Origin: a virus
Taxonomy: Duplodnaviria; Heunggongvirae; Uroviricota; Caudoviricetes
Direction: 5' to 3' (one strand)
Virus record (IMG/VR): IMGVR_UViG_3300021400_000025
Coordinates: 86,479 to 150,478 of that record
Length of the DNA: 64,000 nucleotides
Numbering within the stretch: position 1 is the first letter of the stretch; each line of letters opens with the position of its first letter. Of the stretch, positions 1 through 64,000 are shown piece by piece. The translations under genes and the position numbers were made by a program. The notes beneath the pieces were generated by a model. The model saw only the letters and a program-made list of their open reading frames with translations. It was not told where the DNA came from and searched no databases.

Positions 1-1742
1 TTCTCCAGATGTCCAGGACAAGTCAAGACGCCCTTCAATGGGGAAATGTGGCTCCATTTGGTGTCGCCACCAATTGATGCAAGCGTCATCATCGTCAATG
101 GGACGAATGGGTGTTGGTGGTTGTGGATTGTGTTCACTGGGTGGGTCTGGGTCTTTTCGTGGTTGGATGAGTGGTGATCCACTGAAATGTTCCACAATCT
201 TGTGATGAATTCCCTTTCCCAGCAGTCGAACACTTCGCTCCACGCATCCATCAACGCCCGCTCGAATCCATCTATGCTCTCTATTGCCTGTTGACACCAA
301 CTGGGGAGTTCAACTATGGGCCCCTTTTCCGAGTATTCCCACACTTGGTTGAACATGGAGTCCAATATGTCCTTTCCCTTCACTGGAAGGAGTGCTTGGT
401 TGGTCATGACATCTATGACGCCCTGTTGTATGATGCATTTGAACGATGTTATCCTTTTCTTCAGCTCAGATGGACACAATTTCGCATGTGTGACGTTGCA
501 ATGCTTTCCAGGAGTTTCAAAGTCGTTGTACTTGTCCTCAATCAATTCGTTCATGATGTCCAAGTCTCTGTACAATGGCGTTGCGAGGACATCTATGTTG
601 CCCCAGATATCAGGATAGGGGCCTGGTCCGGAGGATGTGGTGCATCTTGAGGCTTCCAATGTGTCCAGAGCCTGATCCCTCATCTGCCTGAACAGTTTCT
701 TCACGCAACTGATTTTGTTCACCAAAACCACGTTTTCGACGTCATCTTCCTTTGGCGCGATGTGTGTTGTGCCCTCAATCTTCTGGTTCTCGACTCCGGT
801 GTCGGTCACCCCCAGTTTCTTCCCCATCTGGGAGTCTATCACCTTGGACGTGAAAACCTTGTCCTTCTTCTGGTCGGCCTTCTTCTCCAATTTCTCCTTC
901 AATCCCACAAAACTGGAGATGACTTTGCCCACAGTGCTCTTCGACACCAGTCTGTCTATCACCGACTCCAACAAGTCCAATTTTCTAATCATCCGCTCGT
1001 TGGCGATTGGCTTCATGTTGAACTCGCAATATGAACCCATCTTCATCCATTGAATCATCATTCCTGTGATGCCTGGAGTCCAGAAGTCCTTGTCCTCCAA
1101 TGGGGTGCATGACCATTGGTTGCGCTTGATGAACCAGTTGTTGCCCCAATCCTTCAACGCCCTTGCAGTCCACCACACATTTGTCTGGAAACTGGATTTG
1201 CAGTCTTGGTTGGGTATGGAAATCAGCTTGTCGCAAGAGTTGTTGTCCACCAGATTGTAGAGATGTTCCATCCGAATGATGTTCGCTCTGTACTGGTCAA
1301 GGGCGGCAAGAACCACATTCTTGTCCTTCTCGTAGTGTTGAACCCAGTCCTCTGACGCGAAGAACCTTGGGTTGGTGGATTCTGGGTCGTAGATTTTCCC
1401 CTCCAGCTTCAAGAAGTCCCTTACCGTCTTCTCCATCGTGATGAGGTCGTCCTGTGGGGTGAATTGGTCCGCCACATTGTCTCGCTTTGCAGTTGGACAT
1501 GACGAATCCTTGGGTATGGCTCGATATACAGTGTATACCTTCTTGCACATCTGGTTCACAGAATCGTCCACAGAATCCATGCCTATGTCGCCCAGTTCTT
1601 GTGGGGATGTGCCATCGCTTTGTCCTGGTGAATCGCTGCTGGACTGACCAGAATTGGAGCCACCTCCACATGATCCACCTTTCTTCTTGGGCTTCTCCTC
1701 TTTCTTGTCGTCTTCCTCTTCTTTTCCATCATCACCCGACAT
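1..1742 (-). CDS. hypothetical large protein (>=580 aa in window). The start codon is at 1742 and the C-terminus lies beyond the window start. The N-terminus is Lys/Glu-rich (MSGDDGKEEEDDKKEEKPKKKGG...)
   Basis: Manual minus-strand translation from the ATG (revcomp of 1740-1742) down to position 1 finds no stop codon. The ORF track omits it because no stop lies inside the window. The ATG directly follows the in-frame TAG of ORF 1743..1952. Confidence 0.6.
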   Translation of the reverse strand, partial: MSGDDGKEEEDDKKEEKPKKKGGSCGGGSNSGQSSSDSPGQSDGTSPQELGDIGMDSVDDSVNQMCKKVYTVYRAIPKDSSCPTAKRDNVADQFTPQDDLITMEKTVRDFLKLEGKIYDPESTNPRFFASEDWVQHYEKDKNVVLAALDQYRANIIRMEHLYNLVDNNSCDKLISIPNQDCKSSFQTNVWWTARALKDWGNNWFIKRNQWSCTPLEDKDFWTPGITGMMIQWMKMGSYCEFNMKPIANERMIRKLDLLESVIDRLVSKSTVGKVISSFVGLKEKLEKKADQKKDKVFTSKVIDSQMGKKLGVTDTGVENQKIEGTTHIAPKEDDVENVVLVNKISCVKKLFRQMRDQALDTLEASRCTTSSGPGPYPDIWGNIDVLATPLYRDLDIMNELIEDKYNDFETPGKHCNVTHAKLCPSELKKRITSFKCIIQQGVIDVMTNQALLPVKGKDILDSMFNQVWEYSEKGPIVELPSWCQQAIESIDGFERALMDAWSEVFDCWEREFITRLWNISVDHHSSNHEKTQTHPVNTIHNHQHPFVPLTMMTLASIGGDTKWSHISPLKGVLTCPGHLE

Positions 1743-1952
1743 CTACTCCTTGACTTCCTCCTTTACCTTCTCCTCTGCCTTGTCGCCAAGTTTTTCCCCG
1801 ATGTATTTTCCAACCATGGTGCCTATGGGGCCCCCGAAGTAAGCCCCGAGAGCGGCAGCAGCCATGCCACCCACCTTCTTCCCCAATTCACCTCGGCTTG
1901 TCATCTCGTTGGTGGAGGCCACATCATCTATATTGTCTTTCTTCTCTTCCAT
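1743..1952 (-). CDS. small glycine-zipper membrane protein (69 aa). Possibly the N-terminal membrane anchor of one TAG-readthrough ORF together with 1..1742
   Basis: ORF track. The motif GGMAAAALGAYFGGPIGTMVG is a GxxxG glycine zipper. The TAG stop is followed immediately, in the same frame, by the ATG of the next ORF. Confidence 0.5.
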   Translation of the reverse strand: MEEKKDNIDDVASTNEMTSRGELGKKVGGMAAAALGAYFGGPIGTMVGKYIGEKLGDKAEEKVKEEVKE

Positions 1953-1958
1953 CTTGTC

Positions 1959-1990
1959 TATTTACCATTGTGCGTGGGAAATGGTAAATA
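1959..1990. promoter_or_regulatory. divergent pair of late-promoter-like motifs (AATGGTAAATA on each strand), together forming a 10-bp inverted repeat
   Basis: tatttaccattg at 1959-1970 is the reverse complement of aatggtaaata at 1980-1990. The pair lies between the divergent genes starting at 1952(-) and 2024(+). The same motif recurs at 13887, 60071, 61111(-) and 61917. Confidence 0.45.
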
Positions 1991-2023
1991 CCATCCATAG
2001 AGAGATACATAGGAAAATCGACA

Positions 2024-2935
2024 ATGGTTAGCATCAACAACATAGCGGATCTCAAGAACAGAACATTGATGGAAAGCAACACGTTCAAATCGTTTGTGTT
2101 GTCTTCACAGTCCAACGACTTCACAAATCCTCCATCATTGAACGACATTCTGATACATGAATTCCAGACGGCGAACTCCATCACCTTGAATTCCATCTTG
2201 TCGAACTTCATAGTGAATCTGAAATATGCGTGGACAAAGTGGCTTGATCCACAGTCCATGCAGCATACATCGTATTTTCAAGTTCGGAGGGAGGGCGAAT
2301 CCTACTCCAAGCTGGACGACGAGGTTCGGCTTCTTCTGGACATCATGGACGATGGGACAGGGACGTTCAAGTCCAGATATCTGGAGATGGATGCAGTGAC
2401 CATGACCCCCTCGGAGGGGATTTCCAGATACATCTCCCTTGGTGGATTGTGGTATGGTGTGCAGAAGGTTGCGTTGAGGGACAATGAGGATGACGACAAG
2501 TTGGTTCTGGATTCAGAAAACAACTATATCAGCACAGAGAACCTTGTGCTTGCTCCTGAGCCGTTGAACGACTTCACGATGCACGCCAATCCTTATGGTA
2601 CGAATCCATTTGATGCGCCTGGTTGGGCATGGGACGATGAAGGGAATGCTCCAGATGAACCCAATCGGGGTTCGTTCAACGAGTTCATGAAGGTGCGTGC
2701 TGGAAGCGTCTTGAAAACATCCATCCAGATAGACTGCATTGTTGAAAACCTCTTCAAGGGCAACCAGTTCGACTGCGCGAAGGACGATCTTCTCGCCAAG
2801 TGGATATTTCCCGAATCAGAGTTCATCGTGTGCGCGGGTCATGGGATTTACGCCTTGGAGATGCAATATGACAATGGCAAGTTCGTGGGGATGATGATGT
2901 GGGACATAGGCAAGTTGATTCCCAATCTTGATTAG
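2024..2935 (+). CDS. standard-code segment 1 (303 aa) of the recoded ORF 2024..11590
   Basis: ORF track. It ends at TAG, and the frame stays open into 2987. Confidence 0.4.
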   Translation: MVSINNIADLKNRTLMESNTFKSFVLSSQSNDFTNPPSLNDILIHEFQTANSITLNSILSNFIVNLKYAWTKWLDPQSMQHTSYFQVRREGESYSKLDDEVRLLLDIMDDGTGTFKSRYLEMDAVTMTPSEGISRYISLGGLWYGVQKVALRDNEDDDKLVLDSENNYISTENLVLAPEPLNDFTMHANPYGTNPFDAPGWAWDDEGNAPDEPNRGSFNEFMKVRAGSVLKTSIQIDCIVENLFKGNQFDCAKDDLLAKWIFPESEFIVCAGHGIYALEMQYDNGKFVGMMMWDIGKLIPNLD

Positions 2936-5900
2936 AGCAAATACGAGAATTTTGAGTACGACTTCAAGTGGTGTGGGTTCATCTCCATGGACGAAATAAG
3001 CACATTGGTGGTGATGTTCAGTGACAAGAATGGCAAGTATCACTACGCATATGTCAATGAGAAGTCCTATGACGCGGCATATGGATTCACCCCCATACGC
3101 GATTTGGTGGACAACACATTGACGACCAATCCCCAGTTGGTGTTCAACAGAGTTGATTCAATCAAGCAGCTTGGCGATGTCAACATTGCGATGACCGACT
3201 ATGGCTTCTGGGACTTGGAGTTGAACCAGACGGACAACATCACATATTCATTCAGACACACGGGCAAGTCATACAAAGCATGCACATGGAATGGACATCT
3301 CATGACCAATACCAAGATAATACTTCCTGACAATCACCAGATGATGCCTGGGTCAAAGATATGCGAGTACGACAAGCAGTGGACATTGGATGATTCAACG
3401 AACACCCATTGGGTCATGGATGATTCCACAAAAAGCCAATTCGTTGATGTTGTGAGGGTTGATGGCGAGAAGCATAAGTTCGTGGGTGGACTTCCTGGAA
3501 ACTTCGCATTGTATGATGTCAGCGAAAGCAGTCCGGCGCAGTTGCTTGTTGACATGGATGAAAACGAGTTCAAAAGAGCCATCTTCGCGGATTCGGAGTT
3601 GGCATATAGGTTCACTGAATGGCTGTATGGTCAAGTGGTCTATCCAAACAAGGGGCAGAAGTACATAGACGACATAAAAACAGATGCATGGTGGACTGGA
3701 GATTTCCAGACAAAAGCAGAAACCAAGTCCATATCTGATGTGATATACCCACTTTCTTCCAGTTCGTTCTTGGTTGGCAAGTTCGAGGACATACGACATA
3801 TGATTGGCGATGAAGCCACCTCCCTTCAAGATTACTGCAAAGCATTGGCAGACATCAATGCCACGCCACCATCTTCTGATTTGAATTGGCTTGTCTCTGA
3901 TCAATCATCCTTGGAAGAAGCAATCAAGACTTGGTTCCGCGACACTGACAATGAAAATGGATTCAGTCAAAGGCACAAAGATGGTTTCGTTTAGGAGTTG
4001 ATGCCTCTCATTCAGGGGGAATATCCTCTTCTCTTCACGCACTTCAAGCAGTATTTGAACGATTGGTTGAACGAGACCATTGAGATTCAGGAAGGAGATT
4101 CGCAGACACTGACTTTCACCAATGTGGAGGAGATTTCCAGGAAGGTGAAGGACTACATCATGAGTCTGGTTCCAGTATGTCTGGAGATGGTTGGTTCCGA
4201 TCAATCTGATCTTTTGAGGAAGAACCGTCTTCATCAGAACCAGTTCATGCTTGGGAAGTCCCAGGCATTGGACATATACTCTCCCATGAACGCCAGCAAC
4301 GAGATGCTGAAGGCAGTGAAATCTACACCATTCTTCATGAACGCCAATTCCTATAGTGGAATCATCCAGACCAATGGTTCGCCGTTCAAGATTGAATAGA
4401 ATGTGGAATACGCCAAAAAGTCTGGAATGGTGGATGGCGATGGGAATATACAGTTGAATTGGAATGGCATCAAAGAATGGTTGCTTGGTGATGAAGTCAA
4501 GCAGGATGTGAACGTCCTTAAGGCTTTGGTCAAGACCCAGCTATATCGTCCATTGTTCTTCAAGCATGATGACTACGAGCATTTCACTTCTGATGCAAGC
4601 AAGTATTGGTGCGAGACGCAAAAGTCCTTCAACGACCATAATGGGGTTCTTCATCTTGTCAAATGGGAAAAAGATGGTGACGATGGGGAGAAGTGGGGGG
4701 ATTTGGATCCATCTGGATCAGGATTGACGAGTGATGCTTCAAACATGGAATATACTGAGCAGAAATACAACAAAATCTCCAATGTGATATCATACAATGT
4801 TGTTGTCAAGGACGTGCCCATTGTTGATGGCAAGTTCGTCTACAACGATGTTGAGTTCTATGTCGTCAAGGATAAGGACAACAACCCCACATCTGTGTAT
4901 TTCAACGAGTTCCAGAAGGAAATGGAGCAGTACACCCAGAAGATTGAGATTGAGGACAATAAGTTCAAAATCCAGATCAAATTCATTGACCCACGTGGAC
5001 AATTGGCCGTCAAGGATGTTGAATGCGAATTGATTGATGGTGGCACGAAGGTCAAATTGAATGGGCATGAACAGGAAGTCCATGATGGCATGTTCAATGT
5101 TGATGGCGTGTGGTATGTACTCAACAATGAAGAAAACATTGTGAAGTTCTTCAAGGTGGATGACAGTCTTTTGAGGAAATTGGTGGTTTCCCAGGATGGG
5201 CATGTCATGTTCGATAGGTGGAGTCTTGACATGGAGTTTGGTGGCAATGGTGGAAGTAGCGCAACAGTTGACATCACGCGCCACTATGACATGCCTGTTG
5301 TGGATGTCCTGGTCAAGGAATGGTGTGAATATGACAATTAGCCCATAGTCATTGATGAATTGCGCACATTTGAATGGTGGCTGGCGACCAAAATCAACGA
5401 CATGCGCATAATGCCACAATATCAATCCAGTGTGGATGCTCTGGGGAATGGAAATCTATATGATGGTGGGTTGATGGGTTCCCACTGCGTGTTCTCAGTG
5501 GAGAATGTGGTGGTGGATGGATATGTCCAGAGCCGAGGGGTGTTGACGAAGGGCGAGGGCGATTCCGCAGTGCGCATTGATTTGGGCGTTCTCTACAACG
5601 ACCAGATGGAATTGATTTCCACTAGAACGTTCAGGGGGACTGTCAATGATGCTGGCGAGATAGAAGAAGACCCAACTGGTGGATTCAGGTTCATATTGGA
5701 TTCTGAGGATTCCCCACGCAACATCTGCCATTGCTTCTGGTTGGAGGAGTCCAGGTACAAAAGCACACATTCCCACCAGGATGCTGTCGCGGATGTTGAA
5801 TTCATCTTGGACTACGACCAAGACGACAATGGGACGCCAATGGAGCCAGACCTGTCATAGACTGATTGGCAGATTGCTGTTGATTTTGGTGGACGTCCAG

Positions 5901-8900
5901 GCTTCCCCGAGTATCTGCATCTCACCCCAATCGAGGTGGTGACGCTCTCTGCAAACAAGCGCACGATACGGTTCAATGTGGATGTCAATGAGAATCGGGT
6001 GGGGAGCTACATTGTGAATTCCAGGGACGATAAGGTGGATGTTGTTGTGGATGGAAGGAGATATCGTCTGGATTTGAATGCGAGGACAGTGGAATCGTGG
6101 ACTCTCCAGAATGTTGAGGTTAGCACGATGGACTTCTCCACCCAATACACCCCCCAGACCCTTCGCGATGCGATGGTCAAGAACATTCAGCAGTGGATGC
6201 TGGGCGAGATTGTCCATGCCATGTCCCACAACAACGATGAAAATCCAACCATCATGAAACTGGAGTTGACGGACAAGATGAAGTTGTGGCTGGACATGTT
6301 CGCGGACGACGAGAGTGTTCAGATGCACCTTTTGGCTCAACCCAATGCTGACACCCAGTCCGAGGTGAAGTTCAGAGAGATCTTCAAGAACGATTGGGTG
6401 GAGGAGCGCAACGATTCTGGTCAAGGTCTGGCGTGGAAACATCTAAAGGAAACGATAGATGGGGTGTATGGCGATCAGGTGTCCTTGTCGTTGAACACCG
6501 AACCTGCAATGGAGGTTGGATACGACGAGAATGGCGTGGCAAAGACATTCACCCTCAAGGTGCATGTTGATGTCCATGTCATGCAGAACAGAGACTTGGT
6601 GAAAAACACACCAAATTTCAACGACAAATGGATGGCTTCTTCCGCGACCCTGCACGATGTTGTGTTCTATGTGGAATTCACGCCCAAGTTCTCGTATCAG
6701 TCCAACCCCCTTTCATATGATGTGGAATATGGGATTGAATCTTCAGACAGCATTCTCGCCACCATTGATGGCATCATATTCAACAGTCTTGGAAAGACCA
6801 GAACAAAGACATTGGAAGTTCCAATTAGGATAGAGAGATTCAGTTTAGATGGGATGGAATCTGGACAATCTTCGATGTCCGATCTCAATGGTTTGCTGCC
6901 TGACCAGTTGCTTCCGAAATTTCTGGATTCAACAAAGAGCAGAGCTTTGCTTGAATCTGTCAACGAAAAGATTGATTCGTCGGCATCCTCCTTGGTTGTT
7001 GGAAGTCAAGTCGTCGTCAATGCCCAGATGAAGGATGATGGCGATATCCAGACTGGACATGCGTGGGAGATTGGCTCGCCCATACCATCTGAATCATCTC
7101 TGGGTGGTCTTCAATTCATGGAGGAGAGCCGAGGAAGAACCCAGATATCGGGCGAGGAGTATCAATTGGTTTCATCTGACTCGCGGTTGGTTTCTTTGGA
7201 CGACAACAAAGTCTACTTTGATGTGGAGGAGATAGACCGTGGAATCATTGGCGAACAAGGGAAAGTCCATGTCGCATTGACTGATGAGGAAGTCCCCGAC
7301 TCAACCTATTTGAATGGTTGGTTTTCGCTGGAGAACATCAACGACACAATGTATCTCAAAATCAATGCCAAGAATGGTGGTGATTCCATCTCCTTGCCAG
7401 AGAACAAGGGGGAACTGGTTCTTCATGCCAGTGATTTCCCTGAATTCAAGCAAGAGTACAAGTGGACGATGGGGGATTCCACCACTAGTTCCTTGTGGCA
7501 ATACACATCTGAATTGACTGTCCAAGATGAAAACTGGAACTTCAAGGTGGAGAAGATGCGGTTGGAGAATGATGGAACGGGGTCCGAAACATCCTCAACA
7601 GAATCTGAATTGGTTGGTTCAGCCACGAGAAGCAGTTTAAGTTTCTTGCTGCTGGAGGATGACCAACCAAAGCTGGACGAGCAAGACGACAAATGGGTTG
7701 GTTTTCTGTCTGAAGACGAAGCAGATTCCTCCCAGTCTGGTGTTTTCATGGGACCGAGCCTTACAAACCAAGACGATTTCCATGTCAAGTTGATGTGGGA
7801 AGTTGGTGAAAATGTCGAACCAAAATACTATTTGGTGAACGACAATGCACCAGAAGTCTGTGATGTTTCATCAGAGGATGGCGCATTGTTGTTTGATTAT
7901 GAGTTGCCAATCCAAGTTTCCCCATCAAGTGATGAACCATCATCAAGTGATGAACCATCATCAAGTGATGAACCATCATCAAGTGATGAACCCAAGAAGT
8001 ATGGAGTGGATGGCAAATAGAAGATCAGATTCAAGTTCAACATTGATTCCGACACGAATGAAATAACCTTGTCATAGGCGCAATTGGTGAGCGACACCAA
8101 CAACCGCGATGTGCGTGTTCTTCTTGGTGGCATTCCTGACGCGAAGTTGTGGGATGATGCATTGAATTAGAATGAGAATGAGGATGCTTTGGTGGCGAAG
8201 AACAGCATGAAATCCACTGTGGACAGATGCATGATATACCATACTGTGGGCTTGTTGGGAACCAATGCCGAGTATATTCCAACAGACACTTTCACTGTTG
8301 AGTCATAGGAGACCGTGATGGATGGTGGAATTGAGTTTTCGTTCAAGTTGAAAGTCCAGACCATCGTACAGATGCTCTATGTTGATTAGACCACGGACCA
8401 GAATCCACAATAGGTCATATTTGATCAATATCTGCTGGCAAAGACCTCATCAACAGATATCCCATCGGTGGACAGATTGTTCGCGCTCAAGACATTCTCC
8501 GGCGACAACATCATCATCATAGACTCGACATCTTCATCAATAGACAAAATAGACAATGCGTTTGCGTGGATTCCCACGAACCTGAAAAACGGCATCAAGC
8601 GGGATGAGTATGACTTGAAGATGTTCTATTTGAATGATTTCGTGCCGTCAAATTCATCGTTGCCCAGCTTGAGATATTGTCCGTGCGATATTGTCTCACT
8701 GCCCCCAGACCAGGCTCCATCGCGCGATGGCGAAGTATATGGCAGACAATACACTCACAAGAAGGACATTGTGGTTGAACACACAGACATTGATCAGAAT
8801 GACGCAAATGGGAAGTTCTGGTTGAATCTTGCAGATACCCTCAAGTCAATCACAATCATCCCATCCAATGACCAGTATCCTGATTTGATGCCTGAAAGTG

Positions 8901-11590
8901 ACATCAGCATTCCTGATGCGCTGCGCCAGAAGATGATGGAGCTTGTGGACAACATCATGAAGTTGGACAATGGCTACTTCAGCATGGTGTATCAACAGTT
9001 CAAGCAATTCATGGATGTCCTTGTGGGTGAGTTGTCCAGGAGCATTGACATGGAACACATCAAGGATTTGTGTCGATTCAAGTTCAACAACACAGTGACT
9101 TTCAATGGAAGGACATGGAAAATGTTGAATCCCATCCCACCACCATTGAACAGTACATACAAATCCTGCTTGGACGCATTCGATCTCCATCTATGGAAGC
9201 AATTTTGCGACGACTTCATGCGGGTTGATGATTTGACAGTATACGATGATCGCGACTACAAGCATATTCTCTTACCTGACTACTATGATCAGTATCAATC
9301 AAAGATATAGGCCATGAAGAATGCCAAACTTGGCGACTTGTTCCAGCAACTGGATGAGATGGATGGCATCTATGATGAAGTGTTTAGGGATCTCGCCGAC
9401 AAGGTCAGGTTCATCAATCTTGTTCCCACCACCATCAAGGGTGGAATCAAGGGCATGTTCAACGCAGATGATCAGTGCAATGTGTTCCATTCGCAGGGAG
9501 AGACCATTGTTTGGCGCAGATTCTTCTCGTCTGAACCACAGATGAAGACCATACTGCACAACAAGATTTCCAATCCTGTGGGGAACCATGTGTTCGACCC
9601 ATAGTTCCAGATATTGGACTTTGGCATTGATGATGATGGTTGGTTGTTCAAGTTCGCCAACAGGGATTTGACGCATGACGACACGATGGCGATATCGGAT
9701 GCGTTCTGCGTCCATTGCGAGGGGGATTTGTGGCATCTGAATGTACTTGACACATATTTCAGATCCCCCACATCATATCGCATCAAGGACATCGCCTATG
9801 AGCAGAACGAAGATTGCATCTATGTTCTGTTCTCCGACGACAACCATCTATACAGGTTCGATCATCCATCCATTGGGCAGGATTCCAGGAAATGCGTTCT
9901 TCTTGTGAAGGAGTCTGCAAGCATGAAGATTGAGACGTTCTCCACTGTCCAATTGCAGGATGGCAGTCCATAGTTGGAATCCGTCTATCTGGACTATGAA
10001 GGGTCGGACAATTGGACGATTAGGTTGTACGCCAACGAGTCTGTGGAGACATGGCCCGGAAGTCCATCGTTCTCCATGTTCCAGACCTACAACAACATTT
10101 TGTTCGGGAACTCCTTGTTCAACTCAGGGCAGATGCAGTTCCACAACATATCGAAGAACAAGTAGATGGTGGACATGTTGGATGTCAATGAGGTGGATGA
10201 CCTCTACTATGGATTGTTCAAGAGCAATGTCAAAGGTGATGATGGTGGGTACACGGTGTTCAAGTCATCTGGAGATGGGCAGGGGGTCGTGAAGCGTCTT
10301 CCTTGGAAGGTCGTTGTCCCCAGCATGTTCAGGACTTGCGATCCCTTGTATTCGCTCTATGTCGTGGTCAAGGGGGATGATGGCAAGGTTCAACTGCGCG
10401 AGATTTCATGTCCTGACCAAGACATCTACGCCGACAGAGTGATTGAGGTGCAGCGGATTCTGGAGGAGAAGGATGGCGAGGAGGTGGGCGACTTGAACAT
10501 CAGCTGGCTGATGATGGACGATTTCATCTTGCGCTCTCCCCAATCTTCGTTCTTGATGCTCTCCAACAAGGGGTTGTCCAGAATCCACTATGTCTCCCGC
10601 ATGAAGCAGTTGTCCATAGATGGGCTTCCTGAGTTCAAGGATCTTCTGGCGAAGACATTGAAGGATGGCATTCTCCATAGGCACATGGAGGAGAAGCATG
10701 TCGAGGATTTGTTCAAGCAGATTGAACGCAAGGTCAATCAGCGTGAAACTGGATTCAGCGTGTTCGATTTGCTTCCGACAGAATTCCAACAGACCCAGGA
10801 CATTGGCGTGATTCCAGACTCCAAGATTGACGATGACGACGATTTCACCGATCATAGATCAGACTCCATACAAGTGTCCACCGACTTGACGATGGCAGAT
10901 GGCATGTTCGCGTCAGTCGACACCAATCCTGGGATTGTCTCTGGGGCAGTGGCCAATCCAGCCACAACATATGACAGCGACTATGTGTTCTTGAAGTCCC
11001 AGCGCAACCCCTCCATAGTGGGAACGGAGTTCTATGACTACATCACCGACACTGATGGGAACATCTTGATGGATTTGTATCAGATTCCCTTCATATACCA
11101 GGTCAACACCAACAACACATATGACCTCTACATCAACCTCCCCACAACCAGAACCAAGTATCTGAACAGAATCGCGGGGACTTTGAAGGATGACTTGACA
11201 AGCCAGGTGTTGAAGGATGATGTCCGCGCCAGATTGAACTTCAACAACGAGATGATGCCGAACAACCTTGACGAATCCACAACAAGGTTGAGGGTGTACA
11301 TCGACAGAAAATACATCTCAATAGGCAATGTCGAGTTGGTTGAGATTTCGGGCAACTCAATCCCACTTCAGATATACAGGGACAGTGGCGCGAACAATGA
11401 TCTCTACGATTCAATAGCCCTTGAAAGCAGATGGGATGGAGAGGTTGTTGAAATCAACGAGCCAAGCAAGGACATCAACAAGGTCATGTTGGAGTTCGAG
11501 TGCTATGGAACCGACTCTCAGTCAATCCACATCCAGGGCAAGACCTTGATTAACAGGGCGTTGGACGACAAGAAATACATCTTTGGCTGA
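2024..11590 (+). CDS. composite giant ORF of about 3188 codons, continuous in one frame. It contains 15 in-frame TAG codons and no TGA/TAA, and terminates at TGA 11588-11590. Putative recoded virion megaprotein
   Basis: All eleven standard-code ORFs between 2024 and 11590 share frame 2. Every junction is a TAG followed by open frame, which I verified codon by codon (TAGs at 2933, 3992, 4397, 5339, 5858, 8018, 8075, 8168, 8306, 8387, 8411, 9308, 9602, 9971, 10163). The internal 'starts' have no Shine-Dalgarno sequence. A TAA at 1985-1987 closes the frame upstream. Confidence 0.55.
2987..3994 (+). CDS. standard-code segment 2 (335 aa) of the recoded ORF
   Basis: ORF track. Same frame as segment 1. 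Ends at TAG. Confidence 0.4.
   Translation: MDEISTLVVMFSDKNGKYHYAYVNEKSYDAAYGFTPIRDLVDNTLTTNPQLVFNRVDSIKQLGDVNIAMTDYGFWDLELNQTDNITYSFRHTGKSYKACTWNGHLMTNTKIILPDNHQMMPGSKICEYDKQWTLDDSTNTHWVMDDSTKSQFVDVVRVDGEKHKFVGGLPGNFALYDVSESSPAQLLVDMDENEFKRAIFADSELAYRFTEWLYGQVVYPNKGQKYIDDIKTDAWWTGDFQTKAETKSISDVIYPLSSSSFLVGKFEDIRHMIGDEATSLQDYCKALADINATPPSSDLNWLVSDQSSLEEAIKTWFRDTDNENGFSQRHKDGFV
3998..4399 (+). CDS. standard-code segment 3 (133 aa) of the recoded ORF
   Basis: ORF track (TTG start). Same frame. Ends at TAG. Confidence 0.35.
   Translation: MMPLIQGEYPLLFTHFKQYLNDWLNETIEIQEGDSQTLTFTNVEEISRKVKDYIMSLVPVCLEMVGSDQSDLLRKNRLHQNQFMLGKSQALDIYSPMNASNEMLKAVKSTPFFMNANSYSGIIQTNGSPFKIE
4403..5341 (+). CDS. 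standard-code segment 4 (312 aa) of the recoded ORF
   Basis: ORF track (GTG start). Same frame. Ends at TAG. Confidence 0.4.
   Translation: MEYAKKSGMVDGDGNIQLNWNGIKEWLLGDEVKQDVNVLKALVKTQLYRPLFFKHDDYEHFTSDASKYWCETQKSFNDHNGVLHLVKWEKDGDDGEKWGDLDPSGSGLTSDASNMEYTEQKYNKISNVISYNVVVKDVPIVDGKFVYNDVEFYVVKDKDNNPTSVYFNEFQKEMEQYTQKIEIEDNKFKIQIKFIDPRGQLAVKDVECELIDGGTKVKLNGHEQEVHDGMFNVDGVWYVLNNEENIVKFFKVDDSLLRKLVVSQDGHVMFDRWSLDMEFGGNGGSSATVDITRHYDMPVVDVLVKEWCEYDN
5360..5860 (+). CDS. standard-code segment 5 (166 aa) of the recoded ORF
   Basis: ORF track (TTG start). Same frame. The TAG at 5858 is followed by open frame up to 5936. Confidence 0.35.
   Translation: MRTFEWWLATKINDMRIMPQYQSSVDALGNGNLYDGGLMGSHCVFSVENVVVDGYVQSRGVLTKGEGDSAVRIDLGVLYNDQMELISTRTFRGTVNDAGEIEEDPTGGFRFILDSEDSPRNICHCFWLEESRYKSTHSHQDAVADVEFILDYDQDDNGTPMEPDLS
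5936..8020 (+). CDS. standard-code segment 6 (694 aa) of the recoded ORF. It ends with a PSSSDE tandem repeat
   Basis: ORF track (GTG start). Same frame. Ends at TAG 8018. Confidence 0.4.
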   Translation: MVTLSANKRTIRFNVDVNENRVGSYIVNSRDDKVDVVVDGRRYRLDLNARTVESWTLQNVEVSTMDFSTQYTPQTLRDAMVKNIQQWMLGEIVHAMSHNNDENPTIMKLELTDKMKLWLDMFADDESVQMHLLAQPNADTQSEVKFREIFKNDWVEERNDSGQGLAWKHLKETIDGVYGDQVSLSLNTEPAMEVGYDENGVAKTFTLKVHVDVHVMQNRDLVKNTPNFNDKWMASSATLHDVVFYVEFTPKFSYQSNPLSYDVEYGIESSDSILATIDGIIFNSLGKTRTKTLEVPIRIERFSLDGMESGQSSMSDLNGLLPDQLLPKFLDSTKSRALLESVNEKIDSSASSLVVGSQVVVNAQMKDDGDIQTGHAWEIGSPIPSESSLGGLQFMEESRGRTQISGEEYQLVSSDSRLVSLDDNKVYFDVEEIDRGIIGEQGKVHVALTDEEVPDSTYLNGWFSLENINDTMYLKINAKNGGDSISLPENKGELVLHASDFPEFKQEYKWTMGDSTTSSLWQYTSELTVQDENWNFKVEKMRLENDGTGSETSSTESELVGSATRSSLSFLLLEDDQPKLDEQDDKWVGFLSEDEADSSQSGVFMGPSLTNQDDFHVKLMWEVGENVEPKYYLVNDNAPEVCDVSSEDGALLFDYELPIQVSPSSDEPSSSDEPSSSDEPSSSDEPKKYGVDGK
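7921..7992 (+). repeat. 18-nt tandem repeat ccatcatcaagtgatgaa (about 4 copies) encoding (PSSSDE)n
   Basis: Seen directly in the sequence and in the translated protein. Confidence 0.7.
8468..9310 (+). CDS. standard-code segment (280 aa) of the recoded ORF
   Basis: ORF track (GTG start). Same frame as 5936..8020. Five closely spaced TAGs (8018 to 8413) separate it from the previous segment. Confidence 0.4.
   Translation: MDRLFALKTFSGDNIIIIDSTSSSIDKIDNAFAWIPTNLKNGIKRDEYDLKMFYLNDFVPSNSSLPSLRYCPCDIVSLPPDQAPSRDGEVYGRQYTHKKDIVVEHTDIDQNDANGKFWLNLADTLKSITIIPSNDQYPDLMPESDISIPDALRQKMMELVDNIMKLDNGYFSMVYQQFKQFMDVLVGELSRSIDMEHIKDLCRFKFNNTVTFNGRTWKMLNPIPPPLNSTYKSCLDAFDLHLWKQFCDDFMRVDDLTVYDDRDYKHILLPDYYDQYQSKI
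9314..9604 (+). CDS. standard-code segment (96 aa) of the recoded ORF
   Basis: ORF track. Same frame, TAG-delimited on both sides. Confidence 0.35.
   Translation: MKNAKLGDLFQQLDEMDGIYDEVFRDLADKVRFINLVPTTIKGGIKGMFNADDQCNVFHSQGETIVWRRFFSSEPQMKTILHNKISNPVGNHVFDP
9614..9973 (+). CDS. standard-code segment (119 aa) of the recoded ORF
   Basis: ORF track (TTG start). Same frame, TAG-delimited. Confidence 0.35.
   Translation: MDFGIDDDGWLFKFANRDLTHDDTMAISDAFCVHCEGDLWHLNVLDTYFRSPTSYRIKDIAYEQNEDCIYVLFSDDNHLYRFDHPSIGQDSRKCVLLVKESASMKIETFSTVQLQDGSP
9974..10165 (+). CDS. standard-code segment (63 aa) of the recoded ORF
   Basis: ORF track. It starts on the codon right after TAG 9971 and ends at TAG 10163. 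Confidence 0.35.
   Translation: MESVYLDYEGSDNWTIRLYANESVETWPGSPSFSMFQTYNNILFGNSLFNSGQMQFHNISKNK
10166..11590 (+). CDS. terminal standard-code segment (474 aa) of the recoded ORF. Ends at TGA
   Basis: ORF track. Its ATG directly follows TAG 10163 in frame. Confidence 0.45.
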   Translation: MVDMLDVNEVDDLYYGLFKSNVKGDDGGYTVFKSSGDGQGVVKRLPWKVVVPSMFRTCDPLYSLYVVVKGDDGKVQLREISCPDQDIYADRVIEVQRILEEKDGEEVGDLNISWLMMDDFILRSPQSSFLMLSNKGLSRIHYVSRMKQLSIDGLPEFKDLLAKTLKDGILHRHMEEKHVEDLFKQIERKVNQRETGFSVFDLLPTEFQQTQDIGVIPDSKIDDDDDFTDHRSDSIQVSTDLTMADGMFASVDTNPGIVSGAVANPATTYDSDYVFLKSQRNPSIVGTEFYDYITDTDGNILMDLYQIPFIYQVNTNNTYDLYINLPTTRTKYLNRIAGTLKDDLTSQVLKDDVRARLNFNNEMMPNNLDESTTRLRVYIDRKYISIGNVELVEISGNSIPLQIYRDSGANNDLYDSIALESRWDGEVVEINEPSKDINKVMLEFECYGTDSQSIHIQGKTLINRALDDKKYIFG

Positions 11591-11622
11591 TACATGAGTC
11601 CAATTTTGTTGTATAATAATAT

Positions 11623-11874
11623 ATGATGAATGGAGAGACAAACATGGATTCAGTCGACAACGAGGTCATGGAGAGATTTGTCCCGGCTTTGCTGGAGTAC
11701 AACAATCTGCGGGATGCAGAATGGGATTTCGAGGATGCACATGGTCCGCGCGATCTATGGGATGTGGATGTGTGCGAGAAGCATGATCGTCTTCTTGACG
11801 ACATCATTGAGAGGCGCAAGGAGGTGCAGAACCTTCTGCGCGTCATCACTGGCAATCCCAATCTTGTTTTTTGA
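11623..11874 (+). CDS. hypothetical acidic protein (83 aa)
   Basis: ORF track. A ttgttgtataataatat -10-like element lies upstream. TGA stop. Confidence 0.5.
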   Translation: MMNGETNMDSVDNEVMERFVPALLEYNNLRDAEWDFEDAHGPRDLWDVDVCEKHDRLLDDIIERRKEVQNLLRVITGNPNLVF

Positions 11875-12237
11875 TTTTTTTTTTTCATGAAAAACCACAA
11901 TCTCCCAATTTTTCAATGGGGTTTGCGTATAATTGAAGGTGTTGTGTGAATGTCAGGGTTTCATCGGGTTGGATGACTGAAAAGCGAAAACTCGATTGGA
12001 AGTGGTTCGTCCATAGAAAGAGCGCATGTTTTGACTGTGGCAGTGTGTGTATGTATGTGTGTGTTCTGTTTGGCAGAGGGAAGATGCGCTTTGAACCAAA
12101 TCTTGCTTGTATGATGTATATGGGTTCTTCTTTTTCACCTTCTCCCATCAAAATATTCTTCAAAAGAAGGTGATTTTCGTCTCTTTACAATTGCGCGTTG
12201 CTGTGGTATAATTATCTTGAAGGAGAGATACAACAAG

Positions 12238-12822
12238 ATGTTCCACAGATACTATGGCGTTCCAGACGACGCGAAATACGGCGAGAAGTTCATGTCTCGT
12301 TTTCCAATCTTGTTCCAGGACAGGAAGAAGTCCATGCAGGAGACCTGCATGTGTTGGGGAATTGAATGCCCCAGGGGCTGGTGGTATATTCTGGATCAAC
12401 TATGCACGGTGCTTGAATTCCACAACATGGAGTTCGTCAAGAACCATGGAATAGCCGTAATCGCAGCACAGGTGAAGGAAAAGTTTGGAACTCTCAGGTT
12501 CTATTATGATGTACGTCCTGTTGACGAAAATGGAATTGTGAAGTATGAGCCTGATGAATTGCCTACTGACAAAGATAGAAACCGTATGATTGCGATGGAC
12601 TATCTGGGGATGCTTGCCGACCAGTACATCAGGGAAGCCGAGGACATGACTGAGAACACTTGCGCAAAGTGTGGAATTCCATTGGATAAGGACAACAAGG
12701 TTGAGACAAAGGGTTGGATTACCTATGTCTGCAAAGAGTGCGATGGAAAGCCCTATGATGACGAGGAGGATGCAGATGAAGAACCTGCAAGAGAAGCTGG
12801 CGAAGCTGAGAGAGTTTCTTGA
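12238..12822 (+). CDS. Cys-rich (zinc-ribbon-like) protein, about 194 aa
   Basis: Track ORF 12217..12822. The likely true start is the ATG at 12238, after an aaggagag SD and a tgtggtataat -10. There are CxxC...CxxC pairs. Confidence 0.55.
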   Translation: MFHRYYGVPDDAKYGEKFMSRFPILFQDRKKSMQETCMCWGIECPRGWWYILDQLCTVLEFHNMEFVKNHGIAVIAAQVKEKFGTLRFYYDVRPVDENGIVKYEPDELPTDKDRNRMIAMDYLGMLADQYIREAEDMTENTCAKCGIPLDKDNKVETKGWITYVCKECDGKPYDDEEDADEEPAREAGEAERVS

Positions 12823-13261
12823 CCTTGACGTGGAACTCAAGGAAGCCCTTGTGCCCATCATCAAAGACACCTATGACTACCATTGTGATGGGGTTGAGGG
12901 ATACGATTTCTCTGAAGATGGTAAGAGCATTGAGTGCCATTATTCCTACAGATGTCGTGGCGAGTCTGACACGGATTGGTGCAAAATTCCAATCAAGTGG
13001 CTTGAAGATGGCTATGACTACAAGGCAGACTATGAGGAAATGAGAAGGAAGTCCGAAGAGGAGAGGAAGCGCTGGGAGGAAGAGGAGAAGAAAAAGGCGC
13101 AGGAGCGAAAGGAGAAGGCTGAGTACGAAACCTACCTCAAATTGAAGGAGAAGTATGAAAATGCTGGGGACAACCACATTACGTCTGTATGGATGGAACC
13201 AGACCCCAACATGCCTAAACCCCTAATCATAGACATCGAAACTGGGAAGGAACTTTCGTGA
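12773..13261 (+). CDS. hypothetical K/E-rich coiled-coil protein
   Basis: Track ORF 12671..13261. It overlaps the previous gene, so the start is probably the ATG near 12773. TGA stop overlaps the next start (GTGATGG). Confidence 0.45.
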   Translation, partial: QMKNLQEKLAKLREFLDLDVELKEALVPIIKDTYDYHCDGVEGYDFSEDGKSIECHYSYRCRGESDTDWCKIPIKWLEDGYDYKADYEEMRRKSEEERKRWEEEEKKKAQERKEKAEYETYLKLKEKYENAGDNHITSVWMEPDPNMPKPLIIDIETGKELS

Positions 13262-13521
13262 TGGCAAAGCATGAGACTACAATATCATTGAGCGCAGCTT
13301 CCAAGAACCTAAGAATTGCGTCTGTGTTTTGCGCCATTGGTCTTGTGTTGATGGTGTGCCATGTGCCTTGGTGGGTGTGCACTGCTTTCTTCGCATTGTC
13401 TGGTGGATTTCTCTTGTCCATGCTCATGTGCGTATTGGATGTGCAAGAGTTCAAGATGAAGCAGAACCAGAAGATAATCGAATTGCTGTCTAGGATTGTA
13501 AATAAGAATAACAACAATTGA
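13258..13521 (+). CDS. small membrane protein with two predicted TM helices (holin-like topology)
   Basis: ORF track. Hydrophobic stretches VFCAIGLVLMVCHVPWWVCTAFFALSGGFLLSMLMCVL, then a charged tail. Confidence 0.45.
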   Translation: MMAKHETTISLSAASKNLRIASVFCAIGLVLMVCHVPWWVCTAFFALSGGFLLSMLMCVLDVQEFKMKQNQKIIELLSRIVNKNNNN

Positions 13522-13537
13522 CAACAAGAGGCTTATT

Positions 13538-13819
13538 ATGATGAAAGAAAGAACGATGAAAAGCAAGAGAATGATGCGAAATGTGTATGTTCTGGTGATT
13601 GATTCTAACAGCAGTGGTTCTGCCGAGGACATTTCCACAATCGTTTCAACCAGTGTTGATTCATTGATTGACTATGTCATCAACGAGGAACTGCCTGAGC
13701 AAGGTTATTCTCCTGAGGACATTGAGGAGATGGGCGCTGAGCTGGAACTTTCTGAACATTTGTATTGGGAAGATCCAGAGGGCATTAGGTATATCATCAA
13801 CGAATCGAAGATGATTTGA
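13538..13819 (+). CDS. hypothetical acidic protein (93 aa)
   Basis: ORF track. Confidence 0.45.
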   Translation: MMKERTMKSKRMMRNVYVLVIDSNSSGSAEDISTIVSTSVDSLIDYVINEELPEQGYSPEDIEEMGAELELSEHLYWEDPEGIRYIINESKMI

Positions 13820-13886
13820 CGACATTCATCAGAGTTCAAGATTCAGGTTCGGACTTCGGTTCGGACCTTTTCTTTTGTCGTTGAAT

Positions 13887-13897
13887 AATGGTAAATA
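13887..13897 (+). promoter_or_regulatory. late-promoter-like motif AATGGTAAATA, 28 nt upstream of ATG 13926
   Basis: Same motif as at 1980, 60071 and 61917. Confidence 0.4.
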
Positions 13898-13925
13898 CGC
13901 ATACAAAGACGAAAGGTGATTTGCC

Positions 13926-15509
13926 ATGAAGAACGAACTTGATTGCATATTGAAGAACGAGATTCTGGAGGGATGCATGGATTCCCTGTTGGAATTCTCC
14001 GAATCTGGCGATGGCTCTGCGGTGAAGGTGTATGGTAAGATTGCGGGATTGCCTTGCATTGGCAGGACATATTTCACCACGCAGAAGGAGTTGGATGTGA
14101 CGAACGAGGATGCCCAGACATAGATGATGCAGAAATATGGGGCGGAGACCTATGGCTCCTCTGCGCAATTGAGGCAATAGAGCGCAGATAGATAGAAGGG
14201 GACAGGAACTGAGACGGGGATTGGGTCTGTCGTGGACAGCAAAGACTCCTTGATAGATTGCTCGTTCAAGCCATTGATGAAGCTTCCTGTGAAGTTCCGC
14301 GAATCCATCTGGGGTGGGAATCCAGGCAAGGATTTTCAGGACAAGTGGCAGAAACTGGTTGAGTTGATACAGGGGAAAAGCAAAGACGAAAACTGGGCGA
14401 AGAGCAACCCCAAGATGAAGGAATTGGTTGGGAAGAGGTTTTCGCCTGGTTCTGGGGTTGATAGTCTGGACAACACCAAGCCGTGGAGCGAAGTGCAGAC
14501 CATATTCAACGACAAGGATGTCCAGGCGATGTTGAATCGGGAAAAAGATTTGAACAAGAAGTGGACTGAAGTCCGCAATGCGTGGAATGAGTGGAGTGAA
14601 TCTTCGGGTGGTGGCTCATCTGGCTCTTCTTCTGGTGGAAAGGGAGGTGGTTCTGATTCATCGAAATCGGGTTCTTCTGAATGGGATCCCAGATAGACAT
14701 ACAGGATAGACATCACCACGAAATTCGACAAGAACTGGTTTCAGCGAAAGTTCAAGAGTGGCATGCTCAACAAGATGATAATGGGTTTGAAGACGATGGC
14801 CATGGCGAATCTGGCAAGCGACAGCAAGAACGATAAGAAGGGTTACAAGTACACCGGAAACGAGATGCTTTCCCAGGACGAGCGGAAATTGGACAAAATC
14901 CAGTGGAATATGACGAACAAGGTGGCGAAGGACTACATCACTTATCTTCTTGGGTGGAGCAGAAAGAAGGAGTATTACATGGACGGTTCCCAGCCCAAGG
15001 CTGCATCCACTGCGGATCTTCGAGTTGATGCTGGCGTGGGGAAGAAGTTCGCAGACAAGGCGTTGAGCAATAGAGGCATATTGGGAAGGTTGAGATAGAA
15101 GCTGTTTTCTGGTGGTCAGTCCAACAATGTGGTTTCTGTGGCGTTTCAGTTGGCTGATTGGCGCGATGGATGGAAACTGGTGGAGGAGGATAAGAAGAAG
15201 GGTGGTGAGGAAGGATCTTCTGGTAGGGAGGATGGCGGAAAAGAGGGAGGTGGCTCTGCTGGCTCCGGTGGAAAAGATGGTGGTTCGTCTGGCTCAGGAT
15301 CAACTGGAGTGGGTGGAGGTGGATCGTCTGGGGCTGCAGGCTTGGGCGAGAAGGACATGGACAGTCTAATGACGCTTCTTCAACGGGTCAGGAATGTGGA
15401 GAAGGAGGTATATGGAAAGCAGATGGATGAATCCACATCCAAGGACAACAATGTGGACGGACTTGTGGATGAAGTTCTAATGGCGTACATAGGAGAGAGC
15501 AATGGCTAA
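13926..15509 (+). CDS. composite recoded ORF of about 527 codons with 5 in-frame TAGs (14121, 14178, 14193, 14694, 15096). Gly/Ser-rich linkers. Ends at TAA
   Basis: Track ORFs 13926..14123, 14232..14696, 14763..15098 and 15129..15509 are all in frame 0. Only TAG codons lie between them (verified). A TGA at 13917 closes the frame upstream. Confidence 0.5.
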
Positions 15510-24955: not shown

Positions 24956-26128
24956 ATGTTGAAGGTTCAAGAGTTCATCAAGGGCAACTCGGATTGGGAG
25001 TGCTTGCTTTCGTCCGAGCCTTATTGCATCTCAATATCGCACGATACGATGTATGGGCGCGATTTGGTCATGTTCAAGTACGACCAGATTCGCTCTGACT
25101 TGTCCATTCCTCTTGTTCAGGAGTGTCGTGGTCTGATTCTGGATTCAAACACCTTCGAGGTCGTGTCCCATCCCTTCCACAAGTTCTTCAACTATGGAGA
25201 GGAACTGGCTGTGGACATTGACTGGAAAACAGCCTGGACATCCAGTAAGATCGACGGATCCATCATCAAGGTCGTGAATCTGGATGATGACAATTTCCTG
25301 ATTTCAACGAATGGCATGATTGACGCATTCAAGTGTTCTCTGCCTGAGAACTATGGCCGTCCGTTTGAGACCTTTGGCGAGCTGTTTCTGGAGGGAATGA
25401 AGTTCTATGGTCTGACGATGGATGATTTTCCCCGGCTGTTCAAGCCTGGATTCACCTACATGTTCGAGTTGACTTCTCCTTGGAACCAGGTTGTGGTGAA
25501 TTGGAATGAAACCAAGGTGTGGTTCATTGGGGTGAGGGACAACAGGACTGGCGAGGAGATTAGGTTCTCTGACCACGAACTGTCCAAGATCTTCGACACT
25601 CCCAGGGTGTTTCCGATGAGGTCGTTCGATGATGTGGTGAAGGCTGCGAAGGAACTTCCTGACGACGAGGAGGGATATGTGGTGTGTGATTCTGGATTCA
25701 GAAGGGTGAAAGTCAAGTCCCCCCGATACGTCCAGCTCCACTACATGGCCGGCAACCAGATTTGGTCTCCAACGAGGGTCATGGAGATAATCCGGGACAA
25801 CGAGGTGTCGGAGTATGTGGCATACTTCCCCAAGTTCAAGGTGGCGTTCGACGAAATCAAGGCGAAGTACGATGCCTATGTGGATGAACTGGAGGATGTG
25901 AAGGAGGCCATTGACAATCTGATGGTGGTGGAATGGAACATCACCAAGAAGGACTTCGCCAAGTGGGTGTTCACCATCAACACCATCCGCCCTTACTCTG
26001 GGTTCGCGTTCTCCTACTTTGATTCAGTATACGCGAAAGTCAAGAAGGACGATGCCCTGGTCAGGAACGTTGACGAGTACCTTGCCAAGATGCCCACTGC
26101 GAAGTTGGTGGAGGCTCTTGGATTGTAA
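24956..26128 (+). CDS. rnlA: ATP-dependent RNA ligase 1 (T4 RnlA / gp63 family)
   Basis: Track ORF 24926..26128, with the ATG at 24956 lying after SD caaggagc. The motifs VQECRGLIL, KIDGSII (the KxDG nucleotidyl-lysine motif) and EGYVVCDSGFRRVKVKSPRY match T4 Rnl1 ALECRGIMF, KEDGSLV and [20 protein letters not shown]. Confidence 0.8.
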   Translation: MLKVQEFIKGNSDWECLLSSEPYCISISHDTMYGRDLVMFKYDQIRSDLSIPLVQECRGLILDSNTFEVVSHPFHKFFNYGEELAVDIDWKTAWTSSKIDGSIIKVVNLDDDNFLISTNGMIDAFKCSLPENYGRPFETFGELFLEGMKFYGLTMDDFPRLFKPGFTYMFELTSPWNQVVVNWNETKVWFIGVRDNRTGEEIRFSDHELSKIFDTPRVFPMRSFDDVVKAAKELPDDEEGYVVCDSGFRRVKVKSPRYVQLHYMAGNQIWSPTRVMEIIRDNEVSEYVAYFPKFKVAFDEIKAKYDAYVDELEDVKEAIDNLMVVEWNITKKDFAKWVFTINTIRPYSGFAFSYFDSVYAKVKKDDALVRNVDEYLAKMPTAKLVEALGL

Positions 26129-26153
26129 ATACTTTCAATAAGGAGAAACCGAA

Positions 26154-26753
26154 ATGAAGATTGTCAACGAGATTGGGTTGAACAGGTTGTTCAACAAGCA
26201 TACCGAGAATGGCTATGTCATGGTGTCTGCTTGCCGCCATGACTGGAGCGATGACGATGAGGTTGAGAATCGCGAAATCAACAACATCAAGACGAAGGAG
26301 CTGAAGGAGGACATCCAGAAGGCCGGCTACCAGTACATCCCTGTCCAAGGTGGATTCGTTGAAGACGATGGCACCGAGGTTGTTGAGAGGTCGTTTCTCA
26401 TCGTCAACTTCAGAAACAAGTCCGGCAAAGGGGAGCCAGCCGGCGACTTCTCCAAGTTGAAGGATCTCGCAATCAGTCTGTGTGGCAAGTACAACCAGGA
26501 TTCAGTTCTTGTGGTTGAGCCCGGTGGCAAGCCAACCTACTACACCCGAGAGGGCGAGGTTGATGGTCAGTTCAATTCTGTTTCTGCAAGAGACGCGGCC
26601 CAGCAGTATTTCACCAGGATTGGTGGTGGAAGGAAGTTCTCGTTCATCGAGGGGGCTTCCCAACCAGGAACAATCAATGGAGTGCGTTCAAGGCGCATGA
26701 CTGGCGAGATTTGCGAGTTGGCCGGCTATGACAGGCGCAGGAAGGGAAAGTGA
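26154..26753 (+). CDS. hypothetical protein (199 aa)
   Basis: ORF track. SD aaggagaaacc. Confidence 0.5.
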   Translation: MKIVNEIGLNRLFNKHTENGYVMVSACRHDWSDDDEVENREINNIKTKELKEDIQKAGYQYIPVQGGFVEDDGTEVVERSFLIVNFRNKSGKGEPAGDFSKLKDLAISLCGKYNQDSVLVVEPGGKPTYYTREGEVDGQFNSVSARDAAQQYFTRIGGGRKFSFIEGASQPGTINGVRSRRMTGEICELAGYDRRRKGK

Positions 26754-26765
26754 GATTTCTTCCCT

Positions 26766-26812
26766 GACCCCCTTGACTTTCAGACCGAAATATGAGATAA
26801 TATAGGTGTCAA
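26766..26812 (+). promoter_or_regulatory. early promoter (ACCCCCTTGACTT-N17-GAGATAATATAGGTG)
   Basis: Member of the conserved promoter family. Confidence 0.5.
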
Positions 26813-26824
26813 GAGGAGAAGGGG

Positions 26825-27145
26825 ATGCCTTTGAGTTCCCCACTAGGAGCAGAAGAGATGACGAAGACTGTTATTGATGGAGTGGAGATCAAGGTGGGTA
26901 GCGTGATCGCCTGGACGCAGTGGTTGACGTTCGAGTATGTGGTGGTTGACATCCCCACCAAGAATGTCCTCAAGATCGCCGGAGCGATGTGCGATCCCCG
27001 CTATGCTTCCACCCTCAAGAAGGGTCGCAAGTATTGGAGTCTGGATGGGCGCAGGGGCGTGGAAGTGAACCTTCGCCCCAACCATGAGAAGATTGAGGCG
27101 CACAATGACGCCATTCGTTCCAGTGAGCGCTGGATGTGCATGTGA
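26825..27145 (+). CDS. hypothetical protein (106 aa)
   Basis: ORF track. Confidence 0.5.
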   Translation: MPLSSPLGAEEMTKTVIDGVEIKVGSVIAWTQWLTFEYVVVDIPTKNVLKIAGAMCDPRYASTLKKGRKYWSLDGRRGVEVNLRPNHEKIEAHNDAIRSSERWMCM

Positions 27146-27167
27146 GATTTAGAAAGGAGAAATCAAG

Positions 27168-28037
27168 ATGAGCAAGGAAATCAAGGTTCGCAAGTTGCCC
27201 AAGGGGTTCAAGATCAACCGGAGGTTCCTGCAGTATGGACTTGAGTACAACCATGCCGTCAGGGACGAGATTTGGGAAAAGCATAGAGAGCTTATCGCTG
27301 AAGACGTTGTTGATTATAAGGATTATGGCAGCTATACCATTCTTGAGACGAAGCTGAAGATGTTGACTTTAGTACGGGAGTATCTCAAGGGCGAGGGCAT
27401 TGACATGGACGAGTTCAATGGTCTGGCTCCGACCAGAATCAATGCGTACAAGGCATATGAGTTCACAGCGATTTGGATTTGGTCCGAGATAATCTCCTTC
27501 ACGGAGGATGGGGAGCAGCCGAGCGAGTCTTGGTACAAGAAGTTTGGGCCTTGCGTTGCCTCTGTCATGCGCAAGTATCCCAAAATCACCGGCGTCCTCA
27601 TTTCCTGCGCAGACCTCCACATCCCCGGCAACAAGCTGCTTGATGTGTCCAAGATGGAGGACGCGGACTTCGACGCAGACCACACTGACGAAGGGTTGGT
27701 TGACGACAAGGCAGCAGAGTTCAAGGCGTGGATTATGACATGGTGCGACAAGGCAACCGAGAAGGACAAGATGCGAGTCCGCAACTGGTTCCAGACGAAG
27801 AAATCCCACAAGCAGATTTTCGCCGAGATCAACAAGGTGGCCGGCAACACATGGAAGTTCAATGCCCGCCTTGCCCTGTTCGTGGAACGCCTCTTCAACC
27901 AGGAGGGTCTGGACTACTTCTTTGAGAAGGCTGGATTTGCCTCCAAGGAGGATTTGTTCATGGCGTACTTCGAGAAGCTGACCCAGTTCGACGAGGAGAC
28001 CAAGAAGTCCTTCATCAAAAAGTATCTTCTGGGTTAA
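27168..28037 (+). CDS. hypothetical protein (289 aa)
   Basis: ORF track. SD aaaggagaaatc. Confidence 0.55.
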   Translation: MSKEIKVRKLPKGFKINRRFLQYGLEYNHAVRDEIWEKHRELIAEDVVDYKDYGSYTILETKLKMLTLVREYLKGEGIDMDEFNGLAPTRINAYKAYEFTAIWIWSEIISFTEDGEQPSESWYKKFGPCVASVMRKYPKITGVLISCADLHIPGNKLLDVSKMEDADFDADHTDEGLVDDKAAEFKAWIMTWCDKATEKDKMRVRNWFQTKKSHKQIFAEINKVAGNTWKFNARLALFVERLFNQEGLDYFFEKAGFASKEDLFMAYFEKLTQFDEETKKSFIKKYLLG

Positions 28038-28051
28038 AGGAGGTTGACAAT

Positions 28052-28306
28052 ATGAGAAGTCTAAATGGGACAAAATGGGCAAGGAAGCACAACCCATTCA
28101 GCTGCACACAACTGAGCGCTGACGTGAAAGGGGATGTCGTGACCTTGTGCATGGAAAATCCAAACGCAGTGACCATACGGGATTCAGAATCCAACATCCA
28201 CCATCTTGGGCGATTTGAATTTGGGGAGAACTTTGAACTGCTTTCTGACGATGGTTCTGAATCCCCGATTGAATTCGACACAAGCATTGGGAAGATGCTC
28301 TTATAG
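28052..28306 (+). CDS. hypothetical protein (84 aa), TAG-terminated
   Basis: ORF track. SD ggaggttg. Confidence 0.45.
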   Translation: MRSLNGTKWARKHNPFSCTQLSADVKGDVVTLCMENPNAVTIRDSESNIHHLGRFEFGENFELLSDDGSESPIEFDTSIGKMLL

Positions 28307-28336
28307 TCAAGGACGCAAAAGAAAGGATGCTGAGAT

Positions 28337-28612
28337 ATGACAGACAAAACCAACGATTGCAGCAGCAACCGGGCAAAGAAATTCTTGCTGATGCTCTTGT
28401 ACTATCCGTTTCAGCTGGTTATTCTCATATGCCTCTCTCCCCTTATCATATGCTTCATGGCTGCGATGAGGGCAGAAAGCCAAGCGTTTGAGGATGTATA
28501 CATGACGAAGGACAACCCCTGGCTGAACCCGGAAGGTCCGACGATGAAGCGCAAGCAAAAGCACTGGTGGATCACAAGGTTCATAGGGCTTGACTGTCTG
28601 TTTGACGATTGA
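28337..28612 (+). CDS. small membrane protein (91 aa)
   Basis: ORF track. Hydrophobic segment LLMLLYYPFQLVILICLSPLIICFMAA. Confidence 0.45.
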   Translation: MTDKTNDCSSNRAKKFLLMLLYYPFQLVILICLSPLIICFMAAMRAESQAFEDVYMTKDNPWLNPEGPTMKRKQKHWWITRFIGLDCLFDD

Positions 28613-28628
28613 TGAAAGGAGATTGAAA

Positions 28629-28826
28629 ATGGAAGTCTACAAGGTGACATACGAGGTTGTTGGGACAGTGACTGTGTCAGTCATGGCGAGTTCCCCAGAA
28701 CTTGCGTTGAAGGAGGCGGCAAGGGAATATCCCGAGTCCGACATCAACTTCAACCACATGTTGAATGTGCTTGACATGGAGCCGACAGCGGTTGAATGTC
28801 CTGATGGAACGGTTGTTGGGATCTGA
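28629..28826 (+). CDS. hypothetical protein (65 aa)
   Basis: Track ORF 28590..28826. The ATG at 28629 after SD aaaggagattg is preferred. Confidence 0.45.
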   Translation: MEVYKVTYEVVGTVTVSVMASSPELALKEAAREYPESDINFNHMLNVLDMEPTAVECPDGTVVGI

Positions 28827-28831
28827 TTGCG

Positions 28832-29212
28832 ATGGGATATGATCTCACAATGACTGTTGGATGCAGGGCAGAAAGGAATTCCAAGCCCCTCCAGAGGATT
28901 GACATGTTCCGTGGGTTGAGAGAATTGACCAAGTGCTTCTCGCATGGGTACAAGATTGCCTCGGTTTTCATGCAATCTTGCGACAGGCGTGGGGAGAAGA
29001 AGTGCGCCCACATACTTGATTACGAATCCCTTGTTGTGAAGTTGTTTGACCTGTCCTTGTCCTACAGCGTGTGTGGAGTCCACCATAGCAACGCGCTTCC
29101 ATTCGTGTATCTGCATCTGATTGAGAACAAGGACAACTCCACCACGAACATTGACTCGCATTTCATTGAGGCGTTGTCCAAACTGTATTTCCAAAAGGAG
29201 ATTGCGAAGTGA
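28832..29212 (+). CDS. member 1 of a tandem paralog family (shared motif DxSLS..R...TNID)
   Basis: ORF track. The DLSLSYSV...TTNIDSHFIEALSKL motif is shared with six neighbouring ORFs. Confidence 0.55.
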   Translation: MGYDLTMTVGCRAERNSKPLQRIDMFRGLRELTKCFSHGYKIASVFMQSCDRRGEKKCAHILDYESLVVKLFDLSLSYSVCGVHHSNALPFVYLHLIENKDNSTTNIDSHFIEALSKLYFQKEIAK

Positions 29213-29550
29213 AGCGTCCAACCAGAAAGAAGTTGCTTGAAGCGTTGACTGGTCTGATATGGGAAAGTTCGTATCGTCCAGTGACCATGGTGAAGATTTA
29301 CCATGTCAACTCCTGGGGAGACCCCAACTTTGAAAGTCAGGAGCTGTTCTCCAACCTTGACGATGTTATTGGCAGGTTGATGGACTTGTCCCTTTCCCAT
29401 AGGATTGTCAAGGTGTCCAGTGCAGAGTTCAAGTATGGCGGTGGAACGTTGGTTGTCTTTCGCGTCATGCAAGACCCAAACTTCAGGACGAACATTGACG
29501 CCGAGATTCTTGACGCAATAAGTAGAGTTGAATTTGGGAAGGAAGGTTGA
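29209..29550 (+). CDS. paralog family member 2
   Basis: ORF track. MDLSLSHRIV...RTNIDAEILDAISRV. Confidence 0.55.
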   Translation: MKRPTRKKLLEALTGLIWESSYRPVTMVKIYHVNSWGDPNFESQELFSNLDDVIGRLMDLSLSHRIVKVSSAEFKYGGGTLVVFRVMQDPNFRTNIDAEILDAISRVEFGKEG

Positions 29551-29553
29551 TGA

Positions 29554-29901
29554 ATGGCGTATAGTTCTGACATGGATGGCATTAAGGCAAATGCCGTAGT
29601 GAAAACACTCAATGGGGAAAAGGTGGCGAAAGTGATAGTTGAGGAGGTGTTCAATGGGGAGTCATGCCACAGGACTTCAATCCAGAGCATGGACGCTTTG
29701 CTCTCCATCATGTTCGACAAGTCAATTGAATTCAGAATAATTGGAATACAGGTGTACAGGTTTGAGGGTGGCAACTATGTGTATTTCACGTTGAAGAGGA
29801 GCGAGGACTTCACAACGAACATCGACGAAGAGATGCTGAAGGCGATAAGCAAAATCAAATTTGGGAGTGAAATTGAATTTCATGAAGGAGCACAAAAATG
29901 A
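29554..29901 (+). CDS. paralog family member 3
   Basis: ORF track. ...TTNIDEEMLKAISKI. Confidence 0.55.
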   Translation: MAYSSDMDGIKANAVVKTLNGEKVAKVIVEEVFNGESCHRTSIQSMDALLSIMFDKSIEFRIIGIQVYRFEGGNYVYFTLKRSEDFTTNIDEEMLKAISKIKFGSEIEFHEGAQK

Positions 29902-30086
29902 CTGACGCATTCAATCAAGAAGTAAAAGTTGGCGACAAGGTTGTGTACATCAAGAAGGTTGCTGGATGCAGCAGCAACATTCTTCTGGCGAAAGGCACAA
30001 TCACGGAAATCAAGGGACGCATCATCAAGGTGACAGGCCACAACTATGGTGTGATGTCCCAGTCCGTGATGAAACTGGAGGCATGA
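29898..30086 (+). CDS. hypothetical small protein (62 aa)
   Basis: ORF track. Its start overlaps the previous stop (ATGA). Confidence 0.45.
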   Translation: MTDAFNQEVKVGDKVVYIKKVAGCSSNILLAKGTITEIKGRIIKVTGHNYGVMSQSVMKLEA

Positions 30087-30090
30087 TGGC

Positions 30091-30462
30091 ATGGGCAAGC
30101 GGTCTCAGACATGGAACAAGCCACTTTCACGAAGGATGCTGGAAAAGCAGCTCAATGAACTGGTTGGCATGAGCGTGAACAAGCCAGTGGCAAAGATTAC
30201 CGTGTATCTTGTGTTCGGCTTTGACGACCCCAACGCCCTCCGCGCGGAGGAATTCAATGGTTCGGACATGAAAAACAACCTCTTTGGCTATCTGATGGAC
30301 AAGTCCTTGACGAGTAGAATCTTGGACATACATTGGTGCAGTATGCTTGACGTGATGACGATTGGCATAACCATTCAGACATTTGCCGATGGCAGGGTGT
30401 TGAGCGAGACCAATATTGACTCCAGGACGATGGAGTGGTTTGAGAAAATGAGGATGAAGTGA
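30091..30462 (+). CDS. paralog family member 4
   Basis: ORF track. MDKSLTSRILD...ETNIDSRTMEWFEKM. Confidence 0.55.
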   Translation: MGKRSQTWNKPLSRRMLEKQLNELVGMSVNKPVAKITVYLVFGFDDPNALRAEEFNGSDMKNNLFGYLMDKSLTSRILDIHWCSMLDVMTIGITIQTFADGRVLSETNIDSRTMEWFEKMRMK

Positions 30463-30463
30463 C

Positions 30464-30589
30464 ATGGACAACAAGAACATTCTGATTCACGTCCTATGCC
30501 AATTGGCCGGCTTCCTGATTGGAATGGCTCTCGGACTTGGCTTGGTTGCGTTAATCTGCAAGATGGGCTGGCTGGAGAAGTTTCTATGA
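30464..30589 (+). CDS. hidden 41-aa single-TM peptide (MDNKNILIHVLCQLAGFLIGMALGLGLVALICKMGWLEKFL)
   Basis: Manual translation. The ATG at 30464 overlaps the previous stop, and its own TGA overlaps the next ATG (ATGA). It is below the track's 60-aa cutoff. Confidence 0.4.
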   Translation: MDNKNILIHVLCQLAGFLIGMALGLGLVALICKMGWLEKFL

Positions 30590-30939
30590 GGAAAACAATC
30601 ACCAGAAAGGAACTGGATTCCAAGTTGAGGCATTTGGTGCAGGAAAGCAAGACCTGTGATGTTGTTTGTGTGGATGTGTATTCCAACAGCAACAACCTTG
30701 ATACATTGGACTGCGCTTGGGTCAATGGCTTCTATGGAAAGAAGATGAAGGACGATTTGTTTTGCTTCTTGATGGACAAGTCCCTTACAAGCAGGATAGT
30801 GGATGTCCATATGGGGACAATAATGGGATTGTTGGCTTTGCGCATAACCTTGTTTTCCCAGGACGAAAGACCGTTGAAGAGAACCAACATTGATGGAAAG
30901 ACAATGAGGATGCTTGAAAGAGTGAGGTTTGTGTCATGA
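30587..30939 (+). CDS. paralog family member 5
   Basis: Track ORF 30496..30939. By alignment with its paralogs the start is the ATG at 30587. MDKSLTSRIVD...RTNIDGKTMRMLERV. Confidence 0.5.
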
Positions 30940-31268
30940 AGACGTCTGATGAGATAATAGAATTGCTCAAGAAGCACATGTCTTTGTTCAACAATATGTT
31001 TTCAGAAGTGGTTTTGCGTCTGGATTTTGACACGAAGATACAAGTCAGAAACACAGATTCCCTATTGGAGAAGATGCATGAATTGTCCTTGTCGTATGTC
31101 GTTGTGGACATGATGTCGTATTCTTCGTTTGACCAACCTCCCATTGTGGAAATCCTCATTCAGCATTCAATTGATGGGCAGACGAACATTGATGCCGACT
31201 TCATGGAGGAATTGGCGAAATTGAACATATTGCAAGGAGGTTGGAGCAATGACTACAGAAGAAACTAA
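30936..31268 (+). CDS. paralog family member 6
   Basis: ORF track. HELSLSYVVVD...QTNIDADFMEELAKL. Confidence 0.55.
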   Translation: MKTSDEIIELLKKHMSLFNNMFSEVVLRLDFDTKIQVRNTDSLLEKMHELSLSYVVVDMMSYSSFDQPPIVEILIQHSIDGQTNIDADFMEELAKLNILQGGWSNDYRRN

Positions 31269-31566
31269 ATGCGAACTGTGTGGGAACGAATGCAAGCCAG
31301 ACAAGCATCATTTAATCCCACAGGCCCAGTCACGCCACAAGAACAAGTACCTCAAGACTGACGAGGGCAATTTCCTCTGGATATGCACCGAGTGCCATTC
31401 GCAGATACATGCCCTGTTCTCCAACTACGAATTGAAGACCCTCTACAACACCAAGGAGGCTCTGCTTGCCGAGCCGAGGATGCACAAGTTCGTTGAATGG
31501 CGCAGGAAGCATCCAGACTTCAAGGGCAGTTCCAAGATGGCGAAGGAACGGAGACCAAAACGATGA
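31249..31566 (+). CDS. HNH endonuclease
   Basis: CELCGNEC...DKHHLIPQAQ...NFLWICTECHSQIH shows the Cys pairs and the HH..N..H core of the HNH family. Confidence 0.75.
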   Translation: MTTEETKCELCGNECKPDKHHLIPQAQSRHKNKYLKTDEGNFLWICTECHSQIHALFSNYELKTLYNTKEALLAEPRMHKFVEWRRKHPDFKGSSKMAKERRPKR

Positions 31567-31625
31567 CAGTCGCGTAGATGGCAAACGTCCTTGGTATACT
31601 CTAACAAATAGAAAGGAAAACAACA

Positions 31626-32399
31626 ATGAAAACAGCAAAACTAGCAACCACAATCATGTTAACCACAGTCAGCTTCCTCGTTGGATGCTCACAGATTGAT
31701 TCCGACCAGGCGGGCTTCAAGACCCAGTTCGGAAAGCCAGACGAGACCGTACTTGGTCCTGGTCTCTATGGCATCAACCCCATTGGTGGCTCAATGGTGA
31801 AATATTCCATAAGGGATACGAGGTTTGACCTGACAACCCAGGCGTTTACGAAGGACATGCAGGAGGCTACCTTCAATGTTTCAGTGGTTATCGCGCCTGA
31901 CAGGAGCCGTCTTGTGGAAATCCACACGAAGTACGGCGCTGAGTACGCGAAAGTCCTGCTTGAACCTGCCCTTGAGGACACGCTCAAGAACATCGTCGGT
32001 AATTGGGAGGCTGAGCAGCTTGTCAACAACCGAACCAAGGTGGTTGCAGCGATTAGCGAGGGGCTTCAGAACGAGTTGAAGGGACTTCCCATCCAGTTCA
32101 AGAACTTCAAGGTGCTGAACATAGACTTCTCCGACGCATTCGAGAAGAGCATTGAGGAAAAGGTGGTTCAGCAGCAGGCCGCGCTCAAGGCGAAGAACAA
32201 GACCTCCCAAGTCAAGGAAGAGGCTGAGCAGAAACTGATCCAGGCAAAGGCCGAGGCGGAGGCAATCACCATTCGCGCAAAGGCTTTGAACGAGAACAAG
32301 GACATCGTGTTCCTGAACCTCATTGAGAAGTGGGATGGCAAGGCTCCGTCCACAATCTCGTTTGGGGGGAGTTCTGGACTGTTCCTTCCCACAAAGTGA
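31626..32399 (+). CDS. SPFH/band-7 (prohibitin/stomatin-like) domain lipoprotein
   Basis: The signal peptide ends in a lipobox (LVGC followed by S). The QQQAALKAKN...AEAEAITIRAKAL segment is typical of the SPFH C-terminus. A tggtatact -10 lies upstream. Confidence 0.65.
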   Translation: MKTAKLATTIMLTTVSFLVGCSQIDSDQAGFKTQFGKPDETVLGPGLYGINPIGGSMVKYSIRDTRFDLTTQAFTKDMQEATFNVSVVIAPDRSRLVEIHTKYGAEYAKVLLEPALEDTLKNIVGNWEAEQLVNNRTKVVAAISEGLQNELKGLPIQFKNFKVLNIDFSDAFEKSIEEKVVQQQAALKAKNKTSQVKEEAEQKLIQAKAEAEAITIRAKALNENKDIVFLNLIEKWDGKAPSTISFGGSSGLFLPTK

Positions 32400-32436
32400 A
32401 GTTCCAAGATGTCCAACAAGAGGAAGGGGAGGTGAA

Positions 32437-32598
32437 ATGACGATGATGACCAAGGAAGACCTCATTCAGAATTACGGTTGTGTGGATTGTGATGCAACCG
32501 ACAAAGCAGCTGAGAAGTACAAGAAGGTGGAAGATGACTTCCGAGAAGCATTGGACAAAAGGCGAGAAGAACTCGGATTGCAGCCAATTGGCGATTAA
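32437..32598 (+). CDS. small hypothetical protein (53 aa)
   Basis: Within track ORF 32323..32598. The ATG at 32437 follows SD ggaggtgaa. Confidence 0.4.
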   Translation: MTMMTKEDLIQNYGCVDCDATDKAAEKYKKVEDDFREALDKRREELGLQPIGD

Positions 32599-32640
32599 AC
32601 CCCCTTGACTTTGAGGCGGCGATGTGATATACTATAGAGG
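32599..32640 (+). promoter_or_regulatory. early promoter (ACCCCCTTGACTT-N17-TGTGATATACTATAGAGG)
   Basis: Member of the conserved promoter family. Confidence 0.5.
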
Positions 32641-32668
32641 TATACAAGTTTCAAGAGGAGATAGAAAG

Positions 32669-32878
32669 ATGACATCCTACAAGGCAATGCCAAAGGTGGA
32701 GAGAAAGGCTTTCAGAGCCAAATTGGAAAAGGGGTTCAACGACCTCGGATACTGGTTTGGTGTTGGCAGCATTGGAAAATGGTACGCAACTCCCTTTTCC
32801 GGTGGAAAGGATATTGTGTTCAAGGATATCTTTGACGCAGAGAGGTTCTTGGATGATGTAAAGAAGGACGAGGATTAA
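32669..32878 (+). CDS. hypothetical protein (69 aa)
   Basis: Track ORF 32624..32878. ATG at 32669 after SD aggagatag. Confidence 0.45.
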   Translation: MTSYKAMPKVERKAFRAKLEKGFNDLGYWFGVGSIGKWYATPFSGGKDIVFKDIFDAERFLDDVKKDED

Positions 32879-32918
32879 ACCCAGACCAAAACGATAACCA
32901 CAAAAAGGAGAATACGAT

Positions 32919-33101
32919 ATGTGCAGATGGAAAAATGAATTCCACACGGATGACTATTATGGTGGAGACGATTATGATTGCCCCGCAGATGATCCCAACT
33001 ACAGTGAATCTGGGGAACATGGCTTCCATACAGACGATTATTGGGGTGGGAACGATTATGATTGTCCAGACGATGTTCCAAGTCAATTCAGATTTCCCTG
33101 A
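32919..33101 (+). CDS. small acidic protein with an internal duplication (HTDDY(Y/W)GG(D/N)DYDCP, 2 copies)
   Basis: ORF track. The repeat is visible in the translation. Confidence 0.45.
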   Translation: MCRWKNEFHTDDYYGGDDYDCPADDPNYSESGEHGFHTDDYWGGNDYDCPDDVPSQFRFP

Positions 33102-33128
33102 ATCCAAAAAGGAACGGAGACCGAAGAG

Positions 33129-33512
33129 GTGATACTTGACGGCAACAATGGTTGGTTTTGGACATTGACTGAACTTCCCGAGATGGCCAAGGGGAAGTTG
33201 GTGAAGTTCAATGTGATTGAGCGCAAGATTGAACCTGAATTCGGTTCAAGTTCGTTGGGTTTCGTTTTCGTTGACGAATTTGACCTTGCATATGATGTCT
33301 CCGATTCGGACACTTTGCTTGGAATCCTTTTCGATGAATCCCTCAAGTCAAAGTGCATTGCGGAAATTGATGTGCAACAGGCATATGGACATTTCGCTTC
33401 GGATGGGGTGATTGGACTTGCCATCAACATTGTTCTGGTTCAAGGCGCTGACAACCATACCAACATCGACTCAAATGTTCTGGACTGCTTTTCAAGGATC
33501 ATGAATAGGTAA
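33129..33512 (+). CDS. paralog family member 7 (diverged)
   Basis: ORF track. FDESLKSKCIAEID...HTNIDSNVLDCFSRI. Confidence 0.5.
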   Translation: MILDGNNGWFWTLTELPEMAKGKLVKFNVIERKIEPEFGSSSLGFVFVDEFDLAYDVSDSDTLLGILFDESLKSKCIAEIDVQQAYGHFASDGVIGLAINIVLVQGADNHTNIDSNVLDCFSRIMNR

Positions 33513-33513
33513 G

Positions 33514-33819
33514 ATGAAGTATTGTGTTCCAGATTTGCTTGACAAAATCAAGGCGAAGTACGAAGACTCTGACAGCAAGTCAATCAGTATGTACAGGTTG
33601 ATGCTTCAGTCGCACTCTGGAGATCCACCTGTATTCAGCATTGCGTCGGAAGAGATACTGGAATACGATGACCTCTGCGTGAGAATGTTTGACCTTGATG
33701 TGCATGGATGGGAGGTCATGGATGTTGAGGATTCCTCTAGGAACTTCACTTCCCCCATTGACATGTACGATACCGTTGAATTCATTTTGGTTACGATAAC
33801 CCTGTTCAGAAAACTATGA
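33514..33819 (+). CDS. hypothetical protein (101 aa)
   Basis: ORF track. Confidence 0.45.
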   Translation: MKYCVPDLLDKIKAKYEDSDSKSISMYRLMLQSHSGDPPVFSIASEEILEYDDLCVRMFDLDVHGWEVMDVEDSSRNFTSPIDMYDTVEFILVTITLFRKL

Positions 33820-34148
33820 CAAGAAAGGAAACAAAAGAAATGAGACATGTAGTCAGCAAGAACCGCGAAAATGTCCCCTATCAAGGATGCTGGGGATACC
33901 ACAGCTACAACTTCACCTGCCCCACGAAGGACAGAATCTACATCAAGGTTCTGAGGTTCGTTGAATCTCATCCGGGATGCAAGCGTTCTGACATTCAGTT
34001 TGGCGTATGGGGAAACCACAACAAGAGCAATTCCACCCTGTTCGCCCAGATGCTCTACCACGACATCCTTGACTACAACAGGAAGTTCGAGTACAAGGTC
34101 ACTCGCAAGGGAAAGAACCTTCTGCGCAAGGTCGGAAAGATGGGATGA
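33816..34148 (+). CDS. hypothetical protein (110 aa)
   Basis: ORF track. Confidence 0.45.
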   Translation: MTRKETKEMRHVVSKNRENVPYQGCWGYHSYNFTCPTKDRIYIKVLRFVESHPGCKRSDIQFGVWGNHNKSNSTLFAQMLYHDILDYNRKFEYKVTRKGKNLLRKVGKMG

Positions 34149-34190
34149 CCCCCTTGACTTCCGAGAAGCAATGTGATATACTGTAGGGGT
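34147..34190 (+). promoter_or_regulatory. early promoter (ACCCCCTTGACTT-N17-TGTGATATACTGTAGGGG)
   Basis: Member of the conserved promoter family. Confidence 0.5.
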
Positions 34191-34227
34191 TGTTGATTTC
34201 TTAAACCAAAAAAGGAGAAAGGCAGAA

Positions 34228-34992
34228 ATGTCTGAAGACAGATCCTGGGAACTTGCCCCAGTCTTGTGCAAGTTGAAGAGGAGCGAAGTTCCTCTTGTGT
34301 CGAAAGTGCCACTTGACAAGGCAACTGACCTTGTTGACAAGTGCTTTGACTACAAGTTCACCGGCGAGTCCAAGGTATATCCCTATGAGATTCCCGAGAA
34401 GATTCTGAACCTGGATGTGAACATCATCCAGATTGTCGGACCTTCTGGCTCTGGCAAGTCCACATTCCTCAAGGCGTTCAAGAAGGCTGGTTGGAACTAC
34501 CCCACGAAGTCCTACGACAACACGAAGGCTGTGATTTCCAACTTCATTGACGATCCTGATGATGGTCTCTCCGCCCTCCAGTCTGTTGGGTTGAGTTCTA
34601 TGCCTGTCATCTGCCGTCCTCGCAATGTTCTCTCAACCGGCGAGGGCTTCCGAGCAGACATGGCTCTGAACCTGGGCGATAGGGTCATGGTTGACGAGTA
34701 CACAAGCGTGATTGACCGAAACGTGGCCATGGCCGCTTCCAATGGCATTCAGAAGTACATCCGCAGGAAGGGCTTCAAGAACGTCATTCTCTGTGGTTGC
34801 CACTATGATGTCATTCCCTATGTCAAGCCTGACATCCTCATTGACCTCCAGACAGGCGTGGTATATGATTTCAGGGACAAGGACACAAGGGAACGATTGC
34901 TAAAAAAAGCATCGACCTCTCCTTCCGCCAAATCGAAGGAGCCGGGAAGCGAGAGGTCTGGAAAAAGGTATTCGCTCCACATCACTATCTGA
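34228..34992 (+). CDS. ABC-type ATPase (nucleotide-binding domain only, 254 aa)
   Basis: Walker A GPSGSGKST. ABC signature-like LSTGEG. Walker B RVMVDEYT. D-loop SVID. H-loop CGCH. Confidence 0.65.
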   Translation: MSEDRSWELAPVLCKLKRSEVPLVSKVPLDKATDLVDKCFDYKFTGESKVYPYEIPEKILNLDVNIIQIVGPSGSGKSTFLKAFKKAGWNYPTKSYDNTKAVISNFIDDPDDGLSALQSVGLSSMPVICRPRNVLSTGEGFRADMALNLGDRVMVDEYTSVIDRNVAMAASNGIQKYIRRKGFKNVILCGCHYDVIPYVKPDILIDLQTGVVYDFRDKDTRERLLKKASTSPSAKSKEPGSERSGKRYSLHITI

Positions 34993-35672
34993 CTGGCAAG
35001 CTTGCCGACAACGCCGACTGCTGGCTCCTTGAATGGGGCGAAACCCTTGTTGGGTTCTGCGCAGTCATGCCCCAGCCATCTGGGACAATGGGTGGAGGAT
35101 GGCGGGTCACTCGTCTCGTAATCCTCCCAGACTTCCAGGGTCTTGGGGTTGGAAGCAGGTTCCTTGACACGATAGCCGAGATGTATGTCAAGCGTGGTCT
35201 GAAGTTGTACATCCGCACAGCCCACATCAAGCTGGGACACTACCTCTCCAAGAACGCCAAGTGGCGCACAACCGCAAGGAATGGCAAGAAGGGCGCGTTC
35301 TCGAATGGGCGCATCAACTGCGTCAAGACCGAGGAGAGCCGACACTCTGTGAATCGGGATTGCTACTCGTTCGAGTATGTTGGCGAAGAGTTCAGGACGA
35401 AGCCCCACAAGGAGATTGTGGTTGACAGCCTCAAGCGCATTGACATGGACGCGATGAAGCGGTATCTTGCTGGGTTGAAGCAGTTGAACTACCTGACGGT
35501 TGTCCACAATGGCGTGCATTCGGCATCTGCCTTGAACGTCCTCTGTAGGGAAATGGGCATCCGCACAGAACTCCTCTACATCAGGGGAGAGGTGTCCAAG
35601 AAGCACCTTGGGGACATGAAGATTGTCTCGTTCGACAAGAATGGCAAGCCCAGGTTCAGAAAGGTGAGTTGA
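34869..35672 (+). CDS. GNAT-fold acetyltransferase domain encoded in the -1 frame. It has no start codon before ATG 35067, so it is probably fused to the ABC ATPase by a -1 frameshift at A7 (34902-34908)
   Basis: The open frame begins right after TGA 34866. GNAT motif A is QGLGVGSRFL. The N-terminal GNAT strands lie upstream of ATG 35067, where there is no ATG, GTG or TTG and no SD. Confidence 0.45.
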   Translation, partial: FQGQGHKGTIAKKSIDLSFRQIEGAGKREVWKKVFAPHHYLTGKLADNADCWLLEWGETLVGFCAVMPQPSGTMGGGWRVTRLVILPDFQGLGVGSRFLDTIAEMYVKRGLKLYIRTAHIKLGHYLSKNAKWRTTARNGKKGAFSNGRINCVKTEESRHSVNRDCYSFEYVGEEFRTKPHKEIVVDSLKRIDMDAMKRYLAGLKQLNYLTVVHNGVHSASALNVLCREMGIRTELLYIRGEVSKKHLGDMKIVSFDKNGKPRFRKVS

Positions 35673-35673
35673 T

Positions 35674-35946
35674 ATGACAGTCGCTGAAATGAAAAAGGTT
35701 CTTGACGAACTGCCAGATGATTATGAAATCCCCGTGCTCACTTGGCTCTTCAAGGAGAATCACCCCTATCTTGTTTCTGAGGACTTCCACCACTTCATTG
35801 AGAAGATGGATGAGAAGGACTTGGACATCAAGGACATATGCTGGGAATTGTCCCTGCTTGGGGATTCGCAGGAGGATCTTGGCAAGGGTCATCTTGTGAA
35901 CAACATCTGGGAGATTGTGAATTATTTACAGAGGTTCATGAAATGA
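35674..35946 (+). CDS. hypothetical protein (90 aa)
   Basis: ORF track. Confidence 0.45.
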   Translation: MTVAEMKKVLDELPDDYEIPVLTWLFKENHPYLVSEDFHHFIEKMDEKDLDIKDICWELSLLGDSQEDLGKGHLVNNIWEIVNYLQRFMK

Positions 35947-36440
35947 AAGTTCTGTTCCTTGACATTGATGGGGTTCTCAACTGCATGTGTCCAACGCCCA
36001 TGCAGGACAACGATTGGATTGACCTTGACGAGTGGCGTTACGGCTTCAATCCAGACCTTGTTGCGCGCCTTCGCTATGTCATTGGGAACACAGATTGCAA
36101 AATCGTGTTCTCCTCCTCATGGCGGCACCACAAGACATACGCCCCCTACCAACCAGACAGGAACTGGAGGGATGTCCTTGCCGAGAAGTTGAGAAGAGAA
36201 CGGGACGAGTTGTTCGTCGGGGAGACTCCATCCGACCCAAAGGGCATCCGTGGTCTTGAAATCAACCAATGGCTTTCAGAGCATCCGGGGGTTGAATCGT
36301 TCTGCGTTGTTGACGACGAGGTTGTTGACATTTTCCCATACATGGACAATTCAAGGGTTGTCAAGACTGACATGACTGTTGGATTGACCATTGAGAGCGC
36401 AAGGCGTATAATAGACGTATTGAACAAGGAAGGAAGGTAA
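35943..36440 (+). CDS. HAD-superfamily phosphatase (polynucleotide 3'-phosphatase / nucleotidase-like)
   Basis: Track ORF 35838..36440. The ATG at 35943 overlaps the previous stop (ATGA). Motif I FLDIDGVLN, motif II IVFSSSW, motif IV VVDDEVVD. Confidence 0.65.
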   Translation: MKVLFLDIDGVLNCMCPTPMQDNDWIDLDEWRYGFNPDLVARLRYVIGNTDCKIVFSSSWRHHKTYAPYQPDRNWRDVLAEKLRRERDELFVGETPSDPKGIRGLEINQWLSEHPGVESFCVVDDEVVDIFPYMDNSRVVKTDMTVGLTIESARRIIDVLNKEGR

Positions 36441-36444
36441 AACA

Positions 36445-36795
36445 ATGTTTGACATATTCAAGAAGCATAAGAAGATGAAGACCATCAAGGACATGTTCAG
36501 ACCAGTACTTGACGAAATGTGGATGTGCATGTTCGACTTCTGCCCATGGGATGGTTCTAGGTTCAAGGTTCTGGTCAAGAAGGTGCGTATCACAGAGGCT
36601 ATGGCTGACGAAGATGGAATCTGGGTGAAGAGCGACTACTGGAAGGATGGATGGATAAGTGGATACATTGACAAGATAATTGGATTGGTACATGGCTGGG
36701 TGGGCTTCTTCGAGACGGAGCAATCCGCGAAAAAGGCGTTTGATGACATGATGTCAAAGTGGATGGTTGAAATGAAGGGAAAGATGTTCAACTGA
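36445..36795 (+). CDS. hypothetical protein (116 aa)
   Basis: ORF track. Confidence 0.45.
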   Translation: MFDIFKKHKKMKTIKDMFRPVLDEMWMCMFDFCPWDGSRFKVLVKKVRITEAMADEDGIWVKSDYWKDGWISGYIDKIIGLVHGWVGFFETEQSAKKAFDDMMSKWMVEMKGKMFN

Positions 36796-36842
36796 TGGAC
36801 GAGGAACAATCGTATAATTAAGGTGTTGAACTTTGTAAAATC

Positions 36843-37211
36843 TTGAAGGAAGTTTTGACCACCAGGAAGGGAAGAAGACATATGGACAATGACGAGGAGA
36901 TGAAAAAGCAGTTGTTCCAAGCCATTGTTGAATCGTTCAACAAGATTGGAACGATGGCGATGAACCAGTTGGCCAATGGGAACGATGGGTTCACCTTGAC
37001 AAGTGGGCCGTGGACGGTGACTCTTGACCTTGAGCGTTTCCTTGAGGATGTCAAGGAACAGAGGGGTGGAGAAGATGGGGAGACTGAATCCATCCCACTT
37101 GACAAGATGGGCGAAATCATAGCCAGACTGGTGAAGCCCTGGCACGAGAACTTGAAAAAGAAAAGAGGTAAAAATGAATTGGAAGGAAATCAAGAACAAG
37201 ACATACACTGA
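36843..37211 (+). CDS. hypothetical protein (122 aa)
   Basis: ORF track. The start is uncertain. Confidence 0.4.
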   Translation: MKEVLTTRKGRRHMDNDEEMKKQLFQAIVESFNKIGTMAMNQLANGNDGFTLTSGPWTVTLDLERFLEDVKEQRGGEDGETESIPLDKMGEIIARLVKPWHENLKKKRGKNELEGNQEQDIH

Positions 37212-37506
37212 AATCTCAAATGCTCTTCAGATGGTTGTGGCATACGAGCCAAACAACTTCGAGACGCAGGCAAAGGCAATAGAGGCTGTTGGGAAGATTG
37301 TCAAGCCACTTGTTGATGATGGGACATTGAACGACTACCAGATAATCTGCGATGACGAGACGAACGATTGGGAAATCAAGAGTCTGAACATGTTCGTCCT
37401 CAAGTTCGGATGGAAGGAGCATGAGGGGGACGAATGGACAATCTGCGATTTCACCATTTCCCCAAAGGGAAGCGAAATCTGCGATTCAAGTTCAAGGATT
37501 GACTGA
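37174..37506 (+). CDS. hypothetical protein (110 aa)
   Basis: ORF track. Confidence 0.45.
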   Translation: MNWKEIKNKTYTEISNALQMVVAYEPNNFETQAKAIEAVGKIVKPLVDDGTLNDYQIICDDETNDWEIKSLNMFVLKFGWKEHEGDEWTICDFTISPKGSEICDSSSRID

Positions 37507-37511
37507 ATCCA

Positions 37512-38558
37512 ATGTGGAAAGGAAACAACGGCAAAATGATTGAAGTGGAGTCAAAGGCAAGCAGGGTCTCAATTCCAGTATCCAGAGCAGTGTTCTCGGA
37601 TTCTGCGATAAGCCTCTACGACATCTTCAACAAGGAGGTGTTTGACGATACTGTTTCTGTCCAAGATGGCTTCCAGAAGTTTGTTGAATTGGTGTATTCT
37701 GGATTCAGTTTCCAGCCACCAACGATGAACACGGTTCCAGTCAAGTTCCCAGAGAATGTCCCAGATGTTGACCCCAACATGGTCCTTGTGGCAGTGAGTG
37801 GTGGACTTGACTCCATAGCGCAGATGCTTTTCCTCAAGGAAAGTGGGCGTTCAATCGTTGCATACACGATGGCTAACATGAACCGAAGTTGTGGTGGTCA
37901 GGAACTCAAGGCGATGAAGGCTGTATGCGAGAAGGTTGGTGTTCCGATTGTTGAGGCGAGATACGTTGGCAACTTCAAGAAGGACAATCCATACAGAAAG
38001 CACTGGGCAGAGAACCCAATCAAGAACCAGATGATAATGGCAACGATGGTGGATTGGTGCATCGAGAATGGGTGCAGGACGATTAGCCTTGGAGAGAAGG
38101 ACAACTTCTTCCTCAAGGACTGCGTTCCAGGAACAAACTTCACCGACGCATCCGAGGTGTCGAGGACTTTCATTGAGTGCGTGAACAGACATGTTGGGAT
38201 TGACTATCTGACGATGGATTTGTCCATCACAAAGCTGGACGAGTTGAAGATTGCCATGAAGTATGGGGTTGAGGATCTTCTGTTCAGTTGCTTCTCGGCC
38301 CAATCCTCCAACAAGTGCCATGAAATGAACCAACGGAAGTATGGCATCACGTTGTGGAGGAACAACTGTGGATGCTCTTGCAGGAAGTGCGCACACTACA
38401 ACCTTCTTCTCCATTATGGTGGGATCAAGGCGTTCCCACAGGATTTCGTGGACGCCTGTTGGAGAAAACTCTACTCCACGAAGGAATTGAAAAACACGTT
38501 CAACCCAAGCATGGACGAAAAGACGAGGATGGAGAACTTGTTCAACTTTTCCGCGTGA
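37512..38558 (+). CDS. queC: PP-loop ATP pyrophosphatase, QueC-like (7-cyano-7-deazaguanine synthase family) with an N-terminal extension
   Basis: SGGLDS PP-loop motif, plus a C-terminal Cys cluster (CGCSCRKC) like the QueC zinc site. The length (348 aa) is atypical for QueC. Confidence 0.5.
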   Translation: MWKGNNGKMIEVESKASRVSIPVSRAVFSDSAISLYDIFNKEVFDDTVSVQDGFQKFVELVYSGFSFQPPTMNTVPVKFPENVPDVDPNMVLVAVSGGLDSIAQMLFLKESGRSIVAYTMANMNRSCGGQELKAMKAVCEKVGVPIVEARYVGNFKKDNPYRKHWAENPIKNQMIMATMVDWCIENGCRTISLGEKDNFFLKDCVPGTNFTDASEVSRTFIECVNRHVGIDYLTMDLSITKLDELKIAMKYGVEDLLFSCFSAQSSNKCHEMNQRKYGITLWRNNCGCSCRKCAHYNLLLHYGGIKAFPQDFVDACWRKLYSTKELKNTFNPSMDEKTRMENLFNFSA

Positions 38559-38566
38559 GGTGAATC

Positions 38567-39523
38567 ATGATTGGCGAAGACCTTGACATATTGCAGATAC
38601 CAGAGAATGCCGGAATCCAATGGTTGAAGGACAATACCTTCAAGATTGGAGCTGATTGCCAGGAATTGTTCGAGTCGTTTTTCCTTGTGAACGAGGTTCC
38701 TATATGCGAGATGCCAGACTACATGTGTCTTCCAGTCCAGTGCGAGATTCTGAGGAACTACAGATTCAGATACAGGGTTGTGGTTGATGGGAATGGGACA
38801 AGGTTCCTGTGCATTTTCAAGATGGTTGAGCCTCTTGTCGCGGTGAATGGGAAGAAGCATGTCCATTTCATCTTCACATACAGGATTCTGCCATCCACGA
38901 AGGGTGCTGACGTGTCGGAGGTTCGTGGAAAATGGATAGGAGCCGGAGTTGACGAGGAGATTGTGGTCTCCAGCGAAAAGCCAATCAACTGGAACTTTTA
39001 CAACCTCAAGGAGGACGTTCCGAATCTGTTTGACCACAGATGGATGCAGCATCACAGGATTCCAAGGATGGAGGGACTTGTTGAGGTTCGCACGTCCCTT
39101 GAAGGGATTGTTGATGGGGTTGGAAACTTGGTTCGGGCGTGGTACTTGTCACATGGTGAAAGTGGAATGAGGAACGATTTGAGGTGCGTCTCGATGCCAA
39201 CTACGCCATTTCACTACCACAGGGCGTATCTTTTTGATGGAAATGTCGTTGGGTACGTCTCTGGGACAAGGTTCTGTGGTCAGTTGTTCTCCATGATACG
39301 GAAGAACACGGCGCAGTGTGGATTGATTGGGGACAAGTTCGTTGCTCACAACCTCGGTCACTTCATGATGTACGATACGCACAGAATGCTGCTTGACGAT
39401 GGGAAAGCAGACGCGATGTTCGTGTTTGGGAAGAGCCAGTCAAATCCAAACCTCACGAAGCACAAGATGGAGCTGTTCAGACATTCCGTGCCATATTCAA
39501 AGAACCGACTTTTACTTTCTTGA
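38567..39523 (+). CDS. hypothetical protein (318 aa)
   Basis: ORF track. Confidence 0.5.
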   Translation: MIGEDLDILQIPENAGIQWLKDNTFKIGADCQELFESFFLVNEVPICEMPDYMCLPVQCEILRNYRFRYRVVVDGNGTRFLCIFKMVEPLVAVNGKKHVHFIFTYRILPSTKGADVSEVRGKWIGAGVDEEIVVSSEKPINWNFYNLKEDVPNLFDHRWMQHHRIPRMEGLVEVRTSLEGIVDGVGNLVRAWYLSHGESGMRNDLRCVSMPTTPFHYHRAYLFDGNVVGYVSGTRFCGQLFSMIRKNTAQCGLIGDKFVAHNLGHFMMYDTHRMLLDDGKADAMFVFGKSQSNPNLTKHKMELFRHSVPYSKNRLLLS

Positions 39524-39540
39524 CCGTTTGTGGTGAACTA

Positions 39541-39590
39541 CCACGATGCTAAAGACATCGTGGCTTCACGGATGTTCTGCTTCGCAGAAC
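39541..39590 (-). ncRNA. two perfect hairpins (ccacgatg-N7-catcgtgg and gttctgc-ttc-gcagaac) at the 3' end of tnpB. Candidate omega-RNA / IS right-end structure
   Basis: Stems read directly in the sequence. Their position matches where IS200/IS605 TnpB guide RNAs are encoded. Confidence 0.35.
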
Positions 39591-40843
39591 GACCCGCGCT
39601 GTATTCGCCTTGGCGAATCACCCCTACGTTCCATAGGTACTTTAAGATTTTTCTCGACAAGGTCCTTGATGTTCAACATGTTCTGTGCGGCATGGATGTC
39701 TCTGTCTTGTTCGTATCCACACTAACACTTGTATGTCCTATCATTCAAGGATAGTTCGTTCATCTTATGGCAATGAGGACACCACTTCGTTGTTGGGATG
39801 TACTTGTCCAATATGATGACATTATCAAGTTTCATCAACTTGGATTTGATTGTTCCCATGCAACTGTGTTGAATAACTTTTGACATTCCTTTTTGCTTGT
39901 GCCATTCTGCCAGTTGCTCGTCTTGTATCACGATTGTGTCATATTGCTTTAGCATATGAACTATCTTGTTTGCCTTGTCTTTTTTCTTATTCGTCAGCTT
40001 CTGGTACTGACGACGGATTCTCTTGATTGTCTTGTATCTCCTGTTTGAACCTTTCTTTTGACGTTGCAGTTTCTTCTGCAACATCTTGAGTCGTTCACTT
40101 TCTTCAACAGATACGTCAAGTTTCTCACCTTCTGAAGTCGTTATGTTCGTTTTGATGCCAAAATCCAGACCTATTTCCTTGTCGTTGGTTTTGGTTTTTG
40201 GCATCTTGTTCTTGTCTATGTAGCATGTCACCTTAAGATAATAGCCATCTGGTTTCTTCAACAAATTTGCATTGGCATATTCATCTACATTCGATAATTG
40301 ATGTGTTCCACGAACTAATATCTTGCCATGTATTCCTTGTATCTTGATCTTGTTTTCTGACTTGAAACTATATGTCTATCCATATTGCTTGAGTGGAATG
40401 CAATTCAATTCAGACTTGAACTGCAAGTTGCCAAATTTCTAATGTCCCCTTTTGACAAGTTGTATTATGGCCATTTGATTGGAGACCATTCTTGCCAAGA
40501 TTGCCTGCTTCTATGCTGCCGACAAGTATTTCAATTCAGATTGAATCAAGTTCTTGTCCTTGTCGTAGTGGTTTACTGTTTTGATGTTTGTGGAGTTGAT
40601 GTCGGATAATCTCAATCCAGATTGTTGATGCAGATTGAGGACATGATTGTAGAACCACTTTCCCTCAACAAAGAGCATGTCAAGTTCTTCGTGTTGGCGT
40701 TTGTTCAATCGTTTCTCTACAATCTTTAGTTCATATGACTTGACGACTTGGTTCTACCTGCGAAGTCTTGTTTGGCTTCGGGTTGCAATAATCTTGTTCT
40801 TCTTTTCGTCAGAACAGACCAATCTATTGTCAATATCCTTCAT
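39566..40843 (-). CDS. tnpB: IS605/IS1341-family TnpB (RuvC-like RNA-guided nuclease). Intact only if 5 in-frame TAGs (40754, 40511, 40439, 40376, 39722) are sense codons
   Basis: Manual minus-strand translation gives one frame from ATG 40843 to TGA 39566, broken only by TAGs. RuvC-I is EIGLDFGIKT, RuvC-II is VIQDEQL, the zinc finger is CPHC...C(TAG)CGY, and RuvC-III DRDIHAAQNMLNI lies after TAG 39722. Track ORFs 39722..40264 and 40511..40708 are fragments of it. Confidence 0.65.
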
Positions 40844-40982
40844 CACATATATTATTTACACAAATCTATACTAAAACTCACTATAATTCTTTACAAAAAT
40901 TCAAGAAAGTTGTATAATATTGATAGCGATTTACATGCGATACTAAAGATATCGCATCTATCTCGCCAGGTTCAATGTATAA

Positions 40983-41384
40983 TTGAACTGTGAAGCAATA
41001 GGACAGGACGGATACATGTACACAGTAAAGGCAAACATTCCACAGTACGAGCCAAAGAACGCGCCACCAAAGAGCCTCATGGACACCTTGAAGATGGACA
41101 AGTTCAAGGAGTTGATGTCGGGTATCGAGAAGTCTGGCGTGTCACCAGAGGAGAAGCAGTTTCTCAAGATAGCCGCGTTCAGGCATGTTGTGTTCAACTA
41201 TGGGAAGATTGCCGACTATTATGCCTGCGCCTCTCCCGAGATGCAGAAGCTGATGGAGGACTCCGCCCTTGTGATAATCGACATGGACGATGCGATTGCG
41301 AAGGGCTATGTGCGCCTTTCCGAGTCAATCAAGAAGATAGTGGCGAAAAGGCTCGCTGACGAGGGGAAGACGGATGCGAAATGA
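40983..41384 (+). CDS. hypothetical protein (133 aa)
   Basis: ORF track. A tgtataattgaac -10 lies upstream. Confidence 0.5.
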   Translation: MNCEAIGQDGYMYTVKANIPQYEPKNAPPKSLMDTLKMDKFKELMSGIEKSGVSPEEKQFLKIAAFRHVVFNYGKIADYYACASPEMQKLMEDSALVIIDMDDAIAKGYVRLSESIKKIVAKRLADEGKTDAK

Positions 41385-42246
41385 CTTCTGCATATTCTGT
41401 CTGACCTACAAGAGGCCGGACAACATGTACACGGACAAGACTCTGCGCGAGGCTGGGTATACTGGCGACATCCAGTACATTGTTGGGGACGATGATCCAA
41501 CCGTTGGAAGGTACATCGAGAAGTATGGGGCCGACAAGGTTCACGTTTTCAACAAGGAAGAGGTTGGAAAGACATTTGACACCTGCGACATAGAGGGTTC
41601 AAACAAGGTCATAGTGTACGCAAGGAACTATTGCTTCACCGTCGCCAAACAACTTGGGTTGAAGTATTTCGCCCAATTCGACGATGACTACGATAGGTTC
41701 GAGTACAGATTTCCAGTTGGGGAGAAGTTGAAGACAATCAACGTGAGGGAGTTCGATCAGATAGTTGACCTCATGATTCAGCTTCTTGACGACACCGGCG
41801 CCCTGACTTGCGCCTTTGCCCAGAATGGGGATTTCCTCGGAGGGGTTCAAGGGGACGTGACACACAACAGAATGAAGAGAAAGGCGATGAACTCGTTTTT
41901 CTGCCGAACTGACAAGCCATTCAAGTTCTTTGGAAGGATCAACGAGGACGTGAACGCCTACTGCACCCTTGGTTCAAGGGGAGAGCTGTTCTTCAGCGTT
42001 GTTGACGTTGCGCTCCACCAGAAGACAACCCAATCCAACAAGGGTGGGATGTCGGATGTCTATGTTGATGATGGCACGTACCTCAAATCGTTCTACACGG
42101 TGATGAACTGTCCATCTTTCGTGAAGATAGCTGCCATGGGGAACACCCCCGAGACAAGGCGCATACACCACAGGGTGTCGTGGGAGACTGGAGTTCCAAA
42201 GATAATCAGCGACAAGTACAGAAAGCCAAGGGAAGGATTGGATTGA
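41374..42246 (+). CDS. hypothetical protein (290 aa) with a DxD-like acidic motif (QFDDDYDRF), possibly a glycosyltransferase-like enzyme
   Basis: ORF track. The functional guess is weak. Confidence 0.4.
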   Translation: MRNDFCIFCLTYKRPDNMYTDKTLREAGYTGDIQYIVGDDDPTVGRYIEKYGADKVHVFNKEEVGKTFDTCDIEGSNKVIVYARNYCFTVAKQLGLKYFAQFDDDYDRFEYRFPVGEKLKTINVREFDQIVDLMIQLLDDTGALTCAFAQNGDFLGGVQGDVTHNRMKRKAMNSFFCRTDKPFKFFGRINEDVNAYCTLGSRGELFFSVVDVALHQKTTQSNKGGMSDVYVDDGTYLKSFYTVMNCPSFVKIAAMGNTPETRRIHHRVSWETGVPKIISDKYRKPREGLD

Positions 42247-42250
42247 CAAA

Positions 42251-43645
42251 ATGACGTATCTTGAACAGCACAGAGACGAGATATTCAAGAAGTACAGCGA
42301 TGAGGAGTTGTCAAAGGACGTTGACAACTACGTTTCGGGCAAGGGGAGGATGACCAAGTTCATCAACCACTTCTTTGAGGAGTGCATCTTCAACTGCAAG
42401 GACAACAGACTGAAGCTGACTCCAATGGAGGCGTTCCAGAGGGACGATATCCTTGACAAGGTGCGTTCCCTTTTCGCAAATTCCCCAAAGCTGTACACAG
42501 GCTCGGAGATTGAGAACATCAAGAAGCACTTCAGCCTTGGATGGATTGGGTCAAGGAAAGTTGCGAACTTCTGTCCAAAAAACGCAAGGACAATCTACCA
42601 GAGGTACTTCAACGACCTCAATGGTCTGAACATCCTTGACACCTCCTGTGGATTCGGCTCAAGGATGCTTGCCACGATACTGAATGGGGCCAACTACTAT
42701 GGGTTCGATCCAAACAAAGAACTGTATGGATGCCTCAAGAAGAGCCACCAGTGGCTGATTGACCACAAGAAGGTTCCAGAGGAAAGAGTCTGCGACATAC
42801 ACTGTTGTGGAAGCGAGGAGCATGTTCCAGAACTTGATGGGAAGATGGATCTCTCGTTCACCTCCCCCCCATACTTCAACGTTGAGTCCTACTCGGACGA
42901 TAATGGCGCATCAACGAGGAACCTTGACAACTACGAAGGATGGCTGTGCGAGTTTGTCGCTCCAACCCTTGTGAACACCTACAAGTACCTCAAGGTTGGT
43001 GGGATTGCGATGATCAACATCAAGAACCTGACAAGGGGACAGAAGAAGCCTCTGTACGATGACTTCATGCGTGGGTTCCAGGCAATTCCTGGGTTCGAGT
43101 ACGTTGAGACTTTCTCCATGAAGCATCAGCACAAGAGGACGCTCAAGGAAGACATGACCTATGTTGGGTTCGAGGAGCCTGTGATGGTGTACAAGAAGGT
43201 GAAGGACGAAGACCCCGACCTTGAGAAGGTGAAAGCCGCGTTGACAAGTGGAATCGACACGTCAAAGCAAGCAAGGAAGTCAACAAGGAAATACGCCCCA
43301 GATTCATCCAACACCCAGATTGCCAAAACTGAATCCAGAAAGAAGCAGCCATTCCAGTTGATAATGGACGACATCTCGGGGATTGACCCAAGGACATTGG
43401 GCAAGTTGATGGTTGAGTTGAAGAAAAAGGACATTGGGGTTGAGGTTGTGCATGGCGATGAATGGCTCTACAAGAAGCCAGATGTTGTCTACAAGCTGTG
43501 CGAGGGACTTGATGTCAAGTTGAACAAGTTCAAGAATCTCGATGGATCCATTGTTGAGAAGTACATGGGCAGGAACAAGCTGGTCAGACTCCAACCCGGG
43601 GAGAAGCCAACCTTTGAGCAGATTCCCCCTTTACTGTTCGGTTGA
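42251..43645 (+). CDS. DNA amino-methyltransferase (N6-adenine or N4-cytosine)
   Basis: Motif I LNILDTSCGFGSRM is a SAM-binding FxGxG-like motif. Motif IV is TSPPYF (the (D/N/S)PPY motif). Confidence 0.7.
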   Translation: MTYLEQHRDEIFKKYSDEELSKDVDNYVSGKGRMTKFINHFFEECIFNCKDNRLKLTPMEAFQRDDILDKVRSLFANSPKLYTGSEIENIKKHFSLGWIGSRKVANFCPKNARTIYQRYFNDLNGLNILDTSCGFGSRMLATILNGANYYGFDPNKELYGCLKKSHQWLIDHKKVPEERVCDIHCCGSEEHVPELDGKMDLSFTSPPYFNVESYSDDNGASTRNLDNYEGWLCEFVAPTLVNTYKYLKVGGIAMINIKNLTRGQKKPLYDDFMRGFQAIPGFEYVETFSMKHQHKRTLKEDMTYVGFEEPVMVYKKVKDEDPDLEKVKAALTSGIDTSKQARKSTRKYAPDSSNTQIAKTESRKKQPFQLIMDDISGIDPRTLGKLMVELKKKDIGVEVVHGDEWLYKKPDVVYKLCEGLDVKLNKFKNLDGSIVEKYMGRNKLVRLQPGEKPTFEQIPPLLFG

Positions 43646-43663
43646 TTTGTTGTATACTGAACT

Positions 43664-44320
43664 ATGGAAAAGAGCAGTTCAGAGTTTGTCCCAGGATCCA
43701 ATTTTGGGCAGTGTTCAACCCTTCCACCCGACAGCGAGTTGGAGAGGTTGGATTCATCGGATTTCATTGGAAACTTCCTTGATGGGGAGTCAGTTGTCCA
43801 GAACAGAATCTGGATAATTTCAGATACACATTTTCATCATCGTCGGATTTTGGAGTACGAGGCTGAATTCAGACCATTCAAGGACAGGGACGAAATGGAT
43901 GCTGAACTTGTGAAGAGATGGAACAAGGTTGTCGGTCCATCTGACGTTGTTTTCCATCTTGGGGATTTCGCCCTTGCTGGAAAGAACTACATATCCTCAA
44001 TTGTCCACCAGTTGAATGGGCGCAAGATTCTCCTTCTTGGGAACCATGACAGGGAGAGCAGGATTGACTGGATTTCGTGTGGGTTCGACAGTGTGCATGA
44101 ACGCCCTTTCCTTCTTGATGGCAGATTCATTCTGTCCCATGAGCCACTTGACAAGATTCCAGATGGAATGGTGAACATATACGGTCATGTTCATGCCAGT
44201 TCCTACTTCAACACGATTGATTCAAACAGAATTTGCGTGTGCGTTGAGAGGTGGAACTGCGCCCCAATAGAGTACGAGTTCGTCAAGCGGATGTTCGCAA
44301 CCACCCCCGAGGGTGTATAA
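43664..44320 (+). CDS. calcineurin-like metallophosphoesterase
   Basis: Motifs SDTHFHH, GDF and GNHD. Confidence 0.7.
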   Translation: MEKSSSEFVPGSNFGQCSTLPPDSELERLDSSDFIGNFLDGESVVQNRIWIISDTHFHHRRILEYEAEFRPFKDRDEMDAELVKRWNKVVGPSDVVFHLGDFALAGKNYISSIVHQLNGRKILLLGNHDRESRIDWISCGFDSVHERPFLLDGRFILSHEPLDKIPDGMVNIYGHVHASSYFNTIDSNRICVCVERWNCAPIEYEFVKRMFATTPEGV

Positions 44321-44346
44321 TTGAATATATGGATTGATATAATCCA

Positions 44347-44787
44347 ATGTGGGGACAACAAGGAAGCAGATTGAGGAAGAGGGAGTTGGACATGACGCTT
44401 GATGAATTGGATGATGTCTTGCGCAAAATGAATCTTGACTTGAGTGTTCCACAAGGACAAGCCATCAGGGATAGGATTTTGGCAGACTATGGCAAGGACA
44501 TGTTGAAGGCGAATTCCGAGAGGTGCAGCAGATGTTGGTTGAAGGAGAACAACCAGTGCCACGACACATGTCCAGTGAAGACCACCAGCGACAATCCATT
44601 GATTGCAGCACGCGACTATCTGTCAAAGCCCAACAATGTCAATCTGATGTCATTCGTGTCGCTTTTCGTCATTCCCGTATATGAAGAGATCACTGGGGAC
44701 AAGGATTTTCTGAACAGACTCCATAAGTCATATATGGCCATCTGGAGCAAAACCTATGGCAAGAAGAGAACGCCCACGGAATTTTGA
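44347..44787 (+). CDS. hypothetical protein (146 aa)
   Basis: ORF track. Confidence 0.5.
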   Translation: MWGQQGSRLRKRELDMTLDELDDVLRKMNLDLSVPQGQAIRDRILADYGKDMLKANSERCSRCWLKENNQCHDTCPVKTTSDNPLIAARDYLSKPNNVNLMSFVSLFVIPVYEEITGDKDFLNRLHKSYMAIWSKTYGKKRTPTEF

Positions 44788-44923
44788 TGGAAAAACAATG
44801 TGCAGTTTTCAATGCATTTCTGTAAATAATAGTCAAGACAATCTAGTATAATTAAACAAATGTACACAGGGTGGTAAAACAAACATACACCCACAAACAA
44901 AGAGAAACAAGAGGAAAAACAAA

Positions 44924-45649
44924 ATGAAGAAAATAATGACAATTACATGTGGCGCGATGCTGGCTCTGGCTGGTCTCGCTGCTCCAACGGCCACGCCTTG
45001 CTGTGGCTCCACTGGCGAGACTTCTTGCCAGATTTGGTTCAAGGGAACTGGAACTGGAAAGATCTCCACTGGTGTCAAGGATCAGACCTACAAGACCGTC
45101 AAGGGTCTCAAGATCAAGAGCTGCATCCTCGTGATTGGCGATGACAGTGAGTCCAACAGGACGGCTGTTGTCCGCATCACTGGCACGAAGACCAAGGTGG
45201 GTGATTTCACGCAGGAGCTGGTTTGCTCCGAGTTCACGTGGAACATCTTTGGCAAGAACATCGACAAGGCACTTGCAGGCTCCAAGAAGGAACTTTCGCT
45301 TGAGAGCGAGATTTACTTCAAGGCAGCTGACGAGGACGAGACCACGCAGGTCTGTGGTGTTCTGTTCGGCACGGTCAAGGCGAAGTCCACAGGCACAGGC
45401 TGCACTCCATGTGGCGATGTTGGTGGAATCAAGTACACGCCAGTCAAGTTCGTTGGCAAGTATGTTGGCTTCGCGCCAGCGACTGGTTGCCAGTGCGCCA
45501 CTGAGTTGACCTACGAGCTGGGCGAGGGTTCTTGCTCTGACAAGAGCTGCCTTGAGTTCGTTGAGCCAGAGGGCGATCAGCAGGAGTATTTCTGTGGCGA
45601 CATCGTTCTGAAGTACGACTCCAAGAATTCCGGATACAAGGCTCGTTGA
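44924..45649 (+). CDS. secreted Cys-rich protein (241 aa) with a signal peptide
   Basis: MKKIMTITCGAMLALAGLAAP. Many Cys residues. SD and a tagtataat -10 lie upstream. Confidence 0.55.
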   Translation: MKKIMTITCGAMLALAGLAAPTATPCCGSTGETSCQIWFKGTGTGKISTGVKDQTYKTVKGLKIKSCILVIGDDSESNRTAVVRITGTKTKVGDFTQELVCSEFTWNIFGKNIDKALAGSKKELSLESEIYFKAADEDETTQVCGVLFGTVKAKSTGTGCTPCGDVGGIKYTPVKFVGKYVGFAPATGCQCATELTYELGEGSCSDKSCLEFVEPEGDQQEYFCGDIVLKYDSKNSGYKAR

Positions 45650-45682
45650 TTATATCATCGACGATCTTTGTCTGGGTGCATG

Positions 45683-45720
45683 AACATGAAGCTGGGTGGG
45701 GATTTCCCTGCCCAGCTTTA
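45683..45720 (+). terminator. hairpin aagctggg...cccagctt followed by T-rich sequence
   Basis: 8-bp stem read in the sequence, just downstream of gene 44924..45649. Confidence 0.45.
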
Positions 45721-45751
45721 CAATTCAATTGCTTTGTGGTATAATTGAAGC

Positions 45752-46147
45752 ATGATGATTGCAGATACATTCTTGGTTGCGTTGCTTGACCACCCAGTCC
45801 TTTTTGTGGTGGTTGTGCTTGCATTCATGCTGTCCAGTGGATTATGGGTCTATCTGACGCACATGACCTATGACTTCTTGTTGAGGCTGTTTGGGAGATA
45901 TCCCATGCCGAATTTCATGCAATATGCCAGTTCATCGCAGGTTGGTTCAGACAATGATGGCGATGGTGACGGGGGAGACCCACATGAACTTGAACCCACA
46001 CCAGATCCACCCGATGATTCATGCGATGATTCATGTGATGACTCATGCGATGAGCATGACTCATGCGATGAGTATGAGTTCATACATGATGTGGAAGGTG
46101 AGGTCAACAAGGCTTGGTATTTGTCAAACAACGAAAAGGAGAGTTGA
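45752..46147 (+). CDS. hypothetical protein (131 aa) with an N-terminal TM segment and an acidic D/S/C repeat (DDSCDDSCDDSCDEHDSCDE)
   Basis: ORF track. A tgtggtataattg -10 lies upstream. Confidence 0.5.
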   Translation: MMIADTFLVALLDHPVLFVVVVLAFMLSSGLWVYLTHMTYDFLLRLFGRYPMPNFMQYASSSQVGSDNDGDGDGGDPHELEPTPDPPDDSCDDSCDDSCDEHDSCDEYEFIHDVEGEVNKAWYLSNNEKES

Positions 46148-46152
46148 AGGAA

Positions 46153-46677
46153 ATGGGCGTGAATGTTTCAGCATATGTTGAGAGGAAGAATCTCGCTGGG
46201 AAATGGGAACTTGTGACCTCTTCCCCTGTGTCAAGCAATCTCAAGCACATACTCAAGAACTACAACGAGTATGACAAACTCATCTGGGATGACTTGTCTG
46301 ATGGACTCAAGGAATTGTACAAGAAGGACGAGAATGGGACATGCTACTGCAACTTCCATTCAGTCAGCATGTCTGAACTTGAGAATGAAATCGCCGTCAA
46401 TCTGAAGGAGACTTTCACAAGGGTGAACACCATAGTCAAGGCATTGGGTTGTTCAAGGATTTACAATGACGATGGCGAGGAGATGTCATGGGGGGATGAT
46501 GACGATGAGAAGGGGAAGGACAAGTTGACCTTCCCTGTAAACAAGCAACTTGTTGAGGAACTTCAGTATGCCTTTGATTCCATCAGGGACATTGGCCGAA
46601 GGGAGGCATTTGACCTCTTTGTTGATGAGCATATGGAATGGGGCAAGGAACACAGAATTGTGCTTGTTGTGGGCTGA
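46153..46677 (+). CDS. hypothetical protein (about 174 aa)
   Basis: Track ORF 46114..46677. The ATG at 46153 after SD aaggagagttg is preferred. Confidence 0.5.
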   Translation: MGVNVSAYVERKNLAGKWELVTSSPVSSNLKHILKNYNEYDKLIWDDLSDGLKELYKKDENGTCYCNFHSVSMSELENEIAVNLKETFTRVNTIVKALGCSRIYNDDGEEMSWGDDDDEKGKDKLTFPVNKQLVEELQYAFDSIRDIGRREAFDLFVDEHMEWGKEHRIVLVVG

Positions 46678-46720
46678 TTGGCATAATCTGAATCCAGAAT
46701 ATGTTCAAGACCTCCTCGAA

Positions 46721-46795
46721 GCAATCAAGGTTTTGTTGATGAAATCAATAACCCCCTTGACTCCTGAGGGGGTTTTGTGGTATACTGTAAGTGTT
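46721..46795 (+). promoter_or_regulatory. operator-like palindromes (GCAATCAAG, TTGAT-gaa-ATCAA) followed by an early promoter whose -35 lies inside a CCCCC/GGGGG hairpin with a following TTTT
   Basis: Near-identical 45-bp element at 52951..52990. The CTTGATTGCATCAAG palindromes at 60731..60762 are related. Confidence 0.5.
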
Positions 46796-46846
46796 CTGAG
46801 GGCAGAAGGGAGACGCCCCTGAGTTCTCCCATTGGAGTTGACAGAT

Positions 46847-47377
46847 ATGTACAAGTTCATTCTTACCGCCAAGAATCGCGCCGACCTCATCAATCTCTTG
46901 GTGAATACTGCCAAGGTGGATGTCCAGAGGGTGAAGTGGGATGTCAATTCCATCACTCGGTCCGATGATGATGCCCACTGCGAGGACGAGTGGGATTTGT
47001 GCGACCTTGTGGATGCCGTCAAGTTCCATGAGGTTGACAACGCCATCATGGGTGGGGATGTGCCTGTTGGAGGTTTGGTGGTTGTCTGCGATGAGGAGAC
47101 GAACCCATCCTGGGGTTTCGTGTGTGGGAATGGCAACTCCTGGTACAAGGTGTATCTTCGTCCTGAGGTTGTCCATGCAGTGCTTCTTGCCGTCCATCCC
47201 AATGCCAAGTATTTCATCGTTGGTGGCAAGCGTGCGCATGTGTTCACCAACAAGACAGATTGTGGCAAGTGGTTGGAGGAAGGTTTCGCTGCTTGCGAAG
47301 GTTCGGAACAGCGCCGTTATGCGTCCATGATGAACCAACTGGACTCTGGCAAGATGTTCATTGACTATGACGCATGA
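46847..47377 (+). CDS. hypothetical protein (about 176 aa)
   Basis: Track ORF 46832..47377 (TTG start). ATG at 46847. Confidence 0.5.
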   Translation: MYKFILTAKNRADLINLLVNTAKVDVQRVKWDVNSITRSDDDAHCEDEWDLCDLVDAVKFHEVDNAIMGGDVPVGGLVVVCDEETNPSWGFVCGNGNSWYKVYLRPEVVHAVLLAVHPNAKYFIVGGKRAHVFTNKTDCGKWLEEGFAACEGSEQRRYASMMNQLDSGKMFIDYDA

Positions 47378-47425
47378 GGAGGATTTCATGAAGTGGCGCA
47401 AGCCGGGATATGATGGGAGAAACTG

Positions 47426-48385
47426 ATGGGAATCACGCTTCCGAAACTTCCAAAAATCCGCTCGTTTTTGTCAGGTGCCAACTCCTCTGCATCTGGACTA
47501 GCCAGCATTCCTAGAAAACTCAAGGTCAAGAAACAGCCAATTGAGATTGTTCCACCTCCTGAATGGGTTGAGAAGATTGATGGGTATTTCGTGTCGTCCT
47601 TCATGTGGCATGAATCGGGAAGGTTCGGTGGTTGCTTTGTTGTCAAGTATGTCCCCTATGATGACTGCAGTGCTTCCAGGAATTGGGATTGGGGCTTTGT
47701 GAAAATCTACGCCTCTGACGATATGAATGGAATGCCATTTGTCCAGATGAAGGGGATATGGAAGGAAATCCACGATTGCGAGAGGACATATGACATCACG
47801 GAAGATGGAAGAATCTACAATGGCTTTGGTGGATTTCCATCGGACGACGACATAAGGGACGCAATCTACGACATAGGCTCAATGTACCATGATTGGAGGG
47901 ATTTCCCAAATGCGCAAGATTGGGACACGGTGGATAGATTGCATGAGGCGAAGAACGCAGTTGACAGAATGCGAGTTGAGGCGAAATATGGCTGTGGGCA
48001 GAAGAACATTGACAACTTGCGCAAGAAGATAACGGAAATTCAGACCCAGATTGCCGATGCCGAGAAGGACCTCAACGAAATGTACGAGAAGGCTGCGGAG
48101 GGGATGAACCTCCTTGAGCAATATGGGATTGTGGTGAACCTTGACGATGAGCCAAAGGAATCAGAGAACGTGGTTGTGGATTATGACATTTCAAGCTTAT
48201 ATCCACACGACAGTCTAAGGTTCGTTGGAGAAGCCAACATAGTGCGGCTGGCCCATGGTTCATATAACGTGATCCCAAAGCCGTTAAACCAGCATCCAAA
48301 TTCCGGAGACATGGTTCATGACCCTGGTAATGGATTGACTGCGTTGTATACAGATACAGGGAAGTGGGAGGTTTTGAATCCATGA
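47426..48385 (+). CDS. member A of a 3-gene tandem paralog family (319 aa)
   Basis: Shared blocks with the other two members: PPEWVEKIDGY, MKGIWK, W(R/L)DFPNA and a C-terminal coiled coil ending MNLLEQYG(I/V)(V/K)V(N/D)LD. Confidence 0.55.
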   Translation: MGITLPKLPKIRSFLSGANSSASGLASIPRKLKVKKQPIEIVPPPEWVEKIDGYFVSSFMWHESGRFGGCFVVKYVPYDDCSASRNWDWGFVKIYASDDMNGMPFVQMKGIWKEIHDCERTYDITEDGRIYNGFGGFPSDDDIRDAIYDIGSMYHDWRDFPNAQDWDTVDRLHEAKNAVDRMRVEAKYGCGQKNIDNLRKKITEIQTQIADAEKDLNEMYEKAAEGMNLLEQYGIVVNLDDEPKESENVVVDYDISSLYPHDSLRFVGEANIVRLAHGSYNVIPKPLNQHPNSGDMVHDPGNGLTALYTDTGKWEVLNP

Positions 48386-49062
48386 GCAGTTCGTTTGCAA
48401 AACCCCCAGATGGAATGTCTCATCTGTTCTACCACGACATCCAACCACCAGATTGGATTGATCTGTTTTCAGGATATTCGATGAATTCATGCAAGTGGAG
48501 GAAGTGTGGAACCGCAGGGACAGTCATTGTCGCCAAATATGTCTCCATTGAGTCATTTGGCATGTTCGCAAAGGTGTATGCAGTTTCATCAGACCTTGCC
48601 ACGCCATTCTCCAACATGAAGGGGATATGGAAGACACTGCATGGCCTTTCAGAGAAGAGGTCAATTGGATATTCCATTTCAGAGGATGGCAAGGTGGTTT
48701 CATCTGACGGATTCTCGCATCCAACCGACCTTGAGATTGACAAGGCTGTGTACGACACAGTTGCGTTGTACGAGAACTGGCGGAAGTTTCCACAAGCCCC
48801 AACCCTTGAAATCGTGAAGAAACTCATGGCCGCGATGGAGTCTGTTGACAAGATGAGGTACGAGGAATCGCACAAGTCAATCCATAACGGCATTGACTTG
48901 ATGAGGGGGAAAATCAAGTCGCTTCAGAAGCGCATTGCGGATTCCGAGAAGGAACTGAACGAGATTTACGAAAATGCCGCCGACTCCATGAACCTCCTTG
49001 AGCAATATGGGGTCAAGGTGGACTTGGACAATATGCCAGAATTAAAGGAAGCTGACACATGA
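48364..49062 (+). CDS. paralog family member B (232 aa)
   Basis: PPDWIDLFSGY...NMKGIWKTLHG...MNLLEQYGVKVDLD. Confidence 0.55.
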   Translation: MGGFESMSSSFAKPPDGMSHLFYHDIQPPDWIDLFSGYSMNSCKWRKCGTAGTVIVAKYVSIESFGMFAKVYAVSSDLATPFSNMKGIWKTLHGLSEKRSIGYSISEDGKVVSSDGFSHPTDLEIDKAVYDTVALYENWRKFPQAPTLEIVKKLMAAMESVDKMRYEESHKSIHNGIDLMRGKIKSLQKRIADSEKELNEIYENAADSMNLLEQYGVKVDLDNMPELKEADT

Positions 49063-49080
49063 AACCACTTTACTTCCACC

Positions 49081-50130
49081 ATGTGGGGTTGTATAATTGC
49101 TATTGTCATGAGCATAAGGAAACCAAGCATATGGGGATATGATACAGCCCCAAACAACATCGTTTCAAGATATGACTGGAACGTTGAGCGTCTCGGGCCT
49201 TTTCGGACATGGGTAGTCAACAAGCCAAAATTCATTCCAACTCCTGATTGGGTTGAGAGGATTGAGGGATATTCAGCCGAGGCGTTTGACATAAGCAATG
49301 ATCCCTCCTATGACAAGGAGAAGATTGTGGTCGTGTGCTTCAAGCCCAATAGAACTTTGGGAGTTGGGTTCGCCAAGGTGTATGTGGCAGACAAGGGCAT
49401 GAAGAATGCGTTTCCCCAGATGAGGGGCATATGGGGGGAAACCAAATCCAGAATGCCCTTCGCCGAACACGCACTTGATCACCATGACATCTCAAGATGC
49501 CAGATTGACGATGATGGTAGGATTTCAAGTTCGTTTGGAATCCCCGACATGCCATCCCTCATGGATGTTGTCCAGGAAATGTACACGGTGTGGCTTGACT
49601 GGCGCGAGTTTCCAAATGTGGGCGAGTATCAGATGGTGAAGAAGTTGATTCAGGCGAAACAAGATGTTGCCAAGATGCAGAGTGAGATGTCCACCAACCG
49701 AATCAATGGCAAGATTGAGGACATCCGCCAGGAAATCCAGGAATCTCAGTTGAAGATTGCCGAACTTGAGAAGGAATTGAATGTGATATGCGAGAGGGCT
49801 GCCGATGCCATGAACCTCCTTGAGGAGAATGGCGTGAAGGTTGACCTTGATGAGAAGCAGAAGGAGGAGGAGGAAGGCAAGAATGATTGGATTGTTGGAA
49901 TGGATCATTCTGGCATAAGCCATGCGCGTCCCAGTCAAGGAGTCATAATAGACTGTGGAAACATGACGACAACCTTGTCACCAGACTTGTTTCAGTTGAG
50001 CAAAGAGGAGTTGGATGCAATCCAAACGGCATGGGGTGATTATTCGTCATGTCTTACGGTTGATGACAGTGTTTCCCCATTTACGACCACATCCGGCGCG
50101 TCATGTACATCTGCATCCAGCGCGTCATGA
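49081..50130 (+). CDS. paralog family member C (349 aa)
   Basis: TPDWVERIEGY...QMRGIWGE...MNLLEENGVKVDLD. Confidence 0.55.
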   Translation: MWGCIIAIVMSIRKPSIWGYDTAPNNIVSRYDWNVERLGPFRTWVVNKPKFIPTPDWVERIEGYSAEAFDISNDPSYDKEKIVVVCFKPNRTLGVGFAKVYVADKGMKNAFPQMRGIWGETKSRMPFAEHALDHHDISRCQIDDDGRISSSFGIPDMPSLMDVVQEMYTVWLDWREFPNVGEYQMVKKLIQAKQDVAKMQSEMSTNRINGKIEDIRQEIQESQLKIAELEKELNVICERAADAMNLLEENGVKVDLDEKQKEEEEGKNDWIVGMDHSGISHARPSQGVIIDCGNMTTTLSPDLFQLSKEELDAIQTAWGDYSSCLTVDDSVSPFTTTSGASCTSASSAS

Positions 50131-50158
50131 TTTCAAAATGGAGTATAATTGAACTGCT

Positions 50159-50692
50159 ATGAGCGAAGTGATTAACAACAAACTGACGTTTACCCCAACT
50201 TGTCCAAATTGCCAATGCGTTGTCGCAATTGAGAAGGACGATGCTGGTGGGTATTATGTCAAGTGCGAGAACTGCAACAACGATTGGGCAACATCCCCAT
50301 TCTCCAACCAACATGACGAAGTTGAATGGCTTGAGAAGTTCCATTCAGAAACCCCATATCCACCTGCGCCAGAATATCCACCACCTCATTCAGATGTGAA
50401 GGTTCTGATGGAGATTGCCCATTCAAGCGAAACCTTGAAGAAAGCCTATGACCTTGTGAGTCAAGCGTATGACTTGATCAACAAAGACAAGGTTGCGAGG
50501 CAGTACATCAAGTTCAGCGCAAAGGTCGCGTGGCATCAGTTCGTCTGGGACATCCTCATGAAGCAGTACAACAGGGACAATCCTGACAGCAAGGGCACAT
50601 ACCACCTCAGGGCATTTGACTACTATGGCATCCAACCTGGAATGCTTGTTGGCGATGGTGATGAATGCGAAGGAAGTTCAGCGGGAAATTGA
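50159..50692 (+). CDS. hypothetical Zn-ribbon protein (177 aa)
   Basis: CPNCQC...CENC near the N-terminus. Confidence 0.5.
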   Translation: MSEVINNKLTFTPTCPNCQCVVAIEKDDAGGYYVKCENCNNDWATSPFSNQHDEVEWLEKFHSETPYPPAPEYPPPHSDVKVLMEIAHSSETLKKAYDLVSQAYDLINKDKVARQYIKFSAKVAWHQFVWDILMKQYNRDNPDSKGTYHLRAFDYYGIQPGMLVGDGDECEGSSAGN

Positions 50693-50704
50693 ACCAAAGG
50701 AAAA

Positions 50705-51388
50705 ATGAAAATGGGAACAGTGGAAATATTGGGAAACACGGAATCAAAGCCAATCACCATGATAGGTGAGATGGCGGGGATATGTTGGGGTGCAGATACA
50801 TCTGACGATGGCAAGAACCACAAGAGGGGCGTGGATTGCATCAAGTCGAACCACGGAAGGGCTTTGGAATATCCTTCCATATATCTTGTGCTTGATGGCT
50901 ATTCTGCCAAGGTGATACGCGAGTTCTACACACATATAATTGGGAATACACGTCTTCAAGCCTCCACCAGATACATAGACTATTCAAAGTGCTTTGATGT
51001 GGTTGTTCCAAAGTCGGTGGCTGTGAATGACGAGGCGTTGAAAACATGGAGGGAGTTCATGGCAAATGTTCCAGCCACAATCCGGAAGTTGAAGGAACTT
51101 GGCATTCCAACCGAAGATGCAACTAATGTATTGCCATTGGCATATGTCACCAAGATTGTTGTCAAGATGAATCTTCGTTCCTTGATGAACATGGCGGAAA
51201 TGAGGTTGTGCAATCGAGCCTATTGGGAATTCAGGGAATTGATGAGTGATATCTTGACTGAACTTGCGAAGTATTCTGACGAATGGGAAGAACTCATATA
51301 TGATCTGAAGGTGTTCAAGCCAAGGTGTGAATTGCTTGGCTACTGCCCCGAGACAAGGGGTTGTGGGAAGAAGAACAAGAAGGAGTGA
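50705..51388 (+). CDS. ThyX-like protein (flavin-dependent thymidylate synthase family, divergent)
   Basis: The 227-aa length fits ThyX. REFYTHIIGNTRLQASTRY aligns to the ThyX signature RHRxxxxxxxSxRY, but RHR is replaced by YTH. Confidence 0.45.
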   Translation: MKMGTVEILGNTESKPITMIGEMAGICWGADTSDDGKNHKRGVDCIKSNHGRALEYPSIYLVLDGYSAKVIREFYTHIIGNTRLQASTRYIDYSKCFDVVVPKSVAVNDEALKTWREFMANVPATIRKLKELGIPTEDATNVLPLAYVTKIVVKMNLRSLMNMAEMRLCNRAYWEFRELMSDILTELAKYSDEWEELIYDLKVFKPRCELLGYCPETRGCGKKNKKE

Positions 51389-51396
51389 GAGAAGAA

Positions 51397-51599
51397 TGAA
51401 TTGGGACATCAGTTGGGAAATGAAAAATGGGGATTCTGAGACTGTTCTTGGAACAACTAGAGTTTCCGCGAACAAAGTGATGGATGCCCTTGACAAGTTC
51501 TTCAAGGGGAAGGACAGTTGCACGAAGAAGATGACTGGAATCAGGGTTGTTCCAGAAGAGACAAATAAGCCCAAGAGAAGGAAGGTATTGGACAGATGA
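51397..51599 (+). CDS. small hypothetical protein (67 aa)
   Basis: Inside track ORF 51327..51599. ATG at 51397 after SD gagagaag. Confidence 0.4.
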
Positions 51600-51799
51600 A
51601 AGTCATAATTGATGGAATAACATACGAGGGAACAGAAGAGGAGATTCGGAGAATCGTGGAGAATCCGCCACACAGACCTCCTGTGCAAATCAACAATTGG
51701 GACGAGTGGGGAAGGAAGATTCCGCCCATGCCACTATATGCTCCAACAGAAGAGCCATATAGAAGGGAATATCCGATTGTGCTGTGTTCAATCATGTAA
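51596..51799 (+). CDS. small protein, paralog 1 of 2 (MKVIIDGITYEGTEEEIRRIVENPP...)
   Basis: ORF track. The N-terminal 30 aa are about 75% identical to the next ORF. Confidence 0.5.
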   Translation: MKVIIDGITYEGTEEEIRRIVENPPHRPPVQINNWDEWGRKIPPMPLYAPTEEPYRREYPIVLCSIM

Positions 51800-52053
51800 T
51801 GGGAGAGAGAAAAATGAGAGTTACTATCAATGGAATCACCTACGAGGGTACGCCAGAAGAGATTAGGGACATTGTGGAGAATCCACCCAAGGCGAATGAC
51901 CAGCGCATTGATTGTCCCAACAACGATAGGTGGAACTATCCAAGAAGAGAACCACATTTCCCGAATCCAATTATGACTTGGTGGGAGGCACCCGAAATAC
52001 AGAGGAACTGGGATGGTTCCCCGAGAGTCACCTGCACATGTCTATCTTGTTGA
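51784..52053 (+). CDS. small protein, paralog 2 of 2 (MRVTINGITYEGTPEEIRDIVENPP...)
   Basis: ORF track. Confidence 0.5.
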   Translation: MFNHVMGERKMRVTINGITYEGTPEEIRDIVENPPKANDQRIDCPNNDRWNYPRREPHFPNPIMTWWEAPEIQRNWDGSPRVTCTCLSC

Positions 52054-52066
52054 GAGAGGCGATTAA

Positions 52067-52435
52067 ATGACCTGGCAGGTAATACTTGTTCTCATGCTCC
52101 TTGGGCATCTTGTTGCCGACTATACCCTTCAGGGATGGTTGGCAGACGGGAAGCAGAAGTCATGGTGGGACAAGATTTGTGGTGGAAAGGTGCTTGAGAA
52201 GTACAGGTTCGACTACATTGCCGCCCTTGTCTGCCATGCCCTCTATTGGAGCATCTTCATCTGCGCCCCATTCTTTGCGTCAAGTTGGTTTCTCGCTGCG
52301 GTCATATTGAACACGGTTGCACATGCAATCATTGACGACCTCAAGGCGAACAGGATGAAGCTGAATCTGATTCAAGATCAGCTTCTTCATATGGGTCAGA
52401 TAATCTTGACATGGGGAATAATGATGGCGATTTAA
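52067..52435 (+). CDS. integral membrane protein (122 aa, 3-4 TM)
   Basis: ORF track. Hydrophobic helices. Confidence 0.5.
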   Translation: MTWQVILVLMLLGHLVADYTLQGWLADGKQKSWWDKICGGKVLEKYRFDYIAALVCHALYWSIFICAPFFASSWFLAAVILNTVAHAIIDDLKANRMKLNLIQDQLLHMGQIILTWGIMMAI

Positions 52436-52447
52436 GGAGAGAATACA

Positions 52448-52741
52448 ATGGCAGATGACAATGAAAAACCCAGACTTCCGGACTACAACTTTGAAGCGCA
52501 GAAGCTGGTTGTGGACTATGTGAAGGAGCATCTTGACAAATCCGACCCATATGTGCAGTTTGTCGTATATGTTGTGTGGCAGTGTTGCATACTTGGAAAT
52601 CGGAAATGGCTGATTTCAACAACGCTTCCTGATGGAATGTACTACGAGGTCACATACGATTTCAACAAAAGCTGCTACTACTTGGATGCTTACAAAAAGT
52701 TCGAGAACCGCTGCATTTGGTGCAATGAAATACGCAAATGA
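52448..52741 (+). CDS. hypothetical protein (97 aa)
   Basis: ORF track. Confidence 0.5.
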   Translation: MADDNEKPRLPDYNFEAQKLVVDYVKEHLDKSDPYVQFVVYVVWQCCILGNRKWLISTTLPDGMYYEVTYDFNKSCYYLDAYKKFENRCIWCNEIRK

Positions 52742-52938
52742 GTAACAGAGTTGTTGCTATATTTCTTGCAATCTTCTTGGGATGGTGTGGCATACACAAG
52801 TTCTACTGCCACAGGGTGTTTCAGGGAGTCTTGTATTTCTTCTTCTGCGAAACCGGAATCCCTTGGCTGTTTGCCATAGTTGATGCAATCAGGTATGCGT
52901 TCATGGACGATTCTGAATTCAATTGCAAATACTCTTGA
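52738..52938 (+). CDS. TM2-domain membrane protein
   Basis: FLGWCGIHKFY matches the TM2 (GxHxFY) signature. Two TM helices. Confidence 0.55.
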   Translation: MSNRVVAIFLAIFLGWCGIHKFYCHRVFQGVLYFFFCETGIPWLFAIVDAIRYAFMDDSEFNCKYS

Positions 52939-52950
52939 CCCCCCCCCCCC
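52939..52950 (+). repeat. poly-C homopolymer (12 C) immediately after the TGA of the TM2 gene
   Basis: Seen directly. It is an expanded form of the ACCCCC element that precedes the -35 in the promoter family. Confidence 0.7.
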
Positions 52951-53030
52951 ATTGATGCAATCAAGGTTTTGTTGATTTCATCAACAACCCCATTGACTTA
53001 CCGACCAAATTATGGTATACTATAGATGTT
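52951..53030 (+). promoter_or_regulatory. operator-like palindromes (TTGAT-gca-ATCAA, TTGAT-ttc-ATCAA) followed by an early promoter (CCCCATTGACTT-N17-TATGGTATACTATAGATG)
   Basis: A copy of the element at 46721..46795. Confidence 0.5.
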
Positions 53031-53046
53031 GACAAGGAGAAAAGCC

Positions 53047-53214
53047 ATGATGGTGTATGAAGTCAGAATGAAGAACACGGCAAGTGGCAGAACGAAGGTT
53101 CTGCGCGTGGATGCCATGGACTGCATGGATGCCCATAGGCAAGCCCTGATGAGCATGGGTTCGTTTGGGCATTGGACTATTGTGGACTCGAAGTTGGTCT
53201 CCGTGAAGTATTGA
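53047..53214 (+). CDS. small hypothetical protein (55 aa)
   Basis: Track ORF 53026..53214. ATG at 53047 after SD caaggagaaaagcc. Confidence 0.4.
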   Translation: MMVYEVRMKNTASGRTKVLRVDAMDCMDAHRQALMSMGSFGHWTIVDSKLVSVKY

Positions 53215-53228
53215 AAGGATAATGGACA

Positions 53229-53993
53229 ATGAACCTTGGAATCCCAGATTGTTGCCCCGTGTGTGGGGGCAAACTTGAAATCATCACGTCAAAGGATGGC
53301 GTGAAGAACCTGTTTTGTGTGAACGAAAAATGCCCTTCGCGCTTCAACGAGCAAGTATCCGCGTTCTGCGAGAGGCTTGGCATCATGGGCGTTTCCAACA
53401 CAACCCTTGAGAATTGGGGCATCAAGACCATACAAGACATAGTGGATTTCAAGCCCAATCCAGCGTACAAGAACGAGGTGAAATTTGCCGAGGAACTTGA
53501 CAAGAAGATGTGGAACGCCAGCAAAGAAAGCATCTTCATCGCGTTGTCCGCGCTTGTGTATGGCGTTGGAAGAAGGGAAATGAAGAAGTTCTGGGACAAC
53601 TGGGGTTCTGGTTGCCTTGACAGTCTGATTTCAATTGAGAACCCATCCGTGAAGGAGCAGATGATTATGGACTCGTTGAAGGTTGTCAAGGAGGCGTATT
53701 TCTCCATTGTTGACAATCCGAAGTACAACGAGCCGAAGGTGGTTGAAACCCCCAAAGTGGATTCAAGCAAAGGGAGCATCTGCTTCACCGGCAAACTTGA
53801 AACCATGACCCGTTCTGTTGCCCAGGACAAGGCGAGGAAGCTGGGCTACGAAATTGCGGAGTCCGTTGCGAAGGGGCTTGGCACATTGGTTGTTGCTGAC
53901 GCCGGACTGAAGGGTGAACCATCGTCAAAGCTGAAGAAGGCGCAGAAGTTGGGAATTCGCATCATGAGCGAGACCGAGTTCAACGCGCTTTAA
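53229..53993 (+). CDS. ligA: NAD-dependent DNA ligase C-terminal module (Zn finger, HhH, BRCT), encoded as a separate gene
   Basis: CPVCGGKL...C.NEKCP is the LigA-type Zn finger. The C-terminal ICFTGKLETMTRSVAQDKARKLGYEIAESVAKGLGTLVVADAGLKGEPSSKLKKAQKLGIRIMSETEF is a BRCT domain. Confidence 0.7.
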   Translation: MNLGIPDCCPVCGGKLEIITSKDGVKNLFCVNEKCPSRFNEQVSAFCERLGIMGVSNTTLENWGIKTIQDIVDFKPNPAYKNEVKFAEELDKKMWNASKESIFIALSALVYGVGRREMKKFWDNWGSGCLDSLISIENPSVKEQMIMDSLKVVKEAYFSIVDNPKYNEPKVVETPKVDSSKGSICFTGKLETMTRSVAQDKARKLGYEIAESVAKGLGTLVVADAGLKGEPSSKLKKAQKLGIRIMSETEFNAL

Positions 53994-54009
53994 GGAGAAG
54001 AAGAGCAAA

Positions 54010-54276
54010 ATGAAGATGATGGCGAGAGGAGAGGACACCCGCTACTGGTTAGCAGTGGTTCGAGTGGACGGCAAGGTCGTCCCACAGTTCGGTGGGAAGC
54101 CAGTAAATTGGCTAACAGCACATAGCCGAATGGAGAGGTTCAAGAATATGAAGAGATACTGGATTGGAGCGGGTGAGTTCCCAGTAAAGTCACTGAGGTT
54201 GGTTGAGATCACGACCAAGTGGAAGCGAGTAGTGGAGAGCGAGGACAAGACAACCACGAAGGAAGAGGATATTTAG
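54010..54276 (+). CDS. hypothetical protein (88 aa), TAG-terminated
   Basis: ORF track. Confidence 0.45.
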   Translation: MKMMARGEDTRYWLAVVRVDGKVVPQFGGKPVNWLTAHSRMERFKNMKRYWIGAGEFPVKSLRLVEITTKWKRVVESEDKTTTKEEDI

Positions 54277-54292
54277 GAAAGGAGAACGAGAC

Positions 54293-54835
54293 ATGTACGG
54301 AGACAAGAACACAATCAAGGACAAGTTGCCGAGCTGGTGGAAGTATGGCGACCCTCTCTACTACTGCGAAGAGGACGACACCCTTTGGACTTCCCAGGAA
54401 GAAGTGTCAATCCATTGGTATGACATCCGCATCAATAACATCGTGAATCTTCTCAACAAGGCGCGAAACGAAGCTGCGGAGCATCTGGCTGGAATGAGCA
54501 GATGCAAGAGCATGTATCCCATATACCAGAAGGAGATTGACAAAGCCAACGAACGGCTCAAGGTGCTTCTGGCTTCAAGGGATTGGCGCGAGACGAACAG
54601 CTCCCATGCCGACAAGAGGCGCGAGGTGGTGACTCTTCAGTACAAGAGGTACGAGTGGCTTGACAAACTCCACAAGGAGCAGCGGACGTTTGCTCAGCTG
54701 AAGGTGGCGTACAAGATGGCGAAGGAGGCTGTGGCTGACTTTGAGAAGATGCTCAAGGAGTATCAGACCAAAAGGGATGCCACAAGGGAACACTGGAACA
54801 AGGCGCAGGAAGCTGAGAAGAACAAGGAGAAATGA
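54293..54835 (+). CDS. hypothetical protein (180 aa)
   Basis: ORF track. SD aggaaaggagaacg. Confidence 0.5.
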   Translation: MYGDKNTIKDKLPSWWKYGDPLYYCEEDDTLWTSQEEVSIHWYDIRINNIVNLLNKARNEAAEHLAGMSRCKSMYPIYQKEIDKANERLKVLLASRDWRETNSSHADKRREVVTLQYKRYEWLDKLHKEQRTFAQLKVAYKMAKEAVADFEKMLKEYQTKRDATREHWNKAQEAEKNKEK

Positions 54836-55275
54836 AAATGGAGAACTGGATTCCAATAGACGAGTCTACTCTTGTTTGCGAAATGGCGAACAAGAACAAG
54901 GCTCAGACCCATCTACCGATGAACATTTGGATTGACGAAAACCAGACCTACATCAATGGACATCATTCCAAGAGGGTGAAGTTTCAGCTTGACCATGGGA
55001 ATCGAATGAACCTATCCAGATTTGGGACTATGGACTTGAATGGAAACCTTCACTGTGAGGACATTGGAGAATTGAGCCAAGAAGACATCAATGCGCTTCG
55101 CAATTTCGTTCTGAACAACAAAACAGCACTCGAACATGTTGCTGACAACGACATTTGGTTGGACGAAATCTGGCCGAGCATCATATTGGGTGGAGAACCG
55201 GCATCATTTGAGGAAATCCAAAAGTTGAACCTCAAAGTGGATGAACTGATAGAGTACAACAACTCGCTGGATTGA
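54832..55275 (+). CDS. hypothetical protein (147 aa)
   Basis: ORF track. Confidence 0.5.
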   Translation: MKMENWIPIDESTLVCEMANKNKAQTHLPMNIWIDENQTYINGHHSKRVKFQLDHGNRMNLSRFGTMDLNGNLHCEDIGELSQEDINALRNFVLNNKTALEHVADNDIWLDEIWPSIILGGEPASFEEIQKLNLKVDELIEYNNSLD

Positions 55276-55607
55276 TGCGAGAAGGAGCAGACAAAATGAC
55301 ACTCTACATGAAGAAGAGCCCGATTTACTACACCATCTTCATACAGGGCTTCAAGGACAAGAATGGGTGGTATCTCTCCAACGAGGATGAGATTGACGAG
55401 TTTGCGAAGAAGTTCAACTTGGACTGGCACTGGAACATGAGGAAGGGGGTTCTTTCATTCAAGGACAAGTCAGATGGGGAAAAGATCTATAGACCTGGAT
55501 ATGTCCAGATTGGGGATGTTGTTGCAGCCTATGACGATTGGGGGACATTGCGTGTTGAGGTCTGTACTTCCGAGGAATTCGAGAAGAAGTTCATCAAGGT
55601 TGACTAA
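55272..55607 (+). CDS. hypothetical protein (111 aa)
   Basis: ORF track. Confidence 0.5.
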   Translation: MMREGADKMTLYMKKSPIYYTIFIQGFKDKNGWYLSNEDEIDEFAKKFNLDWHWNMRKGVLSFKDKSDGEKIYRPGYVQIGDVVAAYDDWGTLRVEVCTSEEFEKKFIKVD

Positions 55608-55850
55608 ATGGAGAAACTGACAATGGCAACTAAGAAACCTGCAATCACTGAGATCAAGGACTTCAATGGAACTCCCGTCCATGTTGGGGACAAGATTGTG
55701 TATATTGAAAAGACCTATTGCACCGCCGGTTTGGCATTTGGAACTGTAATTGGATTGTCAAAGGTGTTTGGCAGAGATTGTGTTGTGGTTGAAGACGGGT
55801 TCGGTTTCAAGTCAAAGCCAACATCGCAAAGCATCTACAAGGTGAATTGA
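55608..55850 (+). CDS. hypothetical protein (80 aa)
   Basis: ORF track. Confidence 0.45.
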   Translation: MEKLTMATKKPAITEIKDFNGTPVHVGDKIVYIEKTYCTAGLAFGTVIGLSKVFGRDCVVVEDGFGFKSKPTSQSIYKVN

Positions 55851-55853
55851 TTC

Positions 55854-56150
55854 ATGGACACACCATCAATTGAGGAACGCATTGCCGATTTCCAGAGGCA
55901 ATTGGATGTGGTGAGGGAGAAGATGAAGAGAGTGGAGGAATCGTCCCCCAAAATCTACATCAACCTCCGCCAGTACATGAATCGGCTCAGAGAACTCAAG
56001 GGCAAGGAACTTGACAGCAAGGATGAATTGGATTTCGTCCGCCACCAAGTCAAGGCTTTGCTTGCCGACAAGGAGCAGATTGAGAAGGAATATCAGGAGT
56101 TGAAGCAGAAGGAACGTGAGATTCTTCTGTACATTGAAGAACTCAAATAG
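55854..56150 (+). CDS. coiled-coil protein (98 aa), TAG-terminated
   Basis: ORF track. Confidence 0.45.
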   Translation: MDTPSIEERIADFQRQLDVVREKMKRVEESSPKIYINLRQYMNRLRELKGKELDSKDELDFVRHQVKALLADKEQIEKEYQELKQKEREILLYIEELK

Positions 56151-56164
56151 AAAGGAAACTGACA

Positions 56165-56530
56165 ATGGCTGCGAAATTCAAGATTGACAAGTTGAAGGGC
56201 TTCTTCAAGACCATGGCTGAAATCGAAAAGCGAATTGAGGAGATTGCACCGCTCTGCACGGACATCACTTCACGCGAGGACATCATTGGATTCAGCTACG
56301 ACGATGACGGCAGCATTATCATAAGGGTGTATAGCAGCGACTGTGGCAACGATGCCTATTGGTTCCCGCTTGAATATCTCGCCATGGATGACGAGGAGAT
56401 TCTGAAGTCCGAGAAGAAAAAGGACGAATTGGCAAGGAAACTTCGGGAGCAAGAGGAACTCAAGGAGAAAAAGGCAAAGGAGAGGGCTGAACGCAAGGAA
56501 TACGAACGCCTCAAGAAGAAGTACGAGGGT

Positions 56531-56536
<6 letters not shown>
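56165..56536 (+). CDS. hypothetical protein (123 aa) with a K/E-rich C-terminus
   Basis: ORF track. Confidence 0.5.
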
Positions 56537-57697
<1,161 letters not shown>

Positions 57698-57725
57698 TGT
57701 ATAATCCATTTAGGAGACATAACCA

Positions 57726-58058
57726 ATGGCTGAAAAGAAATCCAAGAAGAAAGCACCAAAGAAGACCAAGGTATATGAGTGCTACCACTACGAGTTCGAC
57801 TATGACGACCTTGGCAAATACTACTGGTGTCACAACCAGGACATTCCTTGTCAGGAATGCAATGTTGGAAAGGGTTTCTATTGCCAGCAGTTCTGCCCTG
57901 GCTACAAGAAAGGAAACCTCAAGGGTTCTTGGGTCATCTCTGATTGGGAGAAGGACGAAGCCAAGAAGTTCAAGGAAAAGTTGGTAAATGAAGCCAAGTC
58001 GAAGGAAGCTAAAGAACGCGCTTTGTTGAAATATCTCAAGGAGAAATACGAAAATTGA
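57726..58058 (+). CDS. Lys-rich Cys-containing small protein (110 aa)
   Basis: ORF track. Confidence 0.5.
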   Translation: MAEKKSKKKAPKKTKVYECYHYEFDYDDLGKYYWCHNQDIPCQECNVGKGFYCQQFCPGYKKGNLKGSWVISDWEKDEAKKFKEKLVNEAKSKEAKERALLKYLKEKYEN

Positions 58059-58080
58059 CAAGCGCAAAAGGGGGAAGGTT

Positions 58081-58932
58081 ATGACCACCAGTAAATTCAT
58101 GAAAGCAAGCGACAAGCCCATGTTCATGCTTGAGTCGTTCAACTATTCCTCTCCACAGTTCTTGACAGAGGGGATAATCCGAACATACAATCCAGAATTC
58201 GTCATCAAGAGGCTTCAAGGGAAAATCAAGGATGACTTCGGCATAAACATGTTCGAGGTAAATTCCAACAACAATGTTGAATATGACGATTCCTACATCT
58301 TCATCAACTATCCCAACAGCAAATTGTCGGACAAGTTCTGTGGCAGCGTGTATTCCAAATTGGAATTGGGTATCTATAGGATAGGGATGTGCATCTATGT
58401 TGATGAACCAAATCTGGATGAATCGTCCAAGTTAGAGGAATTCAAGGATTCCATAGACAAGGTGTGCCAATGGGCGGGGATGTTCATTTCCATCGCCAAA
58501 TCAAGACCATGCAGGGAAAGCAGAAACGCCAGGATATTCACCATTGTGGTCGAACCCATGTTCTCAGACAAGGACTTCGAGTTGAACAAGTGTCCAGGAA
58601 TCAAGACCCTCTACCACTTGACGAAATCATCAAGGGTGGGCAAGATATTGACGGGTGGATTGAACCCAAAATCGTCCAATGCCAAGTTCAAATACCCGGA
58701 CAGAATCTACCTTGGACTTGACCCATATGAACTTGAGCATGATTTACTGCCGAAGTTCAGGGAATTGGATGGTACAAGTTGTCGAGACGATTATTCCATA
58801 TTGAAGATTGACATATCCAAGATTCCATCCAAGAACAAGTTCAAGGTTGATCCAAACTACCCAGATGGACTGTTTACATCAGACAACATCCCACCTTTTG
58901 CAATAGGGGTGTTCAAGGATGTCATCACATAA
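58081..58932 (+). CDS. hypothetical protein (283 aa). The C-terminal region faintly resembles an ADP-ribosyl-transferase / Tpt1-KptA fold (LYHLT...ILTGGL...RIYLGLD)
   Basis: The motif similarity is weak (KptA FLYHGT...GL...YVHLS). This is not a confident assignment. Confidence 0.3.
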   Translation: MTTSKFMKASDKPMFMLESFNYSSPQFLTEGIIRTYNPEFVIKRLQGKIKDDFGINMFEVNSNNNVEYDDSYIFINYPNSKLSDKFCGSVYSKLELGIYRIGMCIYVDEPNLDESSKLEEFKDSIDKVCQWAGMFISIAKSRPCRESRNARIFTIVVEPMFSDKDFELNKCPGIKTLYHLTKSSRVGKILTGGLNPKSSNAKFKYPDRIYLGLDPYELEHDLLPKFRELDGTSCRDDYSILKIDISKIPSKNKFKVDPNYPDGLFTSDNIPPFAIGVFKDVIT

Positions 58933-59011
58933 CCAACTACACCACTTGATGTGGGCTTTACAGTCCCCTTGTTTTGGTGTATAATTCCCTTAAGGAGAAA
59001 TACGAAGAGCC

Positions 59012-60061
59012 ATGAAGGGAAGCAATTGGAGAGACAGCAGAATGGCATGCGAGTTGTTCTACTTGAACGACCCGACATGCGCCGAGAAGCCTTATCTGAA
59101 TCCAGAGCCAGAAATCACCATGGTGAAGGAGTTCAAGGTCAAGGACTTCAAGGAGGCAATCCAGTTCACGAAGGAATGGAACGAGAAGCATCCAGAGCAT
59201 GTCCATTATTGGAGGCATGTCCACAACAGGGGGGATTATGGTCTCTGGCACAAGGATGGGATTTGCAGTTGGGGGTTGTCTGATGTTGACAATCATTTCG
59301 TGGACAAGATTGCTGAACTCAGGTTGAAGCTGCGGCAGATTGACAAGGAGATTGCCAACACCGACCCCAATAGACATCCATTGCATCATTGGAGCTGCCG
59401 TCATGATCGCTTGAAGTTGGTGAAGAAGATTGCCAAGATTCGGAGGATTTCCACATGCTGTCTTGTCAGATTCCTTGTGGGGGTCAAGATTGCCGTTTCA
59501 GATTGGTGCAGTTGGTGGCTCAAAGACTTCTGGGTTGACAAGTTCAAGGACTGGAAGTGGGAAAGGAAGCGGCTCTCCACATGGAAGAAAACAGGACATT
59601 CGCCAGACGAGTGGTGGTCGCTTGAACTGCACCTGCTTGAGACGCTCAAGTTCAACCTCAAGAGGATAATCCAGGATGGAATGGGAATCAACAGTGTCTT
59701 CATTGAGGATGTTTTGAGGAAACGCCATGCCAACGAACCAGACTTTGACCTTGAGAAGGAGTTCATCAAGTTCCACATGGGCGAGAACACTGGAGTTGAA
59801 GAAGAGGTTGTTGAACTTCAGAAGCAGACATACGAGCGCATCTGCCACCTTGTTGACCTCTACACCTTCTACTTGAACCAAGAGGTTGACGACAAGGACA
59901 TCTACGATCATCCCGAGTTGAGAACCCCAGACATGGTTGAGACCTACATTGACGGGACATACGACATGATTGACTACAAGGACATGCTGGAGAAGGGCAA
60001 GAAGTGCTGGAACGAAATCTGGGATCTTGTCAAGAAATACGGCCAGCAAATGGGTGATTGA
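59012..60061 (+). CDS. hypothetical Trp-rich protein (349 aa)
   Basis: ORF track. A tgtataattccc -10 and an SD lie upstream. Confidence 0.55.
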   Translation: MKGSNWRDSRMACELFYLNDPTCAEKPYLNPEPEITMVKEFKVKDFKEAIQFTKEWNEKHPEHVHYWRHVHNRGDYGLWHKDGICSWGLSDVDNHFVDKIAELRLKLRQIDKEIANTDPNRHPLHHWSCRHDRLKLVKKIAKIRRISTCCLVRFLVGVKIAVSDWCSWWLKDFWVDKFKDWKWERKRLSTWKKTGHSPDEWWSLELHLLETLKFNLKRIIQDGMGINSVFIEDVLRKRHANEPDFDLEKEFIKFHMGENTGVEEEVVELQKQTYERICHLVDLYTFYLNQEVDDKDIYDHPELRTPDMVETYIDGTYDMIDYKDMLEKGKKCWNEIWDLVKKYGQQMGD

Positions 60062-60087
60062 CCTTGTCCAATGTTGGTAAATACTGA

Positions 60088-60360
60088 TATGATTGAGTAC
60101 CAATATATACCTGACAGCAAGATATGCGTGTCCATGATGAAATTCTCCATAGACGAAACCACGGACACCATACATTAGGTTGCCATTCTGGGTGGATGCC
60201 ATGGCAATTTCGCCGCCATAATGAAACTTCTCAAGGGCAGAAAGGTTCAGGACGTGATCCAGGAACTTGAAGGCATTCAATGCGGCAGGAGAGGCACATC
60301 CTGTCCAGACTAGATTGCCAAGGCGTTGAAGAAATATGTGGATGGTGAGATTTCGCATTG
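60088..60360 (+). CDS. hidden 90-codon ORF with 2 in-frame TAGs (60175, 60310), directly behind a late motif (ttggtaaatactgat ATG). Ends at TGA
   Basis: Manual translation. It is invisible to the track because the TAGs cut it into pieces shorter than 60 aa. Confidence 0.4.
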
Positions 60361-60417
60361 ATTATTGTAAATAATACCACAAAGACCCCATGTCTTTTTC
60401 ATTAGAGGTATATTACA

Positions 60418-60735
60418 ATGGCAGAATTGACAGAGAAGAAATTTGGATATGTTGTGAATTCACCACATCATTGCCATCCACCATGTCCTCCACCACCCAG
60501 GCCAATTCCTCCATCCATGACCGTGAAGGATTGGATGGAGTACATCAATTCCTACATTGATGTCCGCGCCCGTCAGATTTACGACAAGTTGAAGAAGCTG
60601 ATTCCTGGGGGTGGATCCAGTTCAGAGGTCTGGCCCAAGGATTTCATCTTGTTGAGGGATATAAGCACCAATCAGGTGTATGAAGTCTATATGGAGAATG
60701 GGTCTTTGTCTTCAAGACCACATCAGGGTTCTTGA
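60418..60735 (+). CDS. Pro-rich hypothetical protein (105 aa)
   Basis: ORF track. A late-like motif ttattgtaaataata lies 44 nt upstream. Confidence 0.5.
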   Translation: MAELTEKKFGYVVNSPHHCHPPCPPPPRPIPPSMTVKDWMEYINSYIDVRARQIYDKLKKLIPGGGSSSEVWPKDFILLRDISTNQVYEVYMENGSLSSRPHQGS

Positions 60736-60762
60736 TTGCATCAAGATTCTTGATTGCATCAA
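60731..60762 (+). promoter_or_regulatory. two copies of the 15-bp perfect palindrome CTTGAT-tgc-ATCAAG
   Basis: Seen directly. The same half-site as the operator-like elements at 46721 and 52953. Confidence 0.45.
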
Positions 60763-60822
60763 CCCATATTTGAACAACATGGCTGGAAAATTGTTTTGTT
60801 GAAGGACAATCCCAGCCATTTG

Positions 60823-61080
60823 TCATCTAATCTTCCATCCATCCCATATGTATTGGGAAGACTCTTGAAACCATTTCACGTTTTTCTGGGGGATTGGGTC
60901 CTTCCCTGCTCTGTCAAGTGAATTGGTTGATATTGGACCCACAGCTTCAATTTTGGGGGGTTCATTGATTGCTTCATGTTCATTCGGGTTGTTTTTCTCT
61001 TGATTGATGGCTATTGCAGTGAACAATCCTGTCAATATTGCCGCAACCACACCCAGTATTTTCGCCTTGTTGAACTTCAT
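60823..61080 (-). CDS. small membrane-anchored or secreted protein (85 aa)
   Basis: ORF track. N-terminal hydrophobic helix. A late motif on the minus strand lies 30 nt upstream. Confidence 0.5.
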   Translation of the reverse strand: MKFNKAKILGVVAAILTGLFTAIAINQEKNNPNEHEAINEPPKIEAVGPISTNSLDRAGKDPIPQKNVKWFQESSQYIWDGWKIR

Positions 61081-61110
61081 GATGAACCTCCTTTCATTGC
61101 TTGTTGTGTC

Positions 61111-61146
61111 ATATTTACCATTTTCAACAGATTATTGTAAATATAC
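61111..61146. promoter_or_regulatory. divergent pair of late-promoter-like motifs (minus AATGGTAAATAT, plus TTATTGTAAATATAC)
   Basis: Same arrangement as at 1959..1990. Serves the genes at 61080(-) and 61183(+). Confidence 0.45.
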
Positions 61147-61182
61147 CTTGGACAATCAAGTGAACTGCGAGGTTGATGCAAC

Positions 61183-61509
61183 ATGGTGAAAAGAACAGGA
61201 AAACAGAGAGTGCGAGATGCTTCTACACCGAGGAATTTGGATGTTTTCTTGAACCAGCCGAACATCAACATGGTGGTTCCGTGGATATATGACATATACA
61301 AGAACATGGCTAAACCTAAATCAAGAGATGGTGAAAGCGAGGATGATCCAATCGCAAAGGATCTTCAGTGCTTCCTCAATCAACCAAACATCAACATGAC
61401 AATACCTTGGATATATGAGATAGCCAAGGCTGTGAAGTCAGGTGGTGGTGGAGGAGAAGGTTCTGACCTGAAATGGGATGACATAGATTTCAATGGGGGC
61501 AATAGTTAA
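61183..61509 (+). CDS. hypothetical protein (108 aa) with an internal duplication (LNQPNINM..PWIY(D/E)I)
   Basis: ORF track. Confidence 0.5.
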   Translation: MVKRTGKQRVRDASTPRNLDVFLNQPNINMVVPWIYDIYKNMAKPKSRDGESEDDPIAKDLQCFLNQPNINMTIPWIYEIAKAVKSGGGGGEGSDLKWDDIDFNGGNS

Positions 61510-61511
61510 TC

Positions 61512-61892
61512 ATGGCGAAAGTAACATTCAAGGTGGTCACTCCACAAAATTTCAAGAATCAACCTATTGTTGATGGTCAGTTGTTGTTTGTCCATGATGT
61601 TAGCACTGGTCTTGGAAAAATATATCTTGATTATGGGAAGACAAGAGTTTGTTATACACCAGAACCAGGAATGAACTATGTTGGCATTTCAACCACAGAT
61701 CCAAAGACTGGAACTGTCACAATAGATGGTCAAGTGCTGCAACCCAGACCTAAAGATGTCGTTGTCTATGGCAAGAAGGAATATATGTGGCGAATAGACA
61801 CTGACAACAACAACCAGCCCAGGTGGATGGAGATTGGAGACGAGGAATCCCCAGATTGGCTTGACTCCACTGGAAGTGAATGGAATACTTGA
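61512..61892 (+). CDS. hypothetical virion-module protein (126 aa)
   Basis: ORF track. Confidence 0.5.
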   Translation: MAKVTFKVVTPQNFKNQPIVDGQLLFVHDVSTGLGKIYLDYGKTRVCYTPEPGMNYVGISTTDPKTGTVTIDGQVLQPRPKDVVVYGKKEYMWRIDTDNNNQPRWMEIGDEESPDWLDSTGSEWNT

Positions 61893-62014
61893 AATTCCAC
61901 TTGAGTTTTATTGGTCTTTTTGGTAAATATACATCGAGATTGGATTTCCCATTGGGAGTTGTGTTCTCATTGGGATTTGCAAATCACAACAAAAACACAA
62001 AGAGGTAAACAATA

Positions 62015-63724
62015 ATGGCACAAGTTAAATTCTACTCTGTGGCTTCCCTCCCAGAGTCACCAAATGCTGGTGGCGTGTATTTCGTCGATAATGGCGAACT
62101 CTACAAGGGTGGTCAGAGGTTCGGACTTGGTCGCGTGACAGTTGATGCCGATTTCGTTCCTTCCACATCCTCCAAGGATGGGCAGGCTCGTGGTGACATC
62201 GTGGTGACTGGTTCTGGCGCAGGCTGGGTCTTTGATGGTGAAAATTGGCAAAGCATTGGTGGAGACATTGCGTCTCTCCAGAGCATGTGGCAGGCCGATA
62301 TCTCCACATGGACGGCAGGACTTGCCACCACAGGTGAAGACAAGTATATCACTGGCATCACCCAGGGTGCGGATGGCAAGGTGACAGCTGCAACCTCCAC
62401 ATTCTCCACGGATGTGAAGACGGCTATTGGCGATGGCGCTGCTTCAAGCACGGCAAATGGCATCACAGTGTCCGTGGTCACGACATCTGGTTCTGTGACA
62501 GGCGTTGAGGTGGCAGCTGCGAACATCAGCGCCACTTCTGGCACATTCGAGAACTTGACGGTCACTGACACAGCAACCTTCTCAGCAACCACAGTTTCCG
62601 CTGACACCCTTACGATTGGTGGAAGCACGGTTGAGCAGTTGGCTGACAAGCAAATTGCTGCAATCTCTGCAAGCACAGTTGTAAGCGCAAGCAATGGCAT
62701 CACAGTGAGCGTGACGACCCAGGGTGGTTCTGTCACAGCAGTCTCTCTCAATGCTGAGGCATTTGGCAACACAATCCACTTCCGTGGCGTTGAGGCTTCT
62801 ACTGGCGCTGTGAGCGATCCTGTGGCTGGCGATATCGTGGTGATTGGTTCTACACCTGGTGAGGGCTTCGTTGCCGGTCAAGAGTACATCTATGATGGCA
62901 CGAAGTGGGAACTCATTGGCGACCAGAACACCTATGCTGTGAATGCATATTCTTCAACAGCTACAGTGTTCACGGGAGTTGAGACGGTTCCTGGTGCGTT
63001 GAATGCGGCAGGTGCTGCGATTGACGCGCTCAAGACCAAGACTGACGCATATGTTGGTGGTTCTGCTTCTGATGCTGACCAGGGCGTTGCTGTCACGGTG
63101 AGCGTTGATGCTACGACACTCGCTCCTTCTGTGGATGTGGTTGTCACTTCCGCGACATTGTTCGATGGATTGGATGCTACGGTGTCCTCTGCTGCCAAGG
63201 GCGTTGAAGTTGAAGTTGTTGAGGAGAATGGCAAGCTCACAAGCGCAACTGTTGCTGTGACGGCTTCTTCCGAGATGGCATTTGGTGCAACTGGTTCTGC
63301 AAATGACCTCGCAACCACGGCTGCCGTCAAGAGCTACTTCGAGAACAACCTTGTGTGGCTCGGAGCGGATGGCAATCCGGTTGATGGGGGCAGCACGCCT
63401 GATCCTGCAAAGACCAGGTTCACCATTCAAGGTGGACCGGTTAGGGAACATAACATAAGTGGATCGCTTGACAGGCAGTGGCTGGATAGCAATGAATATT
63501 ATGATGGGGAAAACTCTGAGTGGTTAGTGAACATACTTCAGGTAGACATTGGAAATACAGTTACAAGCATCGGAAGTCAGACATTCGATATGTGCGGCGA
63601 TCTTACGAGTGTGACGATCCCCGACACTGTGACCAACATTGACATGAATGCGTTCATGGGTTGCAATAACCTTACAAGTGTGACAATAACTGCAAATGGT
63701 GGAAATGCTGAATCTGTCAAGTAG
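62015..63724 (+). CDS. tail-fibre-like protein (Ala/Thr/Val-rich beta-helical repeats) with a C-terminal BspA-type leucine-rich repeat. TAG-terminated, with 18 more open codons to TGA 63779-63781
   Basis: ORF track. Repetitive GITVSV(V/T)T..GSVT.V segments. The C-terminus ...SIGSQTFDMCGDLTSVTIPDTVTNIDMNAFMGCNNLTSVTI... A late motif lies at 61917. Confidence 0.55.
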   Translation: MAQVKFYSVASLPESPNAGGVYFVDNGELYKGGQRFGLGRVTVDADFVPSTSSKDGQARGDIVVTGSGAGWVFDGENWQSIGGDIASLQSMWQADISTWTAGLATTGEDKYITGITQGADGKVTAATSTFSTDVKTAIGDGAASSTANGITVSVVTTSGSVTGVEVAAANISATSGTFENLTVTDTATFSATTVSADTLTIGGSTVEQLADKQIAAISASTVVSASNGITVSVTTQGGSVTAVSLNAEAFGNTIHFRGVEASTGAVSDPVAGDIVVIGSTPGEGFVAGQEYIYDGTKWELIGDQNTYAVNAYSSTATVFTGVETVPGALNAAGAAIDALKTKTDAYVGGSASDADQGVAVTVSVDATTLAPSVDVVVTSATLFDGLDATVSSAAKGVEVEVVEENGKLTSATVAVTASSEMAFGATGSANDLATTAAVKSYFENNLVWLGADGNPVDGGSTPDPAKTRFTIQGGPVREHNISGSLDRQWLDSNEYYDGENSEWLVNILQVDIGNTVTSIGSQTFDMCGDLTSVTIPDTVTNIDMNAFMGCNNLTSVTITANGGNAESVK

Positions 63725-63814
63725 ATGATGATTGACGCTGGAGCGACAGAAGTAACTACTTGGAACATGCCAAGCTGATTGACTTGTCAAGCAAGCATTA
63801 GATTGGTACATTAA

Positions 63815-63855
63815 AAGAGATCTGGGAGTCAAATCCCAGATCTCTTCTATTTTGA
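63815..63855. terminator. bidirectional rho-independent terminator (agagatctggga-gtcaaa-tcccagatctct followed by a T-run) between convergent genes
   Basis: 12-bp perfect stem read in the sequence. Confidence 0.6.
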
Positions 63856-63871
63856 CCAGATGATAAGTTAT

Positions 63872-64000
63872 TACAGGTCCTCATATGTGAGAGTTTCGCC
63901 TGCCGCGGTGATCTTGAAAGACCCATCTGTGCATTCCACCACAGGAACTTCATATTCTCCGGCACCAAGTTGCGAGACAGTAAGCATTGTCTTGGCATCA
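63872..64000 (-). CDS. 3' end of a minus-strand gene entering from beyond the window (...DAKTMLTVSQLGAGEYEVPVVECTDGSFKITAAGETLTYEDL, then TAATAA)
   Basis: Manual minus-strand translation. Not in the track because the ORF has no start inside the window. Confidence 0.45.

Follow-up and report, generated by a model that had tools for sequence, protein, structure and literature searches.

A probable programmed -1 ribosomal frameshift joins an ABC ATPase to a GNAT acetyltransferase in a jumbo phage gene

The phage DNA that we analyzed (a stretch of 64,000 nucleotides, here called the window) carries an ABC ATPase reading frame that overlaps the open frame of a GNAT acetyltransferase. Are these two genes, one gene broken by an error or a mutation, or one gene that is read in two frames? 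All features described below lie on the plus strand. The ABC ATPase frame (ORF1, 34228 to 34992) begins at ATG 34228, ends at TGA 34990-34992, and encodes 254 amino acids if it is not shifted. A Shine-Dalgarno sequence, GGAG (34214-34217), precedes the start by 10 nt, which indicates that SD-type initiation is probably in use by the host. ORF1 contains the motifs GPSGSGKST, LSTGEGFR, VMVDEYTS, and CGCHYD (Walker A, signature, Walker B, and H-loop). The motif residues are invariant in an alignment of 99 sequences, Foldseek matched the protein to ABC NBDs with a probability of 1.00, and the AlphaFold2 model also confirms the ABC fold. Beyond the ABC ATPase domain, ORF1 continues as a 27-codon tail up to TGA 34990-34992; the zero frame closes 81 nt past a run of seven adenines (A7).

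The -1 frame is closed on its 5′ side by TGA 34866-34868 and is open from 34869 to 35672. Thus, a shift from ORF1 must fall between 34869 and 34989. The sequence-only reading of this locus had described a frame that opens directly after TGA 34866 without ATG, GTG, or TTG, and we found this to be correct: the first such codon in the window is the ATG at 35067-35069, 158 nt 3′ of the A7 run, which is the likely ORF2 start for gene callers. The same reading had the GNAT homology starting about 60 codons ahead of this ATG. We found about 53 codons, with a Pfam match from residue 245 of the fused product described below. ATG 35067 is residue 281 of that product and the GNAT homology begins earlier; therefore, about 53 conserved GNAT N-terminal codons are left without a start codon. 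The region upstream of the ATG encodes β1, α1, β2, and most of β3 (residues 232 to 282), and an alignment of relatives places the invariant residues W245, F249, H253, and Y254 there as well. Only motif A itself (QGLGVGSRFL) lies 3′ of the ATG. We concluded that ATG 35067 is not the functional N terminus of the GNAT domain.

Within the permitted interval lies the A7 run (34902-34908), read as CTA AAA AAA GCA in the ORF1 frame. It is a canonical X_XXY_YYZ slippery heptamer, A_AAA_AAA, as had been proposed, and it falls within the overlap of the ABC frame and the -1 GNAT frame. A -1 shift at this heptamer, with A34908 read twice, would join 34228-34908 to 34908-35672 and give a protein of 481 amino acids that ends at TGA 35670-35672. 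The -1 part (34908-35672) contributes the GNAT domain and a C-terminal domain. The predicted junction peptide is ...LLKK-SIDLSFR (around the junction, ...ERLLKKSIDLSFR). We found that GNAT is collinear with ABC in one polypeptide only when the -1 shift is applied. Pfam Acetyltransf_1 then covers residues 245 to 329 (E value, 5e-8), QGLGVG falls at residues 304 to 309, and phrog_11143 matches as one stretch from residue 24 to residue 389 (E value, 5e-83). AlphaFold2 predicted a coherent fold for the 481-residue fusion (pLDDT, 91.7; pTM, 0.87), with a pLDDT of 93 to 95 across the junction.

Relatives encode the same fusion without a shift. The closest in-frame relatives (P0001 to P0009) have 471 to 482 amino acids, are 60 to 63% identical to the window product, and align straight across the junction. 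As the earlier reading had suggested checking, homologs are fused in one frame, both these nearest relatives and most of the family, and we therefore regard the ABC-GNAT fusion as the functional unit. In a census of 101 loci, 84 were in frame, 17 were split at -1, and none was split at +1.

The split is kept in nine further distinct relatives (L005, L006, L008, L102, L009, L104, L012, L014, and L016). These come from independent assemblies, are split at the same codon, and are 59 to 94% identical to the window in amino acid sequence where this was computed. L005 and L006 (about 91% identical in nucleotide sequence) have the same A7 as the window. A_AAA_AAA is also present in L008 and L102, and G_GGA_AAA takes its place in L009, L104, L012, L014, and L016; these seven reach down to 59 to 65% amino acid identity to the window. 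The exact ORF1 protein was found on three contigs, one of which is a 417-kb scaffold. In eight lineages, in which each -1 ORF could be traced to its stop codon, the -1 frame is open for 249 to 256 codons and its first start codon lies 80 to 179 nt downstream (+80 to +179). In no lineage did we find an ATG, GTG, or TTG in the -1 frame ahead of W245, F249, H253, and Y254, and no homolog supplied a separate, conserved GNAT start. Further searches did not extend this set: blastn of a phage DNA collection gave no near relative, and a degenerate pattern for WKIFAPHHYL in viral contigs gave no loci beyond those already found. A search of genome contigs for a host by the stem pattern hit only unrelated sequence by chance, three times, in MAGs of Verrucomicrobiota and Cytophagales.

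We found that the heptamer is followed by a putative stimulatory hairpin. In the window, a 5-nt spacer, GCATC (34909-34913), separates the heptamer from a 13-bp stem with one bulge and an 18-nt loop (34914-34958; -23.3 kcal/mol). The arms are GACCUCUCCUUCC (5′, 34914-34926) and GGAAGCGAGAGGUC (3′, 34945-34958). All 10 sequences (the window and the nine relatives) have the heptamer at the same codons, the 5-nt spacer, and the stem arms, although the search pattern that retrieved 4 of the 10 had the stem arms built in. The hairpin of the window type is the minimum free energy fold in six lineages. Single-sequence stability is only modestly above that of shuffled sequence (z, -1.4 to -2.7; for the window, -1.4 to -2.4, depending on the flanks). 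Among 12 stem pairs tested across relatives, 11 were invariant and 99.2% of cells were paired; no covariation was seen in the stem of the window clade because the pairs are invariant. The arms also encode the conserved IDLSF and KREVW and overlap the zero-frame tail, and this dual coding could explain part of the nucleotide conservation. The A7 run at 34902-34908 is the only one on the plus strand of the 64-kb window (2 sites were seen on both strands, with about 16 matches expected). Given this uniqueness and its recurrence in independent assemblies, the arrangement is more than chance.

The in-frame relatives serve as a natural control. The heptamer is absent from L017 and L018, for which DNA was read, and the hairpin is absent from L018 and L020, whose junctions were folded (-7 kcal/mol; z, +0.9). 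Folding upstream of HHYL gave a mean z of -2.19 for frameshifted loci (n = 17) and -0.05 for in-frame loci (n = 73; Mann-Whitney P, ~1e-7, which overstates independence because the sequences are related). A downstream stem-loop, whose presence had been left to be checked, was found exactly 5 nt past the heptamer in all nine relatives with the split and was absent from in-frame relatives. A pseudoknot, also sought, was not supported. The candidate pairing, between GGAGC in the loop and GCUCC downstream (FAPHH codons), was rejected: GGAG occupies nonhomologous positions among lineages and sometimes overlaps stem 1.

Upstream of the heptamer lies AAGGGAA (34887-34893), whose GGG is 10 nt 5′ of the slip site. 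We found a G-rich, GGG-containing element 8 to 10 nt 5′ of the heptamer in 9 of the 10 frameshifted sequences; it is weak in L008. The element also encodes conserved Arg-Gly or Arg-Glu codons. By analogy with dnaX, AAGGGAA may act as an SD-like stimulator.

The -1 frame is under purifying selection. We found dN/dS values of 0.10 to 0.26 downstream of the shift and of 0.15 to 0.26 for the part of the -1 frame 5′ of ATG 35067. Among protein-retrieved sequences only, synonymous variation at the junction was 0.49 of expectation versus 1.05 elsewhere, and codons 230 to 246, which form the stem, were the lowest windows of the whole gene. The window and L005 differ by no synonymous changes within the overlap. 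As a counterpoint, synonymous variation is also reduced near the equivalent codons in the in-frame clade.

The earlier reading had left open whether the split is a programmed frameshift or a homopolymer indel. If it were a sequencing or assembly error, the true genome would have A8 or another indel and the gene would be a plain in-frame fusion. Homopolymers are prone to error, and in-frame genes make up most of the family. However, at least three assemblies made independently of one another carry this ORF1 with the same A7, which is found again in L005, L006, L008, and L102. Five other lineages are split at -1 on GGGAAAA, where the run of A is just 4 to 5 nt; with G_GGA_AAA in half of the relatives, a homopolymer miscall is no explanation for the split. 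In addition, none of the 101 loci is split at +1, and clade C isolate genomes of the Sanger era (P335 and Streptococcus pyogenes prophages) are split too. We consider an error essentially excluded by the homologs, the recurrent split, and the stem-loop. It is just as improbable that a frameshift mutation inactivated the gene and that the GNAT part is a decaying pseudogene, with the ABC ATPase alone being made. The missing start codon and the early end of the zero frame would fit such decay, but the -1 frame has stayed open in eight lineages across divergence to 59% amino acid identity, the low dN/dS values hold past the shift, and conservation extends to the heptamer, spacer, and stem. The -1 frame of relatives showed no stops and no indels, and dN/dS was not near 1.

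Two separate proteins could also be made, an ABC-only protein and a GNAT-C-terminal domain protein that starts at the Ile codon of residue 229 (ATC or ATT) or by reinitiation at ATG 35067. Consistently with this, GGGA lies 5 nt ahead of ATT in the G_GGA_AAA lineages, the corresponding residue of in-frame relatives is often Met (KNKMNF), and two clade B sequences, L001 and L084, have possible independent starts (TTG/GTG or ATG). In contrast, half of the lineages, the window among them, have ATC as the Ile codon, and bacteria initiate very poorly at ATC. No SD is suitably spaced in the A7 lineages, which agrees with the earlier remark that the GNAT frame lacks one. The Ile 229 codon is 1 nt before the 13-bp stem, and a start at ATG 35067 would lose β1, α1, β2, most of β3, and the four invariant residues; moreover, the position of the first canonical start shifts among relatives. 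This makes two independent proteins very unlikely. Programmed transcriptional slippage, in which RNA polymerase adds one A at A7 so that some mRNAs encode the fusion in frame, is unlikely as well. An mRNA with A8 would give exactly the -1 frame product, and A/T runs induce RNA polymerase slippage in IS elements and in Thermus dnaX. Programmed sites of this kind usually have at least 9 A/T, and we found no such run conserved as a homopolymer: the window has A7 and half of the homologs have A4 to A5. In those lineages, the same codons read GGGAAAA(A/G), a canonical heptamer for ribosomes whose A run is too short for efficient polymerase slippage. The hairpin, conserved exactly 5 nt past the heptamer, is likewise characteristic of ribosomal rather than transcriptional slippage. 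Transcriptional slippage may be a minor contributor in the A7 lineages.

We therefore favor programmed -1 ribosomal frameshifting: as read from sequence, this is very probably one gene, expressed in this way as an ABC-GNAT fusion. According to this model, ribosomes would initiate at ATG 34228 and make the ABC ATPase domain. The 13-bp hairpin would slow them at CTA_AAA_AAA (34902-34908), 5 nt upstream, and pairing of 16S rRNA with AGGGA 10 nt upstream of the heptamer would perhaps add to the slowing. A fraction of ribosomes would then move back by one base as the two tRNA-Lys re-pair with AAA AAA, and would go on in the -1 frame to make the 481-amino-acid ABC-GNAT-C-terminal domain protein. Ribosomes that do not slip would stop at TGA 34990 and release the 254-amino-acid ABC-only protein. 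Both products are presumably made and used.

The sequence places this enzyme in the phage ABC-ATPase/GNAT family, phrog_11143. PMC7824862 (citing Iyer 2013) gives a prediction by Iyer and Aravind that this family acylates a DNA base, and the 481-amino-acid enzyme is thus predicted to do so. Among the matches of the fused product is Tenacibaculum phage pT24, which PMC7824862 names as an example. Most members of phrog_11143 are single in-frame ORFs of about 350 to 400 amino acids, whereas a -1 frameshift divides the window member, which has an additional C-terminal domain of about 90 amino acids. In small phages, the ABC-ATPase/GNAT gene adjoins DNA methylase or ParB-like genes, which is compatible with the predicted DNA-base acylation. 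Its neighbors in the window are unknown proteins and a HAD_SAK_2 phosphatase. PADLOC and NCBIfam searches gave nothing beyond generic P-loop and weak RimI-like matches, and PDB sequence and fold searches gave only generic ABC NBDs and GNATs. TmcA (2zpa), which appeared in the fold search, likewise has a P-loop NTPase and a GNAT in one polypeptide (TmcA/NAT10 type). However, the TM-score is 0.24, the NTPase is helicase-like rather than ABC, and there is no sequence relationship, so we regard this likeness as analogy only.

The junction is also split, with -1 signals of their own, in two other groups: clade B, which consists of metagenomic and Thomasclavelia phages, and the distant clade C (Streptococcus, Lactococcus, and Oenococcus phages). 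Heptamers and hairpins of other kinds occupy this junction in L011 and L084 (clade B) and in the clade C phages of Streptococcus and Lactococcus. The candidate slip sites are G_GGG_GAR in clade B and G_GTT_TTT or C_CCC_CAC in clade C, none of them pinned to the nucleotide, and no significant hairpin was found in L001 and L002. We tentatively raise the possibility, which we hold to be less probable than not, that frameshifting at this junction is a recurrent, selected device that fixes the ratio of ABC-only to ABC-GNAT protein, with at least two origins and unrelated signals. The jumbo phages would use A_AAA_AAA or G_GGA_AAA with the GACCUCUCC hairpin, and the Streptococcus and Lactococcus prophages would use G_GTT_TTT with a CCCCCAC/GUGGGGG hairpin. 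ABC ATPases act as ATP-sandwich dimers; therefore, such a ratio could yield asymmetric dimers that carry one acetyltransferase, which would target DNA or another macromolecule during infection. If so, a phage nucleic acid modification enzyme, also in S. pyogenes prophages, would have its stoichiometry set in a dnaX-like way. Cultivable relatives exist (P335, group A Streptococcus prophages, and Thomasclavelia phages), and so the role of the ABC-only product is directly testable.

Well-documented programmed frameshifts of phages are mostly in tail chaperone genes and in a few capsid genes. Our literature searches for a frameshift in the ABC-ATPase/GNAT family found no report, and this is most likely a previously unreported case of a known recoding mechanism. 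If true, it would be a conserved frameshift in an enzyme predicted to modify DNA, with a textbook signal that switches from one canonical heptamer to another among relatives, and with an in-frame clade as a natural control. Gene callers annotate this gene as two, an "ABC transporter ATP-binding protein" followed by a truncated "hypothetical / GNAT" protein, and GenBank phage records do the same. Recognition of the frameshift would restore the correct 481-amino-acid enzyme and mend the annotation throughout the family, including in S. pyogenes and Lactococcus P335-type prophages.

The proposed signal resembles three known systems. That of Escherichia coli dnaX consists of an SD-like sequence about 10 nt upstream, an A-rich X_XXY_YYZ heptamer read by tRNA-Lys, and a stable hairpin 5 to 6 nt downstream, and the window shares this three-part arrangement, with an SD-like candidate as the first part. 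In both cases, one gene gives two products of different length with an ATPase domain in common (both products are predicted here). Frameshifting yields the short protein, γ, in dnaX, whereas here it would yield the long fusion, and the zero frame would give the short protein. The dnaX heptamer is A_AAA_AAG rather than A_AAA_AAA or G_GGA_AAA, and the gene family is unrelated; AAA in the A site is generally held to be less slippery than AAG in E. coli. The phage lambda G/GT slippery sequence, G_GGA_AAG, is nearly identical to the G_GGA_AAA of half of the relatives; the lambda site has a low efficiency and lacks a strong downstream structure. There, too, the gene is a phage gene, and frameshifting at a fixed ratio turns a short protein into a longer fusion, but the product is a virion assembly factor (a tail assembly chaperone) and the window gene encodes an enzyme. 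In the IS3-family elements (IS911 and IS150), the orfA/orfAB heptamer is of the A_AAA_AAG type, with an SD-like element before it and a structure after it. Their frameshift joins two domains into an active enzyme, and the truncated zero-frame product may regulate that enzyme. The window resembles them in heptamer type, downstream structure, candidate SD-like element, and two-domain fusion. The IS3-family product is a transposase, whereas the window gene is not one and lies in a jumbo phage genome amid conserved neighboring genes.

We found that the ABC ATPase gene, ORF1, runs from ATG 34228, with GGAG 10 nt upstream, to TGA 34990-34992. As read from the sequence, it encodes 254 aa with the complete ABC ATPase motif set (GPSGSGKST, LSTGEGFR, VMVDEYTS, and CGCHYD). 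The -1 frame is open from TGA 34866-34868 to TGA 35670-35672, and its earliest ATG, GTG, or TTG is ATG 35067. The A7 run at 34902-34908 reads CTA AAA AAA GCA in the ORF1 frame and is, as first noted, a canonical X_XXY_YYZ slippery heptamer. It is the only A7 on the coding strand of the 64-kb window; on both strands, 2 sites were seen versus ~16 matches expected by chance. Apart from the A7, the window has a single long A/T homopolymer, a T11 run (+ strand, 11875-11885).

Joining the frames at the A7 run gives a 481-aa protein. Pfam places the GNAT domain at residues 245-329, and residues 24-389 match the PHROG ABC-ATPase/GNAT family phrog_11143 in one stretch (E 5e-83). ATG 35067 is residue 281, and thus ~53 codons of conserved GNAT N terminus precede any start codon. 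The sequence-only reading had already placed the GNAT start upstream of ATG 35067, in a stretch lacking ATG, GTG, and TTG; only its length, put at ~60 codons, changes. The AlphaFold2 model of the trans-frame product has a pLDDT of 91.7 (93-95 over residues 221-240) and a pTM of 0.87. In this model, GNAT beta1 (232-236), alpha1 (239-252), beta2, and most of beta3 are encoded upstream of ATG 35067. W245, F249, H253, and Y254, which are invariant in a 99-sequence alignment, also precede M281. Thus, a start at ATG 35067 would give a crippled GNAT.

We found the same arrangement in related lineages. Three contigs encode the identical ORF1 protein, among them a scaffold of 416,990 bp (ENA ERZ28612966 scaffold_7), which indicates a jumbo phage as the source of the window. 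Two other assemblies at ~91% DNA identity (L005, equal to L007, and L006) match the window in both the A7 run and the reading frames. A protein search found five ABC-only ORFs at 50-73% identity (P0010, P0011, P0013, P0014, and P0074), all ending in the zero-frame tail ...TSPS...SERSG...ITI*. The DNA of ABC-only relatives and loci retrieved by stem pattern yielded ten distinct split sequences. The slip site is CTA_AAA_AAA in five and CTG_GGA_AAA in the other five, at the same codons; the two heptamers differ but are equally canonical. In all ten, a 5-nt spacer and the same stem arms follow. Among the eight complete split genes, with pairwise aa identity down to 59%, the -1 frame is always open for 249-256 codons to the conserved C terminus. 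None of the eight has a -1-frame start codon upstream of the conserved GNAT motif HHYL, and the first lies at +80 to +179 nt after the heptamer. For the window-L005 pair, dN/dS was 0.06 in the ABC part, 0.15-0.26 in the -1-frame stretch that precedes ATG 35067, and 0.10 in the remainder.

The downstream stem-loop that the sequence-only reading had proposed to look for is present as a bulged 13-bp hairpin at 34914-34958, 5 nt 3' of the heptamer (-23.3 kcal/mol). In six lineages the minimum-energy structure is this same hairpin (-19 to -23 kcal/mol; z, -1.6 to -2.5). A pseudoknot, also suggested there, was considered and is unsupported. Of the 12 pairs shared by the ten sequences, 11 do not vary, and pairing holds in 99.2% of cells, so the stem offers no covariation evidence. 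Among sequences retrieved via protein similarity, the ratio of synonymous differences to expectation was 0.49 at the junction and 1.05 in the remaining gene. The gene-wide minimum of synonymous variation, codons 230-246, is the stem. The window and L005 have zero synonymous changes in the overlap and a dS of 0.62 right after it. The 27-codon zero-frame tail, through dual coding, may account for part of this nucleotide constraint. Upstream, AAGGGAA (34887-34893) lies 10 nt 5' of the heptamer, and a similar GGG-containing element lies 8-10 nt 5' of it in 9 of the 10 sequences. By analogy with dnaX, it may be a Shine-Dalgarno (SD)-like stimulator.

Homologs fused in one frame, which the earlier reading had proposed to look for, also exist. 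In the closest full-length relatives (P0001-P0009; 471-482 aa, 60-63% identity), one ORF encodes the whole protein, and the alignment is unbroken across the ABC/GNAT junction. In two of these in-frame relatives, L017 and L018, the junction DNA has neither heptamer nor stem, and the hairpin-equivalent region folds at -7 kcal/mol (z, +0.9). Separate tblastn searches with the ABC half and the GNAT half put 84 of 101 fetched loci in frame, 17 at -1, and 0 at +1, a fraction that is not a prevalence estimate because the ranking of 80 loci favored in-frame genes. The total lack of +1 loci is informative despite this ranking. The mean folding z of the 72 nt upstream of HHYL was -2.19 in frameshifted loci (n = 17, those where the motif could be located) versus -0.05 in in-frame loci (n = 73; Mann-Whitney p ~1e-7, with phylogenetically non-independent sequences). 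Structure at the junction tracks the frameshift rather than protein sequence. The comparative support is unusually clean, with a natural in-frame control clade. In that clade (L017, L018, L020, and L021), synonymous variation is lowest just 5' of HHYL (codons ~217-237 of P0002), around an often conserved internal Met (KNKMNF), which may mark an internal start or some other embedded element. Separately, in two viral contigs (L099, 541-2240; L101, 1501-3161), the ABC-GNAT match spans ~1,700 nt for ~375 residues, which implies a putative ~550-nt intron-, intein-, or homing-endonuclease-like insertion within the gene.

In a neighbor-joining tree of the ABC domain, built without support values, the window lineages group together (clade A), clade B (L001, L011, and L084) adjoins them, and the in-frame P0001-P0009 are nested inside, suggesting that their fusion is secondary. 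The homologous Leu-Gly-x codons of clade B read YTG_GGG_GAR. Each of L011 and L084 has a different hairpin of its own (12-13 bp; 4-6 nt 3' of the G-run; z, -2.6 and -2.2); folding found no significant hairpin at the junction of L001 (Thomasclavelia phage TR-TP2). At 3633-3660, L001 has GGGGGAG 8 nt 5' of an in-frame TTG/GTG in the GNAT frame, a possible SD and start; in this phage, a translationally coupled GNAT gene with its own initiation may have taken the place of frameshifting. Clade C (Lactococcus P335, Streptococcus prophages, and Oenococcus phages) is distant in the tree. Among GenBank records, 17/17 from clade C have the gene split at -1, and 41/41 from outside clades B and C have it unsplit. 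In seven clade C loci examined, the -1-frame overlap is 100-103 nt, with no -1-frame start codon upstream of HYHYL. The Streptococcus and Lactococcus members have in common GGTTTTT followed, after a spacer of 5 nt, by a CCCCCAC...GUGGGGG hairpin (z, -2.3 to -5.8) in which a few pairs are compensatory (L003, 3436-3512; equivalents in L004 and L106-L109; GenBank DQ838728, AY050245, NC_004587, OL774867, and others). Streptococcus and Lactococcus P335-type prophages, in which annotation treats the halves as two genes ("ABC transporter" and "hypothetical/GNAT"), apparently have their own -1 frameshift at this junction. Recoding would then have recurred, apparently independently, in prophages of cultivable Gram-positive bacteria. 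In L108 (Streptococcus phage Javan420, MK448933; 876-1085), the -1-frame GNAT ORF has only 69 codons and the match is in three pieces, probably an additional, genuine disruption.

We conclude that the feature is real and that programmed -1 ribosomal frameshifting, the interpretation preferred from the outset, is its best explanation and very probable. The homopolymer indel first offered as the other choice gives way to the GGGAAAA lineages and to the same A7 in other assemblies; a miscall cannot produce GGGAAAA, and sequencing error is hardly credible. A pseudogene, which would not remain open and constrained, is equally remote. Transcriptional slippage on the A run is very unlikely, as the run is only 4-5 A long in half of the lineages and a downstream hairpin sits at fixed spacing.

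GNAT could instead initiate independently, at a conserved ATC/ATT codon or at ATG 35067. ATC/ATT is a poor initiator, the stem adjoins it, the A7 lineages have no SD, and invariant residues would be lost; we consider this very unlikely. Programmed frameshifting would yield two products, the 254-aa ABC-only protein and a 481-aa protein with ABC, GNAT, and C-terminal domains. A fixed product ratio, which would give mixed ABC dimers, is a reasonable hypothesis.

The protein belongs to the phage family "GNAT coupled with an ABC ATPase," and Tenacibaculum phage pT24, an example named for this family (PMC7824862), is among the matches. Iyer, Aravind et al. predict that the family places an uncharacterized acyl group on a DNA base (PMC7824862). 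Fold and sequence searches of solved structures returned only generic ABC nucleotide-binding domains and GNATs. In small phages the gene adjoins DNA methylase or ParB-like genes; in the window its neighbors are unknown proteins and a HAD_SAK_2 phosphatase domain protein (35838-36440, two genes 3' of GNAT; Pfam E 1.6e-27). A HAD_SAK_2 gene also lies directly 3' of the GNAT ORF in L009 and L105, so the neighborhood is conserved. Nearly all ORFs are on the + strand, and a tRNA-Arg gene (anticodon TCT) lies at 23184-23259.

PRFect motif classes include "six," "threethree," "twofive," and "five" (PMC10885494). Going by these class names alone, the slip motifs here appear to fit. We found no report of frameshifting in an ABC-GNAT gene in the literature searched. 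The signals of Escherichia coli dnaX and IS3-family orfAB consist of an SD-like element, an A-rich heptamer, and a hairpin, and the window signal, with its candidate SD-like element, is like them. The slippery sequence of lambda G/GT is G_GGA_AAG, which the G_GGA_AAA of the relatives resembles. The type of recoding signal is already known, and the ABC-GNAT gene is a new case of it.

Follow-up and report, generated by a model that had tools for sequence, protein, structure and literature searches.

What a tnpB gene with five in-frame TAG codons is doing in a phage genome, and whether it is dead or written in another code, is the question raised by a minus-strand locus in a 64,000-nucleotide stretch of phage DNA (referred to here as the window). 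The window matches a segment of a 416,990-bp contig from a rumen metagenome (ENA ERZ28612966, SHIW14-1_SAMN02144230-S007_METAG-scaffold_7) at 100% identity. We regard it as highly probable that the locus is an intact element, made up of tnpB and an omega-RNA but lacking tnpA, in a rumen phage of ~417 kb that reads TAG as Gln. The features on which this reading rests are collected in Table 1.

TABLE 1 Features of the tnpB element and its surroundings, in window coordinates
Feature	Position	Strand	Remarks
Whole tnpB-only IS200/IS605-type element	39533..40976	-	1,444 bp; left limit uncertain by up to 7 nt
TATAC, candidate target site and TAM	40977..40981	-	Directly 5' of left end; common ATTATAC reaches 40983
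Left-end (LE) structured region	40919..40976	-	Folds at -24 kcal/mol
TAGATTTG, candidate promoter box	40861..40868	-	18 nt upstream of ATG; fits TAnnTTTG
tnpB coding sequence	39566..40843	-	425 codons + TGA; intact when TAG = Gln
In-frame TAG, codon 30	40754..40756	-	TAG also in relatives L001, L003, and L097
In-frame TAG, codon 111	40511..40513	-	TAG also in L001, L003, and L097
In-frame TAG, codon 135	40439..40441	-	TAG also in L097 and L182
In-frame TAG, codon 156	40376..40378	-	TAG also in L001, L003, and L097
In-frame TAG, codon 374	39722..39724	-	Between last two Zn-finger cysteines, upstream of RuvC-III
Omega-RNA-like scaffold	39533..39637	-	About 105 nt; overlaps tnpB 3' end and right end
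Candidate guide flank CACAAACGGTCAAGAAAGTA	39513..39532	-	Directly 3' of right end

One reading frame with TAG as its only internal stop encodes a TnpB

A preliminary description of the locus had claimed a single minus-strand frame from ATG 40843 to TGA 39566 with no internal stops other than TAG, and translation bears this out: the frame (TGA at 39568-39566) holds five TAG codons and zero TAA or TGA. TAA/TGA codons number 20 and 21 in the remaining two frames over this stretch, so that a run of 425 codons free of both is far beyond chance (roughly e^-20 by our own arithmetic). ATG 40843 was taken as the start, as an ATG slightly farther upstream, at 40848, belongs to another frame.

The identity of the product as a TnpB, also claimed at the outset, is confirmed by curated models. 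With the TAGs entered as X in HMM scoring, the protein reaches 105.5 bits with the NCBIfam TnpB model NF040570 (cutoff, 100; aa 43 to 391 of 425, a match that runs across four of the five TAGs), 40.6 with PF01385 (OrfB_IS605; cutoff, 30.5) and 38.7 with PF07282 (Cas12f1-like_TNB; cutoff, 26.3), and its TnpB matches in the PDB include 8iaz, 8bf8, and 8exa. The motifs EIGLDFGIKT, VIQDEQL, and CPHC...C*C, followed past TAG 39722 by GYEQDRDIHAAQNML, stand in the order first reported, and the segment past that TAG, which has the Zn finger on one side and the RuvC-III motif on the other, is both in frame and homologous to other TnpBs. In the family alignment, no copy departs from the Zn-finger cysteines C355, C358, C373, and C375 (CxxC...CxC) or from the RuvC residues D227 and D382, and some 70 relatives have E or D at position 309; this acidic residue and the two aspartates are kept down to 31% identity. 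In HMM alignments to solved TnpBs, the canonical RuvC-II Glu column is taken by the invariant Gln307 of the family motif I-Q-D-E-Q and not by Glu309. The window TnpB is likely, although not certain, to be competent as a nuclease.

The TAG codons follow glutamine

Read by the standard code, the gene contains five stops, the public gene call on the identical contig gives only a 160-aa OrfB_IS605 fragment, and no tnpA lies nearby, all of which would fit a decaying relic, that is, a tnpB pseudogene that gathered nonsense mutations after insertion and yields no protein. Such decay does not account for the kind of stop that is found. All five are TAG, while only 89 of the 212 single-base routes to a stop that start from codons of this gene, and 10 of the 36 transition routes, yield TAG, which puts the chance of five out of five at about 0.013, or 0.0016 with transitions only (again our arithmetic). 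There are zero frameshifts, and dN/dS is 0.10 to 0.20 in comparisons with relatives at a dS of 0.8 to 1.2, a ratio that shows tnpB to have been under purifying selection. The TAGs at codons 30, 111, and 156 are common to the diverged copies L001, L003, and L097, which differ from the window copy at more than half of the synonymous sites, and 27 of 40 relatives carry 2 to 10 in-frame TAGs and no other stops, with the TAGs again on Gln columns. The end structures and the RNA structure described below are intact as well. The idea of a relic is thus already largely refuted, and we consider it most improbable; the preliminary claim that TAG is decoded here and that the gene is no pseudogene is upheld by the TAG-only stops, the dN/dS values, the common TAG sites, and the Gln columns.

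The family alignment contains 145 TAG cells in 37 columns. At these columns, standard-code relatives have Gln in 54% of cases (cell weighted), compared with a background of 4.6%, and the next residue, Glu, reaches 6.6%. Six columns in which Gln is otherwise invariant (Q135, Q182, Q256, Q281, Q307, and Q325) carry TAG in 6 to 10 copies each, and CAG and TAG replace one another at one column among close relatives. The TAG-bearing copies form deep clades. This test rests on relatives verified to be without in-frame stops. The Gln residues of the closest database homologs (P0001 to P0010) were rejected as support, since, as their DNA shows, they stem from database translations in which TAG was rendered as Q; these homologs are TAG-interrupted themselves, so their Gln is no independent evidence. 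A comparison with host copies of the insertion sequence, as proposed in the preliminary description, thus calls for caution: the nearest proteins (P0001 and P0003) were themselves translated with TAG as Q. A search of one genome per species returned four loci, three of which, at 60 to 62% identity, are TAG-interrupted (two Sphaerochaetaceae MAG contigs and one Bacillales MAG contig); the fourth is on an archaeal MAG contig at 34% identity.

When residues are aligned opposite the TAGs, as likewise proposed earlier, Gln dominates across the family, and the column of TAG 39722 is mostly Glu. The column of codon 135 is Gln in 12 of 12 standard-code relatives, and the codon is CAG in L001 and L003. 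Codon 111 is CAA (Gln) in five of the six close standard-code relatives (GAG in L180), and also in the TAG-bearing L182; in the wider set of 12 standard-code relatives, the column is mixed (E in 4, Q in 3, and others in 4). The columns of codon 30 (Ser or Lys) and codon 156 (Asn, Thr, or Val) are variable in standard-code relatives. At codon 374, TAG is found in the window copy only; most other relatives have GAA or GAG, and L005, the only standard-code relative with Gln opposite this TAG, has CAG in an identical C-Q-C-G-Y-E-Q-D-R-D context.

The variable columns of three of the five TAGs, together with the lack of a visible suppressor tRNA in the window, would leave room for decoding as another residue (such as pyrrolysine, Tyr, or Trp) or for inefficient readthrough only, and archaeal TnpBs in which TAG is pyrrolysine have been described (bioRxiv 10.1101/2024.09.30.615893). 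The preponderance of Gln over Glu opposite TAG, the six invariant-Gln columns, and the CAG/TAG interchange speak against these possibilities, as does the known phage reassignment of TAG, which is to Gln (PMC10879173). We find non-Gln decoding, or inefficient readthrough only, very hard to credit, and the alignments show the window TAGs behaving as Gln codons.

The carrier is a recoded phage

The phage DNA around the element has the same property. With TAG as a sense codon, positions 1988-11590 form one frame of 3,200 codons that no stop interrupts; counted from its first ATG, it has 3,188 codons, 15 of them TAG. Altogether, 23 in-frame TAGs occur among the 5,257 codons of the four large ORFs of the window; the 7,479 codons of the other 34 window genes include none, and TAG is the terminator of none of the 38 listed genes. 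The carrier sequence is a TAG-recoded phage. TAG is denser in tnpB than in the phage's own recoded ORFs (11.8 versus 4.4 per 1,000 codons), and tnpB lies antisense inside the TAG-free gene block, which the lack of TAG and the gene content suggest to be the early block.

A suppressor tRNA(CUA) was found neither in the 64-kb window, whose sole tRNA is tRNA-Arg(TCT), nor in 23 related loci; as the window is one part of the ~417-kb contig, such a gene may lie elsewhere on it. Summed ORF lengths under different stop sets were compared to judge recoding in the flanks of other copies, but the sums proved too noisy and were dropped. Megablast and tblastn searches of 50,697 GenBank phage records gave no match for the neighborhood or for a 1,019-aa TAG-containing ORF, and among the three TAG-containing ORFs other than that of 3,188 codons, PHROGs had nothing for any and Pfam had nothing for two.

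Element ends, target site, and mobility

Similarity among the copies begins just past T(T/A)TAC on the left and stops at ...GTAGTTCAC on the right, beyond which the flanks are unrelated, and the whole length between these limits is occupied by tnpB and the two ends. The element is intergenic, between two plus-strand genes and antisense to both, and has no second copy in the 64-kb window. Its composition is foreign to the phage, with a GC content of 39.6% versus 48% in the phage genes and a preference for CAA over CAG that the phage does not share.

Both ends carry subterminal hairpins, and terminal inverted repeats were not seen. The core hairpin of the left end (40957-40935; ATGCGATA-TCTTTAG-TATCGCAT) lies inside an outer stem, TGGCGA/TCGCTA, whose differences from the corresponding stem of L003 (GGCAA/TTGCC) are paired changes. 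The right-end hairpin (39563-39541; CCACGATG-TCTTTAG-CATCGTGG) has the same loop. This hairpin and that at 39590-39574 (GTTCTGC-GAA-GCAGAAC) are the two reported in the preliminary description at the 3' end of the gene; both are real and are kept in relatives, the former also with compensatory changes. TTTAC or TATAC adjoins the left end in all 13 loci with a readable upstream flank (~10 distinct insertion sites), and the sequence upstream of it is unrelated and differs among the copies. The right end finishes with GTTCAC in every copy, and all copies diverge exactly thereafter; no target-site duplication was seen among the copies compared. By analogy with ISDra2 and IS608, TATAC would serve as the TAM.

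No match to the Y1 transposase TnpA (Y1_Tnp) was found in the 65 window ORFs, and gene calls around the relatives contained no TnpA either. Many members of the IS200/IS605 family are tnpB-only. With no tnpA in the element, in the window ORFs, or in the surroundings of the relatives, this is a non-autonomous, tnpB-only member of that family, and since the 65 window ORFs offer no tnpA, its mobility depends on an unseen helper. Upstream of tnpB, TAGATTTG is a candidate promoter element that fits the Bacteroidota -7 box, and the stretch TAGTATA..TTTGTGTAAATAATATATG around it is kept in relatives. A scan for sigma-70 promoters turned up no site on the minus strand, and its hits did not outnumber those in shuffles; a terminator scan found none.

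The relatives give a direct indication of movement: L003 and L004 hold the same five-TAG element (1,458 bp compared, 99.93% identity) and have unrelated flanks, and this pair shows that close TAG-bearing relatives transposed recently. These observations also bear on whether the phage has instead kept the TnpB for itself, as an RNA-guided regulator or an anti-competitor weapon and not a homing nuclease. Every contig found for this phage has the insertion, tnpA is missing, and Gln on the canonical RuvC-II Glu column recalls inactivated TnpB derivatives. Every contig that encodes the exact flanking proteins has the same sequence as the window, insertion included; the only related phage contig (L012) stops about 800 bp short of it, and a search of IMG/VR with the exact junction pattern of an empty site gave no match. 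Against exaptation stand the intact state of both transposon ends and of the target motif, the foreign composition, and the near-identical TAG-bearing copies in unrelated flanks. The acidic residue at 309, D227, and D382 are moreover kept family-wide, and the guide position holds local flank, as in a transposon, with no other match in the window. We therefore think exaptation improbable, if a little less so than decay, and retain the reading of a mobile element.

An omega-RNA-like structure at the 3' end

The scaffold at the 3' end of tnpB consists of four hairpins (39637-39623, 39619-39602, 39598-39567, and 39564-39540) followed by the tail AGUUCAC, and it ends exactly at the element boundary where the copies diverge. 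RNAalifold applied to a 220-nt alignment of 11 copies gave 52 pairs, 9 of them with compensatory changes and all 9 within the scaffold. Paired cells amounted to 98.6%, compared with 27 to 45% when the partners were slid, and 31 double-change cells were observed, compared with 9.9 ± 2.2 in shuffles; the minimum free energy of the scaffold has a z-score of -3.7. Rfam had no omega-RNA match for the scaffold and contains no covariance model for this omega-RNA. In keeping with the earlier suggestion of an omega-RNA at this place, the 3' hairpins are part of a covarying structure with its end at the boundary. Covariation thus supports an omega-RNA-like 3' structure, although that in the end hairpin could instead reflect recognition of single-stranded DNA by TnpA.

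The sequence directly beyond the right end, CACAAACGGTCAAGAAAGTA, occurs once in the window and overlaps the stop TGA 39521-39523 of the plus-strand gene 38567-39523. From its position, as in known TnpB systems, 39532-39513 would act as the guide.

How the element may work and what it would mean

In the mechanism that we favor, a Y1 transposase provided in trans would excise the element as a single strand and insert it next to T(T/A)TAC, as in ISDra2/IS608-type transposition. An RNA spanning the 3' end of tnpB and the right end would carry the adjoining flank as its guide, and TnpB with this RNA would cut copies of the phage genome that are free of the element, at ATTATAC followed by CACAAACGG...; the predicted unoccupied target on the minus strand is 5'-ATTATAC/CACAAACGGTCAAG-3'. 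Recombination with an occupied copy would then restore the element at the cut site. With the first TAG already at codon 30, a functional nuclease would not be made before TAG is suppressed. TnpB would then be limited to infected cells that are competent for recoding, probably late ones, and in a standard-code host, the element would be inert. Late-only expression and homing are both proposals.

The tnpB gene gives protein-level evidence for TAG-to-Gln decoding from a well-understood family, independent of the phage's own poorly characterized genes, and L003 and L004 (99.9% identity at two unrelated sites) show that mobile elements in recoded phages adopt the code of their host and yet keep moving. 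Surveys of TnpB diversity and of phage nucleases probably miss such copies, because gene calling yields a 160-aa fragment and two more TAG-interrupted copies are on contigs assigned to bacterial MAGs.

It is conceivable, although we hold this only tentatively and think it somewhat more likely to be wrong than right, that the alternative code both gates a selfish RNA-guided nuclease and fences it in, with whole TnpB clades dependent on TAG-to-Gln decoding. If so, the nuclease would be made only after the recoded phage switches code, when many genome copies allow homing, and the elements would spread among recoded phages while being dead on arrival in standard-code hosts. Recoding would then influence how mobile elements pass between phages and bacteria, and a large pool of compact nucleases would be hidden from standard annotation. 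Should code dependence limit when and where the nuclease acts, it would constitute a natural, genetic-code-based containment of a selfish element.

Comparison with known systems

The element resembles ISDra2, with its TnpB (PDB 8exa/8h1j), and IS608 in having TnpB domains that score above cutoffs, a CxxC...CxC Zn finger, and a putative D..E..D set of RuvC residues, in the subterminal hairpins at both ends, and in the pentanucleotide adjoining the left end. As in ISDra2-type elements, a structured RNA extends over the 3' end of tnpB, ends at the right-end boundary, and is followed by flank. Unlike in these systems, the ORF needs TAG to be Gln, there is no tnpA, and the RNA has no Rfam family; the protein has little sequence identity with the solved TnpBs (E-values of 1e-10 to 1e-15), and Gln lies on their RuvC-II Glu column. 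The carrier is like the code 15 phages of the gut and rumen (crAss-like phages and Lak-type megaphages) in that TAG occurs in a subset of genes and never as a stop, in its very large genome, and in its rumen source. This likeness is one of code usage, size, and source, with no match in the 50,697 GenBank phage records, and the recoded gene studied here is a selfish mobile element and not, as in those phages, a structural or lysis gene.

A TnpB transposon aboard a phage is not new in itself, as TnpB genes have been reported in standard-code phages, e.g., epsilon crAss-like phages (PMC11054128); in that paper, the words "TAG" and "suppressor" are absent and the phrase "alternative genetic code" occurs once. 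TnpB matches are present in 203 GenBank phage records, all at most 35% identical to the window protein. The embedding of TnpB and an omega-RNA in the gene block of another genome recalls IStrons as well. We rejected an IStron because the element is intergenic and antisense to its neighbors; no group I intron family was found in Rfam at the gathering threshold or at an E-value of ≤10, nor did any other Rfam family match. No report of TAG-to-Gln TnpBs was found in full-text searches of the literature outside subscription journals. A further parallel is with the TnpB and IscB proteins of archaea in which TAG is pyrrolysine, where RNA-guided nucleases with in-frame TAGs are likewise split or discarded by standard annotation (bioRxiv 10.1101/2024.09.30.615893). 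The residue is pyrrolysine there and Gln here, and the gene is on an archaeal chromosome there and in a phage here; that study found no evidence of TAG enrichment, whereas the copies described here form deep TAG-bearing clades.

A TAG-containing tnpB under purifying selection

The minus-strand tnpB frame carries five TAG codons and no TAA or TGA, against 20 and 21 of these in the other two frames over the same interval; the preliminary description had placed all five TAGs exactly and was right that no other stop interrupts the frame. Translation was started at ATG 40843, since ATG 40848, five bases 5', leads directly to TGA. With each TAG given as X, the product reached 105.5 bits against the curated NCBIfam TnpB model NF040570 (cutoff 100, residues 43-391), as expected of the TnpB that had been proposed, and it lay above the Pfam thresholds for OrfB_IS605 and Cas12f1-like_TNB. 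Sequence matches to solved TnpBs were found for 8iaz (4.5e-15) and ISDra2 TnpB (8bf8/8exa/8h1j, about 6e-10). D227, E309, D382 and the four zinc-finger cysteines do not vary across the family alignment. The claim of a conserved motif downstream of the last TAG was borne out, as that segment, CGYEQDRDIHAAQNML, keeps the frame and ranks with the best-conserved stretches. HMM alignments to the solved TnpBs put an invariant Gln307 on the canonical RuvC-II Glu column, and position 309 is invariantly acidic, with E or D in some 70 relatives as distant as 31% identity. The acidic residue of the family motif thus stands two positions past Gln307, whose codon is TAG in 8 relatives.

The homolog search returned 1,975 proteins, the best of them 72 to 87% identical and seemingly uninterrupted, with Q opposite four of the five window TAGs. 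We dismissed the Qs of the nearest homologs as support for TAG=Gln, because P0001 (loci L001/L002) and P0003 (loci L003/L004) are TAG-interrupted in their own DNA and had been translated in the database with TAG=Q, so that their Qs are not independent evidence. DNA of the relatives was drawn from IMG/VR, one-genome-per-species contigs, JGI metagenomes, and ENA assemblies. The closest copy verified as uninterrupted (P0011, locus L005, about 76% identity, on a 334-kb contig) has TCC, CAA, CAG, AAC and CAG at the five window TAG sites. Among 40 distinct copies with at least 50% identity, 27 have 2 to 10 in-frame TAGs in the conserved core and no TAA or TGA, and 12 have no in-frame TAG. The 145 TAG cells of the family fall in 37 alignment columns, in which Gln accounts for 54% (cell-weighted) in the 12 uninterrupted copies versus a background of 4.6%. 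Columns 135, 182, 256, 281, 307 and 325 are Gln in all 12 and TAG in 6 to 10 recoded copies each, and CAG and TAG alternate at one same column inside the window copy's own clade. Comparison with other copies, of which the preliminary description had suggested those in candidate hosts, gives predominantly Gln opposite the TAGs, using verified-uninterrupted copies only, and the window tnpB is an intact TnpB open reading frame under TAG=Gln.

The alternative that tnpB is a pseudogene, already argued against in the preliminary description, is not tenable given the TAG-only stops, the Gln columns, the low dN/dS and the shared old TAGs. Starting from its own codons, the gene has 212 single-base routes to a stop, of which 89 lead to TAG, and by our arithmetic the chance of five TAGs out of five is about 0.013. 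Purifying selection is evident from dN/dS, which is 0.10 to 0.20 when the window copy is compared with ten relatives (dS 0.8 to 1.2) and 0.09 to 0.17 among TAG-bearing copies. Codons 30, 111 and 156 are TAG in four copies (the window's, L001, L003 and a further one, L097) that differ at 50 to 60% of synonymous sites; the TAGs are therefore old, and the protein was constrained after gaining them.

Neighbour-joining places the window copy with three other TAG-bearing copies; a mixed pair and a standard-code clade form the sister groups of this clade. Almost all members of a second clade of more than 20 copies bear TAGs, 3 to 10 each. Because TAG-bearing copies cluster in clades, they are deep lineages and not isolated casualties. 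Very large contigs (432 kb and 109 kb) carry some of them. Two contigs from bacterial MAGs, DJSP01000043.1 ('Bacillales bacterium UBA6331') and CAVFYD010000022.1 ('Sphaerochaetaceae bacterium'), carry TnpB copies interrupted by six in-frame TAGs apiece and by no other stop, and are probably misbinned recoded phage contigs.

Features of the tnpB element and its surroundings
Feature	Position	Strand	Remarks
Element	39533-40976	-	1,444 bp, from the limits of similarity on both sides; left limit uncertain by up to 7 nt, as ATTATAC is common to the three closest copies
TATAC motif	40981-40977		
tnpB frame	ATG 40843 to TGA 39568-39566	-	425 sense positions
In-frame TAGs	40754, 40511, 40439, 40376, 39722	-	Codons 30, 111, 135, 156, 374
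TnpB residues 307-309	39921-39929	-	Family motif I-Q-D-E-Q
Left-end hairpin			ATGCGATA-TCTTTAG-TATCGCAT, within an outer stem; fold energy -24 kcal/mol
Right-end hairpin			CCACGATG-TCTTTAG-CATCGTGG; same loop as left end
Four 3' RNA hairpins	39637-39623, 39619-39602, 39598-39567, 39564-39540		Followed by AGUUCAC
CACAAACGGTCAAGAAAGTA	39532-39513		Overlaps stop codon of next gene
Gene at right boundary	38567-39523	+	
Stop-free frame	1988-11590	+	TAG as sense
Four large ORFs	2024-20668		TAG-containing
TAG-free ORF	18574-19071	+	165 aa, between TAG-containing ORFs
tRNA-Arg(TCT)	23184-23259	+	Sole tRNA in window
Cluster around insertion	37512-44320	+	PP-loop/QueC-like ATPase, TET-associated glycosyltransferase, DNA methylase, phosphoesterase
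ThyX	50705-51388		
Doubly open stretch	44852-45649		798 bp; bounded by TAA/TTA (44849-44854) and TGA/TTA (45647-45652)

A mobile element with a structured 3' RNA

The limits of the element were read from where similarity stops in copies aligned with their flanks. On the 3' side all copies finish in GTAGTTCAC (or AGAGTTCAC) and diverge thereafter, and on the 5' side similarity begins directly past TTTAC or TATAC. Together with the terminal hairpins, these ends have IS200/IS605 architecture. An element of this length leaves no space for tnpA, and no Y1 transposase domain was found in the 65 window ORFs or beside the copies in relatives. The window holds one copy. One element with five in-frame TAGs occurs in both L003 and L004, 99.93% identical across 1,458 bp but set in wholly unrelated flanks, which shows recent movement of TAG-bearing copies.

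We aligned the final 220 nt before the right boundary from 11 copies with the window's C-terminal tail and folded them with RNAalifold, which gave four hairpins in the last ~105 nt. Nine pairs are altered on both sides yet still paired; paired cells amount to 98.6%, versus 27 to 45% with slid partners, and there are 31 double-change cells, versus 9.9 +/- 2.2 in shuffles. Compared with shuffles, the window 3' sequence folds better by 3.7 sd. The two hairpins previously noted at the gene's 3' end, where omega-RNA is encoded, are present in the sequence and are the last two of the four covarying hairpins. The C-terminal peptide varies by RNA class, as expected if the RNA constrains the tnpB 3' stretch. 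The covariance-model search that had been suggested gave no Rfam match to the element 3' RNA, whose structure is supported by covariation. Directly past the right boundary, CACAAACGGTCAAGAAAGTA occupies the position of a TnpB guide. The last hairpin could equally well serve TnpA as its single-stranded DNA signal, which is compatible with a role in the RNA. L005, a standard-code relative, has a 20-nt insertion (7290-7310; TTGAATAACGAAGTTATTCT) that forms a small hairpin of its own within the loop of this terminal hairpin, the stem being kept.

By analogy with ISDra2/IS608, TnpA provided in trans would move the element, the flank beyond the right end would serve as guide and T(T/A)TAC would act as TAM, with empty sites being cut and then filled by recombinational homing. 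Since the first TAG is codon 30 and phage genes are split into TAG-free and TAG-containing sets, the nuclease would be produced only once TAG suppression is active.

The recoded phage carrying the element

A segment of a 416,990-bp ENA contig matches the window at 100% identity, as does the cow-rumen contig AUXO011466021; the IMG/VR viral contig L012, 91 to 97% identical, stops just before the insertion. No relative of the phage was found among GenBank phages. With TAG as sense, 1988-11590 becomes one stop-free frame of 3,200 codons; counted from its first ATG it has 3,188 codons, and 15 TAGs lie in frame. The four large ORFs contain 23 in-frame TAGs in 5,257 codons, versus none in the 7,479 codons of 34 plus-strand genes at 21-62 kb. 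TAG terminates none of these ORFs and genes, and the 34 end in TGA (26) or TAA (8). The phage is thus recoded. Coding on the plus strand is sharply split at this level, with TAG-containing ORFs at 2000-20700 and TAG-free ones at 21000-64000, and TGA is about seven times commoner than TAA or TAG among plus-strand trinucleotides. Judged by its gene content and its lack of TAG, this second block may be early. PHROG gave no match for the TAG-containing ORFs 13926-15509, 15502-18561 and 19097-20668, nor did Pfam for the first and last, the two scanned. The TAG-free ORF among them has a TnsA-like endonuclease N-terminal domain (PF08722, 3.6e-15) and may, from this match, be a free-standing homing-type endonuclease. 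No suppressor tRNA was found in the 64-kb window. Elsewhere, a tRNA-Arg(TCT) also lies near TnpB at a relative's locus, L124, and an array of eight tRNAs adjoins a standard-code tnpB copy at L126.

The tnpB neighbours form a nucleotide-metabolism and DNA-modification set that also includes ThyX, NAD ligase, T4-type RNA ligase and a SAM lyase family protein, and the cluster around the insertion suggests DNA hypermodification. The table also lists a stretch without stops on either strand, the two frames sharing one register; 44924-45649 (+) is probably the real gene here, and the frame opposite it looks fortuitous.

The TAG density of tnpB (11.8 per 1,000 codons, versus 4.4 in the phage TAG-containing ORFs), its GC content (39.6% versus 48%) and its preference for CAA and GAA where the phage favours CAG and GAG are unlike the phage; tnpB therefore came from elsewhere with TAGs already present.

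Comparison with known systems

TnpB transposons are common among phages, with matches in 203 GenBank phage records, none above 35% identity. They are noted in epsilon crAss-like phages (PMC11054128), and TAG-to-Gln recoding of gut phages is established (e.g. PMC10879173). The finding is no deep surprise, since drift of a resident transposon toward the code of its recoded phage is what a specialist would anticipate. Its interest lies in the lineage-level pattern of recoded tnpB, of which we found no report for TAG-to-Gln lineages in phages in the literature searched (most subscription journals lying outside its scope), and in the consequences for annotation. Standard-code gene calling on L184, the 417-kb public contig with sequence identical to the window, yields only a 160-aa OrfB_IS605 fragment for this gene (L184 5156-5638, inside tnpB on the window's minus strand), which illustrates how such genes are lost in annotation. 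TAG-containing TnpBs are known from TAG=Pyl archaea (bioRxiv 10.1101/2024.09.30.615893); the genes contain TAG in both cases, but the window family reads it as Gln.

Follow-up and report, generated by a model that had tools for sequence, protein, structure and literature searches.

Phased palindrome pairs near promoters of a rumen jumbo phage, a candidate operator gained by one sub-lineage

An uncultured jumbo phage from the rumen carries clustered copies of a 13-bp palindrome, TTGAT-N3-ATCAA, which are non-random, intergenic, phased, conserved above background and gained by insertion. Most likely, the palindrome pairs are the docking site of a DNA-binding regulator and were acquired by this sub-lineage only. 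Among the more specific explanations we lean, with modest confidence, towards an operator for a candidate dimeric regulator, probably a repressor. The palindromes stand on firm statistics and represent a lineage-specific, operator-type cis element; such elements are already known, and the instance is new (a literature search found no mention of the motif).

Results

The sequence analysed here is a 64,000-nt stretch of an IMG/VR virus record (IMGVR_UViG_3300021400_000025, positions 86,479–150,478; hereafter, the window); parts of two assemblies from a single sheep-rumen metagenome sample (ENA ERZ28612966, SHIW14-1 scaffold_7, 416,990 bp; and ERZ1756080, NODE_700, 418,130 bp) have the identical sequence. 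Neither a megablast search with the 46–54 kb segment nor a tblastn search with a 746-aa open reading frame returned a cultured phage, and the phage DNA ligase matches those of known phages at only 30–32% identity. Relatives in IMG/VR (L001–L004) are syntenic and stand on contigs of 202–434 kb. The lack of a similar cultured phage, taken together with these large syntenic relatives, identifies the source as an uncultured jumbo phage of 417–418 kb. Nearly all genes of the window lie on the + strand and most of their proteins belong to no family; the recognizable ones specify a split NAD-dependent DNA ligase, ThyX, an RNA ligase, DNA methyltransferases and glycosyltransferases, and a degenerate TnpB (IS200/IS605 OrfB) gene occupies 39.7–40.9 kb. 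A topoisomerase gene and a sigma-factor-like gene are located just upstream of the window.

TTGAT-N3-ATCAA occurs six times in the window, against 0.41 copies expected, and is the commonest of all 5-N3-5 palindromes there. The sequence-only reading that had singled out these palindromes made its case depend on a frequency above that of shuffled sequence; the excess is large, with 0 of 100 shuffles reaching six copies, so the motif is real. Exact copies (TTGATNNNATCAA) begin at positions 46736, 52952, 52972, 60732 and 60750, forming three intergenic clusters, and a sixth copy stands alone within a gene at 3153; a fourth cluster is found 1.4 kb past the window end. In an extended sequence comprising the window, 8 kb upstream and 9.7 kb downstream (81.7 kb of the 418-kb genome), the two half-sites are separated by exactly three nucleotides in all seven copies and by none of the other spacings from N0 to N8. 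Six of the seven exact copies fall within or at the edge of non-coding DNA, which makes up 10.6% of that sequence. In the clustered copies the half-sites are invariant and the central triplet is constrained, being always GCA/TGC or GAA/TTC, which defines the motif as TTGATG[C/A]AATCAA in either orientation (degenerate scan pattern, TTGATKNMATCAA). The lone copy (TTGATTCAATCAA, 3153–3165, inside gene 2987–3994) has the centre TCA, unlike all others, and is for that reason most likely the single copy expected by chance. With one mismatch allowed, the window holds 22 copies against 6.8 expected; one-mismatch copies in the 81.7 kb divide into 18 coding and 3 non-coding, in proportion to coding length and without intergenic enrichment.

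At locus 1, the proximal palindrome (TTGATGAAATCAA, 46736–46748) is complete and ends 8 nt 5′ of the −35 hexamer of a sigma-70-type promoter on the + strand (TTGACT-18-TATACT, 46757–46786), which drives a 176-aa gene (46847–47377) and the thyX-containing operon. Twenty base pairs upstream of it, the distal site (TCGAAGCAATCAA, 46716–46728) is degenerate and retains only the usual centre, GCA, and the right half-site ATCAA (46724–46728; tcgaaGCAATCAAgg). Since the left half at this position reads TCGAA, locus 1 does not contain two pairs. The proposal of two half-site pairs at each of three loci thus holds for loci 2 and 3 and has to be amended for locus 1, where one full palindrome is accompanied by a right half-site (gcAATCAAgg). 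A 6-bp G+C hairpin followed by TTTTG (46753–46772) overlaps the −35 element of the locus 1 promoter.

Locus 2 contains two full sites, a distal one (TTGATGCAATCAA, 52952–52964) and a proximal one (TTGATTTCATCAA, 52972–52984), the latter identical in the related contigs L213, L214 and L215. They precede a second sigma-70-type promoter on the + strand (TTGACT-17-TATACT, 52993–53021), which drives a 55-aa gene (53047–53214), a C-terminal DNA-ligase fragment (53229–53993) and the genes downstream of it. Both promoters named in the sequence-only reading are real matches, each with a TG-extended −10 element. The near-identical 45-bp block said to end in the promoter agrees between loci 1 and 2 at 37 of 45 positions, and three of the eight differences are accounted for by the inverted centre of the proximal site. 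Within the block, a 33-bp unit is made up of the two 13-bp palindromes as inverted ends around GGTTTTG. Directly 5′ of the inserted block is a C12 homopolymer (52937–52948), which is C5 or C4 in block-carrying relatives; one Logan contig ends within this run. A one-mismatch copy (TTGATGCAATCAG, 52880–52892, centre at about −142) lies in the 3′ end of the TM2-domain gene and is probably coding sequence with a chance likeness to the motif, as relatives carry TTGACGCAATCAG at the same coding position.

Locus 3 lies in the 87-nt gap between the convergent genes 60418–60735 (+) and 60823–61080 (−), and no promoter is present in this gap. Its two sites (both TTGATTGCATCAA, at 60732–60744 and 60750–60762) are an 18-bp tandem duplication, and the first of them includes the TGA stop codon of gene 60418–60735. 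Two perfect CTTGAT-tgc-ATCAAG palindromes had been described here; the first site does extend with its flanks to such a 15-bp palindrome (CTTGATTGCATCAAG), but the second does not (CTTGATTGCATCAAC). On the 3′ side of the sites, a long hairpin (core ATGGCTGG...CCAGCCAT, 60771–60825) between the convergent genes probably serves as a bidirectional terminator; in relatives, this gap contains another hairpin and zero palindromes. Locus 4, outside the window (window-equivalent 65355–65387; 13341–13373 of contig L162), comprises an exact site at window-equivalent 65375 (L162 13361–13373) and a half-site, ACATCAAGG, 20 bp upstream. The exact site includes the stop codon of a glycosyltransferase gene and takes the −35 position of a −10 element of the family type (GTATAATATAAC) upstream of a 72-aa gene. 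We also considered TTGAT as the −35 hexamer of alternative promoters, a reading rejected on inspection: no well-spaced −10 element was seen, barring a doubtful 20-nt spacer at locus 4.

Relative to start sites inferred from the −10 hexamers, the site centres lie at about −51 and −71 at locus 1, −50 and −70 at locus 2, and −32 and −52 at locus 4, so that 20-bp steps are kept within and between these loci, whereas the sites of locus 3 are 18 bp apart. All four loci begin 0–44 nt past the stop codon of a + strand gene, and two of them include the stop. The promoters belong to a family of about 12 near-consensus sigma-70-type copies in the window (ACCCCC-TTGACt-N17/18-TGtGaTATACT-ATAGGTGT), only two of which (46757 and 52993) have palindromes, along with one promoter beyond the window. 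A reading of the upstream sequence as an UP element was discarded, the segment from −38 to −59 being unlike the A/T-tract consensus on inspection.

Most relatives keep the promoters and genes without the sites, from which it follows that the block is an insertion. Specifically, L001–L004 have orthologous genes and the same promoters without the intergenic sites; in relatives, neither the regions preceding the 55-aa and 176-aa genes nor the gap between the convergent genes contain palindromes. The locus 2 block is absent from L001–L003 and from ten metagenomic contigs identified by way of 55-aa gene homologues (L204–L212 and L216), and is present in L213–L215; two contigs identified by way of homologues of a 105-aa gene (L217 and L218) likewise have the orthologous genes and promoters but no palindromes. 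Compared with L204 and L209, the block is a 37–46-nt insertion between the stop codon of the TM2 gene and ACCCCATTGAC, with ACCCC on both sides in the alignment. In L213, L214 and L215, which are closer contigs from other samples, it is almost unchanged. Across the window, L213 and L214, the block varies in 1 of its 33 columns (at the final position of the distal site, where the base is A, T or G); 0 of 8 columns vary from the block to the −35 hexamer, 5 of 12 in the promoter spacer and 10 of 25 in the 5′ UTR. The difference between the block and the spacer plus 5′ UTR (15 of 37) is significant (Fisher p = 1.5e-4) for one locus in three contigs, which represent two distinct sequences besides that of the window. 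This conservation argues for constraint on the locus 2 block, although a recent lateral exchange of the block would look alike.

Beyond these relatives, exact-block scans of IMG/VR returned a chance match or nothing, and tandem-motif scans of IMG/VR and the JGI metagenomes gave, among the matches listed, no relative, nearly all being coding ‘LDxIK’-type repeats or unrelated palindromes. A tandem-site scan of 185,579 GTDB species genomes found 38 scattered matches, mostly coding repeats, with no taxon-specific regulon. In Rfam, no family matched the palindromes; a tRNA was the sole match.

A small helix-turn-helix (HTH) protein encoded nearby, the binder to be looked for according to the sequence-only reading, was not found among the approximately 134 genes lying between −8 and +74 kb. 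For these genes, the precomputed Pfam tables contain neither an HTH nor another DNA-binding family apart from a phage sigma factor, in the form of weak Sigma70_r2/r4 matches on a protein of 260 aa encoded upstream of the window, and Pfam and PHROGs scans run directly on the neighbouring genes were empty. The genes that follow the sites encode a 176-aa Cys-rich protein, a 55-aa Gp2/epsilon-like protein and a 72-aa membrane protein, with no match to an HTH family. Between 42 and 64 kb, no lineage-specific gene co-occurs with the block, every gene having a homologue in a block-less relative. If the regulator is phage-encoded, it sits in the other ~80% of the 418-kb genome; alternatively, it is a host protein.

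The 55-aa gene was examined as an autoregulated repressor and rejected, because the gene and its promoter are without sites in ten related contigs and because of the fold predicted for its product. The structural model (pLDDT 71.5) has a beta-beta-alpha-beta fold whose best neighbours, none of them significant, include T7 Gp2 (TM 0.78/0.83), the RNA polymerase epsilon subunit YkzG and ribosomal proteins. These weak matches suggest a fold like that of T7 Gp2 or RNA polymerase epsilon and not a DNA-binding fold.

Discussion

Several properties of the palindromes converge on recognition by a DNA-binding protein with two-fold symmetry: the half-sites are invariant, the centres occur in both orientations, the pairs are phased and in register with promoters, and the copies are restricted to intergenic DNA and conserved. 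From these properties we infer binding by a protein, its dimeric state and the sign of regulation. The proposal of a dimeric repressor or activator site thus gains from the symmetry, phasing, promoter register and conservation of the sites, and loses from the failure to find a binder and from the promoterless locus 3; on this balance the sites may act as a ‘regulatory switch’, as also proposed, and of repressor and activator the former is favoured. The operator reading is further weakened by the non-DNA-binding fold predicted for the product of the locus 2 gene and by the recent, near-identical insertions: for copies so similar and absent from most relatives, recent copying fits as well as selection.

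Under the operator reading, the candidate regulator would recognize a specific sequence with two-fold symmetry, and its gene could belong to another part of the phage genome or to the host. As the sites of a pair are 18–20 bp, or about two helical turns, apart, two dimers would be placed on one face of the helix, where their binding could be cooperative. The pair at loci 1 and 2 lies in the zone usual for the C-terminal domains of the RNA polymerase alpha subunits (about −50 and −70), whereas at locus 4 it replaces the −35 hexamer and at locus 3 it marks the junction of convergent transcription units. The likeliest effect would be selective repression or roadblock insulation of a few operons, including those of thyX, the ligase and the glycosyltransferase region, leaving some ten sister promoters unregulated. 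Repression or insulation appears more likely than activation, given that the locus 1 and locus 2 promoters already approach the consensus and have an extended −10 element, so that activation is hardly needed, and that the locus 4 site lies on the −35 position. A roadblock function would also explain locus 3 and the position of the loci so soon after stop codons.

Known operators offer partial parallels. The C-protein operators of restriction–modification systems (the C-boxes of C.PvuII and C.AhdI) consist of two palindromes of the 5-3-5 type, about two turns apart and at or just upstream of the −35 element; they precede the C gene, and a small HTH protein occupies them cooperatively in the form of two dimers. 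The phage pairs resemble them in their 18–20-bp separation at four loci, three of them promoter-linked, but differ in their half-sites (TTGAT/ATCAA versus GACT/AGTC), in being spread over four loci instead of one and in the proximal sites of loci 1 and 2, which stop 8 nt before the −35 hexamer; C-boxes are followed by an HTH gene and a restriction endonuclease gene, whereas no HTH gene follows any of the phage sites. Lambdoid operators of the Xre/Cro type (OR/OL) likewise place multiple palindromes on one helical face beside phage early promoters, a likeness that implies cooperative dimers and temporal control. They are 17 bp long, lie over the −35 and −10 elements and flank repressor genes, whereas the phage sites are 13 bp long, mostly upstream of −35, distributed over at least 19 kb and without an adjoining repressor gene. 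Finally, the phage sequence TTGA-N5-TCAA shares the 13-bp T-N11-A geometry of LysR-type boxes (MetR, TGAA-N5-TTCA), which also come as dyads about 20 bp apart upstream of a promoter (around −65 and −45). LysR-type activation sites are usually degenerate, however, whereas both phage dyads are perfect, and no LysR-type gene, divergent or otherwise, is present nearby; LysR-type regulators encoded by phages are unusual.

The most serious competitor, which we nonetheless judge unlikely, is a short interspersed repeat of the REP/BIME or mini-MITE kind, spread by insertion or gene conversion, with no dedicated regulator and only incidental effects on transcription. The phage sites share with REP/BIME elements, miniature palindromic insertions and the PeSL cassettes of T4-type phages their extragenic palindromes in several near-identical copies, their location at gene 3′ ends or between convergent genes, their insertion polymorphism and their link to highly conserved early-promoter modules. 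Such a repeat would account for the 37–46-nt insertion at locus 2, its presence or absence among relatives and the ACCCC on both of its sides, which resembles a target duplication or microhomology; it would equally account for the 33-bp unit with 13-bp inverted ends (matching at 12 of 13 positions), the four loci just past or including stop codons, the pair in the convergent gap (a frequent REP position), the near-identity of the copies, their absence from most relatives and the degenerate TnpB gene in the window, together with the coincidence that TTGAT serves the IS200/IS605 element ISDra2 as target and TAM (PMC8612924). The stems, however, measure only 5–6 bp, well below REP or MITE hairpins (typically at least 8–10 bp) in both length and strength, the copy number is low (four loci in 81.7 kb) and the register to three promoters is fixed in multiples of 20 bp. 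Also against an interspersed repeat, the half-sites lack compensatory or G-U variation, the block is more conserved than the flanking non-coding DNA, flanking repeats are not evident at loci 1, 3 and 4, neither TTGAT nor ATCAA adjoins the presumed end of the TnpB remnant, and no intact or cognate transposase was seen in the region examined. If the repeat explanation were true, the units would rank with the smallest interspersed palindromes on record for a phage. A hybrid of the two ideas, in which the 33-bp unit is itself a tiny mobile ‘operator cassette’ that in jumbo phages jumps or is copied to the 5′ edges of conserved early promoters and to the ends of genes, seems to us improbable and is offered as speculation. 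It would change which operons answer to a regulator, and it may be connected with the IS200/IS605-TnpB remnant of the same genome, given that ISDra2, the best-studied relative of that element, employs TTGAT in both roles.

Equally improbable in our estimate is a role at the RNA level, with small tandem hairpins at the 3′ ends of upstream transcripts serving mRNA stability, termination or an RNA-binding protein. The placement of all four loci at or just past the stop codon of a + strand gene would suit such elements, as would the larger structures predicted at locus 1 (−32.2 kcal/mol, z = −3.3) and locus 3 (−37.3 kcal/mol, z = −4.8) and the terminator-like G+C hairpin with a T tail after locus 1. 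Yet one palindrome alone would give only a 5–6-bp stem, rich in A/U and closed by a 3-nt loop; at loci 2 and 4 the fold does not exceed that of shuffled sequences (z = −1.4 and +0.1), no compensatory changes occur and no Rfam family matches. Judged as intrinsic terminators, the palindromes are A/T-rich and without a T tract, and the hairpins at 46753–46772 and ~60771–60825 are separate elements. Moreover, the loop triplet is reverse-complemented between copies, which alters an RNA loop and leaves the DNA site intact; invariant half-sites with a centre that can stand either way round fit recognition of double-stranded DNA by a symmetric protein, not an RNA element. Very unlikely, in turn, is a box for a global regulator of the host, of the CRP/FNR type, or for another host factor such as IHF, through which the phage would sense host physiology. 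The FNR consensus of the CRP/FNR family, TTGAT-N4-ATCAA, is palindromic with the same 5-bp half-sites, but the spacer here is 3 bp in seven of seven copies, N4 is absent from the 81.7 kb and the sites come in phased pairs; the constant N3 spacing excludes an FNR box. FNR boxes are centred near −41.5 (class II) or at −61.5, −71.5 and so on (class I), most usually at −41.5 or −61.5; the centres inferred for the phage sites from the −10 hexamers are −50/−51, −70/−71 and −32/−52. We know of no CRP/FNR dimer that tolerates a half-site pair turned and shortened by one base pair. For IHF, the consensus WATCAANNNNTTR (AATCAAGGTTTTG) is matched in the window by the distal sites of loci 1 and 2, but the match is lost in L213 (ATCAT) and L214 (ATCAG) and absent from loci 3 and 4; against any host regulator, the scattered matches among species genomes form no regulon specific to a taxon. 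Chance similarity or a by-product of base composition has a negligible probability: it suits the atypical intragenic copy at 3153, close to the expectation for one window, and is already refuted for the clustered copies, which are paired, intergenic, N3-specific and beyond the reach of the shuffles, in a block kept in independent samples.

Transcription control in uncultured jumbo phages larger than 400 kb is almost unexplored. A readable promoter family to which a phased palindrome pair has been added, and which lacks it in sister phages, represents a clean natural gain of a regulatory module, and the 33-bp block provides a short DNA bait with which to fish the regulator from a genome of mostly family-less proteins. 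In an unrelated small phage (L032), a similar pair occurs just 5′ of TTGACA, with no regulator gene adjoining.

Operator-like layout in an unrelated phage and at locus 2

A layout similar to that at loci 1 and 2 of the window, with a pair placed just 5' of a -35 element, also occurs in L032 (IMG/VR 3300025669_002315; region 2249-2330), the contig of a small, unrelated phage. There, TTGATGAAATCAA-TTGA-TTGATTACATCAA ends 4 nt before a TTGACA-N17-TATACT promoter, and a portal-like gene follows the pair and promoter; the adjacent genes include no regulator.

In the window, the inserted operator block of locus 2 is immediately preceded on its 5' side by a C12 homopolymer run (52937-52948). At this position L213 has C5, and L214 and L215 both have C4; all three are related contigs that carry the block. 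A Logan contig from the same sample ends within the C12 run, which is either a variable-length, slippage-prone tract or a weak spot of the assembly.

Palindrome-like sequences elsewhere

The thyX gene of operator-less relatives holds an exact TTGATTGCATCAAG, coding for G-V-D-C-I-K (L204 8278, L206 6933 and L209 4311); the same position in the window (50832-50844) reads TGGATTGCATCAAG through a synonymous GTT-to-GTG change, a single difference that gives no ground for inferring selection. Among the 5-N3-5 palindromes, TGATG...CATCA ranks second in frequency owing to the 18-bp unit CATCAAGTGATGAACCAT, which forms approximately four perfect tandem repeats (7923-7992) within a 673-aa gene (5999-8020).

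A degenerate TnpB (IS200/IS605 OrfB) gene occupies approximately 39700-40850 on the minus strand, where matching reading frames span about 1.1 kb, with only a 160-aa ORF (39722-40204) still intact; some 800 nt of non-coding DNA come after the remnant. TTGAT/ATCAA was looked for beside the presumed end of the TnpB element and none was found. In ISDra2, the best-studied TnpB element, TTGAT is both the target and the TAM (PMC8612924), and this pentamer is identical to the half-site of the window palindromes.

Other promoter-like and terminator-like elements

A second promoter-like motif, TG(G/T)TAAATA(T/A), distinct from the TTGAC/TATACT family, is found at 1959-1990, 40853-40869, 60358-60376 and 61112-61142, and at 2083-2127 of L217, a relative without the operator sites. 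Divergent genes are separated by this motif as an inverted pair, TATTTACCAT-N11..24-ATGGTAAATA, which is kept in L217 and looks like back-to-back extended -10 elements. The motif may be read by a phage sigma-like factor encoded on L163 (4758-5540), a contig extending the window.

In several TTGAC/TATACT promoters, the -35 hexamer lies inside the loop of a short, T-tailed G+C hairpin (CCCCC-TTGAC...-GGGGG-TTTTG). Such hairpins are located at 24888-24907 and 46753-46772, at approximately 9695-9725 of L004, another relative without the sites, and upstream of 961 in L207, a related contig lacking the block. The arrangement has the appearance of a single module in which terminator and promoter are merged, and it resembles the promoter-early stem-loop cassettes in T4-type phages.

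Gene content around the putative operators

DNA-modification and sugar genes are densely present in the phage genome, including TAGT (PF20691), N6/N4 and D12 methyltransferases, a QueC/tRNA-methyltransferase-like protein, an S-AdoMet lyase and five glycosyltransferases (window 26154-26753, 37512-38558 and 41374-43645; 12381-18787 of L162, which also extends the window, and 2650-4315 of L163). Hypermodification of the phage DNA is possible and, if real, would be relevant to any protein-DNA binding test.

Three tandem paralogous genes of 319, 226 and 349 aa (47426-50130) directly follow the operator promoter of locus 1, with DNA identity of 64-87% in repeat blocks D1 and D14. The operator-bearing operon of locus 2 begins with a 55-aa gene (53047-53214) that has 40 homologues among rumen metagenomes. 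The AlphaFold model of its product adopts a beta-beta-alpha-beta fold (pLDDT 71.5), and its nearest structural neighbours, all weak (E at least 0.03), include T7 Gp2 (TM 0.78/0.83), an inhibitor of host RNA polymerase, and the RNA polymerase epsilon subunit YkzG. The 55-aa product is possibly a small protein that binds RNA polymerase. Two separate genes, arranged in reversed order, encode the split NAD-dependent DNA ligase (53229-53993 and 56591-57697), the C-terminal part (Zn-finger/BRCT) preceding and the adenylation and OB part following 2.6 kb downstream; in L211, a related contig without the block, an intein-like segment and a DUF7487 gene break up the adenylation gene further (12585-15300).

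Follow-up and report, generated by a model that had tools for sequence, protein, structure and literature searches.

An interrupted reading frame between two annotated genes

Between the TGA (60059-61) that ends a 349-aa ORF and the ATG at 60418, the window, by which we mean the whole 64-kb stretch of DNA analysed here, contains an interval (60062-60417) with a 90-codon ORF that carries two internal TAGs. An initial annotation had described this gap and the ORF within it, and its gap coordinates and all of the features are present as described; only the codon positions that it gave (ATG 60088, TAG 60175 and 60310, TGA 60358-60360) are each one base too low. The frame starts at ATG 60089-60091 and stops at TGA 60359-60361, both TAGs being counted among the 90 sense codons, and its translation reads MIEYQYIPDSKICVSMMKFSIDETTDTIH-TAG-VAILGGCHGNFAAIMKLLKGRKVQDVIQELEGIQCGRRGTSCPD-TAG-IAKALKKYVDGEISH. 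When TAG is taken as Gln, the peptides across the two sites are TIHQVAILGGCHGNFAAIMK and GTSCPDQIAK. The ATG is immediately preceded by TTGGTAAATACTGAT (60074-60088). Under code 11 the ORF falls into pieces of 29-35, 30-44 and 15 aa, the longest of which, at 44 aa, is shorter than the 60 aa that had been given as an upper limit, and in all four public assemblies of the phage the interval is without a called gene. Standard callers missed the gene because the phage reads TAG as an amino acid. The features of the locus and the other genes with in-frame TAGs are collected in Table 1.

Table 1. Coordinates of the TSCPD gene, of its surroundings and of TAG-bearing genes in the window
Feature	Position	Strand	Description
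Left-end gene	1-1952 (ATG 1952)	-	845 aa in the full contig, in-frame TAG 1743-1745
Giant ORF	2024-11590	+	3188 codons, 15 in-frame TAGs
TAG-bearing ORF	13926	+	5 in-frame TAGs
TAG-bearing ORF	15502	+	2 in-frame TAGs
TAG-bearing ORF	19097	+	1 in-frame TAG
TnpB-like gene	39566-40843 (ATG 40843, TGA 39566)	-	425 codons, 5 in-frame TAGs
Upstream gene	59012-60061	+	349 aa, ends in TGA, no in-frame TAG; closes the TAG-free block
Antisense ORF	59498-60358	-	286 aa, shadow in triplet register of two plus-strand genes
Promoter-like motif TTGGTAAATA	60074-60083	+	core GTAAATA 60077-60083, ends 5 nt 5' of the TSCPD ATG
TSCPD-family (TIGR03905) gene	60089-60361	+	90 sense codons and TGA; product with TAG as Gln: MIEYQYIPDSKICVSMMKFSIDETTDTIHQVAILGGCHGNFAAIMKLLKGRKVQDVIQELEGIQCGRRGTSCPDQIAKALKKYVDGEISH
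In-frame TAG 1	60176-60178	+	codon 30
In-frame TAG 2	60311-60313	+	codon 75, directly after the TSCPD motif
Conserved intergenic element ATTATTGTAAATAATACCACAAAG	60361-60384	+	begins on the final base of the TSCPD stop codon
Next gene	60418-60735	+	105 aa, TAG-free here, SD-like AGAGG at 60404-60408
TAG-bearing ORF, LRR_5-containing	62015-63778	+	1 in-frame TAG

An open frame of 90 codons is in itself not beyond chance: from the base composition, 90 random codons are free of TAA and TGA with P = 0.031, and in the shuffled window 37 of 1217 ATGs reach this open length. It is the homology, the coding score and the substitution pattern that mark the frame as non-random. Scoring with TAG as a sense codon, which had been proposed as a check, gives the frame +20.5 on a codon-usage scale trained on the window's own genes, within reach of real 90-codon chunks (32.4 ± 10.4); off-frame chunks score -46.5 ± 20.9. 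One alternative is that the true gene is the 286-aa ORF on the minus strand, which is long and uninterrupted under code 11, or that the interval lacks a gene altogether, its plus frame belonging to the roughly 3% that stay open by chance. The minus-strand ORF, however, lies in exact antisense register with two plus-strand genes, and comparable shadows are seen over many plus-strand genes of the window; we discarded it on its coding score of -15.5 and the absence of a Pfam match at E ≤ 1. With a family match of the plus frame at E 6e-26 set against it, this alternative has a negligible probability, and we continue with the plus-strand frame as the gene.

Family, fold and predicted function of the product

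Homology search of the 90-aa product, a further check proposed at the outset, identified it as a member of TIGR03905 (E 5.8e-26; 90.8 bits, curated cut-off 67.7; alignment to profile positions 1-77 of 78) and of Pfam PF12637, TSCPD (E 5.9e-23; 81.4 bits versus a cut-off of 22.8; profile positions 9-87 of 88). Replacing both TAGs by X leaves the matches at E 2e-24 and 8.8e-22, respectively, and the 44-aa middle piece alone reaches an E of only 2.5e-13. Since the family alignment spans both TAGs, a complete domain requires translation of both; as TAG is also a sense codon elsewhere in the window, the recoding part of the initial interpretation holds. A search of 5.8 billion proteins returned 238 homologues. 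The residues Cys-13, Cys-37, Cys-65 and Cys-72, the stretch GGCHGN (35-40) and the TSCPD motif (70-74) are all present and correspond to invariant or near-invariant columns in alignments of 27 and 73 sequences. The product shares with stand-alone TIGR03905/PF12637 proteins the length (about 80-95 aa), the four cysteines, the GGCxGN motif and the sequence TSCPDQ(I/V)AKAL, and differs from them in being encoded by a phage and in having TAG at 2 of its 90 codons.

A literature search by family name found no functional study of the stand-alone TSCPD family, and a PDB sequence search for a solved structure gave chance-level matches only. The AlphaFold model of an orthologue with 83% identity (P0002; pLDDT 89.1, pTM 0.81) consists of three strands and three helices, and its best PDB matches, which are weak (E 5e-3, TM 0.57), are IscU Fe-S scaffold proteins. 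The product is a small four-cysteine protein that probably binds a metal or an Fe-S cluster, and the weak resemblance to IscU fits a site with Cys ligands. According to its Pfam description, the TSCPD domain is in addition a C-terminal part of class II ribonucleotide reductases. In NrdJ, the C-terminal domain is a small cysteine-rich, metal-binding redox module, and it can be encoded separately, as NrdJb (PMC5704485). The TSCPD product resembles this domain in being small and rich in cysteine, although its metal binding is only predicted and its four-cysteine pattern differs from the six-cysteine CxxC array of the Zn-binding NrdJd domain (PMC5704485). No NrdJ gene was seen in the window. A TSCPD protein would not be typical of late or structural genes.

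Orthologues and selection through both TAG codons

Conservation in related phages, which the initial annotation had left to be checked, is found in the form of syntenic orthologues under purifying selection. Related contigs keep the same gene order (a 349/350-aa gene, the TSCPD gene and a gene of about 100 aa), and the amino acid identity of the TSCPD proteins is 83% for the contigs L001, L002 and L003, 86% for L005 and about 68% for L004. The nucleotide differences at codon positions 1/2/3 amount to 12/4/45 in comparison with L001 and to 9/5/33 in comparison with L005, and the pN/pS ratio is about 0.1 (dN/dS about 0.05) when calculated separately before TAG 1, between the TAGs and after TAG 2. 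Purifying selection in all three segments indicates that selection acts on translation through both TAGs. Four assemblies (two from ENA, one from Logan and one from JGI) agree to 100% in the sequence with the TAGs, which are therefore not assembly errors.

More distant TSCPD homologues, with 56-64% identity, are located on contigs of 399-434 kb, including contigs from Hadza human-gut assemblies, and the local synteny is unchanged in two of the latter (L013 and L014: ThyX ... BRCT, NAD ligase, 105 aa, 336 aa, TSCPD). On the other hand, a DNA search with 7.5 kb of the window against 50,697 deposited phage records found nothing similar, tblastn of the 349-aa neighbour against deposited phages found nothing, and the NAD ligase reaches 32% identity at most to deposited phages. 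Neither the TSCPD product nor the 349-aa neighbour retrieved relatives when scanned against IMG/VR. These comparisons point to an apparently undescribed clade of gut and rumen megaphages of about 400-430 kb without deposited relatives.

Two premature stops within 90 codons would normally be taken as the sign of a pseudogene, and the closest relatives, L001 and L005, have no TAG in their TSCPD genes, so a decaying gene with two nonsense mutations and no full-length protein has to be weighed. Yet purifying selection does not weaken downstream of either TAG, there is neither a frameshift nor a TAA or TGA, and all motif residues are intact. Moreover, TAG 2 falls exactly on an invariant Gln column, and relatives have TAGs at other codons with the domain intact downstream. 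Decay is also contradicted by the wider use of the codon: TAGs interrupt the 3188-codon ORF and other genes in frame, and no gene is terminated by TAG. We consider the pseudogene reading very unlikely and conclude that 60089-60361 is a true, selected gene concealed by non-standard decoding.

What TAG encodes

The column that contains TAG 2 is occupied by Gln in 115 of 115 homologues, and at the nucleotide level the site reads CAG in L001/L003, L004 and L005 (four contigs representing three distinct relatives), a single C/T difference. The column of TAG 1 is variable and polar (Ser 60, Asp 21, Asn 14, Lys 9, Gln 4 and Glu 4 among 116 sequences); the corresponding codon is TCA/TCT (Ser) in L001/L005, the two closest relatives, CAA in L004 and CAG in L015, the last two both encoding Gln. 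The TSCPD genes of other relatives are interrupted elsewhere. In L004 and L015 the in-frame TAG lies in ...KGK(E/D)VD-TAG-CIADLEG..., and in L016 and L017 in ...VFIDE-TAG-TDMVKS..., in both cases with the domain intact on the 3' side, so that across five relatives TAG is found at four different TSCPD codons. The gene downstream of TSCPD, which is TAG-free in the window, behaves similarly: its orthologue in L001 carries an in-frame TAG at codon 14, and in that of L005 a TAG stands opposite the window's CAG, within the sequence ARQIYDK.

Automated pairing of TAG with aligned residues also produced antisense and off-frame pairs, and only real plus-strand genes were counted. Among the ten pairs from such genes, Gln (CAG or CAA) is the commonest partner with five; the others are Ser, Asp, Asn and Glu, all of them in variable polar columns. 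TAG could instead be translated as a residue other than Gln, such as Ser, Glu, Tyr, Trp or pyrrolysine, or ambiguously. Ser is indeed the modal residue at TAG 1 (60/116) and is present there in the two closest relatives, Asp, Asn and Glu appear among the other pairs, and for the Lak megaphages the amino acid inserted at TAG was at first left open, as cited in PMC11210395. Against this stand the uniform Gln column at TAG 2, the predominance of Gln among the pairs together with the single C-to-T transition that separates CAG from TAG, and the confinement of the deviating pairs to variable, polar columns. In addition, TAG-to-Gln has been validated by proteomics in phages and is the only phage TAG recoding with such validation (PMC9523058). 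A non-Gln or ambiguous meaning is in our estimation improbable, and the alignments support Gln best: TAG is almost certainly read as Gln.

TAG use across the window and the genome

The 58 genes of the window end in TGA (46) or TAA (12), and none ends in TAG. A block of 53 genes (21.4-60.06 kb) has no in-frame TAG in 10,052 codons, at an off-frame TAG frequency of 3.58 per 1000; the block is home to DNA and nucleotide functions, and its products include an RNA ligase (Rnl1-like), a TET-associated glycosyltransferase (TAGT), ThyX and a DNA methylase, along with a PP-loop ATPase and a NAD ligase that is split. By contrast, the five large plus-strand genes listed in Table 1 contain 24 in-frame TAGs in total, and the density is highest in the TSCPD gene with 2 per 90 codons. 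Under code 11 the giant ORF is called as about 10 separate genes, with adjacent ORFs ending in TAG and the same frame continuing beyond. This ORF contains an SSSDEP repeat and has no Pfam or PHROG match, and a homology search with an 801-aa segment of it (10 TAGs) found nothing, with low-complexity SSSDEP words having probably filled the candidates. PHROGs and Pfam searches of the large TAG-bearing genes detected no structural-protein domain and LRR_5 only.

A second seemingly empty stretch of the window contains the TnpB-like gene on the minus strand, an IS-type nuclease that is readable only in a recoded context. It matches Pfam OrfB_IS605 (3.6e-10) and the Cas12f1-like TNB family (1.2e-9), and its TAGs are located at 40754, 40511, 40439, 40376 and 39722, one of them inside the TNB match. 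A GTAAATA sequence ends 9 nt 5' of its ATG.

Look-ups of exact proteins place the window at about 90581-154580, on the reverse strand, of a 418,130-bp contig (ENA ERZ1756080 NODE_700), and it is also contained in a scaffold of 416,990 bp that is opened at another point (SHIW14-1, which we read as a sheep-rumen dataset). Two assemblies with different break points would be expected if the genome is circular and complete at about 417 kb. The window thus appears to be part of a phage genome of about 417-418 kb from sheep-rumen metagenomes, and, judged by its codon usage and alignments, the phage is a TAG-to-Gln (code 15-like) recoded megaphage.

The GTAAATA motif and translation initiation

The core GTAAATA of the motif upstream of the TSCPD gene occurs at 15 sites in the window against 1.55 ± 1.22 expected, an enrichment of about 10-fold, and 13 of the 15 sites are directly upstream of a co-oriented ORF, nearly all copies being intergenic. 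The sites include two divergent pairs, 1959-65(-)/1984-90(+) and 61112-18(-)/61137-43(+), the first of which is flanked by the minus-strand gene starting at 1952 on one side and by the giant ORF on the other. GTAAATA appears to be a putative promoter element that resembles a -10 box only. The initial annotation had called it a late motif. While the motif as such is real and enriched, it precedes not only TAG-bearing genes (2024, 13926, 60089, 62015 and the minus-strand genes at 1952 and 40843) but also TAG-free ones (13538, 21422, 26154, 60418 and 61183), and its specificity for late genes is for this reason unproven. The late promoter of phage T4 is TATAAATA. The window motif, (T/G)GTAAATA, has the last six bases, TAAATA, in common with it and differs in its presence 5' of TAG-free genes as well.

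A gene for a sigma-70-like protein of 260 aa, with weak Sigma70_r2/r4 matches, lies about 2.4-3.2 kb to the left of the window (14390-15172 of contig L010), adjoining genes for DNA methylases and gyrase/topoisomerase. It is a candidate for the factor that would recognize the GTAAATA promoter-like motif.

In the relatives, the motif upstream of TSCPD is kept in L001, L004, L005, L015 and L016. It is absent from L013 and L014 (Hadza gut, 399-401 kb), in which the TSCPD gene is TAG-free and follows the upstream gene at a distance of 15 nt. The four TSCPD variants found with TAG all fall within the group that has the motif, in a small sample with the motif state checked in a few relatives, and it is suggestive that TAG in TSCPD goes together with an upstream GTAAATA.

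Between the motif and the TSCPD ATG there is no Shine-Dalgarno (SD) sequence. The minus-strand gene at 1952 shares this arrangement, with the motif 6 nt before its ATG and no SD. With the motif only 5 nt from the ATG, one may speculate that the TSCPD mRNA is leaderless. For the window as a whole, an SD core precedes 49 of 63 genes (78%) at a background of 28%. Bacteroidota seldom use SD sequences, and the frequent SD use suggests that the host is probably outside the Bacteroidota. For the Lak megaphages, a Prevotella host has been proposed; SD sequences in about 78% of the genes, as in the present phage, would be unusual for a Prevotella or other Bacteroidota host.

Neighbouring genes and elements

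The 349-aa upstream gene has no family match. Its orthologues also precede TSCPD in the relatives (350 aa in L001, 346 aa in L004 and 336 aa in L013). A fusion of this gene with TSCPD by read-through of the TGA was considered, as the two share a frame in the window, and was rejected because the frame relation is lost in L004. Downstream of TSCPD, the element ATTATTGTAAATAATACCACAAAG is identical at 24 of 24 positions in L001/L003, in surroundings that are 82% identical, and L005 has a near-identical copy; the element resembles a promoter motif serving the next gene (60418).

Several further features of the window were observed. Long antisense ORFs in register with the gene opposite them, e.g. 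17239-19161 and 59498-60358, form shadows over many plus-strand genes as a result of codon bias. The TET-associated glycosyltransferase gene (PF20691, 1e-33) lies beside a DNA methylase-like gene at 41374-43645, and ThyX is encoded at 50705-51388; glycosyltransferase, methylase and ThyX together suggest a module for DNA base hypermodification. The NAD-dependent DNA ligase is apparently split into two parts about 2.6 kb apart (53229-53993 with Zn-finger and BRCT, 56591-57697 with adenylation and OB domains), and the layout is the same in the Hadza-gut relatives. Finally, the end of the LRR_5-containing gene (62015-63778) is flanked by a perfect 59-bp inverted repeat, one arm of which is at 63365-63423 and the other at 12766-12824 of contig L006, about 280 bp past the end of the window.

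Decoding and timing

Phage-encoded suppressor tRNAs have been found in about 61% of recoded jumbo phages (PMC13037316). In our case, no tRNA with a CUA anticodon was detected in the 64-kb window by ARAGORN and Rfam searches, which included introns and a lowered threshold, nor did ARAGORN detect a suppressor tRNA in the flanks (about 8 kb to either side) or in related loci; of the roughly 418 kb, about 80 kb was covered in this way. The sole tRNA in the window and its flanks, even with introns allowed, is a tRNA-Arg(TCT) at 23184-23259. Additional low-threshold "tRNAs" with introns of kilobase length were dismissed as artefacts, and none of them had a CTA anticodon.

The tRNA-Arg(TCT), the Rnl1-type RNA ligase (PF09511, 5e-18) and the PP-loop ATPase are encoded within 23184-26128 and 37512-38558, and the PP-loop ATPase shows weak matches to TilS, QueC and tRNA methyltransferases. 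These three genes may possibly serve tRNA repair or modification in a phage with non-standard decoding.

Genes of the TAG-free block are readable with either code, whereas completion of the TAG-bearing genes would need a UAG-decoding activity in the infected cell. In analogy to code-15 phages, we expect a suppressor tRNA(CUA) encoded by the phage and charged with Gln to provide it. Through such a tRNA, the production of TAG-bearing proteins would be tied to a later phase of the infection: the host code suffices for the TAG-free block but not for the TAG-bearing genes, from which we infer that the TSCPD protein would build up only once UAG can be decoded. Late timing of the TAG-bearing genes, TSCPD among them, is plausible on these grounds; since the large TAG-bearing genes carry no recognizable structural domains, "late" is not demonstrated.

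A more far-reaching scenario would be that in this sub-lineage, with a host outside the Bacteroidota, the TSCPD gene has moved from a code-neutral block to code-dependent expression and that its TAGs act as an evolvable translational timer. Taken as a whole, we regard this scenario as rather unlikely. A functional TSCPD gene in a TAG-recoded phage, with both TAGs translated, most probably as Gln, is very likely the correct explanation of the locus.

Comparison with known recoded phages

Among rumen jumbo phages, 8.75% were reported to use alternative genetic codes (PMC13037316). The present phage shares several properties with the code-15 phages described so far, i.e. crAss-like phages, Lak megaphages and recoded jumbo phages (PMC9523058, PMC11210395, PMC13037316): in-frame TAGs in conserved genes that are fragmented under code 11, Gln at the TAG positions in homologues, one block of genes free of TAG while others bear it, and a very large genome from an animal gut. 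It differs from them in that scanning of roughly 80 kb revealed no suppressor tRNA(CUA), in that neither DNA similarity nor close protein similarity to any of the 50,697 deposited phage records was detected, and in that the recoded gene encodes a small cysteine-rich accessory protein and not a structural or lysis protein. TAG-to-Gln recoding of phages is already known, and what is described here is a recoded accessory gene in an undescribed phage of about 418 kb. As code 15 is already established in gut and rumen phages, the advance is an incremental one.

The analysis recovers a true and conserved gene that was missed by public gene calls, and it leads to the recognition of a TAG-recoded megaphage of about 418 kb without deposited relatives. 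Re-annotation of its genome with TAG as Gln would turn many fragments into full genes, including the 3188-aa protein and the TnpB-like nuclease. An invariant Gln column with CAG in sister genomes provides an unusually clean natural readout of the meaning of TAG, and the TSCPD gene illustrates how fast TAG codons can be gained and lost within a single gene. Should the timer reading be true, the product being timed would be a non-structural redox or metal protein.
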